NCBI GenBank assembly: GCA_903877945.1
Contig: CAIRFY010000323.1
Span: 1-41,614 of the forward strand
DNA: 41,614 nt
Reading direction: 5' to 3'
From: an uncultured Oscillochloris sp.
GTDB taxonomy: Bacteria > Chloroflexota > Chloroflexia > Chloroflexales > Chloroflexaceae
The stretch's first letter is position 1. Every line of letters starts with the position of its first letter. The position numbers and the translations under genes are program-made. Below are positions 1-41,614 of this stretch, one piece after another. The notes under the pieces are model-generated. The model was not told the DNA's origin. It saw nothing but the letters and a program-made list of their open reading frames with translations, and did not search any database.

Positions 1-46
1 ACCCCCCCCCCCCACCCCTCTCATCAGACATCCCGCACCATTACCG

Positions 47-964
47 CTACTTTGCGCTCTGGAGCTGCCGGGCATCGCTCCCGTTAGCCGAAACCTGGCG
101 CCTGCGGCGCGAGAACGTCACCAGGATGCGGAAAACTGTCAGGAAGATCACGCTGCCGCCGCTGAACCAGTAGAACGCCTTGATCCAGGGCAGCCCGCTG
201 TCGGTGCCGCTCCAGATCCCGTGGACGAGCGCCAGGGCGAACATCACAAAGCTGAGGAAGTGGATGAACTTCCATGCAGTGCGCCCGATCTGCCCCTTCA
301 GGTAGAAGCTCATGCCGACGATGACCATGATGTAGAAACCCACCTGACCAAGACCGACCCAAACTGGGTTATAACCCTCGTAGGCGAAGGGAATAAGCAC
401 CTGTCGCAGGTTGGCCTGGATGTAGGCATCGCCCATCAGGATGAGCGCGTGGAAGAGGGCGAAGGCCAGACCGAGCAGGCTAGCGTGCTGGTGTAGGTCG
501 AAGGTGACTGGCCCACCCGGCCACGCCCGGGCCACCCGGCTCGTCATCAGCAGGCCGAAGACCATGGAGAGCCAAAGCAGCCCGTAGGCCACCATTGCAC
601 TGCTGCGCGAAATGTACCAGTACGCTTTGGGTTCACCGCCGAGAAGTGAGGAACTCAGGCCCGGTAGCCAGGTGGGCAGGGCCACGACGGCGGCGAAGAC
701 GCCGACACCGACGGCAATCAGGGAGAGCAGCAGGGTATGAAATGGCATTGCCGGCAAGCTGTCCAGATCGTAGTCGGCTGGTACAGCAGCAGCCCGGATC
801 GGAGCCGGGGCAGCGACCTTCGCAGCGCGGGTGGCGTCCAAGCGGGCGGCTTTCTCGCCGCTGTTGGCAGGGGTGGGGGTCTGGCTAGGTGCCGGGGCGG
901 GAGTCTGCTCGGTGGCCTTCGCGGCGCGGATGGCGTCCAAGCGGGCGGCTTTCTCGTCGCTCAT
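47..964 (-). CDS. Ferric reductase-like (MsrQ/YedZ-like) transmembrane heme-b protein with low-complexity N-terminus
   Basis: WYISRSSAMVAY, DLHQHAS, FALFHAL, WKFIHFLSF, LVHGIWSGTD: conserved His ligands in about 6-7 TM helices. RBS aaggag upstream (ctcctt at ~973-978). Confidence 0.8.
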   Translation of the reverse strand: MSDEKAARLDAIRAAKATEQTPAPAPSQTPTPANSGEKAARLDATRAAKVAAPAPIRAAAVPADYDLDSLPAMPFHTLLLSLIAVGVGVFAAVVALPTWLPGLSSSLLGGEPKAYWYISRSSAMVAYGLLWLSMVFGLLMTSRVARAWPGGPVTFDLHQHASLLGLAFALFHALILMGDAYIQANLRQVLIPFAYEGYNPVWVGLGQVGFYIMVIVGMSFYLKGQIGRTAWKFIHFLSFVMFALALVHGIWSGTDSGLPWIKAFYWFSGGSVIFLTVFRILVTFSRRRRQVSANGSDARQLQSAK

Positions 965-1080
965 GGTCGTGCTCCTTAACAGTTAGGGCTGTTGCCCTAA
1001 AACCCTGCATCTTCCAGTTGGTTGACATTGTCGATCTCGCTGACGATGCCAACCAACTATCGATCCCTAAGGTGCTGGCT

Positions 1081-1695
1081 CTACCTCGATGACTTGGTTT
1101 TAGCCACAGGCTTCGCGGGCGCAGGCTTCGGCTTCGCGGCCGCAGGCTTTGCAGGCGCAGGCGCAGGCTTTGCAGGCGGCGGCGCAGCGGGCCGTGCGGT
1201 CGGCGCGGGCGGCGGGGCCACCGAGCGAAGGGCCGGGGCCGGTTCCGCCGGGGCGGGTGCTGCCGGGGCTGGGGCCGCCTCTGCCGGGGCTGGGGCCGCC
1301 TCTGCCGGGGCTGGGGCCGCCTCTGCCGGGGCTGGGGCTGCCTCTGCCGGGGCGGCGGCCGCACGTGCGGCGGGCATAGGTGGAACGACGATGTGGTGCG
1401 GGCGGGCGGCTACCAGCGCGGGAGCCTCTCCAACCGGCTGCACGGTGGCCACCGCAGGGATGGCCGGGATGTTCGGATCCTGGCGCAACCACGCCGGGGG
1501 CGGTGCCATCACAATGACCGGGGCCGCCTGCTCGACTTCTGTTGATACATCGACGCTGGCCTGGGCGACCGGGGCGGGCGTATTGATGCTGAGCGTGGCC
1601 CATCCGGCCAGGGTAGCGGCCAGCGAGGCAGTCGTAACCAGAGCCTTCACGCCAGGGGCACCCTTCGGACGGACAATGTTGCGGTCGGTGGTCAT
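1081..1695 (-). CDS. Membrane-anchored or exported Pro/Ala-rich protein (204 aa, MTTDRN...VAKTKSSR)
   Basis: ATG at 1695 preceded by aaaggag. Hydrophobic N-terminal segment, then (APAEAAP)n repeats. The longer 324-aa ORF call overlaps the upstream gene's repeats. Confidence 0.7.
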   Translation of the reverse strand: MTTDRNIVRPKGAPGVKALVTTASLAATLAGWATLSINTPAPVAQASVDVSTEVEQAAPVIVMAPPPAWLRQDPNIPAIPAVATVQPVGEAPALVAARPHHIVVPPMPAARAAAAPAEAAPAPAEAAPAPAEAAPAPAEAAPAPAAPAPAEPAPALRSVAPPPAPTARPAAPPPAKPAPAPAKPAAAKPKPAPAKPVAKTKSSR

Positions 1696-1786
1696 ATGAG
1701 ACGCTCCTTTGTTGATGTTAGTTCGGGTGAGATGGGGGGGCGCAACCTGCTGCGCCCCTCGTGTGTTTCTGTGTTGCGTGATGGAG

Positions 1787-2905
1787 CTAGTCGTCGTGCT
1801 CGCCGCCCTTGTGCTCGCCGCCCTCGCTCTTGTGCTCGCCGCCCTCGCTCTTGTGCTCACCGCCCTCGCTCTTGTTCTCGCCGCCCTCGCGCTCGCCACC
1901 GCCGCTGCTGCTGCCGCCGCTGCTGCCGCCGCTGCTGCCGCCGCTGCTGCCGCCGCTGCTGCCGCCGCTGCTGCCGGCATTCTGGCTCGTGTTAGTGCGG
2001 ATCTCGGCGTAGACAACCACCCCGGTGACGGCATCAACATAGACCTTGCTATCATCGTCGAACTGCACCTGGTAAGTCTTCGCGCCGTTATCGTCCTGTA
2101 GATTGACGCTCTTCACCGTGCCGCCGCCGATATATGCCTGGGCGGACTGGATGGCCTGATCCTGGCTGACGAGCTGCGGGGCCGCCGCGCCATTCGCCAT
2201 CACCGCGCCGGTCTGGGCGTTCACGTAGACATTACCCTTATCGAGAACGACCTCGTAGGCCGGCGTGCCTTCAAAGTTCACCACCTCGGGCGTCTTCGTC
2301 AGGTTCGCGCCAGGTGCCGCCACGCCAAGGGCGATCCCTGCGGCCTGATCAGGCGAGATGGCGTAGGTCGGTGCCGCCACCGCTGCGGCGGGTGCGGGTG
2401 CAGGTGCAGGTGCAGGTGCGGGGACAGAGACTGCCACCGGGGCCGCGACCCGGGCCGCCTGAGCCTGAGCCTGAGCATGAACTACCTGAGCCTGAGCCTG
2501 AGCCGCCTGCGCCGCCGCCTGATTCACTGCGTCCTGGGCCGCCACCTGGGCTGCATCCTGGGCCGCCTGGCTCTGATTGAACTGGTCGGCTATCTGCTGT
2601 CGGCTCTGCTCTAAGGTACTAATCTGGCCGTTGGCCTGAGAAATCTGACTGTTAGCCTGGCTCAGCCGGTTGTTCGCCTCGGCCAGAGCCTGCTGGTAGG
2701 CCGTCTCGCGTTCCTTGACTATCGCCTCGACCGTGGGATCGAGGGAGACAATTGCGGTGGGCGGGGGTGCGTCAGTCGGAACAACGACCGTTGCTGTAGT
2801 CCCAAGGCTTGCAAAGGTGGAGAGCCGACTGGCAAGCCCACCCACAAGTACTAGAACAAAGGCGGTGAGTGCGGCTGCAATCATAAGGGCGCTACGCTGG
2901 TTCAT
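1787..2905 (-). CDS. Membrane-anchored protein with coiled coil and two PepSY domains
   Basis: ISPDQAAGIAL...AYEVVLDKGNVYVNAQTGAV and VSQDQAIQSA...YQVQFDDDSKVYVDAVTGVV. N-terminal TM. RBS gaggag. C-terminal GGSS and KSEGGEH repeats. Confidence 0.85.
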   Translation of the reverse strand: MNQRSALMIAAALTAFVLVLVGGLASRLSTFASLGTTATVVVPTDAPPPTAIVSLDPTVEAIVKERETAYQQALAEANNRLSQANSQISQANGQISTLEQSRQQIADQFNQSQAAQDAAQVAAQDAVNQAAAQAAQAQAQVVHAQAQAQAARVAAPVAVSVPAPAPAPAPAPAAAVAAPTYAISPDQAAGIALGVAAPGANLTKTPEVVNFEGTPAYEVVLDKGNVYVNAQTGAVMANGAAAPQLVSQDQAIQSAQAYIGGGTVKSVNLQDDNGAKTYQVQFDDDSKVYVDAVTGVVVYAEIRTNTSQNAGSSGGSSGGSSGGSSGGSSGGSSSGGGEREGGENKSEGGEHKSEGGEHKSEGGEHKGGEHDD

Positions 2906-2971
2906 CGGTGTACTCCTCAGTGCTAGATGTTATCGGCTGGTTCGCCAGTGCTTCGGCGTTACGTTCGTGTT

Positions 2972-3058
2972 GATATGACAATCATATCGTTTGTTTCTAA
3001 GAAACGTTTTAACCTTAGTGCCGAATCTTCCAAGATTTACTTAAGAATGTTCAGGAAA
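2972..3058. promoter_or_regulatory. Candidate promoter/operator of the PepSY operon
   Basis: Perfect palindrome GATATGA-caa-TCATATC (2972-2988) overlapping a minus-strand TATGAT; palindrome GTTTCT-a-AGAAAC (2993-3005); loosely repeated (t/c)a(a/g)ga(a/t) motifs at about 11-bp spacing (3030-3058). Confidence 0.35.
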
Positions 3059-3240
3059 GATGAAGAGAGGGGTGCCGATCCGACCCTCATTTACCGTACG
3101 CCCCCTGACAACAATTTCTTAAAATCGCCTAGGAATAATGCGCTCCGGCTCAAAGGGTGCTCTTATAGAGATGTGCTACCATGCATGTATGTGTCATTCG
3201 GATAAGGTTACAGAAGGGCGATCTTCGCATGACGGTTTGG

Positions 3241-3298
3241 CGAGGACGCGAGGACGCGAGGACGCGAGGACGCGAGGACGTGAGGACGCGAGGACGCG
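3241..3298. repeat. 8-bp tandem repeat (CGAGGACG) x about 7
   Basis: Read directly; followed by partly complementary cctcgt repeats at ~3308-3330. Confidence 0.9.
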
Positions 3299-3401
3299 GT
3301 GGCATCGCCTCGTCACCTCGTTGCCTCGTCGCCAAACTGTAAAGCTAGAATGACCGAATCTGAACCCAATACTTTTCAAATAAGGAGTCTGTCGCGCTCA
3401 G

Positions 3402-3512
3402 CCCTCACCCCCCCAGCCCCCTCTCCCTGAACGGGAGAGGGGGAGCCGGAGGCGTCCTGTTGAGGAATCTCCCCTCTCCCCGTGAGGGAGAGGGGCAGGG
3501 GGTGAGGGGGCA
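3402..3512. repeat. ~110-bp palindromic MITE/REP-like element, copy 1
   Basis: ccctcaccc...ccctctccc-N-gggagaggg...gggtgaggg; near reverse complement of 21286-21394. Confidence 0.85.
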
Positions 3513-3574
3513 AGGTCGGCTTATTCGAAAAGTATTGGATCTGAACCTTGTCCCAGCAAGAAATATGGTGACGT

Positions 3575-4258
3575 ATGCGCGTGCTGATCATTGAAGACGA
3601 CCAGCGACTGGCCCGCCTGATGGCCCGTGTGCTGTCCGAGGAACACTACACGATTGAGGTTGCCCACGATGGTGAGGAGGGCCTCGATCAGGCACTCCAG
3701 GGTATCCACGAGGTGGTGATTGTGGACTGGATGCTGCCGGGTCGCGACGGGCCGGCGATCTGTCGGGCCATTCGCTCGGCCCGCCTGCCGATTGCTCTGT
3801 TGCTGCTCACCGCCCGTGGCCAGTTGGAGGATCGGGTGATCGGCCTGGATAGCGGGGCCGATGACTATCTCGTGAAGCCGTTCGCCTTCGAGGAGTTGCT
3901 GGCTCGCGTGCGCGCCCTCAGCCGACGCTTTGCCCCGCCGGGCAGTGAGCCGTCGGAGTTGCGTATCGGCAACCTGGTACTCGACATGCGCAGCCACACG
4001 GCGCGCCGTGGCGTTCGCTCCCTCGACCTGACGCCCACCGAGTGGAACCTGCTTGAGTATCTGATGCGTAACGTCAGCCTCAGCCTGTCTCGCCAGCAGA
4101 TTCTGGACTATGTGTGGTCGTATGACCACGATGTCCAGATCGCCCTGGTGGATGTCTATATCTCGTACCTGCGACGTAAGCTAAATGCGCCCGGCGAGCG
4201 TGACCCGATTGTCACCGTGCGCGGGGTGGGCTACCGGCTAGAGGCCGACCGTGTTTAA
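3575..4258 (+). CDS. OmpR/PhoB-family response regulator
   Basis: REC domain (IIEDD, VDWMLP, GADDYLVKPF) plus winged helix (LTPTEWNLL, VDVYISYLRRKL, TVRGVGY). Confidence 0.95.
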   Translation: MRVLIIEDDQRLARLMARVLSEEHYTIEVAHDGEEGLDQALQGIHEVVIVDWMLPGRDGPAICRAIRSARLPIALLLLTARGQLEDRVIGLDSGADDYLVKPFAFEELLARVRALSRRFAPPGSEPSELRIGNLVLDMRSHTARRGVRSLDLTPTEWNLLEYLMRNVSLSLSRQQILDYVWSYDHDVQIALVDVYISYLRRKLNAPGERDPIVTVRGVGYRLEADRV

Positions 4259-5813
4259 GGGCTTGCGTCTTCAGATGACCATGCTCTACACGCTGGCGGC
4301 CCTGGCGCTGATTGTGCTGGTGGGCGGCGGCGGCTACGTGATCGTTGAACGCTACTTTCAAGATGTCACCGACCTGGCCCTCCAGCATAAAATGACTCAC
4401 GAGTTTCATAGTCTGGCCGCACCCATTCCTGTCAATCTGCTTCCTGCTGATCGCGACTGGTCGATCTTGCGCGATAACGCGGCCCCGCTTAGTGGCCCGA
4501 AATCGAACCAGATGCCGATCAATCGCGATACGGCCATCGCCGCCGCCGTCACTGCCCACGGCAACGGCTCGGCGATTGAGGAAGTGAAGATAGCCGACGA
4601 TACTGGTCAGTATGCTTATGAGGTGAAGTTCGCGAACGGCGACGAGATCTATATCGATGCGTATACCGGGCAGGTGATTCACATTAAGCTGTACGGTAAC
4701 GATGCGCCGGTTTCTCCTACGACCCCGCCGATTGATCCGATCGCACGCTTCAGTGAGTCGGCCTATGACGCCGAACTGGCAGCGATTTTTGTACTCCCCC
4801 TGGACACGAGCGGTCGTCTACTCTTCGACCCGAACCCGTATGCTCCGCCGTTGATACCCGACAGAGACGCGCTCCGTATCGCCCTAGAACAGGGCCGCGA
4901 TCTGCGCACGATTATTAACGCCGACGGCAGCCGCACGCGGTTACTCACCTATCGGATGACCCGCAGTGACGGCCCGGCGGCACTACAGCTTGGCCGGATG
5001 CTCAGTGACCAGGAACACGTGTTGAACGAACTGCTGCTGGTGCTGCTGGCCCTCAGCGGGGTGAGTGTCATGTTGCTAGGGGTGGGAAGTTGGTGGCTCG
5101 CCGGTCGTGCGCTCGCCCCGGCCCAGGATGCCTGGGAGCGCCAGCAGTCATTTATCGCCAGCGCCAGCCACGAACTGCGCACGCCGCTCACGCTGATGCG
5201 CGCCAGCGCCGAGGTGGCGATCCGCTCTGTCCCCGAGTCGAACGTTGATCAGCGTGAGTTGCTCGGCGATGTACTGAGTGAGGCCGACCATATGCGTCGG
5301 CTGGTGGACGATCTGCTCATGCTCTCGCGGCTCGATAGCGGACGGCTCAAGCTTGAACGCAACCCGGTGGGTCTGTCCGAGCTGCTGGGCGACATCCAGC
5401 GCCAAATGAGCCGGATCAGCGAGTCGCGCCGGATTACGATTGCCCTCGGCCACGTCTCTGGCGTCGCGATGGCCGACGCCGACCGGCTGCGGCAGGTGAT
5501 GATCATTCTGCTCGATAACGCCCTGCGCTACACGCCGGACGACGGCAAGATCACAATCAGCGCCGATGTACACAGTGCGACGGTGCAGATCCATGTGGCC
5601 GATAACGGGAGCGGCATCCCGCCACAGCACCTGCCGCATGTCTTCGAGCGGTTCTACCGCGCCGACGAGGCCCGTGGCGTCTCGGGCAACGCGGGCCTGG
5701 GCCTGCCAATTGCCAAGGGGCTGATTGAGGCCCAGCACGGCAAGATCGGGATCGCCAGCACGTTCGGCGAGGGTACGACGGTCACGCTCACGCTCGATGT
5801 TGCGACGGTGTAG
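4251..5813 (+). CDS. Sensor histidine kinase with extracytoplasmic PepSY domain
   Basis: Two TMs; ASHELRTPL H-box; LLDNALRY, DNGSGIP, FERFYR, GLGLPI; PepSY-like AYEVKFANGDEIYIDAYTGQV. GTG start overlaps the RR stop. Confidence 0.92.
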   Translation: MFKGLRLQMTMLYTLAALALIVLVGGGGYVIVERYFQDVTDLALQHKMTHEFHSLAAPIPVNLLPADRDWSILRDNAAPLSGPKSNQMPINRDTAIAAAVTAHGNGSAIEEVKIADDTGQYAYEVKFANGDEIYIDAYTGQVIHIKLYGNDAPVSPTTPPIDPIARFSESAYDAELAAIFVLPLDTSGRLLFDPNPYAPPLIPDRDALRIALEQGRDLRTIINADGSRTRLLTYRMTRSDGPAALQLGRMLSDQEHVLNELLLVLLALSGVSVMLLGVGSWWLAGRALAPAQDAWERQQSFIASASHELRTPLTLMRASAEVAIRSVPESNVDQRELLGDVLSEADHMRRLVDDLLMLSRLDSGRLKLERNPVGLSELLGDIQRQMSRISESRRITIALGHVSGVAMADADRLRQVMIILLDNALRYTPDDGKITISADVHSATVQIHVADNGSGIPPQHLPHVFERFYRADEARGVSGNAGLGLPIAKGLIEAQHGKIGIASTFGEGTTVTLTLDVATV

Positions 5814-5852
5814 CGGGGCGAAGCAGCGTCTATAGTGGGTGTCGCAAACTCG

Positions 5853-5861
5853 TGCTATAAT
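5853..5861 (+). promoter_or_regulatory. Extended -10 element (TGnTATAAT) upstream of the defence-like operon
   Basis: tgctataat about 50 nt upstream of ATG 5911. Confidence 0.5.
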
Positions 5862-5910
5862 CCGGCATCCGCCGACTCTTCCTTGATTTCTGATATTGTC
5901 TACGCTTACT

Positions 5911-8900
5911 ATGCTCACCATAAACCCTAACTCCCGTGCCGCAGATGTCAAGTACGAGCCATTCCGGCCTGCCCTTCAGGAGCGGTTTCTCTCGCGTTTC
6001 TACCAAGTCTCGCGTGAACTGGTATTCCAGGCCGAGCAGCAGCGCGAAGATACGATCCGTGAGGAGGTAACCTGGGCGTTTGTAATCCGTGGTAATCCTC
6101 GTCAGCAAGCTATCTACCGAGCAGTGTGGCTACTTTTGCGCGACTTGTTGCGGGTTGGGTGGGGGCTTCGTTGGAATGACGATACCTCTACGCTAGAAAT
6201 TACACCACCTCCAGCCTATGAAAAGCCACGAAGTCAGGATGATATTCAAATCCACAAGCAAATGCGTCGGAATACGATGTCGCCTGAACGGCATACGCGG
6301 ATTATCCAAGCCAAAGACTTTATACAGCGCATGGAGTCTCCCCCAAAGGGGATGCCGATTACATCCCTTATAGCTGACGGTGAGGCACTGGCTCATGATT
6401 TACAAAACGTCTGCCAATTACGAGATAAAATCGCACGCGCTGAGGCTATGCGTCAGCTTGTGCGTCCCTATCTTCAACTCGTAGAGGAAAATATCCGATG
6501 TGCCTATACCGGGCTGCTTCTCGGTGATATTTGGCGCTACTTTCGTTTGACGTGGGCGTCACCAGTCTATACGACTCCTGGTCGCAGCCTGTTTTACCTA
6601 ATCCGTGACAAGGCTCGCCCCAATCATCCGGTTATGGGGATTGCGTCTCTTGAGAATGCGCCTATTTATATTGGCGACCGTGATCAGCACATTGGTTGGA
6701 CGCCAGATTCTTTTGTGAATGATCTCCTGGTTGGGGCAGATCGTGATCATGCGGTTCCAGTTGATACGGAGATTGTTCGGGGTGCGTTTGATCGGTTGCT
6801 CAACAATATCCGGCGTGCATTGAACGACATCAGTATTGATGGACTTTGCACGCACGATGAGTTGGCCCATCCTACTTCTGAGCTTGTTCAGCAGCTTAGC
6901 GCTCAGGCTGCGCAATTCGCCCAGGATCGCCAAGATGCGTTGCGTGAGTGGAAAATTTATAGCGATCAGCCTGAAAAGGCGACGGATACCGGCCTTCAAC
7001 GCAGCGCCTACGGCAATATCAGCGAGCAGGCGTACCTCTTGTTGTTTCAAAAAAAACGTGCGACTGAGCTTGCGCGTTTGCTTGGCGCACAGATTGCGAT
7101 TGAGCAACTTCTGGCCCGCGCTGATTTTGCCCAGACATGGCAACCTTGGGCAGAGACCGAACGGGGCAAGGCGGCCATTCGTAATGGCTTAGTGGCGATC
7201 AAAAATCAGCATGTTGGCACGAGTATCCTAGAGCTTAATATCTGTGGGGCGGTGCCCCCCTATAACCACCTGCTGGGTGGTAAGCTTACCGCACTCCTGA
7301 TGTGTTCGCCGCAGGTGGTCGCTGACTATAAGCGCAGATATGGCCGTTCACGTAGCGAGATTGCCTCGCAGTTGAAAGGCGAGGATGTTGTTCGGCCCGC
7401 AGACCTCGTCTACATCGGAACAACCGCACTCTATACCGCAGGATCAAGCCAGTATAATCGCCTGCGCTTGCCTGCTGGCTTATTAAGCGCGGAGGCATCT
7501 GAAACACCGATTGAATATATTGGAGCCACGCTCGGCTATGGGACGTCACATATCAGCGATGCGACCACTGCTGCGCTTGAGGAGGCGGTCGGCGACGATT
7601 TCCTTCAGGTGAACCATGTTCTTGGCGAGGGTGTCAGTCCGAAGATGCGGATCATCCGGCGCGGCCTTGATGCGATTTTTCGTGAGGGGCAACGAATTCT
7701 CTCTGATCAAATCTCTAAGCATCAGATGAGTCGTCTTGTCTATGGCGTTTTCCTGGCGAAAAATGGCAAGGAATACTTGCAAGGAAAAGCCGACCAGCCC
7801 CAATATATCTGGGAGACTGCGCTTGATCCGCACGAAGGAACCGAGCGGATTGCCGAATTTTGGCGCACCCGCTGGCTTGATGCGCGGATTGCCTTTGCGC
7901 CGGTCATGGATCGTCTGCGCCAGTTTCGCCCCGAAACACTGCTCCTATCACCGGAATTGACTGAAAAAGACGGGTTCGATTGGGCCTACAAGCTCTTCAA
8001 GGTGAAGTCGGCGTCTGAGCCAACGGACGTCGTCTCTCCGCTTGCGGATACCCGCACGATCTCGCCTGATGAAGCCCAACGCCGACTTGTTCGCAATCTC
8101 TATCGCGGTACAACTGGTTTTGCTGATGGTGTTCCGCTTGAGGATTTACAGCGACTCCACGCAACGACCGACCTTGACACGGTGATCCGAGCGCATATTC
8201 AGGCAAAACGCAGCGTGGTTCTAACTGGTAATCCTGGTGATGGCAAGACCCATCTGCTACGCATACTGGAGCAGGATATTGCCGCCCTGGGGGCGGTGGT
8301 TGAGCCAGACGCAAGCGCGGTGCTGAATGAAGAAATTATCGCGCATTGGCGCACAGCTCATGATGTCGGCAAGCCCTACTTTATCGCGATTAATGAGTCG
8401 GTGCTCTTTAATCTTGCTCAGGCACACCCGGAATTTGAGCCGCTCCAGTCCGCGTGGCGGCAGGTTACTGCGGCGCTCACGTATGATGCCACTCCATCAG
8501 CAGTGTCCGTAGGCGATGTGGTGGTGCTTGACCTAAGCCACCGGAATACGCTCGACGAGTCGCTGGTCAACGCAATCATCGCACAGCTTACCGATGTGAG
8601 GATGCTTCCGCGCTGTGCCCAGTGCCCTAGTGCTGGCTGCGATATGGTGCGTGGTCAGACCATCCTGCGTGAGCCGTTGGTTCGCAAACGCTTGCAAGCG
8701 ATCTTCGACCGCATGACCCGCCGTGGTATCCATGTCACCATGCGCGATCTCCAGTCATTTGTTGCGTATCTGCTGTTTGCAGATCGGGATTGCACCGATC
8801 TCTTGCGGGAGAGTGATGTGGCTGCGCTGGCCCTGCCCCAACTGCCCTATAAAGGCCACGGGCCGCTCTTTGATGCCGTGCGCCGTGTCTTTGACCCGGC

Positions 8901-9639
8901 CAGCGTCTGCCATCCGGTCTATGATGAACATCTGATCAACAATACGCTGCCCCTTGATGGGTGGCTCTCGGCTGATGTTGCTCCCGGCGGATCACTTGAT
9001 GTAAGCGCGACCAAGCTCTTTGAGCAGCGCAAGCGCACCTTCTACTTCTATCACCAGTATGGCGATGCACTCCTGACGATGGCGGGCGATGACGAGCAGG
9101 CATTTGAGGCGTTCCTCCAGGAGACGGATCTGCGGGTTGCGCTCCGCCAAGTCATGAAGAAGTTGGCGGCTTTTTTTGGCCGCGCTACCGAGAGCGATCA
9201 GTTACCAGTCTGGCAGAGCCACCGCTACGACCAGAGCGCTCAGCGCATCCTCTACGCGGTGCAGTCCCGACATCGCCGTGAGTTCGCGCTGCTGCGCCCA
9301 CACCTCTCGTCTCATATGAATGCCGCCTTCAGGCTGGCTGATGATCATCGCCTGCTGCGCTTTACCCGCAACCCCCAAGCCAGCCTGCGGGTTGACTACC
9401 CCCTGTTTCGCCTGCTGCACCAGGCTGAGCGTGGAGTGCCTGCCCTGCTGCTTCAACCAGATGCAACGCGGCGCGTATGGCAGTTCCTCGAACAACTGAC
9501 GGATCAGAATGCCCCCCTTGACGACGAGGTCACTGTTCAGATTCTTGATCCAATGACGGGAGAATACTTGGAAGTGACGGTAGACCAACAGATGAAGACG
9601 TATGTGTCAATTACAGGCAAGGAGGGTCGCCGTGTTTGA
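5911..9639 (+). CDS. DruA (DUF4338)-like domain fused to a DptF/MAD6-C-terminal-like P-loop ATPase (alternative TTG start at 5896)
   Basis: DruA-type motifs PGRSLFYLIRD...VMGIASL, CGAVPPYNHLLGGKL, TTALY..SSQYNRL, GATLGYG, GEGVSPKMR. C-terminal Walker A LTGNPGDGKT, IAINE, CxxC-x4-C, HVTMRDL. Confidence 0.75.
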   Translation: MLTINPNSRAADVKYEPFRPALQERFLSRFYQVSRELVFQAEQQREDTIREEVTWAFVIRGNPRQQAIYRAVWLLLRDLLRVGWGLRWNDDTSTLEITPPPAYEKPRSQDDIQIHKQMRRNTMSPERHTRIIQAKDFIQRMESPPKGMPITSLIADGEALAHDLQNVCQLRDKIARAEAMRQLVRPYLQLVEENIRCAYTGLLLGDIWRYFRLTWASPVYTTPGRSLFYLIRDKARPNHPVMGIASLENAPIYIGDRDQHIGWTPDSFVNDLLVGADRDHAVPVDTEIVRGAFDRLLNNIRRALNDISIDGLCTHDELAHPTSELVQQLSAQAAQFAQDRQDALREWKIYSDQPEKATDTGLQRSAYGNISEQAYLLLFQKKRATELARLLGAQIAIEQLLARADFAQTWQPWAETERGKAAIRNGLVAIKNQHVGTSILELNICGAVPPYNHLLGGKLTALLMCSPQVVADYKRRYGRSRSEIASQLKGEDVVRPADLVYIGTTALYTAGSSQYNRLRLPAGLLSAEASETPIEYIGATLGYGTSHISDATTAALEEAVGDDFLQVNHVLGEGVSPKMRIIRRGLDAIFREGQRILSDQISKHQMSRLVYGVFLAKNGKEYLQGKADQPQYIWETALDPHEGTERIAEFWRTRWLDARIAFAPVMDRLRQFRPETLLLSPELTEKDGFDWAYKLFKVKSASEPTDVVSPLADTRTISPDEAQRRLVRNLYRGTTGFADGVPLEDLQRLHATTDLDTVIRAHIQAKRSVVLTGNPGDGKTHLLRILEQDIAALGAVVEPDASAVLNEEIIAHWRTAHDVGKPYFIAINESVLFNLAQAHPEFEPLQSAWRQVTAALTYDATPSAVSVGDVVVLDLSHRNTLDESLVNAIIAQLTDVRMLPRCAQCPSAGCDMVRGQTILREPLVRKRLQAIFDRMTRRGIHVTMRDLQSFVAYLLFADRDCTDLLRESDVAALALPQLPYKGHGPLFDAVRRVFDPASVCHPVYDEHLINNTLPLDGWLSADVAPGGSLDVSATKLFEQRKRTFYFYHQYGDALLTMAGDDEQAFEAFLQETDLRVALRQVMKKLAAFFGRATESDQLPVWQSHRYDQSAQRILYAVQSRHRREFALLRPHLSSHMNAAFRLADDHRLLRFTRNPQASLRVDYPLFRLLHQAERGVPALLLQPDATRRVWQFLEQLTDQNAPLDDEVTVQILDPMTGEYLEVTVDQQMKTYVSITGKEGRRV

Positions 9640-11074
9640 TATAAAGCAGATACGTAACGCGATTGAGCTTCAATACATCGGCTTTAACCCCAACACAGCG
9701 AAAATCAAGCCAGCACATTTGGCGAACGGATTGTTTCGTGTCATGCTGAGTTATCGCTACGATACGACGCGGTTGCTTCAATTCGTTTACACACCCCTTA
9801 AAGAGGGCAATCCGCTCCGTGGTTGTGAGCCACAAACGATCTACGATCAGTTGGTGACAGCTAAGCACATTAACCCGCGTGATGTGTCGCTGCCACAGGT
9901 TTCTGCTCTACGATCCGCGCTGCGCAAAATTGTTACCGCAGATAACGCGGTCTACCCTGGGATGGACTCTTACTCGGCAGGTGCAGCCCCGTTTGTTTCT
10001 AACGACCATATTGGACAAGATGCGGGTGAGTTTCTTGCACTCTGGCTCCAGCGTGATGCTCCGAGATTTAGAGATACAATACTCTCTGCGCTTATGCAAC
10101 TTACCGATCCGATTACCGTTACTGCTACTCCTCTCTTCGATGAAGATGTTCCAAAGCCTGTAGTCGTTAAAGGCGCAGATACCATCTTGGCCTTTGGTGA
10201 TACTTGCCCTCCTACACTGCAACGTGGTATGGGTACACTAGCCATCGCGGCTGAACAACTTGCTGTTCATATGAACGCGCATCCTAATAAACTTGCACGT
10301 TTACGAATGGCGATGCTTCTAAGTTCATTTCTAGTTGTGCGCTATCTTGTCGATTTGGAAGCACTCTTCACACCATCCACTAGCCGTGCCCGACCGATCT
10401 TTCTACTCGATTTTTCGTCTGCCAACAATACTCCGATCCGCGCTGCCTCACAGCGGTCGTATATTTTTGCTTGCCAAGCGATGACTCGCTTTTACACTTG
10501 GATGTTCGCCCAATATCTTCGTGATCGTTATACACTTGAGGATCTCGCTCAGGTACCAACTTATGGCACGAAAATGAAATCTGCGGAACGACAGGTCATT
10601 GCCGATGTATGGCAAGGTGCTAATGACGACCAGCGTGACGCGCCTGACCCCTATCGGGTCTATGGGCAGGCAGTGTACGATATTATCGTACTGCTCTCTG
10701 AGGCACCTATCCTATACATGCGACAGATCGGTATCCGTGGCGGTCTATTTTGGCCTCCTTATGGACTCCAACCCACAAAGCAAATGGCACCTCGTCAAGA
10801 CATGTTGGAAGTATTGATCCGAAGCGTTTGCTGTCAGGGCGAGATCCTAACGCTTGGGCAGATCCAGGATCGGCTGTGGCAGACTTTTGGGATTATTATT
10901 GGTGGGCGAGCCGAGGATCTTGATCTCCTAGTAAGTGCTGGAATCTACCAAGCTGATAGTCAAGCTCTTGAGCATAACCAAGCGTCGTTTGTTCAACAAC
11001 TGAGTGACTTAAGCTTCGCACGTCTCCTTGCTGATGGTGTTCTCAATGTACAAGTAGGAACAGCATGGAACTGA
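9632..11074 (+). CDS. Hypothetical protein (~480 aa), DptG/MAD7-like by size and position
   Basis: GTG at 9632 with aaggagg RBS, overlapping the upstream stop. C-terminal FGIIIGG...FVQQLSDLSFARLLADGV resembles the DptG/MAD7 winged-helix-like end (recalled, not aligned). Confidence 0.55.
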   Translation: MFDIKQIRNAIELQYIGFNPNTAKIKPAHLANGLFRVMLSYRYDTTRLLQFVYTPLKEGNPLRGCEPQTIYDQLVTAKHINPRDVSLPQVSALRSALRKIVTADNAVYPGMDSYSAGAAPFVSNDHIGQDAGEFLALWLQRDAPRFRDTILSALMQLTDPITVTATPLFDEDVPKPVVVKGADTILAFGDTCPPTLQRGMGTLAIAAEQLAVHMNAHPNKLARLRMAMLLSSFLVVRYLVDLEALFTPSTSRARPIFLLDFSSANNTPIRAASQRSYIFACQAMTRFYTWMFAQYLRDRYTLEDLAQVPTYGTKMKSAERQVIADVWQGANDDQRDAPDPYRVYGQAVYDIIVLLSEAPILYMRQIGIRGGLFWPPYGLQPTKQMAPRQDMLEVLIRSVCCQGEILTLGQIQDRLWQTFGIIIGGRAEDLDLLVSAGIYQADSQALEHNQASFVQQLSDLSFARLLADGVLNVQVGTAWN

Positions 11075-14000
11075 CACTTACCGGCGTCCTAACCGATCTC
11101 CTGCAAACTCGGCTGCGGTCTACCAAGCTTGGCATTGTAATCCGGGGCATTCAAGATATTCGCCCGGTACCCATTGTCGTAGCAATACAAGCAACAATGG
11201 AAGATCCGCTTGCGGTGGCGGTTGTCGGCTATCACATCGATTTCACACCGGAACTGGAGATAGCCACAACCATTGAGGCGGCTGTCGGGTGGCGCAATCA
11301 GGCAAGTGACTATGCTGGACGTATCCTTGTGTTTGTTCCAGGCGATGTGGAGAAACTCGGATCGCTTGAAAGTTTCGACAAGGTAACTACGCGTGATGTT
11401 GCGAACCACCTTATCCAATGGGCTGAGCGAACCCTTGCACATACACCCCCACAGCAGCGGTTTTGGAGTGATCTGCAAAGCCAGGTGGCAACGCTTCCCT
11501 TTCGTATGCTGCTAGATTTTACCATTGCAGTTGCGGCAAGTACGCAGAATATTAGCGTCATCCCGAAAGAACTTTGGCGGCTCGGTCTGCTAGAAGATGG
11601 TACGCTGCTGAATATGCAAGTCAATGTAGGAGAGCGACTTGATCGAAATCGCGCTTTGATAACTCAGATTGGACAGCTTTCGGATAAAAGCCGCAAGCGC
11701 ATGAACTCGGTATTGCGTAGGGCCACGGGTACAGGGCATCAGCAATTACGTGAAGCGGCCCGCCAACTCCGAACATTTTTCGAGCAGGGAGATAATAGCT
11801 CGCTTGATGGTCTACGATTCGATGATGTGGAACGTCTTATACAGGCTGGAAAAATCGAGCCCAGCCCTGCGCCTAAACCGATTCTAGATGAGCCGACTGA
11901 AGTTGGTGACTATACTGATACGGAAGAACGCGAACCTCGCCGTATCCGCGATTCCGTATTGCGTGGGCAGGAGCTAACGCAGGCGGTGGCCGGACAAGTG
12001 GTGCGGCAGGGCGACCCGGCAGTTGTCGCGGCCTACCTCGAACGTGTGCATCAGCGCATGACCGATGAGCGCAGCGATGGGGACGACCTGATCGACGATG
12101 ACGTGCTGACGCCGATCAGTGGTGGCCGTTCAATCCAAACCAATGTCACCCGCCACACGCGATCACTCTACGAGTTTGTAGGCATCTTCTGCACCGAACA
12201 CAGTTGGGGCGGCGTAACTCAGGCGGATCAGCACAATATGCGTGATGTGATCCAGCGGTTCAGTAATGCCAGCGATGTCGAGCGGTACGACCCCTGCACA
12301 CCGTTGCAGGATGGACAGAGCCTGCTTAGCCTTTTAACAAACATTGATCAAGAAATGGCAAGTGCGACGCATTTCAGAGATCTCTGGACACAGTTGGAGC
12401 GGGCGCGGGCCACACTTTGCGTTCAGCTCGACCTTCTGATTGTTGATCCAATCTCCTTGATCTATAGCAATAGCACAGTGCGCGAGTCTGTTTACCAGTA
12501 TCTTGACACCTACGCCGAGTTGTTACGGCAGTTACATCGCCACGCTGGCGAACTCAATCAGCGATTTCGGAAGGCGTACCGCGCAATCCTCCAGGGTCTT
12601 TTGCGGCTCGATGTAATCTTTGTACACACTCCGTCTGAGAACCCGGCTCAGGCGAGCTATCGGCAATGGAAGGCGTTGCTAACCCCGCTGCATCCGTTAC
12701 ATCTCTGGCGCTACCGCACGATCCTTGAGCGCACCGGATCAAACCTCAGCGCGACTGAGCAAGAGCAATTAACCCACGCGCTGCCAAAACTGCCCCACCT
12801 GTTGCATTTTGTGGCGACTATTGATCCTCAGGGTGGCAAGATTACCCTGCCGCATGCAGGAAACCTAGAAACGCTGCCAATCTACGAGAATCGCACAAAC
12901 CGCTACCTGGGCAGTGATGGCGTTGAATTCCTCAGCGACTTGTTGAAAAGCTGGCTCACATTTGCCCCCTATAGCCGCCCGCAAATCCGCGTGGCGTTGG
13001 TTGATGTGCCCTACCTGCCTGACGCACTACGCGAAGTCTGGCGGTTTATGCGTGGGCAAAGCCAAACACGGGTTGTGATTGATTGCTACCGCACCCGTCC
13101 ACAACATGTGCTTGAGCATCTCGCGGAGATGGATTTTGAGGGGCAAGACAGTGCGATTGCTGAACTGCTGCTTGATGGGGCGTTGAGCCTCAACCTCTAC
13201 GAGAAAGATTCGCTGCGCGATGTGGTGCATGCACTTGAGCAGCGACAGGTGCATATTACCTACTGCTTCGACCAATCATCATACGACCTTACGAAGACGA
13301 CGCGGAGCGGACACCTTGTAGTTAGCCCGCTGGTTGTCACCTACAAGTACGGTTACGATGAGGCGTATAAGAAGGGCGAAATATCGCCCTCCTCGGATGC
13401 CGACAGTGGCTTATTCGCCGATTACCATTATTTGCTCAATCAAGCGATTGATCTACAAGAAGATCAGTCGTTTCAGGTACAAATCGGTAGCGGCAACGAT
13501 GTTGACGCCCTGAATACGCTATTGTCATCACAAAGCACACGTTGGCTTGCGGTTGCGGATCGCACCATGCTGGGCTATGCCCCACATGAGTCCGTGCCGC
13601 TGGTGGAACAACTGCATGGTCGGCGCGAAGTTGCGGTCTGGGCCTATGCCACATCACGCTCCGTAGTCCAGTTTGTTGAGATTCTCCGCTCCTTCAACCT
13701 ATTGCCGAACGAGGCTCATATTGCCTCGTTGATGCAGAAGTACGGACATATTGCGGCTGGTGGACTCTTTAGTGCGGTGCGGGCCAATAATCTCTCAACG
13801 GCACAGCGAAATCAGCGGAAAGGACTGATCGGGACGGTTGTTGCGGCACACTGGTATGCCTCACGCTACCCTGGAGCGCTGATCGCATCGCTCGATAGCG
13901 GGCTTGCACGCCAATGGCTTTCGCTACAATCGGCTTCTCGTGAGCGTGCGGATCTGGTCGGGCTACGCGAAGATGACCAAGGCAATTTGATCATTGAAGT

Positions 14001-15855
14001 CATTGAGGTGAAGGCGATTGAGCGTGCGGGTAAAGAAGTGCAGGTAGGCAGCAATCCACAGACTCGGCAGATCACACTAAGCGGAGCAGCAGTAGACCAA
14101 CTGCGCTCAACGCTGGCAGCAATCGCTCCGATTTTCTTGCCCGCTGAGTCACAGGAAGGGCTCTTTACCCAAGCCAGACGCGAGGCGCTGAAATACCAAC
14201 TCTATCGCGAGTGCTTCCGTGAGTTGCACCCTAAAACGGATCAACATCGCTGGTACAAACTCCTGAATAACGCCTTTCGGGAAGATCCCAACGCTGCTCC
14301 GGTCAGCGTGATTTGTCGAGGAGTCGTGACCCACGTTCTCTTCGAGGAGCATGGTGATACAGAAATTGTGGTGGATGGAAGCGGCGAGATCAGCTTGGTA
14401 CGACTACGCGATGAAGCTGTCCAACGGCTCGTTGCGCCACGTGATACCGAGCAACCTCCATTGCCTCCTGCCCTGCCACCATTATCTTCGCCACCGTCTA
14501 CAGGCGGTCGTGATCAGTCACCTGAGCCACATGAACCCATCATCAGCCATGAAGATTCAGGATCTCAACCTCGCTCATCTGTAGGCGAAGAAAAACAGGA
14601 AGTGATCACACCGCCTGCGCCAGTATTGCCAGTCAATCTGCATAGCATCTCTACAGTCATTGCGCCAACCTATGATGTGATGCTTGGTGACACGGGTCAT
14701 CCTCAGCAGTATGGACTGCTTGGTCGGGTTGGCGAGCGTAAGCGCGTAGCACTTGACCTCAACGGCACGAACACGATCAGTTTGTTTGGAGTCCAAGGAG
14801 CGGGCAAATCGTATACCCTTGGAAGTATTGTCGAGATGGCGACAAAGCTGTTTCCGGGGATTAACGCGCTGCCCTCACCACTTGCCTCGGTCATCTTCCA
14901 CTATCACCAGAGCCAGGACTACCCCCCAGAGTTTATCTCTATGATTGCGCCAAACAGCAAGGAAGAGGAGCTAAGGGTACTGGCTCAGCAGTACAACGCA
15001 CGCCCGGACTGCCTTGATGATGTGTTGATCTTAACATCGGCTGACAAGGTGGCACGACGCCGAATGGAGTTCCCATCAGTTCAGGTGCAACCTATTTTAT
15101 TCAGCTCAAACGAGCTTTCGCTCAAGGATTGGCGCTTCCTGATGGGCGGGGTTGGCAACCAGATGTATGTCAAACAGATGAATGTGATCATGCGCCTGCT
15201 TCGTGAGCAGATTACGCTTGATGCGCTACGGGATGAGATTAGCACATCGAGCTTGAGTGACAGCCAAAAAACCATCGCAAACACGCGATTGAATTTTGCG
15301 GCTCAATTCATTGATGATCGCCAGCATCTCGGGACAGTGTTACAGCCGGGGCGGCTCGTTATTGTGGATCTGCGCGATGAATTTATTGACAAAGACGAGG
15401 CACTCGGACTGTTTGTTGTCCTGCTCAATATCTTCGCCAATGCTGGTCGAGAGAAGGGGTTCAATAAGCTGGTCGTCTTCGATGAAGCCCACAAGTACAT
15501 GAATAACGAAGACCTCACGAGCCATATTGTTGACGTTATTCGGCAGATGCGGCACCAAGGGGTGTCAGTGCTGATTGCTTCTCAAGATCCGTTATCACTC
15601 GCCAGCGCGATCATCGAGCTATCCTCGATTGTCATCCTGCATCGCTTTAACGCGCCCAAGTGGCTTAAACATATCCAACAGTCGGTTTCTGCGCTCGCCG
15701 ATCTGACTGCCGGACAACTTGCATCGTTGCGCCCTGGCGAGGCGTTTATTTGGGCAAACAAAGCGACTGATGTGCAGTACACTCAGCGGGCCATAAAGAT
15801 ACGCTTTCGCCCACGGTTGACTCAACACGGGGGTGGGACGAAAACAGCTATATAA
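11065..15855 (+). CDS. Large PD-(D/E)XK nuclease + HerA/FtsK-type ATPase, DptH/MAD8-like
   Basis: Walker A ISLFGVQGAGKSYT, Walker B LVVFDEAHKY, RQMRHQGVSVLIASQDP. RADLVG...IEVK nuclease-like motif. LLTPLHPLHLW motif. Overlaps upstream gene (ATGGAACTGA). Confidence 0.75.
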   Translation: MELTLTGVLTDLLQTRLRSTKLGIVIRGIQDIRPVPIVVAIQATMEDPLAVAVVGYHIDFTPELEIATTIEAAVGWRNQASDYAGRILVFVPGDVEKLGSLESFDKVTTRDVANHLIQWAERTLAHTPPQQRFWSDLQSQVATLPFRMLLDFTIAVAASTQNISVIPKELWRLGLLEDGTLLNMQVNVGERLDRNRALITQIGQLSDKSRKRMNSVLRRATGTGHQQLREAARQLRTFFEQGDNSSLDGLRFDDVERLIQAGKIEPSPAPKPILDEPTEVGDYTDTEEREPRRIRDSVLRGQELTQAVAGQVVRQGDPAVVAAYLERVHQRMTDERSDGDDLIDDDVLTPISGGRSIQTNVTRHTRSLYEFVGIFCTEHSWGGVTQADQHNMRDVIQRFSNASDVERYDPCTPLQDGQSLLSLLTNIDQEMASATHFRDLWTQLERARATLCVQLDLLIVDPISLIYSNSTVRESVYQYLDTYAELLRQLHRHAGELNQRFRKAYRAILQGLLRLDVIFVHTPSENPAQASYRQWKALLTPLHPLHLWRYRTILERTGSNLSATEQEQLTHALPKLPHLLHFVATIDPQGGKITLPHAGNLETLPIYENRTNRYLGSDGVEFLSDLLKSWLTFAPYSRPQIRVALVDVPYLPDALREVWRFMRGQSQTRVVIDCYRTRPQHVLEHLAEMDFEGQDSAIAELLLDGALSLNLYEKDSLRDVVHALEQRQVHITYCFDQSSYDLTKTTRSGHLVVSPLVVTYKYGYDEAYKKGEISPSSDADSGLFADYHYLLNQAIDLQEDQSFQVQIGSGNDVDALNTLLSSQSTRWLAVADRTMLGYAPHESVPLVEQLHGRREVAVWAYATSRSVVQFVEILRSFNLLPNEAHIASLMQKYGHIAAGGLFSAVRANNLSTAQRNQRKGLIGTVVAAHWYASRYPGALIASLDSGLARQWLSLQSASRERADLVGLREDDQGNLIIEVIEVKAIERAGKEVQVGSNPQTRQITLSGAAVDQLRSTLAAIAPIFLPAESQEGLFTQARREALKYQLYRECFRELHPKTDQHRWYKLLNNAFREDPNAAPVSVICRGVVTHVLFEEHGDTEIVVDGSGEISLVRLRDEAVQRLVAPRDTEQPPLPPALPPLSSPPSTGGRDQSPEPHEPIISHEDSGSQPRSSVGEEKQEVITPPAPVLPVNLHSISTVIAPTYDVMLGDTGHPQQYGLLGRVGERKRVALDLNGTNTISLFGVQGAGKSYTLGSIVEMATKLFPGINALPSPLASVIFHYHQSQDYPPEFISMIAPNSKEEELRVLAQQYNARPDCLDDVLILTSADKVARRRMEFPSVQVQPILFSSNELSLKDWRFLMGGVGNQMYVKQMNVIMRLLREQITLDALRDEISTSSLSDSQKTIANTRLNFAAQFIDDRQHLGTVLQPGRLVIVDLRDEFIDKDEALGLFVVLLNIFANAGREKGFNKLVVFDEAHKYMNNEDLTSHIVDVIRQMRHQGVSVLIASQDPLSLASAIIELSSIVILHRFNAPKWLKHIQQSVSALADLTAGQLASLRPGEAFIWANKATDVQYTQRAIKIRFRPRLTQHGGGTKTAI

Positions 15856-15865
15856 AACACCGGGA

Positions 15866-16030
15866 TGCTGAGCGAAGCGAAGTGTGACAGGGCGAGTTTT
15901 GTGCTACGACGTGGTTTGCGGATATAGCGGTTCTATCTAGGTCGTGAAGCGGTGTTTGTCGTGTCGGCTTCAGCCGCACAGGCGCTGAAGCGCCCACTAC
16001 GAACTTGACACCTGACACCTGACACCTGAA
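15866..16030. repeat. Cluster of short repeats: REP half-site (gctgagcgaagcgaag), GTAG-type REP-like palindrome (ggcttcagc...gctgaagcgcccactac) and (TGACACC)x3
   Basis: Read directly at ~15867-15882, ~15965-16000 and ~16006-16029. Confidence 0.6.
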
Positions 16031-16066
16031 ACCTTGCGCTACTGCCTCCGATATGGATGATCGCCC

Positions 16067-18169
16067 ATGCCTGATGGTACTCGTGCCGATCCGCGCCCTC
16101 GCACCACGCTCCTGCTCGCCATTGTCTTGCTGATGATCGCCCTGTTGCCGCGTGTGATCAGTCTGAGCGATTTTTACACGACTGATGAGGCGTATTTCTG
16201 GCAGGGGCGAGTCGCCCATTTCAGCGCCGCGATCACGATGGGCGACTGGCGCAGTACGGATCAGACGGGCCACCCTGGGGTCACGACGATGTGGCTGGGT
16301 GCGCTGGGTAAGTACCTCGCCGATGGCTTGGGTGTGCCCGCGCCGAGTCCTGGCAGCGGGACGCACTATTTGTCGTTCCTGCGCTTACCTCTGGCGGTGA
16401 TGAACGCCCTCGCTGTTGGCCTGGGCTATCTGTTGCTGCGACGGCTGCTGCGCCCTTACGTTGCGTTTGGTGCCGCCTTGCTCTGGGCTACGTCGCCCTT
16501 CCTGATCGCCCACAGTCGGTTGCTGCACTTGGATGCGCTGCTCACGTCGCTGATCAGCCTGAGTCTGTTGAGCCTACTGGTCGCCACCATCGGGGCGCGG
16601 GCACCGATTCGCCCGCTCTGGCGGCGTCCGTCCCTGCTGCTCGCGGGTGTGTTCGCGGGTCTAGCCCTGCTCACGAAGTCGCCGGCGCTGCTGCTGCTGC
16701 CCTTCGCCGGGCTGCTGATGTTCGCTAGTGAGCTTGGCGCACGGCCCGCCGGGGTCACGCTCTGGCGGGCCACGTTCAGCGCCCTGGCCCGTGCGCTCGG
16801 TGCCTTCCTGGTCTGGATGATGGCGGCGACAGTGATCTTTGTGGCTCTCTGGCCGGCAATGTGGGTGAGTCCGCTTGGCTCGCTGGGCAGCGTCATCACG
16901 GAGGTGATCAACAACGGGGGTAAGGCGCACAGCGCAGGTAACTACTTTATGGGCCAGGCGGTGGCTGACCCCGGCTGGTTCTTTTACGTTGCGGTGGTAC
17001 TCTGGCGCGGCGAGCCGCCGCTGACGCTCGGCCTGCTGGCCCTGGCTGGCTACGGCATCGGGTGGCTGCTTCACCGGCAGGCGACTACGGTAGGCCAGGA
17101 GTTGCGCAGCCGGGAGCCTGATCTGATCCGCCAGCGCCAGGTGATTATGGCCCTGATCGCCTTCAGCTTGCTCTTTTTGATCGCCCTGACCCAGATGGCC
17201 AAGAAATTTGACCGCTACCTACTGCCGCTCTGGCCCTGTCTGGAGATCCTCGCGGCGATTGGTATCTCGGCCACGCTGGACCGGGCGGCACGCACGGTCT
17301 GGGGCCGTGCGATCCTGAGCCGACGCCTTACTCGCCCGCTGCTCGCCGGGGCGGCTGTGGTATCCTTAATCGTCCCGCTGATCTCCTACGCGCCATATTA
17401 TCTGGCCTACTACACGCCGCTGCTCGGCGGCGGCACCACCGCCCAGGATGTGCTGCTGGCTGGATGGGGCGAGGGTATGGAGCAGGCGGGTGCCTGGCTG
17501 AACGCCCGTCCCGATTTCGAGCGCGGCCCGGTACTCTCGTGGATTCCTGAGACGCTGACGCCCTTTGTGCGGCCCACGGTGGCGGTGTACGACCTCGATA
17601 CCGACGCCCTCAGCAAATCGGCGAACTACGCCGTTGTCTACACCAGCGTCGCCGCACGCGATAGCCGTACTGTTGCCGAGGCATTCGCCTTGCAGACGCC
17701 GCCGCTCTTCACCCTGCGCGTCCACGGTGTCACCTACGCGAGCATCCACCAGGTGCCGCGCCCCTACAGCCGCACGCTGGATGCGGTATTCAGCGGGGTT
17801 CACCTGCGCGGCATCTCTGACCAGATCATCGGCTCGACCCTGGTGATCACGCCTTCGTGGGACATCCAGCTAGACCGGGCCGGTGGCCTGCGGAGCTTTG
17901 TCCACGTCCTCAGTTCCGAGGGTACGCTTGTCGGTCAGATCGACACGGTGATCGACGATGGCATGTTCGCCAATTGGCAGGTCGGACAGCAGTTCGGGAC
18001 GCCACTGCCGATTGGTCTGCCCGCCGACCTGCCCGCCGGTGAGTACCGGGTGCTGCTCGGCCTCTACACGCCCGAGGATGGCCAGCGCCTGCCCGTCACG
18101 ATGGGACAAGTCGCCCCCGAGAATGTGGATGGGCCAAATGCGGTTGAGATCCTGCGCATCAGGCGGTAG
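16067..18169 (+). CDS. GT-C superfamily (PMT/ArnT-like) membrane glycosyltransferase
   Basis: TTDEAY acidic loop, GHPGVT, HSRLLHLDA, LALLTKSP, KKFDRYLLP; many TM helices; C-terminal soluble domain. Confidence 0.8.
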   Translation: MPDGTRADPRPRTTLLLAIVLLMIALLPRVISLSDFYTTDEAYFWQGRVAHFSAAITMGDWRSTDQTGHPGVTTMWLGALGKYLADGLGVPAPSPGSGTHYLSFLRLPLAVMNALAVGLGYLLLRRLLRPYVAFGAALLWATSPFLIAHSRLLHLDALLTSLISLSLLSLLVATIGARAPIRPLWRRPSLLLAGVFAGLALLTKSPALLLLPFAGLLMFASELGARPAGVTLWRATFSALARALGAFLVWMMAATVIFVALWPAMWVSPLGSLGSVITEVINNGGKAHSAGNYFMGQAVADPGWFFYVAVVLWRGEPPLTLGLLALAGYGIGWLLHRQATTVGQELRSREPDLIRQRQVIMALIAFSLLFLIALTQMAKKFDRYLLPLWPCLEILAAIGISATLDRAARTVWGRAILSRRLTRPLLAGAAVVSLIVPLISYAPYYLAYYTPLLGGGTTAQDVLLAGWGEGMEQAGAWLNARPDFERGPVLSWIPETLTPFVRPTVAVYDLDTDALSKSANYAVVYTSVAARDSRTVAEAFALQTPPLFTLRVHGVTYASIHQVPRPYSRTLDAVFSGVHLRGISDQIIGSTLVITPSWDIQLDRAGGLRSFVHVLSSEGTLVGQIDTVIDDGMFANWQVGQQFGTPLPIGLPADLPAGEYRVLLGLYTPEDGQRLPVTMGQVAPENVDGPNAVEILRIRR

Positions 18170-18214
18170 GGGTGGCGCAGCGTCACGGGCCGTGGGAAAG
18201 AAATCTGCAATCCT

Positions 18215-19801
18215 ATGAACGCTCGCACCCTGCTTACCCTGCTCGCCCTCGTCGCCATTGTCGGTGGCTGTGTACCGATTGTCGCCACTATCAGTGCGAC
18301 CCCGTCGGTTGCCCGCGCTGCCAGAGCGACGGCCACACCCCCGCCCAGCGCCACGCCGACACCACAGCCTAGCGTCACGCCCACGCCAACCCTGCCACCC
18401 GAGGTGGCCGTCCAGGCTCCTGCCCTTCTGCCCGCAGCGGTGGGCGACTTGGCCGGAGCCTCGGCCTGGGATCGCTACACGATCATTGCCGCCCTGAACC
18501 CGAGTGATCTCAGCGTGCGCGGCACTGTCACCCTCGATATGCGCAACCGCTACGGCGTTGATCTGGATCAACTCTACTTTCATCTCTACCCGAACCACCC
18601 CGACTTCGGCGGGCGGCTGGATGTTACCAGCGCCAGCGTGAACGACGTACCTGTAACCTCGGACACCCTGCACAACGACACCCTGCTGCGCCTTACGTTA
18701 CCCGCGCCCCTGCGCCCCGGCCAGTCCGCCCACGTGGTGCTAGAATTCAGCGCCAAGACCACTAAGAATGCGAGCAGCAAGACCTTCGGAGCCTCCAACT
18801 TCGAGGCGGGGGTCTGGTCAATGGCGAACTTCTACCCTATCCTGGCCCGCCACTTCGCCGACAGTGGCTGGGACACCCGGCAGGTTGATTCGCGTGGCGA
18901 CTTTGCAGTTTCCAGCGTGGCTCTCTATGATGTGACCATTGACGCGCCAAACGGCTGGACTCTGGTGAGTACCGGCGTGACGATACACGACGGGCCAGTG
19001 AACGAACAGGTACACCGCCAGCGATTCGTCAGCGGGCCGCAGCGCGAGTTCTACCTGGGCGCTCTCCAGGGGCTCGCTCAAGCCGAGACGCTGGTGGACG
19101 GCACCCGTATCGTCTCCTATTTCCAGCCCGGCAGCGCCGACGGCGGCACATTCGGCCTGGAGGTGGCCACGCAATCCCTGCGCGCCTTCAACGCACGCTA
19201 CGGCACCTACCCCCTGGCCGAACTTGAGGTGGTGCAGTCGGCCCTCACCCAGTTCCTGGGCATGGAGTACCCTGGCGTGGTGCTGATCGAGCAAAAGCTC
19301 TACACCAAGCCAATGGGCGATCTGGAGCCGACCATTGCCCACGAGATCGCCCACCAGTGGTGGTACAGCCAGGTTGGCAACGACGCCCAGGGCGAGGCGT
19401 GGCTCGACGAGGGTCTGGCCAGTTATTCGCAGGTGGTTTACGACGAGGCTATCGGCAATCCGCAACGTACTGAGGGTGAACTCCAGTTTTTTCGCAACAT
19501 CTTCATCACTGCCCGCGCCGTCGGTCACGACGCACCCCTAAACAGTTCACCCGCCGACCTGGGAAATGGTCGCTACTACCCTGTGATCTACGCCAAAGCC
19601 CCGCTCTTCTTCCACGCCCTGCGTAGACAGCTTGGTGAGACAGGATTTGACCGATTCATCCACGCCTACTACGCGGCCTTCCGCTACCAGGACGTTGCTG
19701 GCCCTGACATGCTGCGGGTCGCCCAGCAAAGCTGTGGCTGTGATCTGACGAAGATCTATCACGACTGGGTACTCACAGCGGCCAAGGTAGCGATACCATA
19801 G
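18215..19801 (+). CDS. M1-family zinc metallopeptidase, probable lipoprotein
   Basis: GMEYP, HEIAHQWW...WLDEGLA (HEXXH-18-E), IYAKA; lipobox VGGC. Confidence 0.9.
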   Translation: MNARTLLTLLALVAIVGGCVPIVATISATPSVARAARATATPPPSATPTPQPSVTPTPTLPPEVAVQAPALLPAAVGDLAGASAWDRYTIIAALNPSDLSVRGTVTLDMRNRYGVDLDQLYFHLYPNHPDFGGRLDVTSASVNDVPVTSDTLHNDTLLRLTLPAPLRPGQSAHVVLEFSAKTTKNASSKTFGASNFEAGVWSMANFYPILARHFADSGWDTRQVDSRGDFAVSSVALYDVTIDAPNGWTLVSTGVTIHDGPVNEQVHRQRFVSGPQREFYLGALQGLAQAETLVDGTRIVSYFQPGSADGGTFGLEVATQSLRAFNARYGTYPLAELEVVQSALTQFLGMEYPGVVLIEQKLYTKPMGDLEPTIAHEIAHQWWYSQVGNDAQGEAWLDEGLASYSQVVYDEAIGNPQRTEGELQFFRNIFITARAVGHDAPLNSSPADLGNGRYYPVIYAKAPLFFHALRRQLGETGFDRFIHAYYAAFRYQDVAGPDMLRVAQQSCGCDLTKIYHDWVLTAAKVAIP

Positions 19802-19827
19802 GGCAACAGGTGGGTCGGACATCAATA

Positions 19828-19923
19828 CTCCCTCACCCTCACGGGGAGAGGGGAGTACATCCCTTCCTGGTAAGGAATACCCCCCCTCTCCCGCTCAGGG
19901 AGAGGGGGCTGGGGGGGTGAGGG
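19828..19923. repeat. MITE/REP-like element, partial or diverged copy
   Basis: ccctcacggggagagggg...ccctctcccgctcagggagagggggctgggggggtgaggg. Confidence 0.75.
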
Positions 19924-20029
19924 CTGCGCGGCGGTGGACGTCCTCGTTCAAAAGCCTTGCACCAATCCACGCTCGCTCTGCGTACAATAAGGGCGACCCA
20001 CTGACTATACTCTCGGAGGCTCCGCAGCT

Positions 20030-20683
20030 ATGGATATGAGACGTGCGTTCAGCTACGTGTTCGACGACGATGAGTGGCTCACCGTCATATTACTTGGCGG
20101 CCTCATCCTGTTCGTGCCGATCCTCGGCCAGATTGTGCTGATCGGATTCCTCTGCGAGACGGCCCGCAATGTGGCGACGGGGAACAGCCGCCCCCTGCCC
20201 AAGTGGAATCATCTGGGCGAGACATTCCGCCTGGGACTGTCGGGCCTCCTGATCCAGCTCGTCTACGCCCTGCCGATCATTCTGCTCGCCTGTGTCTTTG
20301 GCTGCCTGCTGATTATCGGCACCGCGACGCTGCGCCAGTCATCGACCGTTGTCGGGAGCGTGATCATGCTGACCTTCCTCTGCATCCTGCCGCTGCTCTC
20401 CCTCGTGAGTCTGGTCGTCCAGCCCCTCACTCTGGGGGCGATGGTGCGCTACCTCCAGACCGGGAGCCTAGGTGCTGCGCTGCGCGTGGGCGCGGTGGCA
20501 GATCTGTTGCGCAGCGACATGGGCGGCTGGCTGCTGCTCTGGCTGCTCCAGATCCTCTGTGTGATGATCGGCAGTCTCGGCAGTGTCTTTTTTGGTATCG
20601 GCGCAGCCTTCACCAGCATCTATGCCACGGCGGTATTTGGCCACCTACTCGGACAGATGATGGCCCGCCCTACGCCGACGTGA
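20030..20683 (+). CDS. DUF4013-family membrane protein
   Basis: AFSYVFDDDEW, LPKWNHLGETFRLG, hydrophobic helices; RBS ggagg. Confidence 0.8.
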   Translation: MDMRRAFSYVFDDDEWLTVILLGGLILFVPILGQIVLIGFLCETARNVATGNSRPLPKWNHLGETFRLGLSGLLIQLVYALPIILLACVFGCLLIIGTATLRQSSTVVGSVIMLTFLCILPLLSLVSLVVQPLTLGAMVRYLQTGSLGAALRVGAVADLLRSDMGGWLLLWLLQILCVMIGSLGSVFFGIGAAFTSIYATAVFGHLLGQMMARPTPT

Positions 20684-20724
20684 TGCATGCGGATGCCCGC
20701 ATCACGCCGCAGAGAAGGATACCG

Positions 20725-21273
20725 ATGCAACGCACGAAGATGCACCCAAGGGAACTGCTCTACCCCTCAAACCTGCTCACGATCAGTCGGCTGCTGCTAC
20801 TGCCAGTCACCCTCATCTACCTGAACAGGCCGGAGCGGCGGCGGGCGGCGCTCGTGTGTCTGGTGGTAACGATGATCACCGATGCGGTGGACGGGCCGCT
20901 CGCCCGCTGGCGCGGCGAGGTTTCGCCGCTTGGCGAGTTCCTCGATCCGATTGCCGATAAGCTCGTCCTCGACTCAACGGCCCTGATGCTCTCGCGGACA
21001 CGCGGCTTCCCGTGGGCCGTCACCTGGCTCCTGATCTTCCGCGACGTGGGCATCGTACTGGCGGCGTTCGTAGTCTTCCGTCGCCGGGATAGCATCACCA
21101 GCGCCCAGTCGAGCGGCAAGCTCACCACAGTGACCCTCACAGCAGCGACGCTCTGCTACATCGCCGACGGGCCACGCAGCGGCAGACCAGCCCTCTGGCT
21201 GGCTATGATCCCGTTTGGACTCTCGTTCGTACAGTACGGGGCGCGCTTCCTGAGGCTGATGCGCGGGGCATAG
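20725..21273 (+). CDS. CDP-alcohol phosphatidyltransferase (PgsA-like)
   Basis: SNLLTISRL, TDAVDGPLAR...GEFLDPIADK signature; ATG 20725 after gaagga. Confidence 0.9.
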   Translation: MQRTKMHPRELLYPSNLLTISRLLLLPVTLIYLNRPERRRAALVCLVVTMITDAVDGPLARWRGEVSPLGEFLDPIADKLVLDSTALMLSRTRGFPWAVTWLLIFRDVGIVLAAFVVFRRRDSITSAQSSGKLTTVTLTAATLCYIADGPRSGRPALWLAMIPFGLSFVQYGARFLRLMRGA

Positions 21274-21285
21274 GGCCAATACTCT

Positions 21286-21394
21286 GCCCCCTCACCCCCT
21301 GCCCCTCTCCCTCACGGGGAGAGGGGAGATCCCGCAACAGGACGCATCCGACTCCCCCTCTCCCGTTCAGGGAGAGGGGGCTGGGGGGTGAGGG
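21286..21394. repeat. ~110-bp palindromic MITE/REP-like element, copy 2 (inverted relative to 3402-3512)
   Basis: Near-exact reverse complement of copy 1, including the central spacer. Confidence 0.85.
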
Positions 21395-21521
21395 TTGATC
21401 GGCCATCACGTGACTTTGACGTATTCCTCGCCTGTCAGGTGCTATAATATCTGGCCCTAGAGCAGTATGCCGCATGTATGACGTGGGTTGCTCTTCACTT
21501 CCCGCGTCTGTGGAATCGACC

Positions 21522-23210
21522 ATGACGATACCACCATCAGGAACTCAGAACCAAGTCAACGTCGTCCGTGACGGGTCTATGTCGCATCTTCGTGATCGGG
21601 TGCAGGAGCTTGAGGCAAGCTGGGATAGGTTGTGCGTGGGCGACTGGTCGTGGGATCATCTGGCTACCTTACACCGCCAAGCCCACAGCTTGGCGCAATT
21701 TGCGAGCTCCTTTGGCATCTCGACTGTGGGCACAACCGCGCAGCAGCTTGAGCAGGCGCTCGCACAGTTGGAGGCGAGCCATCTCGCGACCCTTACACCT
21801 GAGACACGTGCGCCTATCGATGCGCTGTTCACCAATCTGTCGGCGGTCGTCCATGCGAACGAGGATGAGACATACGTACGAACATTGTTTTACCCCTTGG
21901 CTGCGACCGGACGCGCTGAGCGTCAGATCGCCGTGCTGATTGTGGACGAGAGCGCCGCCGCGAATCACCTAGCGCTCCAGTTGGAGCACTTTGGCTATCA
22001 CGCCACCGTCGTATCGACGTTTGATGGTATTGAGGAGGCCATCCGTGCCAACCCACCGACCGCAATGGTGATGGACATTATGTTCTTTGAAGGCGACCTC
22101 ATCGGGTCACAGCGGATGGTGGAGACTACACGGGAGGCAGGCACTGTGCCGGTTATCTTCCTCTCGCAGCGCAATGACTTTGAGGCCCGGCTCTCGGCGG
22201 TGCGGGCGGGCGGCAAGGCATATCTGACCAAGCCGGTCGATATCGATGGCCTCGTGGGCGTGCTTGACACGCTCACGGGTGCTTTTGTCCCCGATCCATT
22301 CCGCGTGCTGATCGTTGATGACACACGTATGATGAGCATACTTTACGAGGCGATGCTCCGCGATGCTGGCATGCGTACGGTTGCACTGAATGATCCTACC
22401 CAGATCATCCATGTACTCAACGAGTTTCAGCCCGACCTCCTACTGCTCGATATGTACATGCCCACGTGTACCGGCACCGAGGTTGCCACACTGATCCGTC
22501 AGCAGGCTGCGTTTGTTAGTTTGCCCATCGTTTTTCTCTCTGGGGAGCACGACCGCGAGAACCAGCTCGCTGCCCTCAATCAGGGCGGCGATGATTTCCT
22601 GACCAAGCCGATCATGGCGGCGCAGTTGGTGTCGGCGGTGACAAGTCGGGCACGCCGAGCGCGGGCGATGCGCGCCCAGCTCAGCCAGGACGGGCTTACT
22701 GGCCTGCTTACCCATGCGTCGATCAAAGAACAGGTGGTGCGCGAGATCGTGCGGGCGCAGCGTTATGGCACGATCCTGACGGTCGTGATGATCGATATCG
22801 ATCACTTTAAGCGAATCAATGATAGCTATGGTCACGCGGCGGGAGACCGGGTGCTGAAGGGATTGGCTCGCTTGCTCCACCAGCGGCTGCGTACAAGCGA
22901 CAGTATCGGTCGTTACGGCGGCGAGGAGTTTCTGATTATCATGCCGCAGACCGACGGGCCGATGGTGTTCAGCGTGATTGATGATATCCGGGCGCGCTTC
23001 GCGACGATTGGACACCAGCTCAGTGATGGCGACAAGGAAACGACCGTAACCTTCAGCGGCGGGATCGCGAGCTTGCGCCCTATGGATGATAGTAACCACC
23101 TGCTTGAGGCGGCTGACACGGCTCTGTATGCAGCAAAGCACGCGGGGCGGAATCGCATTGTGCTATCGGAAGGACCCTGTGATGGCAACATCTCCTCCCC
23201 TCATCACTGA
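21522..23210 (+). CDS. Diguanylate cyclase, Hpt-REC-REC-GGDEF (start uncertain: 21474, 21522 or 21579)
   Basis: HRQAHSLA Hpt-like; two REC domains; [25 protein letters not shown]-site, RYGGEEF. Confidence 0.9.
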
Positions 23211-26200
23211 TGAGGCGGCGCGCCAGGCGGCGCTGGATCAGTACCAAATCCTTGATACTCCGCCCGAGGAGGCGTTCGACGAGATCGCTCGCCTGGCTGC
23301 CGAGATTTGTGGCACGCCGAGCGCGATGATCAGCCTTGTCGATACACAACGCCAGTGGTTCAAGGCACGAATTGGGGTCACTGCCGAGCAGACGCCGCGC
23401 GAGATCGCCTTCTGTGCCCACGGGGTTGCCTACCCCAGCGAGATGCTGGTGGTGCCCGACTCGTGGCTCGACCAGCGATTCAGCGACAACCCGCTTGTGA
23501 CCGATGATCCATACGTCCGTTTCTACGCCGGTACGCCGCTGATTACCCCGGAAGGTCACGCCATTGGGATGCTCTGTGTGACCGACAGCGTGCCGCACGA
23601 GATTAGTCCAATCCAGCGCCACGCACTCCAGGTTCTTGGCCATCAGGTGATGACGCAGATGGAACTGCGCCGCCAGATCCACGGGCTAGAGCAGGCGATG
23701 ATGGCCCGCACCGCCAGCGAGCGTGAGACCCTGCTGCTGAACCGGGTGATCGCTGCTGCTGCCGCCGCCCAGGATATGACCACGGTATTCGATGTGGTCT
23801 GCTATGAACTGGCCCAGGCATTCGATGTGCCCCAGGCGACATGTGCCCTGCTTGATGGGGACGGGAACTATCTGACGGTGGTGAGCGAGTACTGCGCGCC
23901 GGATCGGCCCTCGGGCATCGGGGCGGTGATCCCGGTGGCAGGCAACCCGCTGATCGAGGTGGCGTTTGTCACCCACGCGCCTGTCCAGATCGGCGATGTC
24001 CACGCCGATGCCCGCGCCACCGTCGCCGCCGAGCTGTATGCGCTGCGCGGCACAGCGGCCATTCTGCTGGTGCCGCTGCTTATTCGTGAAGAGATCGTCG
24101 GCACCATCGGCATCGACTCGTTTGTCCCACGGATCTTCACGATAGAAGATGTATCGCTGGCTCAGGCGGTGGCGTGGTCGGTCGGCCAGGCTCTCGCCAA
24201 CATCCAGCTCACTACGGCGCTTCAACAGGAACTGGCCGAGCGTTCGCGTACTGAGGCGGCCCTACGCGATAGCACGGAGGCGGCGGAGGCGGCCACCCGC
24301 GCCAAGTCTGATTTCTTGGCCACCATGAGCCACGAGATCCGCACACCGATGAATGCGGTGATCGGTATGACGGGGCTGTTGCTCGACACCCCGCTTGGCC
24401 CCGAGCAGCGTGAGTACGTCGAGACGATCCGCAATAGTAGCGATGCGCTGCTGTCGATCATCAACGACATCCTGGACTTCTCGAAGATTGAGTCAGGGAA
24501 GTTCGAGCTTGAGCAACAGCCCTTCGACCTGCGCGACTGCATGGAAGCAGCCATGGATCTGGTCGCGGTGCGTGCATCCGAGAAGCGGCTCGATCTGGCC
24601 TACATGATCGCGCAGACGGTGCCCCAAGCGCTGCGGGGCGATATGACCCGAGTTCGTCAGGTGCTGGTGAACCTGCTCACAAACGCGGTCAAATTCACCC
24701 CCGCCGGCGAGGTTGTCGTGATGATCGAAGCCAAGCGAGTCATCGACGAGCAGTACGAGATCCATATCGCTGTGCGCGACACCGGAATCGGTATTCCCGC
24801 CGACCGTATGGATCGGCTCTTCCAGGCATTCAGCCAGGTGGACGCATCGACCACACGCCAGTACGGTGGCACCGGGCTCGGTCTGGCCATCTGCTGGCGG
24901 CTCTGCGCGATGATGGGCGGGCGCATGTGGGTGGAGAGCCAGGTAGGCGTGGGCACCACCTTTCACTTCACCATCGTTGCACCAGTCGCATCAATGCCCC
25001 CACGGATCGACCAGCGCGGGGCCGTGCCGGAGTTGGTAGGGAAACGCCTGCTGGTGGTGGATGATAACGAGACAAACCGGCGCATCCTGACACTCCAGGC
25101 CGAGGCGTGGGGGATGCAGGTGCGGGCCAGTGTCTCGGGGGCCGAAGCTCTGAGTTGGCTCGCCCAGGGTGCCGAGTTCGATGTGGCGATCCTCGATATG
25201 CAGATGCCGGAAATGGATGGTGTACAGCTTGCTGATGCGATCCGCGCCCGCCATGATCCGACGAACACGCTGCCACTGATGCTGCTCACCTCGCTTGGGC
25301 GGCGGGCGGAGGATATGGCCCACGGTCGTTTCACCACCAGCCTGACCAAGCCCGTCAAGGCGGCCCAGCTCTACGAGACGATGCTGACCATGCTTGGCAA
25401 GACGGAGGTTCCCCAACCTGTGCTCCCCCGCCGTACAACCTACGATGCGACGATGGCGGCGCGGCTCCCCTTGCGCATTCTGCTTGCGGAAGACAACGTG
25501 GTGAACCAGAAGGTCGCCACCAAAACCTTGGCCAAACTGGGCTATCGGGCCGACATGGCGGCCAACGGATTCGAGGTACTCGACGCCCTCGCCCGCCAGC
25601 CCTACGATGTGGTGCTGATGGACGTGCAGATGCCCGAACTGGACGGGCTAGAGGCAACGCGACGTATCCGCAGCGATGTGCCGTCGTCCCGGCAGCCGCG
25701 CATTATCGCGATGACGGCCAATGCCATGCAGAGCGACCGGGAGCAGTGCATGGCGGTGGGGATGGACGACTACCTCAGCAAGCCGGTCCGGATTGAGGAA
25801 CTCGTGTCTGCCCTTGAGCGCGGCTCGGCATCGGCGCTCGCGCCACATGAAGCCGCGTCGATGATGACAGGTGCCATCGACTCGGCCATGCTTGAGCGCT
25901 TCCATGCCAGCCTTGGCGATGGGAGTCCGAGCATTGTCATTGAGATCATCGATATGTTTTTGGAAGACCTACCGATCCAGATCGGATCGCTGCTCCAGAG
26001 CGCAGCAGGCGAAGCGGCCCCCATCATCCAGCGGGTCGCCCACACGATCAAATCAAGCGCGGCGACCATTGGCGCACGCGGACTGGCCAAGCAGTGCGAG
26101 GAGCTTGAGTCCCTGGCCCGCCTGGGCGACATCCGCGAGGCGAGGGCGCGCATCTACGAGATCGAGCAGGCGTGTAGCGATGTCACGGCGGATCTGAAGA

Positions 26201-26223
26201 TCATGCGCCAGCGGTTTAACTAG
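23182..26223 (+). CDS. Cytoplasmic hybrid histidine kinase GAF-GAF-HisKA-HATPase-REC-REC-Hpt
   Basis: [14 protein letters not shown]; [10 protein letters not shown]; NAVKFT; GGTGLGLAI; two REC domains; AHTIKSSA Hpt. Overlaps the DGC 3' end. Confidence 0.93.
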
Positions 26224-26249
26224 GCCGCTTATTCACAACGTACTGCCCG

Positions 26250-26303
26250 AAAACAAAAGAGGCGTCTGAGTCAACGGGCCTTGCGGCTCAACTCAGACGC
26301 CTC
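26250..26303 (-). terminator. Intrinsic terminator after tRNA-Ser(GCT); possibly bidirectional
   Basis: 13-bp stem gaggcgtctgagt/actcagacgcctc followed on the minus strand by ttttgtttt. Confidence 0.7.
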
Positions 26304-26315
26304 CTTATGTAGATC

Positions 26316-26405
26316 TGGCGGGGAGGGAGAGATTCGAACTCTCGTTAGGATTGCTCCTAAAGCGGTTTAGCAAACCGCCGCACTAGGCCACTATGCGACC
26401 TCCCC
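26316..26405 (-). tRNA. tRNA-Ser(GCT)
   Basis: Acceptor ggggagg/cctcccc-G-CCA; anticodon arm gcggt-ttGCTaa-accgc; long variable arm; TTCGAAT. Confidence 0.95.
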
Positions 26406-26423
26406 GTATGACTGACTGGCGGG

Positions 26424-26452
26424 ATTGTACCACAGCCTCGCCGATTTGCCAA
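26424..26452 (-). promoter_or_regulatory. sigma70-like promoter for tRNA-Ser(GCT)
   Basis: TTGGCA-17 nt-TACAAT with TG extension. Confidence 0.7.
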
Positions 26453-26466
26453 CTGACAGGACTGAG

Positions 26467-26560
26467 TGGAGGGGGCGGTGGGATTCGAACCCACGAGACG
26501 TATCACTACGTCTTGCGCTTTTCAAGAACGCCACGATCAGCCGTGCTCCGTCACGCCCCC
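26467..26560 (-). tRNA. tRNA-Ser(TGA)
   Basis: Acceptor gggggcg/cgccccc-T-CCA; anticodon arm gcgtt-ctTGAaa-agcgc; long variable arm; TTCGAAT. Confidence 0.9.
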
Positions 26561-26657
26561 GTATGTCAACCTATCTCGACAACCCTTGAGGTTTTATTTG
26601 ACTCCTATGACGCGAATTTCCACACGTGTTACACGTGCAGTTGGGGGTAGGAATCAC

Positions 26658-26689
26658 ACAGGCGTCTCCACGAAAGCGGATACGCCTGT
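26658..26689. terminator. Hairpin downstream of tRNA-Trp (possible terminator or leader structure)
   Basis: acaggcgt...acgcctgt stem; no clear U-tract. Confidence 0.35.
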
Positions 26690-26718
26690 ATTGTATACTA
26701 CACGATCACTCGTGTCAA
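26690..26718 (-). promoter_or_regulatory. sigma70-like promoter upstream of tRNA-Ser(TGA)
   Basis: TTGACA-17 nt-TACAAT. Confidence 0.7.
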
Positions 26719-26721
26719 TAA

Positions 26722-26798
26722 TGGCAGGCGGGACAGGAATCGAACCTGCAACCTGCGGATTTGGAGGCCGCTGCTCTGCCTAATTGAGCTACCCGCCT
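26722..26798 (-). tRNA. tRNA-Trp(CCA)
   Basis: Acceptor aggcggg/cccgcct-G-CCA; anticodon loop ctCCAaa; TTCGATT. Confidence 0.93.
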
Positions 26799-26810
26799 TC
26801 ACACGCGCAG

Positions 26811-26839
26811 ATGATACCATACCCGCGCAGCCTTTGCAA
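26811..26839 (-). promoter_or_regulatory. sigma70-like promoter for tRNA-Trp
   Basis: TTGCAA-17 nt-TATCAT with TG extension. Confidence 0.7.
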
Positions 26840-26899
26840 CCGACGTTGCCCTGTTGGGATGAACGCGAGTTGCTTCATGACCTGCTCCTTCCCACAAGG

Positions 26900-29800
26900 C
26901 TACTGGTTCGATTGACGTTTCCTGGCTTGTTCCTCGCGCAGCTGGCGCATGCGCTCGGCTGAGGAGATCCGGGGTGGCTGATCCGCAGGCGTGGAGATTG
27001 TATCGGTACTGCGGGGTGCCTCAGGCTCTGGTGCAGGAGTGGGGATCTCACCAGCCATATTCTGGCTTGCGCTAGGAGTCTTGGGCTTTCCTTTCCCTTT
27101 AGGCGCACCTGGTTCACTCTGCTTCGCCCGTGGGGTCGTAGGTTTGGCTTTCGTTTTTTGAGAAGCCTGTAGGGTCGATGCTGGCGCTCCACTAGCATCG
27201 GTCGTGCTGATGGGTGTCTCGGTTCGCGGAGGCTGCTGGTCGGCACCAGCAGCCTGCTCAGTGCTGGTACCACCTGTCGCCAGGTCAGCAGCCACATTCG
27301 CAGAAGTATCCTGAGATTCACCTGGTATAGAAGCATTCTCAGCAGGCGCAGGCTGCCGTTCGCCTTGAGTTGGAATGGCACCAGATCCTGGCGCTGAGGG
27401 CTGCTCAGGTGAAGAAGCGGGCGGAGGGAGAATTGCCTGACCATGCTGGAATGTAGGCACGCCGCCTAACTTCTCGTCCAGCAGCTTGAGAAACGCATCG
27501 ACGCGCTTCTGAAGCTCGTCGCGCTTGGCATTCTCGGCAGCCTTCACATACGCAAACCGCTTTTTCGGACTGATACGCTGCTCAGAAACGGGAAAGACAT
27601 ACTCCCATGTGACACCATCAAAGCAGGCGAGTACGAGGCGCCCTTCGGAAGTATGGATAATACAGATGGGGACGGGAAGCTCGTTACCAGCCGCATTGCT
27701 CCAGCGGATATAGTCGGCCTCGCTGGCGATGTGCAGTTTATAGTACACCTTCTTGTAGAGGATGCCCAGATCGCTGATCGTTGCCAGGGCCCAATCGTCC
27801 GCAGATGCAAGAAGTGCCAGTCGCTCGGGCGGTATAGAAATGGTCTTGACGCGCGGATGCTCACTGTAGACCTGGGCACGCGGCTTCCCATTGGCAAGAA
27901 CTTTGTTGTTCCAATCCTTGACGTACTTATCGACTTCTAACACTGCATCGCTGAAGTCGAGCAACTCATCCTTGTTCTGCGCAGCCGTCAGCGCCGACCA
28001 ACCCTCGTCCTCGATGTAGAATCCCGGTATACCGACGCTGAAGAGACCGTCAATGACGAAGACACCGCGTGACACGCGCCGACCGTTGCTGGGCAGAGCT
28101 CGATAAGGAAGCTCATTTCCCGGCGAGCAGCGGAAGAACGAACTGCGGTACGCAACGTCACCGACGTTAACCCCATCGCGAATGGTCGTTGCAACACCGG
28201 CATGAGGAAGCAGCCAACCGGCCGCAGGGAGGGTAGAGCCAGGCATCGTGACATGGTTAGAGCGAATAGCAGGTGGGATTGGGCCTATTTGATGATGTGG
28301 GAAGCAGCCAGCACTCTTCTCTGGATGCTGCTGATTCCACAGCTCGATAGAGCTCAGCCACTTCATCAGGGCATCTTGAGCCTGGGGAACCGTTCCTGTG
28401 TCGTGGCCTATGCGCGTCCGCAGTATCTGGGCGCCGTAGAGCCGTAGGTACTGGACAACATCGAGTTCCTCCCAGCGTATTTCGTCGCGGCCGATCTCGA
28501 TCTCAGTGGCAAAGAAAGCGGCCGCCTGGCGCATGCTCGTCAGGTCGTTCTTCGCAAGTGTCCGAGGAACCTGAAGGGTTGCAGGCGTGCCATGTAACGG
28601 GAAATCGAGCGCGTAGGGATGCCAGATCGCATAGAACAGCGCCATTCCGAGATCCTCGGCGTTGATCTCCTCTCCCCCTACGCACCAGCACCCCATCGGA
28701 CATTGCGAAGCCCGATCGAAGACCAGTATGACGGTAAGGATATCGGCGATCTTTCGCCTGCGGCCGTCGATGATGGTGATGCCTGGAACTCGCACGGTAT
28801 AGAATGTCCACTCGCCGTGGAGCATCGGCACGCCCTGCATAACCAGTGTCTGGCGATGGCGCACCATCGCGGTCGCACGGCCTTCGCCATCGTGCCAGAG
28901 GCCGGGGAGGTGGAGCAGGCGGCTTAGGGCGCCGCTGACCTGGGCAGAGAGCGTCGGCAGGCCGTACGGAGCCCAGCAGGCATTGATCCGATCCGCGATT
29001 TGCTGCCAGCTGAGCCGGCCTTCGAGCGGGCCGAGCCTGAGCAGGTAGAAGTGCTCACGGAGCCGCTCGTCAATAACCTCTTCCCAATCCTGGCGTCGAT
29101 AAAACCCCAGCGCACCAGCGAAGGTGGCTTCGCGAAAGCGCTTTGTGGCATCGTCCTCGGAGATATCCGCGATCTTGGCCGCGCTCTTGATTACTGGCCC
29201 GACAAAGAGCGGTGGCGCGTTCTGGAGCGGTGCCTTTCGGCTCTTGGGAGTTGCTGTCTCAGAAACGGAACCGTCATCAGGCGGAGCGGGCTCATCTTTG
29301 TAGCGTAGGCGATTGCGGAGCTTGCGCCGTTCAATGTGCTCAGGGTGCTCATTGAGTATCACGGTGAGCGGGATATCGACGGCAAGCTCCCGGCTGGCAA
29401 TGTGGAACGCGCGAACGATGCGCTCGATCTCACGGCGTCCGTTAGGCACAACGACGCCGAGATCTCGGTCGAGGATGGCCCGATACTCGGTCAAAATCTG
29501 ATCAGTGATTGGGATGGCCTTCAGCCGTGCCGCGAGTCCATCAGCTCCGGAGTCGATGAGGGTGGTGAGCAGCGTCATGGCCTGCTCTGAGTTACCCTCC
29601 TGCAGCTGCGCGAGCAACGCTGCCGCAACGCCAAGCCGCTCAGCACCCGTTCGTTGGCGATAGGCGTTACGCTCCGAGTGGCCGACTGGCAGGGAGAGCA
29701 GATTCTCGTTCCATGCACCGACACTCGTCAGCGACCGCTGAAGAGCAATGACTTGGCTCCGGAGAGTCGCCATCAGGCTATCTGCGTCATCACTACCCTT

Positions 29801-30502
29801 CGTCAGCACGCTGCGTCGCTGCTCAAGATGGAGCACCGCCGTAGCGAACGGGCTTGGCGAGTCACGCAGCAGCCAGATCGGCTCTTCATCGAGGTAGCGA
29901 AGAAGCATCCGGCGGGCACGCTCAATCGCCCGGTCGCGTAGGCGATCTTCCTGAAGCTCGTACGCCACGTTCCCATCTGTTCGTAGATCTTGCCCGCACC
30001 CACGCTCAACGAGCTGTGCCACGCGCTGAGCCAGGAGATCTTTCCGCGCAGCCGGCTCGTCACGATACACACCACGGGATACAAGCTGGCGCACATGAAC
30101 ATCAGCCAAGGGGATCGCGGCGAACGTCTCCGCGATAGCGGAGACAACTTCATCGCGTACGTCGTGAGCAGATTCCAGGTTGAGCCGCGTAAGCCGAGGG
30201 GAGAAGTATCCACGACTAATGCACAGGTGAAGGGCATCCCGATGCACTTCTGTCGTCAGATTGAGGTGCTCGGCAAGCTGGTAGAGGCGCGCTCGCCAGG
30301 TCTCGCGGTCTTCGCTTGCTCGCAGGGATCTGGCCGGGGTTGCACACGCACGCAGTATGGCTGGCAAGCTCTCTCGCTCAGGCGATGAAGCATTCGTCTC
30401 GCCGAACCACAGCGCGAGATACTGCTTGAAGGAGCCAACGAGCGTGCCGACAAAAAGCTGATCAGCTGGATCAAGACCACTGAGAGGCGTAGCAGCATGC
30501 AT
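26900..30502 (-). CDS. 1200-aa protein with a central degenerate TnsB/Mu-transposase-like region and a disordered C-terminus
   Basis: HTH-like AAKIADISED..., EHFYL...SWQQIADRIN...GLPTLS; integrase-core-like LTVILVFDRASQCPMG, LHGTPATLQV; Mu-C-like TIRDGVNVGDVAYRS. Confidence 0.55.
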   Translation of the reverse strand: MHAATPLSGLDPADQLFVGTLVGSFKQYLALWFGETNASSPERESLPAILRACATPARSLRASEDRETWRARLYQLAEHLNLTTEVHRDALHLCISRGYFSPRLTRLNLESAHDVRDEVVSAIAETFAAIPLADVHVRQLVSRGVYRDEPAARKDLLAQRVAQLVERGCGQDLRTDGNVAYELQEDRLRDRAIERARRMLLRYLDEEPIWLLRDSPSPFATAVLHLEQRRSVLTKGSDDADSLMATLRSQVIALQRSLTSVGAWNENLLSLPVGHSERNAYRQRTGAERLGVAAALLAQLQEGNSEQAMTLLTTLIDSGADGLAARLKAIPITDQILTEYRAILDRDLGVVVPNGRREIERIVRAFHIASRELAVDIPLTVILNEHPEHIERRKLRNRLRYKDEPAPPDDGSVSETATPKSRKAPLQNAPPLFVGPVIKSAAKIADISEDDATKRFREATFAGALGFYRRQDWEEVIDERLREHFYLLRLGPLEGRLSWQQIADRINACWAPYGLPTLSAQVSGALSRLLHLPGLWHDGEGRATAMVRHRQTLVMQGVPMLHGEWTFYTVRVPGITIIDGRRRKIADILTVILVFDRASQCPMGCWCVGGEEINAEDLGMALFYAIWHPYALDFPLHGTPATLQVPRTLAKNDLTSMRQAAAFFATEIEIGRDEIRWEELDVVQYLRLYGAQILRTRIGHDTGTVPQAQDALMKWLSSIELWNQQHPEKSAGCFPHHQIGPIPPAIRSNHVTMPGSTLPAAGWLLPHAGVATTIRDGVNVGDVAYRSSFFRCSPGNELPYRALPSNGRRVSRGVFVIDGLFSVGIPGFYIEDEGWSALTAAQNKDELLDFSDAVLEVDKYVKDWNNKVLANGKPRAQVYSEHPRVKTISIPPERLALLASADDWALATISDLGILYKKVYYKLHIASEADYIRWSNAAGNELPVPICIIHTSEGRLVLACFDGVTWEYVFPVSEQRISPKKRFAYVKAAENAKRDELQKRVDAFLKLLDEKLGGVPTFQHGQAILPPPASSPEQPSAPGSGAIPTQGERQPAPAENASIPGESQDTSANVAADLATGGTSTEQAAGADQQPPRTETPISTTDASGAPASTLQASQKTKAKPTTPRAKQSEPGAPKGKGKPKTPSASQNMAGEIPTPAPEPEAPRSTDTISTPADQPPRISSAERMRQLREEQARKRQSNQ

Positions 30503-31017
30503 CGATACACCTGTGTCTATACGTTTCCTACTGCTGATGTGCGTATAGTAGCATGGGTTTTCGGGTTTTGCTATAGCTCACGCATAGCCAATTCACGTGT
30601 GGCGAGGGAATACGCTCTATAGAGACGGATCGAGTGTGGCCGTATTGAGGCATCCGAGAACGCCCGTCTCTCTGGTCACACGATCACCCAGCGATGCTGA
30701 ACGGTGATCTAGAAAAGGGCGCGTAGAGGGTATGCAATGTCCCATGCGTAATGCTATACTATCGCCAGCATGCACAAAACCCACCCCGCCGGGAAGCTAG
30801 AGTGGACTCTGTGACAATCTATCGTGCTGCGTCTGCCATTGTAGCATCCCCTTCGGCCCCCCGCAAGGTGCTTCATAGTCCAGCGTAGTGCATTGTGCGT
30901 ATGCGGATCTGGCTTGTGTACAGCATCGCCCTGCTAGGTTCACGCTTCACCGGATTTCATCCTGCCGGGCCGCCAGCCATGCCATGAGTGTGTCTGGCTG
31001 CTCATTGGGTAGACGCT

Positions 31018-31134
31018 TTGCCCCGCATCTTCGATAATATCGAGCAGTCGATCATCCCTGCGCTCCGGCAGACGCTTGCGGTGGCCAATACTACGCACGG
31101 CCCACAGGCTACCGGCAAGGCGGCGGAGCGATGA
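31018..31134 (+). pseudogene. 38-codon remnant resembling the N-terminus of PLD/SNF2 helicase proteins of R-M loci
   Basis: TTG-PRIFDNIEQSIIPALRQTLAVA, then unrelated sequence; its TGA overlaps the next ATG (ATGA). Confidence 0.5.
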
Positions 31135-34100
31135 TATCCACCCTTGCCAGTGCTGCCGATCTTGAACTGCATCTCGACCACACCGCCGATGGGCGCTACA
31201 CGGCATCCACCAGTCTACGAATGCCAGAGAGCGACGCGCCCAGTGGCATTAGCGGAGTGCCGGTGCAGATCGATCTGGCCGAACTGCGCTCCCATCAGAT
31301 GGACGATGCGGCCTATGGCCGGGCGCTCGCCAGGATGCTCTTCGACAGCAGGCGACTGAGCGAAGCCTTTATCAAAGCTCATGCTGCCGCTCGCGCTCAA
31401 GACCTCCCCCTGCGCCTCCGCCTGCACCTCGACCCGCATGACGATACACTGCACGCCCTGCGCTGGGAACTGCTCTGCGACACGGATGGTATCCACCTCG
31501 GGCTAAGTGAGCAGGTACTGCTTTCACGCTTTGTGGTCAGCACCGACTCCTCGCCCTATAAGCCAAAGCCTCGTCGCGTCCTACGTGCGCTGGTGGCAGC
31601 CGCTGCACCCGCGAATCTGGCCCAGTTCCGCCTGACACCCTTCGATGCCAGCGGCGTTGCCGTAGCCACCACAGCCGCGCTTAAGCCAGCCCATGTCACC
31701 ACGCTGGACTCCGGAGCCAAGCCGGTGAGCCTGGCCCGGCTCGCCGAATCCCTGCGTGATGCGCCCGACCTCTTCTGTCTGGTCTGCCACGGCGCGCTGA
31801 CGAATGGTGAGCCGGTACTCTTCCTAGAGCATACGCAGGGTCTAGCCGATCCCGTGACCGCCTCACGCCTGCTGGAGATGCTGGGCGCGCTGGACGCCCT
31901 GCCCCGCCTGGTCGTGCTGCTGGCCTGCGAGGGCGCGGGCGATGGTTGTTACGCCGCCCTATCCGCCCTCGGCCCGCGCCTCGCCCGCGCCGGGGTGCCA
32001 GCAGTCCTGGCGATGCAGGGCAAGGTCGGTCTATCCGCCGCGCTTGACTTCGTCGCCAGCATGATGCGAGAGATCCAGCGCGACGGGCAGATCGACCGGG
32101 CCGTGGCCGCCGCTCGCGCCGCCGTGCGCGCCACGCCGCACTGGTGGCGCCCGGCGCTGTTCATGCGCCTGATCTCGGGGCAGCTCTGGATACCCGACGC
32201 GGCCGAGGAGCCAGCCAGCTTCGATACCGCCCCGCCCTTCCCGCTGCCCGACCTGTTCCCGCCCGCCGAATCGCTGATCGGGCGCGGCAGCGACCTGGTC
32301 GAGCTGTGCAACCTGTTCGAGCAGGCCCGCCAGGGGCGCAAGGGCCAGGTGGCGATCATCACCGGGCGGCCGGGCTACGGGCGGGCCGCCCTGGCCCGCG
32401 CCGTGGGGGCCTACGCCGAGGAGCGGGGCGCGGCCCAGCTGGCCCTGCGCTTCTGGCCGACCGCGCGCTTGGGCGAGCCGCAGCGCGCCGCCCTTTGGGC
32501 CGAGGATCATCTGCTGACGCCCGAGGTGGCCGCCCTGGAGTCGCAGATCGCTGCCGCCTGGCCTGCGTCCGCCGCCCTGGCCGGCCCCGCCTGGGTGCGC
32601 CTGGCCGCGCAGGTCGCCGCCCTCCTCGGCCACCTGCCCGCCCAAATGAAGGATAACCCACGGGCGCTGCTCGATCCAATGCGCACCGTCGCCCGCCAAT
32701 GCCCACTTGTCCTGCGGATCGAGGGTTTGGATCTGGCCCCCGACCCCTGGCCCGACCTGCTGCGCTACCTGCTGCCCGAGCTGCGCCGTGACTGGCCGGC
32801 CCTCCTGCTGCTCACCGCCGACGCCGAGGCGGAGCCAGCCACCCTGCCCGATGATCATCGCGGCGAGACCCTAGCCTGGACGCTCGACTTGGCCGGGCAC
32901 GGCATAGCCGACCTGCGATGGCTGGAACCAGTGAGCGTGGCGGATGTAGCCGACCATATCGCCCCGGCTGCACCCGGCATCGCCCGCCGTCTGCATGAAT
33001 TGGGCGATGGCTGCCCAACCCTGATCGAGGCGATTTGGGCCGAGTGGCAGGAGCAGGGCACAGTGCGCTGGGATGATCAGGCCGAGCAGTGGCAGGCCGA
33101 CCCCAACGCGCCGCAGGTTTACGGACGCCTGCGCGACCGGGCGCACAACTGGCTCGGCGCCCTGCTGCCGCCCAACGCCCCGGCTGACTTTACGGAGGAG
33201 ACGGCTACCTCCATCCTGTCCTGCGCCGCCCTGGAGGGCCGGGCCTTCACCGCCCAGGCTGTGGCCGCAGCGCTGGGGCTGGACGCCGAGGCGGTACTGG
33301 ATCTATGCGACAGCCTGATCGGCGATGAGGAGCGCCCCGGCCTGCTGGATGAAGTCGGCTTTGTGCCGGTGCTGGGCCGCAAGCCGAGCGAGTGCCCGAA
33401 CGTCTACCGCTTCAGCTACCTCTACCTCTGGCTAGTCTGGCGCGACTACGGCCCCGAGGGGGATGCGCGCCGCACACTTCAGGCATGCCTGGCCGAGGCG
33501 CTGGAGAAGACCTATGATCCCGAGATGGATCTTGTCGCCGGGGCGATCATCCAGCTCTACGAGGCGGCCGGGCTGCTGCAAAAGGCAGAACCCTACCGCA
33601 AGCGTGCTAGCCGCACCGATAGCATCGCCATGCTGCGCTTCCAAGTCGAACTCCTCGCGGCGCTGGAAGAGCCTGGCCCGATGGATGGCTTTCGGCTCTA
33701 TGAGCTGCGGACGGAGCTGAGTTGGCGCATTCATCGCGAAACTGGGCGCTACGATGAGGCGCTAAGCATTGACCTGGCGGCCCTGCAGCAGACATTGGAA
33801 TGGGGCGACCGTGAGCGCGAGGCCCAGAGCCGACACAATGTAGGGGTGCGCTACTCCTTCCTTGAACAACACACCAGCGCACTGTATGAGCTCAAGCAGG
33901 CCCTGGAGATTTCCAAAGCAGTGCTGGGGATGCGCCACCCCTCCACGGCGAGCACCCTGCACGCACTTGGTCAGGTGCGCCAGGACCAGGGCGACTACCC
34001 GACCGCCGAGGACTACTACCAGCATGCCCTGGAGATCAAAAAAGCAGTGCTGGGGATGCGCCACCCCGAGACGGCGAGCACCCTGCACGCACTTGGTCAG

Positions 34101-34784
34101 GTGCGCCAGAACCAGGGCGACTACCCGACCGCCGAGGACTACTACCAGCAGGCCCTGGAGATTTCCAAAGCAGTGCTGGGGATGCGCCACCCCGAGACGG
34201 CGAACACCCTGCTCGCACTTGGGTGGCTACGCCGGGACCAGGGCGACTACCCGACCGCCGAGGACTACTACCAGCAGGCCCTGGAGATTTTCAAAGCAGT
34301 GCTGGGGATGCGCCACCCCGAGACGGCGAGCACCCTGCACGCACTTGGTCAGGTGCGCCAGGACCAGGGCGACTACCCGACCGCCGAGGACTACTACCAG
34401 CAGGCCCTGGAGATCAAAAAAGCAGTGCTGGGGATGCGCCACCCCGAGACGGCGAGCACCCTGCGCGCACTTGGGTGGCTACGCCAGGCCCAGGGCGATT
34501 ATTTCACCGCTGAGAGCTATCTTCAGCAGGCTCTCGCTATCTGGCAATTGGCCCTTGGTGCACACCACCCCTATACCGCATTTACTATGTATCAACTTGG
34601 TGTCGTGTATGAAGCTCAGAGTAACTACTCGGCGGCCGAGGATTGCTTCCAACAAGCGTTAGGCGTTCAGCTTACCACCCTTGGCTCCAATCACCCGGAT
34701 ACCCAGGATACGCAACGTAGTATTAGAGAGCTTGAACAGAAAACGCGCCGACAGGCGACAGAAGAAGCTGAGCCATCTGCATAA
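31131..34784 (+). CDS. CHAT (caspase-like) protease + STAND/AAA-like NTPase + TPR repeats
   Basis: LRWELL, LVCHG (His), LLACEG (Cys), [15 protein letters not shown]; LIGR...[14 protein letters not shown]; 42-aa TPR repeats. Confidence 0.85.
33895..34530 (+). repeat. About five near-identical 126-bp intragenic TPR units
   Basis: gccctggagat recurs at 33900, 34026, 34152, 34278 and 34404. Confidence 0.9.
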
Positions 34785-34816
34785 CATCACCTTCACCTCA
34801 ACCACGAGCACTACTC

Positions 34817-37180
34817 ATGACCACCAGCAAATCCGACCTCAGCGAGCGCGATATCTGCACCAAGTTCATTACGCCCGCGATTGCGGCGGCCGGCTGGGAT
34901 GTGCGTCTCCAGGTGCGCGAGGAGGTCACGTTCACGAACGGGCGGGTGATCGTTCGCGGGAAACTGGTCAGCCGGGGGCAGACCCGCCGGGCTGACTATG
35001 TCCTCTCCCACAAGCCGAACCTGCCGCTGGCGATCATTGAGGCGAAGGATAATGCCCACAGCCTCGGCGATGGCATGCAGCAGGCCCTGGTCTACGCCGA
35101 GGCGCTGGATATCCCCTTTGTCTACAGCTCCAACGGCGATGGCTTCCTTGAGCATGACCGCACCGTTGCCAGCGGGATCGTAGAGCGCCAGCTCTCCCTG
35201 GCCGAGTTCCCCTCGCCCGACGCGCTCTGGGCGCGCTACTGCGCCTGGAAGAGCCTCACCGCCCCCGCGCAGCAGCAGGTGGTCGCCCAGGACTACTACA
35301 GCGACGGGAGTGGTCGTGACCCGCGCTACTATCAGCGCACGGCGATCAACCGGGTGATCGAGGCCATCGCCCACGGCCAGAATCGACTGCTGCTGGTGAT
35401 GGCCACCGGCACCGGCAAGACCTACACCGCCTTCCAGATCATCTGGCGGCTCTGGAAGTCCGGCGCGCGCAGGCGCATCCTCTTCCTGGCCGACCGCACT
35501 ATCCTGGTTGACCAGACCCGCAATAACGACTTCAAGCCCTTCGGCTCGGCGATGACCAAGATCCAGAACCGTCAGGCCGATACGTCCTACGAGATCTACC
35601 TCGCGCTCTACCAGGCGGTCTCCGGCACCGAGGAGGCGCAGAATATCTACAAGCAGTTCTCGCGCGGCTTCTTCGACCTGATTGTGGTCGATGAGTGCCA
35701 CCGGGGCAGCGCCGCCGCCGACTCGGCCTGGCGCGAGATCCTGGAGTACTTCAGCGCCGCGACTCAGATCGGCCTGACGGCCACGCCCAAGGAGACGAAG
35801 GAGATCTCGAACAGCGACTACTTCGGCACGCCGGTCTATACCTACTCGCTGCGTCAGGGCATTGAAGATGGCTTCCTCGCACCCTACAAGGTGGTGCGGA
35901 TCGACCTCGACAAGGATCTGCTCGGCTGGCGACCTGAGCACGGCAAGCGCGATGCGAACGGGGCTGAGATCGAGGACCGGATCTACAACCAGCAGGACTT
36001 CGACCGCACATTGGTGCTCGACCAGCGCACGCAGTTGGTCGCCCGCAAGGTGGCCGAGTTCCTCCAGGCGACCGACCCCTACGCCAAGACGATTGTCTTC
36101 TGCGAGGATATTGACCATGCCGAGCGCATGCGTCAGGCGCTGGTGAACGCTCTACCCGAACTGGCCGGGGCCAACCGGCGCTATGTGGTGCGAATTACCG
36201 GCGACAACGATGAGGGCAAGGCCGAGTTGGACAACTTCATCGACCCCGAGAGCCGTTACCCGGTGATCGCTACCACCTCCAAGCTTCTCACCACCGGCGT
36301 GGACGCCCAGACCTGCAAGCTGATCGTGCTTGACCAGCGCATCCAGTCGATGACTGAGTTCAAGCAGATCATCGGTCGTGGCACACGCATCAACGAGGAG
36401 TACGACAAGTACTACTTCACGATCATCGACTTCAAGAAGGCCACCGAGCTCTTCGCCGATTCGGCCTTTGACGGTGACCCAGTACAGATCTACGAGCCGG
36501 ACGGGGATGCCTCGCCGGTGCCGCCGGATGATCTGCCCGAACCCGAGCCGGCTGAGCCAACAACCGGCGATGGCCTACCGGGCGATGATCTGCCTGAGGG
36601 CAGCGGCGGGGGCAGACGCATCCGCTACGTGGTTAACGACGTGCCGGTGTATGTGCTCGCCGAGCGAGTACAATACTACGGTGCCGACGGTCGTCTGATC
36701 ACCGAGTCTCTGCGCGACTACACCCGCAGCGCGGTGCGCCGCCAGTTCGCCTCACTCGACGCCTTCCTGACCCGCTGGGGCAAGGCCGAGCAGAAGCACG
36801 CGATCATCGTGGAGCTGGAGGAGCAGGGCGTATTGCTGCACGAGCTGGCCGAGCAGGTGGGCAAGGAGTTCGACCCGTTCGACCTAGTGGCCCACGTGGC
36901 CTTCGATCAGCCGCCGCTCACCCGGCGCGAGCGGGCCGAGCAGGTGCGCAAGCGCGACTACTTCGCCCGCTACGGCGAGCAGGCCCGCGCGGTGCTCGAC
37001 ACGCTGCTGGAGAAGTACGCCGACGCCGGGATCGAGCCGATTGAGAGCGTCGAGGTGCTCAAGGTGCAGCCCTTCGACCGGCTCGGCTCGCCGGTGGAGT
37101 TGATCAAGCGCTTCGGCGGGAAGGCCGAGTATCTGGAGGCTGTGCGCGAGCTGCGCGAGCATCTGTATCGTGCAGCGTAG
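34817..37180 (+). CDS. hsdR: Type I restriction enzyme R subunit (EcoAI-like)
   Basis: ADYVL...IEAK nuclease; MATGTGKT; DECHRG; LTATP; QIIGRGTR; EcoEI-R-type C-terminus. Confidence 0.95.
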
Positions 37181-37232
37181 GCTCTGTGAGGGCGAAGAAT
37201 CTCGCTATGAAACCGCAGCATATGCACGTAAC

Positions 37233-37310
37233 TGTCACCCTGAGCGTAGCGAAGGGTCCCGAGACTCATCCGCATCACCGCCGGGACGCTTCGCTTCGCT
37301 CAGGGTGACA
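37233..37310. repeat. REP/REPIN-like inverted repeat (29-bp arms, 2 mismatches)
   Basis: tgtcaccctgagcgtagcgaagggtcccg ... cgggacgcttcgcttcgctcagggtgaca. Confidence 0.9.
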
Positions 37311-37328
37311 CATAAACTGTAGCCATCT

Positions 37329-37610
37329 ATGGCGTATTACGTTTACATCTTGGCCAGTCCATCGCGCACGATCTATATCGGCGTGACAAATGATCTGGAG
37401 CGGCGGGTCTATGAACACGCGCAGAAACTCATCCCCGGTTTCACCAGTCGCTACAATATTAGCCGCCTGGTCTACGTTGAAGAGACCCCCGATGTCTACG
37501 CGGCCATCAGCCGGGAGAAGCAACTGAAAGGCTGGCGTCGTGACAGGAAGTTAGCCCTGATTGAGTCGATCAACCCTGAGTGGCGCGATCTGAGTGTAGA
37601 TTGGGAATAG
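37329..37610 (+). CDS. Small GIY-YIG nuclease, copy 1
   Basis: YYVYIL...IYIGVTNDLERRVYEH...AISREKQLKGWRR...NPEWRDL. Confidence 0.92.
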   Translation: MAYYVYILASPSRTIYIGVTNDLERRVYEHAQKLIPGFTSRYNISRLVYVEETPDVYAAISREKQLKGWRRDRKLALIESINPEWRDLSVDWE

Positions 37611-37654
37611 CGCCCAATGCTTTATGATGGTTCTACCAAGCTGTCACTCCGCTC

Positions 37655-37823
37655 TGCGCACGGAATCCTGGCCGGGACGCTTCGCTGCGCTCAGCGTGAC
37701 AGGCCCCACATGTCATGCGCACGGAATCCTGGCCGGGACGCTTCGCTGCGCTCAGCGTGACAGGCCCCACATGTCATGCGCACGGAATCCTGGCCGGGAC
37801 GCTTCGCTGCGCTCAGCGTGACA
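37655..37823. repeat. 61-bp tandem repeat x about 2.8 containing the REP arm
   Basis: Units start at 37655, 37716 and 37777; each contains cgggacgcttcgctgcgctcagcgtgaca. Confidence 0.92.
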
Positions 37824-37842
37824 TATTGAGACTTCTAAAACA

Positions 37843-39282
37843 ATGAGTATCTCGACCACGATCAAGACCATCCAGGACATCATGCGAAAGGACGCGGGCG
37901 TGGACGGCGACGCCCAGCGTATCAGCCAGTTGGTCTGGATGATCTTCCTCAAGATTTTCGACGACCGCGAGCAGGAGTACGAGCTGCTGGAGGATGACTA
38001 CCGCTCGCCCATTCCTACGCGGCTACGCTGGCGCAGATGGGCCGCCGACGCCGAGGGTATCACCGGCGAGGCCCTGCTGAACTTCGTGAACAACGACCTG
38101 TTCCCCACGCTCAAGGATCTGACCCTCGACCCGCAGCGTGACCGGCGCGGCCTGGTGGTGCGCGAGGTGTTTCAGGACGCCTACAACTACATGAAGAATG
38201 GCACCCTGGTGCGCCAAGTGGTCAACAAGCTCAATGAGGTTGACTTCAACCGCTCCGAGGACCGCCACCTCTTCGGCGACATCTACGAGCAACTGCTGCG
38301 CGACCTCCAGAGCGCGGGCAACAGCGGGGAGTACTATACGCCACGTGCCGTCACCCAGTTCATGGTTGATATGGTCAACCCGCGCCTCGGTGAGCGCCTG
38401 CTTGATCCCGCCGCCGGGACGGGCGGATTCCTGGCCTGCGCAATCGAGCATCTGCGCGCCCAGGTGAAGATCCCCACCGACGGCGACACGCTCCAGGCGT
38501 CGATCTTCGGCGTGGAGAAAAAGCAACTGCCGCACATGCTTTGCGTCACCAATATGCTGCTCCACGGCATTGAGGTGCCCTCGCAGATCCGCCGCGACAA
38601 CACCCTGGCCCGCCCACTGATCAGCTACACCCCCAAAGAGCGCGTCGATGTCATTCTCACCAACCCGCCCTTCGGTGGCATGGAGGAGGACGGGATCGAG
38701 CAGAGCTTCCCGCAGACCTTCCGCACCCGTGAGACAGCTGACCTGTTCCTGGTGCTAATCATCCACCTGCTCAAGGAGGGAGGGCGCGGGGCGATTGTCC
38801 TGCCGGACGGCACCCTGTTCGGCGAAGGCATCAAGACGCGGGTGAAGGAGAAGCTGCTGACCGAGTGCAACCTGCACACGGTCGTGCGCCTGCCCAACGG
38901 CGTCTTTGCGCCCTACACCGGGATCAAGACCAACCTGCTCTTCTTCACCAAGGGCACACCGACCCGCGAGGTCTGGTACTACGAGCACCCCTACCCTCCT
39001 GGCGCCAAGTCCTACTCGAAGACCAAGCCGATCCGTATCGAGGAGTTTGCGCCGGAAAAGGCGTGGTGGGAGAACCGGGTCGAGCACGAGTACGCCTGGC
39101 GCGTGCCGGTGGAGCAGATCGCGGAAAACGGCTACAACCTCGACAGCAAAAACCCGCACCAGATCGATGTGGAGCACCTCGACCCCGAGCATCTGCTGTC
39201 CAGCTACCGCACGCTGCTCGCCGATGTGGCCGAGGCCCGCGAGGCGCTGCGCCGCGAGCTGGCGGCATCGCTGGAGCGGTAG
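37843..39282 (+). CDS. hsdM: Type I R-M N6-adenine methyltransferase M subunit
   Basis: GEYYTPR, DPAAGTGGF, NPPF, VLPDGTLF, YTGIKTN. Confidence 0.95.
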   Translation: MSISTTIKTIQDIMRKDAGVDGDAQRISQLVWMIFLKIFDDREQEYELLEDDYRSPIPTRLRWRRWAADAEGITGEALLNFVNNDLFPTLKDLTLDPQRDRRGLVVREVFQDAYNYMKNGTLVRQVVNKLNEVDFNRSEDRHLFGDIYEQLLRDLQSAGNSGEYYTPRAVTQFMVDMVNPRLGERLLDPAAGTGGFLACAIEHLRAQVKIPTDGDTLQASIFGVEKKQLPHMLCVTNMLLHGIEVPSQIRRDNTLARPLISYTPKERVDVILTNPPFGGMEEDGIEQSFPQTFRTRETADLFLVLIIHLLKEGGRGAIVLPDGTLFGEGIKTRVKEKLLTECNLHTVVRLPNGVFAPYTGIKTNLLFFTKGTPTREVWYYEHPYPPGAKSYSKTKPIRIEEFAPEKAWWENRVEHEYAWRVPVEQIAENGYNLDSKNPHQIDVEHLDPEHLLSSYRTLLADVAEAREALRRELAASLER

Positions 39283-39342
39283 CAATCCATCCGCTGGTAC
39301 AATGGCCACGCCAGCCTGTGAGCGAGGAGTAGGAAAAAGAGC

Positions 39343-40557
39343 ATGAGCGTTCGTCAACAGACAGTACTTGAGCGCCTGCGCGTCAAAAACTTTCGCAGCC
39401 TCGTCGATGTCGATCTGAGCTTTGATCGCCTGGTCGTGCTCGTTGGCGCGAATGGCTCAGGCAAGAGCACGGTGATCGACGTCGTTCGCTTTGTGCGTGA
39501 TGCGTTGACGCGCAGCCTCGACGACGCAATCCTTGATCGCAGTGGCATTGCCTCTATTCGGCGTTGGTCGCCGAGAGGTGCGCCTGATGTGAGCATCCAG
39601 CTCTGGCTGCGTGGCGCCAATTGGGAAGCTGAGTATAGCTTTGTGATTGGCAGCGAGCAGCGTGGTGCGTGGCGGGTCAAAGCAGAGAATCTTCTTATCA
39701 CCCAAACACCAAGCGATCACGTCGGTGAGTATGTGCGGGAGCAGCCAACGCTTGAATTTCATATCAAAGAGGGAAAGCTCGACAACACCCCGGAAGGCTT
39801 AGATCATATTGCTCGCCTGCCAGCACTCATCTCTACCAGCGATCTGCTTATGCCCAAGCTGCGCCTGTTGTCATTTATGCGCGCACCCGACGAAATGTAT
39901 CGTTTCTTCGCCGACATGAGCTTTCACACTATCTACCCCAACAGCCTGCGCGAACCACAGAAGCCAGGGAACGACTACCCGCTCGAAGAGCGCGGCCAGA
40001 ATCTGGCCTCCGTATTGCGAAGTTTTCAGCAGAACCATGACTCATATGCGCTGCTGAATGATGCGCTTGGCCGTGTGGTCGAGGGTGTGAGTAGCTACAC
40101 CGTCCAACTCATTGGCGGGTTTCTGGTGACGAGACTTCAGCACACCCCAACGGAGGGGGGGCGGCGTGGCCCAGCCTTTGATCTCTCCCAGGAATCTGAC
40201 GGAACCTTGCGTATGCTCGGCATCCTCACGGCGCTCTATCAGGAGCCGGCGCGCTCAATACTGACCATCGAGGAGCCCGAGTTGACGATACACCCAGGTG
40301 CCCTCGGCGTGCTTTGCGATGTCATCCTCGAAGCGAGCGCCCGCAGTCAGGTCATCGTCACAACCCATAGCCCCGATTTGATTGATCGCTTCCCGACCGA
40401 TTCGCTGCGGGTTGTTGATAAGCAAGATGGTGTAACCAGTGTCGGGCCAGTAAGTGACGACCAGCGCGCTGTCATTGCACAACACCTCTTCTCCCCTGGA
40501 GAATTACTCCGCATCGAGGGGTTGCAGCGCGAGGATACGCGAAAGGGTAGCCGCTAA
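39343..40557 (+). CDS. ABC/AAA_21-type ATPase
   Basis: VKNFRSL, GANGSGKS, ESDGTLR, IEEPELTIHP, TTHSPDL. Confidence 0.88.
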   Translation: MSVRQQTVLERLRVKNFRSLVDVDLSFDRLVVLVGANGSGKSTVIDVVRFVRDALTRSLDDAILDRSGIASIRRWSPRGAPDVSIQLWLRGANWEAEYSFVIGSEQRGAWRVKAENLLITQTPSDHVGEYVREQPTLEFHIKEGKLDNTPEGLDHIARLPALISTSDLLMPKLRLLSFMRAPDEMYRFFADMSFHTIYPNSLREPQKPGNDYPLEERGQNLASVLRSFQQNHDSYALLNDALGRVVEGVSSYTVQLIGGFLVTRLQHTPTEGGRRGPAFDLSQESDGTLRMLGILTALYQEPARSILTIEEPELTIHPGALGVLCDVILEASARSQVIVTTHSPDLIDRFPTDSLRVVDKQDGVTSVGPVSDDQRAVIAQHLFSPGELLRIEGLQREDTRKGSR

Positions 40558-40561
40558 TTCT

Positions 40562-41191
40562 ATGCCGACACTTGTGCCAGTTGTTGAGGGTGACGGCGAA
40601 ATGGAAGCAGTGCCCATGCTTCTCCGCCGTATGCTGGAACGCATGGAGCGCTGGGATTGGTCGGTTGGTAAAGCACGGAAGATTGGCGGGATTGGTAAGC
40701 TCCGTAAGGAGTTCGATAATCTGCTTCAGCGCTTGGCCACCGCTCCGGACTGCGATGCCATCCTCATCCTGAACGATATGGACGACGGCTGCCCGGTGAC
40801 AGAGGCGCTGGCCCTAGCGCAGCGGGCGCGCACGCTGATGCTGCCCTGTCCCGTGGCGCTCGTCTTGGCGCATCGTGAGTACGAATCTTGGTTCCTCACC
40901 AGCCTACCGACCATCGCCGGTAACTATGATCTGCCTGCCAATCTCGTCTATCAAGGAGAGATCGAAGGGCGGCGCGACGTGAAGGGCTGGCTCAGTGACC
41001 AGATGCCCCCAGGTAAGATCTACAAAGAGACGATCCACCAGGTCAGAATGACTGGCTTGCTCGATATTGACCTGGCCCTATCTTCACGCTCCTTCCAACG
41101 GTTCTACCATGCAGTTGAGGAACTGGTGGGTACAGGGGGCGTTGCGGAGCGAGGCTATGCGACACCAGCGCCCGCTGGTGATCACCCGTAA
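40562..41191 (+). CDS. DUF4276-family (TOPRIM-like) protein
   Basis: VVEGDGE, LNDMDDGCP, EYESWFL, YKETIHQ, SRSFQRF; directly after the ATPase. Confidence 0.8.
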   Translation: MPTLVPVVEGDGEMEAVPMLLRRMLERMERWDWSVGKARKIGGIGKLRKEFDNLLQRLATAPDCDAILILNDMDDGCPVTEALALAQRARTLMLPCPVALVLAHREYESWFLTSLPTIAGNYDLPANLVYQGEIEGRRDVKGWLSDQMPPGKIYKETIHQVRMTGLLDIDLALSSRSFQRFYHAVEELVGTGGVAERGYATPAPAGDHP

Positions 41192-41473
41192 ATGGCCTAC
41201 TATGTGTACATCATGGCGAGTCCATCGCGCACGATCTATGTCGGCGTGACAAATGATCTAGAGCGGCGTGTATATGAACACGCGCAGAAGCTTCTCCCTG
41301 GCTTCACCAGTCGCTACAATGTTAGTCGGTTGGTCTACTTCGAGGAGACACCCGATATCTACGCAGCCATCAGCCGGGAGAAGCAGTTGAAGGGCTGGCG
41401 TCGCGACAGAAAAATTGCTCTGATCGAGTCCAGTAACCCCGAGTGGCGGGATCTCAGCACAGACTGGCAGTAA
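41192..41473 (+). CDS. Small GIY-YIG nuclease, copy 2
   Basis: 83/93 aa identical to copy 1; ATG immediately follows the DUF4276 stop. Confidence 0.92.
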   Translation: MAYYVYIMASPSRTIYVGVTNDLERRVYEHAQKLLPGFTSRYNVSRLVYFEETPDIYAAISREKQLKGWRRDRKIALIESSNPEWRDLSTDWQ

Positions 41474-41614
41474 TTTCCGTCACGCTGAGCGCAGCGACTG
41501 GTAGTAATTTCCGTCACGCTGAGCGCAGCGACTGGTAGTAATTTCCGTCACGCTGAGCGCAGCGATTGGTAGTAATTTCCGTCACGCTGAGCGCAGCGAT
41601 TGGTAGTAATTTCC
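41462..41614. repeat. 34-bp tandem repeat x at least 4.5, running off the window end
   Basis: ga(c/t)tgg(c/t)agtaatttccgtcacgctgagcgcagc at 41462, 41496, 41530, 41564 and 41598. Confidence 0.95.

What the first reader, a model, noticed from the sequence alone, without database searches (positions are those of the whole stretch)
5911..15855. Candidate new defence system: DruA-ATPase fusion + DptG/MAD7-like + DptH/MAD8-like three-gene operon
Seen: three overlapping, co-oriented genes (~1240, ~480 and 1596 aa) behind a TGnTATAAT element, inserted between ordinary host genes. Known: an ATPase / mid-size protein / large HerA-type ATPase trio is the restriction module of Dnd (DptFGH, partnered by dndABCDE) and of MADS (MAD6-8, partnered by a type I-like methylase and specificity subunit). 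DruA belongs to Druantia type I with DruB-E. Here none of dnd, druE, a kinase or an adjacent methylase is present. Inference: a self-contained hybrid anti-phage system pairing a Druantia component with a Dpt/MADS-type effector.
Basis: partly seen in the sequence, partly recalled or inferred. Interest (0 to 1): 0.88.

Follow-up and report, generated by a model that had tools for sequence, protein, structure and literature searches.

The report
Restriction trio with Mom-like marking enzyme
Three inserted genes form a known type of DNA-restriction module (DndFGH/SspFGH family) whose first protein carries a DruA domain distantly related to the phage Mu DNA-modifying enzyme Mom; that domain likely marks the cell's own DNA, but this is untested, and the gene layout is already in print.

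Summary
The three overlapping genes are real, low in GC and inserted at a site empty in two relatives. They are a stand-alone DndFGH/SspFGH-family module: DruA(DUF4338)-DndF fusion, DndG-like, DndH-like. Not a new system: Rakesh et al. 2024 list GNAT(DUF4338)-DndF fusions and modification-free DndFGH, and this scan noted the architecture in six earlier findings on other genomes. F-G-H synteny holds in 44 of 49 GTDB loci that carry the DndF part; 9 of 48 carrier genomes show any phosphorothioation gene. Two additions. (1) DruA is Mom-clade: Mom is the top (tied) fold match, and a profile chain runs Mom - transposon DUF4338 - DruA, while generic GNATs do not link. Mom's catalytic Arg/Ser/Asp are replaced in DruA. 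Druantia I is reported to mark adenines by an unidentified gene, so DruA is the likely writer (about 50%). (2) Gene 3 is a chimera: body of this lineage, motor 61-75% identical to MADS MAD8 proteins; most relatives carry FtsK instead. The host also holds unlinked Ssp and MADS-like genes. Defence activity is untested.

The parts
5853..5861 (+). extended -10 promoter-like motif TGCTATAAT (function untested)
5911..9639 (+). gene 1, 1242 aa: long DruA/DUF4338 GNAT domain fused to a DndF/SspF core
6034..7941 (+). DruA domain (res 42-677): GNAT fold (model res ~179-626) with a ~170-residue helical insert; Mom-clade by fold and profile chain; Mom R111/S124/D149 positions replaced, Y159 position kept (Y515)
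8068..9639 (+). DndF core: Walker A GNPGDGKT (773-780), invariant D800 at strand 2, Asn828 in place of the Walker B Asp, Cys cluster 902/905/910/961, invariant Arg 878/927/945
   Evidence: features as defined in PMC10853773 section 20
9632..11074 (+). gene 2, 480 aa, DndG/SspG/MAD7-like; predicted triple winged-helix DNA-binding subunit (fold not tested here)
11065..15855 (+). gene 3, 1596 aa, DndH-like; chimeric motor
12892..13659 (+). Rossmann methyltransferase-fold domain of gene 3 (res ~610-865); the predicted inactive methylase domain of DndH
13945..14013 (+). PD-(D/E)xK nuclease motif D963...E981-V-K983, conserved in at least 90% of 39 homologues
14677..15855 (+). MAD8-type HerA ATPase (res 1205-1596) after a Pro/Ser-rich linker: Walker A GVQGAGKS 1242, DEAH 1473, ASQD 1505, tail IRFRPRLTQHGGGT resembling Rakesh clade 6
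15949..16036 (.). dispersed host repeat (123 BLAST hits of the right flank in the genome), just outside the insert; not part of the system

Best explanation
The three genes are a horizontally acquired DndFGH/SspFGH-family module with a DruA GNAT domain fused to DndF, and they likely work as a self-contained restriction-modification system in which DruA would chemically mark adenines in host DNA. Shown: domain content, intact nuclease and ATPase motifs, conserved synteny, low GC and an empty site in relatives, Mom-clade ancestry of DruA, and a MAD8-type motor on a body whose relatives mostly carry FtsK. Inferred from characterised DndFGH/SspFGH: F, G and H form a complex; G and the DNA-binding domains of H read sites, the HerA motor translocates DNA and the PD-(D/E)xK domain nicks DNA lacking the self mark. 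Inferred and untested: the DruA domain is the writer, adding an acyl- or aminoacyl-type group to adenine as Mom does, though with altered chemistry since Mom's catalytic Arg, Ser and Asp are replaced.
For: Family. Obligate DruA coupling in three arrangements: fused (33 of 44 complete GTDB trios), separate upstream gene (11 of 44), and separate gene after the trio (L156); note loci were found through DruA, so this shows DruA keeps company with FGH, not that all FGH need DruA. No PT partner as a rule: DndC over cut-off in 7 of 48 carrier genomes, a strong SspD in 1 of 48, SspB in 5 of 48, union 9 of 48; two closed chromosomes (L017, L023) have neither DndC nor SspB. Of 109 flanking proteins scanned, only one locus (L037) gave a DNA methylase. 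Unpaired SspFGH damages unmarked host DNA (PMC8092258 passages), so a mark or other safeguard is needed. Mom link: top structural match Mom 8bv8, Z 9.5, rmsd 3.9, 172 aligned of 202; hhalign Mom-transposon DUF4338 96.7% (E 3.5e-10), transposon-short DruA 96.5% (E 1e-9), transposon-long DruA 93.6%, short-long DruA 100%; a host GNAT control alignment links to none. Type I Druantia puts a PacBio 'm6A' signal on CAGCTGNC with no methylase gene identified (10.1101/2024.04.14.589459 passages); CAGCT fits Mom's SASNY consensus (PMC13219725 passages).
Against: R111, S124 and D149, near-invariant in 15 Mom sequences, and kept in most of 10 transposon DUF4338 proteins, are replaced in DruA (positions mapped by eye through the alignments). 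Rakesh et al. read the same domain as an occasional protein-targeting co-effector. Most carrier genomes are MAGs of unknown completeness, so missing PT genes may be unassembled. The flank scan left out proteins under 200 or over 700 aa and 31 of 140 picked neighbours. All three carriers in the host's family have PT genes. No experiment on this or any GNAT-DndFGH locus was found.
Confidence: 0.5

Rival explanations
1. DruA is a back-up suicide effector that acylates a host protein or tRNA when DndF senses infection (Rakesh et al.'s reading); self/non-self discrimination is done by the FGH core alone.
For: Stated in PMC10853773 section 20; DndF also takes HEPN, NERD and kinase fusions, and the host's second DndF is kinase-fused; protein and small-molecule acetyltransferases tie with Mom in the fold search; Mom catalytic residues are replaced.
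Against: DruA is linked by sequence profile to Mom-like proteins and not to generic GNATs; it stays with the trio as a separate gene before or after it; long DruA also pairs with a MORC/GHKL ATPase and DruE-like helicases in 26 of 31 loci lacking DndF, a context typical of DNA-acting modules.
Confidence: 0.2
2. DruA is a reader, not a writer: a Mom-fold domain that binds modified adenine or another adduct on invader DNA and aims the nuclease at it (type IV-like restriction), which needs no self mark.
For: Loss of the Mom catalytic residues with many new invariant aromatic and basic residues (W208, R209, Y210, R212, W215, K382, R383, Y508, Q514, Y515, R580); DndH already uses an inactive methylase fold; no modification genes nearby.
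Against: Type I Druantia writes a host mark and has no methylase; DruA is its only member with a Mom-related fold that I examined (other Dru subunits were not folded).
Confidence: 0.17
3. The trio is protected in trans by the host's phosphorothioation cluster (sspD, sspB, sspC on contig C29), like an unlinked SspFGH.
For: SspD 2.7e-116, SspB, SspC in the same genome; genes 1 and 2 score best to Ssp models; G009 and G044, the two family relatives with the trio, also have PT genes.
Against: SspB-type genes occur in 42 of 78 genomes of this family and 7 of 8 congeners, so co-occurrence is background; 39 of 48 carriers show no clear PT gene, including two closed chromosomes.
Confidence: 0.09
4. 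The module is not a working defence here: a recently inserted, silent or decaying island, or a non-defence DNA-processing unit.
For: Absent from 8 of 8 congeners by the gene 2 query; decayed copies exist (L025, L038, L047, L094); no activity data.
Against: All three frames are intact with conserved catalytic motifs and a promoter-like motif; neighbours of homologues are often integrases, Abi, Fic and ABC-3C genes.
Confidence: 0.04

Closest known systems
GNAT(DUF4338)-DndF variant of stand-alone DndFGH (Rakesh, Aravind, Krishnan 2024, PMC10853773)
   Same: N-terminal DUF4338 on a DndF core with Walker A, Asn Walker B and Zn insert; 450-500 aa DndG; DndH with methylase fold, REase and captured HerA/FtsK; no linked modification genes.
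   Different: That paper calls the GNAT an occasional co-effector; here it maps to the Mom clade and travels with the trio fused or split. The supplement could not be read, so whether this sub-lineage or its MAD8-type motor is listed there is unknown.
SspABCD-SspFGH (Wang et al. 2021, PMC8092258) and DndABCDE-FGH
   Same: F-G-H order and sizes; best PADLOC hits for genes 1-2 are SspF and SspG; relatives' gene 3 hits SspH.
   Different: No adjacent PT genes; extra 690-aa DruA domain; scores are weak (SspF 5e-16, SspG 1.6e-5).
MADS, mad1-8 (10.1101/2023.03.30.534895)
   Same: MAD6/7/8 are a homologous trio; the window's motor is 61-75% identical to the ATPase of MAD8-type proteins; gene 2 C-terminus aligns to a MAD7 (86.5%).
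   Different: No kinase on gene 1, no mad2 methylase or mad5; the first 1130 aa of gene 3 give no BLAST hit to 98 of the 99 MAD8-type or other far hits and miss the MAD8 cut-off (28.6 vs 175 bits).
Druantia type I (DruA-E)
   Same: DruA domain homologous to a true type I DruA (hhalign 100%).
   Different: No DruB-E in the locus; long form with helical insert; the genome's DruE-like helicase sits in a separate methylase-containing cluster.
Phage Mu Mom (PMC13219725, PMC7261163)
   Same: GNAT fold, top structural match, transitive profile link, Tyr159 position kept.
   Different: R111, S124, D149 replaced; three times larger; host defence context rather than phage anti-restriction; substrate untested.

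Membership tests
DndFGH (as redefined by Rakesh 2024) | three-gene F-G-H operon | tested here: met
   window; 44 of 49 GTDB loci with the DndF part, the other 5 end at contig edges
DndFGH (as redefined by Rakesh 2024) | DndF: canonical Walker A, Asn in Walker B, acidic residue at strand 2, lid Arg, optional Zn insert | tested here: met
   GNPGDGKT, N828 and D800 invariant in 52 of 52; the strand-2 motif reads xD, not ND; Cys 902/905/910/961; R878/927/945 invariant, lid Arg not assigned structurally
DndFGH (as redefined by Rakesh 2024) | DndG: 450-500 aa triple winged helix | tested here: inconclusive
   length 480, SspG 1.6e-5, MAD7 C-terminus 86.5%; not folded; no PDB sequence hit
DndFGH (as redefined by Rakesh 2024) | DndH: inactive methylase fold + REase + C-terminal HerA/FtsK | tested here: met
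   methylase fold Z 10-12.8 over res ~610-865; D963/E981/K983; HerA hits; inactivity not tested
DndFGH (as redefined by Rakesh 2024) | nicks or restricts invading DNA | not testable with these tools
   needs phage/plasmid and in vitro assays
PT-coupled Dnd/Ssp R-M | linked dndBCDE or sspBCD | tested here: not met
   none in the window; unlinked ssp on C29; 9 of 48 carriers have any PT gene
MADS | MAD6, MAD7, MAD8 matches | tested here: not met
   no mad6 or mad7 model hit; MAD8 below cut-off; only the motor is MAD8-type
MADS | mad2 methylase / mad5 within the operon | tested here: not met
   flanks are a histidine kinase and a glycosyltransferase
Druantia type I | DruA | tested here: met
Druantia type I | DruB-D and DruE helicase in the operon | tested here: not met
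   absent from the window; no DruD-like hit in the genome, DruE-like gene in another cluster
Mom-like DNA modifiers | Mom-clade GNAT ancestry | tested here: met
   transitive hhalign chain with negative GNAT control; top but tied fold match; direct comparison not significant
Mom-like DNA modifiers | catalytic R111, S124, D149 | tested here: not met
   variable, Gly and Thr/Ser at the equivalent positions in 58 long DruA; Y159 equivalent invariant
Mom-like DNA modifiers | modifies adenine in dsDNA | not testable with these tools
   needs nucleoside LC-MS or kinetic sequencing

The most novel reading that the evidence does not exclude
DruA is a host-encoded Mom-clade DNA-modifying enzyme: the missing writer of the Druantia type I adenine mark and the third kind of self mark (after phosphorothioate and methylation) used by the FGH restriction engine. 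This would make the trio a complete three-gene restriction-modification system based on base acylation, with a swappable motor taken here from MADS.
Probability: 0.45. Interest if true: 0.78.

Novelty: new member of a known kind. Interest (0 to 1): 0.46.

Why it matters
Two open questions meet here: how stand-alone DndFGH modules avoid cutting their own genome, and which gene writes the adenine mark reported for Druantia type I, which has no methylase. Placing DruA in the Mom clade gives one direct test for both. If right, bacteria use Mom-type base modification as a self mark, and 'm6A' calls from such systems are a different adduct. The locus also records a motor exchange with MADS among close relatives (gene 3 bodies 50% identical carry different motors). 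If wrong, this is one more copy of a published, untested variant.

Tried and rejected
Sequence searches of solved structures found no DndG, DndF or DruA relative; Foldseek on both models gave nothing under E 0.001 in PDB; no DndH structure appeared in the wide search, which does not exclude kinship. BFVD gave two uncharacterised giant-virus proteins, not followed. Direct Mom-DruA comparisons failed. No DruA homologue in annotated phages. A metagenome scan with the single protein found nothing; the alignment worked. No target-site duplication: longest shared flank word 7 nt; the two closest congeners have other genes after the kinase, so the insertion ends could not be mapped. The DruA tree is the quick one only, the careful search did not finish; it groups MORC-linked and short DruA each as one side of a branch and cannot count fusion events. 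Direction of the motor swap is inferred from frequency, not from a rooted tree. Rejected: new system, MADS member, Druantia member, DndC/DndD in the host. Iyer et al. 2013 and 2009 on Mom clades were not held; from recall they may already group DUF4338-like proteins with Mom. The Rakesh supplement was unreadable.

Full report
Observation. Three overlapping + strand ORFs of 1242, 480 and 1596 aa occupy 5911-15855; gene 2 most likely starts at GTG 9632 behind AAGGAGG. The stretch is 53.5% GC against 62-63% around it. It lies between a two-component pair and a PMT-type glycosyltransferase, which are about 0.5 kb apart in two congeners, G066 and G068. Gene 2 finds no match in 8 of 8 congeners and matches in 2 of 77 family genomes. 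So it is a patchy, horizontally acquired insert (inference). TGCTATAAT sits at 5853.

What the genes are. Gene 1 has DruA (PADLOC 5e-127, res 42-677) then SspF/DndF (5e-16). The DndF part has the features that Rakesh et al. define (PMC10853773; I read the abstract, passages and sections 11, 19, 20, 21, 22, 25; supplement unreadable): Walker A, Asn for the Walker B Asp, an acidic strand-2 residue and a Cys cluster, invariant or nearly so in 52 aligned homologues. Gene 2 is weakly SspG-like and aligns at its C-terminus to the host's own MAD7. The model of gene 3 res 1-1130 (pLDDT 81) holds a methyltransferase fold at about 610-865, followed by a conserved D963...E981-V-K983 nuclease motif and a HerA ATPase. 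This is the DndH layout.

It is in print. [quoted passage not shown] Six earlier findings of this scan on other genomes reached the same architecture; I consulted them after forming my reading.

Distribution. 366 proteins matched gene 1 among 7993 scored candidates, the best 120 mostly full length. Of 80 metagenome loci, 69 carry DndF and 48 the full trio; I did not inspect all of the other 21, most being short contigs, but L094 is a real exception with gene 1 alone. L156 has DruA as a separate gene after F-G-H-SfsA. Haloarchaeal plasmids carry split versions.

Partners. In 48 carrier genomes (46 from GTDB loci, two of them fragments without visible G/H, plus G009 and G044), DndC passed its cut-off in 7, a strong SspD was found in 1 (16 more had weak matches, E 2e-30 or worse), SspB in 5; union 9. 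Most are MAGs; two closed chromosomes lack DndC and SspB. A Pfam scan of 109 of 140 picked neighbours (200-700 aa) found a methylase at one locus. Against self-sufficiency: the host has sspD/sspB/sspC with a PglZ-like neighbour on C29 and a kinase-DndF/MAD7/MAD8-start locus on C285/C524, and both family carriers have PT genes. But SspB-type genes are in 42 of 78 family genomes, so this is background.

Motor swap. None of the 44 GTDB trios shares the window's motor: 37 have FtsK, 6 other HerA types, 1 is cut off. G009's gene 3 is 50% identical over res 1-1206 yet continues into an FtsK-type sequence at its contig end; L093 shares both parts at 71%. Of 119 other top hits to the motor, 20 share the window's N-terminal body (56-74%), 89 are 1700+ aa proteins with a MAD8-type start and motors 61-75% identical, 10 are neither; 98 of those 99 give no BLAST hit to the body. 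Four tested score 159-180 bits on the MAD8 model, two over its cut-off. A sub-lineage therefore likely took its motor from a MADS MAD8 (direction inferred).

What DruA is. The model of res 1-690 (pLDDT 90.7) matches GNAT folds; Mu Mom ranks first (Z 9.5, rmsd 3.9, 172 aligned) but within 1 Z of ordinary acetyltransferases. Profiles built here from 15 Mom, 10 transposon-type DUF4338, 12 short DruA and 58 long DruA sequences link Mom to transposon DUF4338 (96.7%), these to short (96.5%) and long DruA (93.6%), and short to long (100%); 11 host GNATs link to none; Mom to DruA directly is not significant. The short reference is a true type I DruA. Mom R111, S124, D149 and Y159 (PMC13219725, abstract and passages; PMC7261163 passages) are kept in most transposon proteins; in DruA only the Tyr position is kept (mapped by eye). 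Type I Druantia gives an 'm6A' PacBio signal at CAGCTGNC and the authors say the responsible gene is unidentified (10.1101/2024.04.14.589459 passages); CAGCT fits Mom's SASNY, a coincidence that is suggestive only. Searches found no paper tying DruA to Mom; Iyer 2013 and 2009 could not be read and may do so (recalled).

Mechanism. Unrestrained SspFGH damages unmarked host DNA (PMC8092258 passages) and MADS uses a methyl mark (10.1101/2023.03.30.534895 passages). By analogy this trio needs a mark; DruA is the only candidate that always accompanies it in these loci. I put the writer model at 0.5, suicide co-effector 0.2, reader 0.17, PT in trans 0.09, inactive 0.04. Family assignment itself is about 0.95 sure. 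I also read passages of PMC12839542, 10.1101/2025.09.15.676423 and 10.64898/2026.05.12.722862; none assigns DruA a function.

Verdict. A real, intact member of a published but untested DndFGH variant, not a new system. Interest 0.46, carried by the testable Mom-DruA link and the MADS motor swap.

Noticed in passing
G000:C29 (L087) 833-11155, - strand: sspD, sspB, a 157-aa gene, a 1694-aa SspC/BrxC and a 775-aa protein that looks PglZ-like by eye (no model hit): a PT-writing Ssp/BREX-like cluster; a second SspB-type gene is on C145.
   Followed up: partly
G000:C285 and C524 (L089, L088): Second F-G-H module: kinase-fused DndF (mad6-like), MAD7 over the NCBIfam cut-off, start of MAD8; the two contigs overlap with a few differences, so possibly two copies.
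   Followed up: partly
L046, L051, L058, L068, L076 and others: Long (680 aa) DruA directly behind a MORC/GHKL ATPase, followed by ~1000-aa proteins and SNF2- or DruE-like helicases; 26 of 31 DndF-less GTDB loci; one side of a well supported branch in the quick tree. A Druantia-like variant not matched to a named type here.
   Followed up: partly
L004:17052-17744, L013:9280-9993 and others: An SfsA-family nuclease gene accompanies 25 of 44 GTDB trios, before or after them; absent from the window.
   Followed up: partly
L023:15243-20579: DndH homologue ending in a Lon protease C-terminal domain after FtsK (Pfam 1e-41).
   Followed up: no
L094:10001-14662: Gene 1 homologue (70%) without G and H, followed by an HNH protein weakly like PT-DNA restriction endonucleases.
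   Followed up: no
G000:C392 (L257) 51-18472: DruE/YprA-like helicase, PDC-M26A/B-like genes, a DrmMI/IIG-like methylase and a 995-aa gene: a DISARM/ARMADA-like cluster.
   Followed up: partly
window 31131-41473: CHAT-AAA-TPR protein, type I R (34817-37180) and M (37843-39282), AAA_21 ATPase + DUF4276 pair: a second defence-like stretch.
   Followed up: no
window 26900-30502, - strand: 1200-aa ORF with no Pfam match.
   Followed up: no
window 15949-16036: Dispersed ~90-nt repeat with over 100 matches in the genome.
   Followed up: no
L215-L222, L225-L227: Short DUF4338 proteins, several fused to transposase-like tails, keep Mom's catalytic residues: candidate transposon-borne Mom enzymes.
   Followed up: partly
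L234:804-878: A phage tRNA-Gly gene lies right beside a Mom-like gene (Mom uses Gly-tRNA).
   Followed up: no
BFVD A0A3G4ZXG3, A0A5K0UAJ3: Uncharacterised giant-virus proteins match the DruA model (E 7e-9, 2e-6).
   Followed up: no
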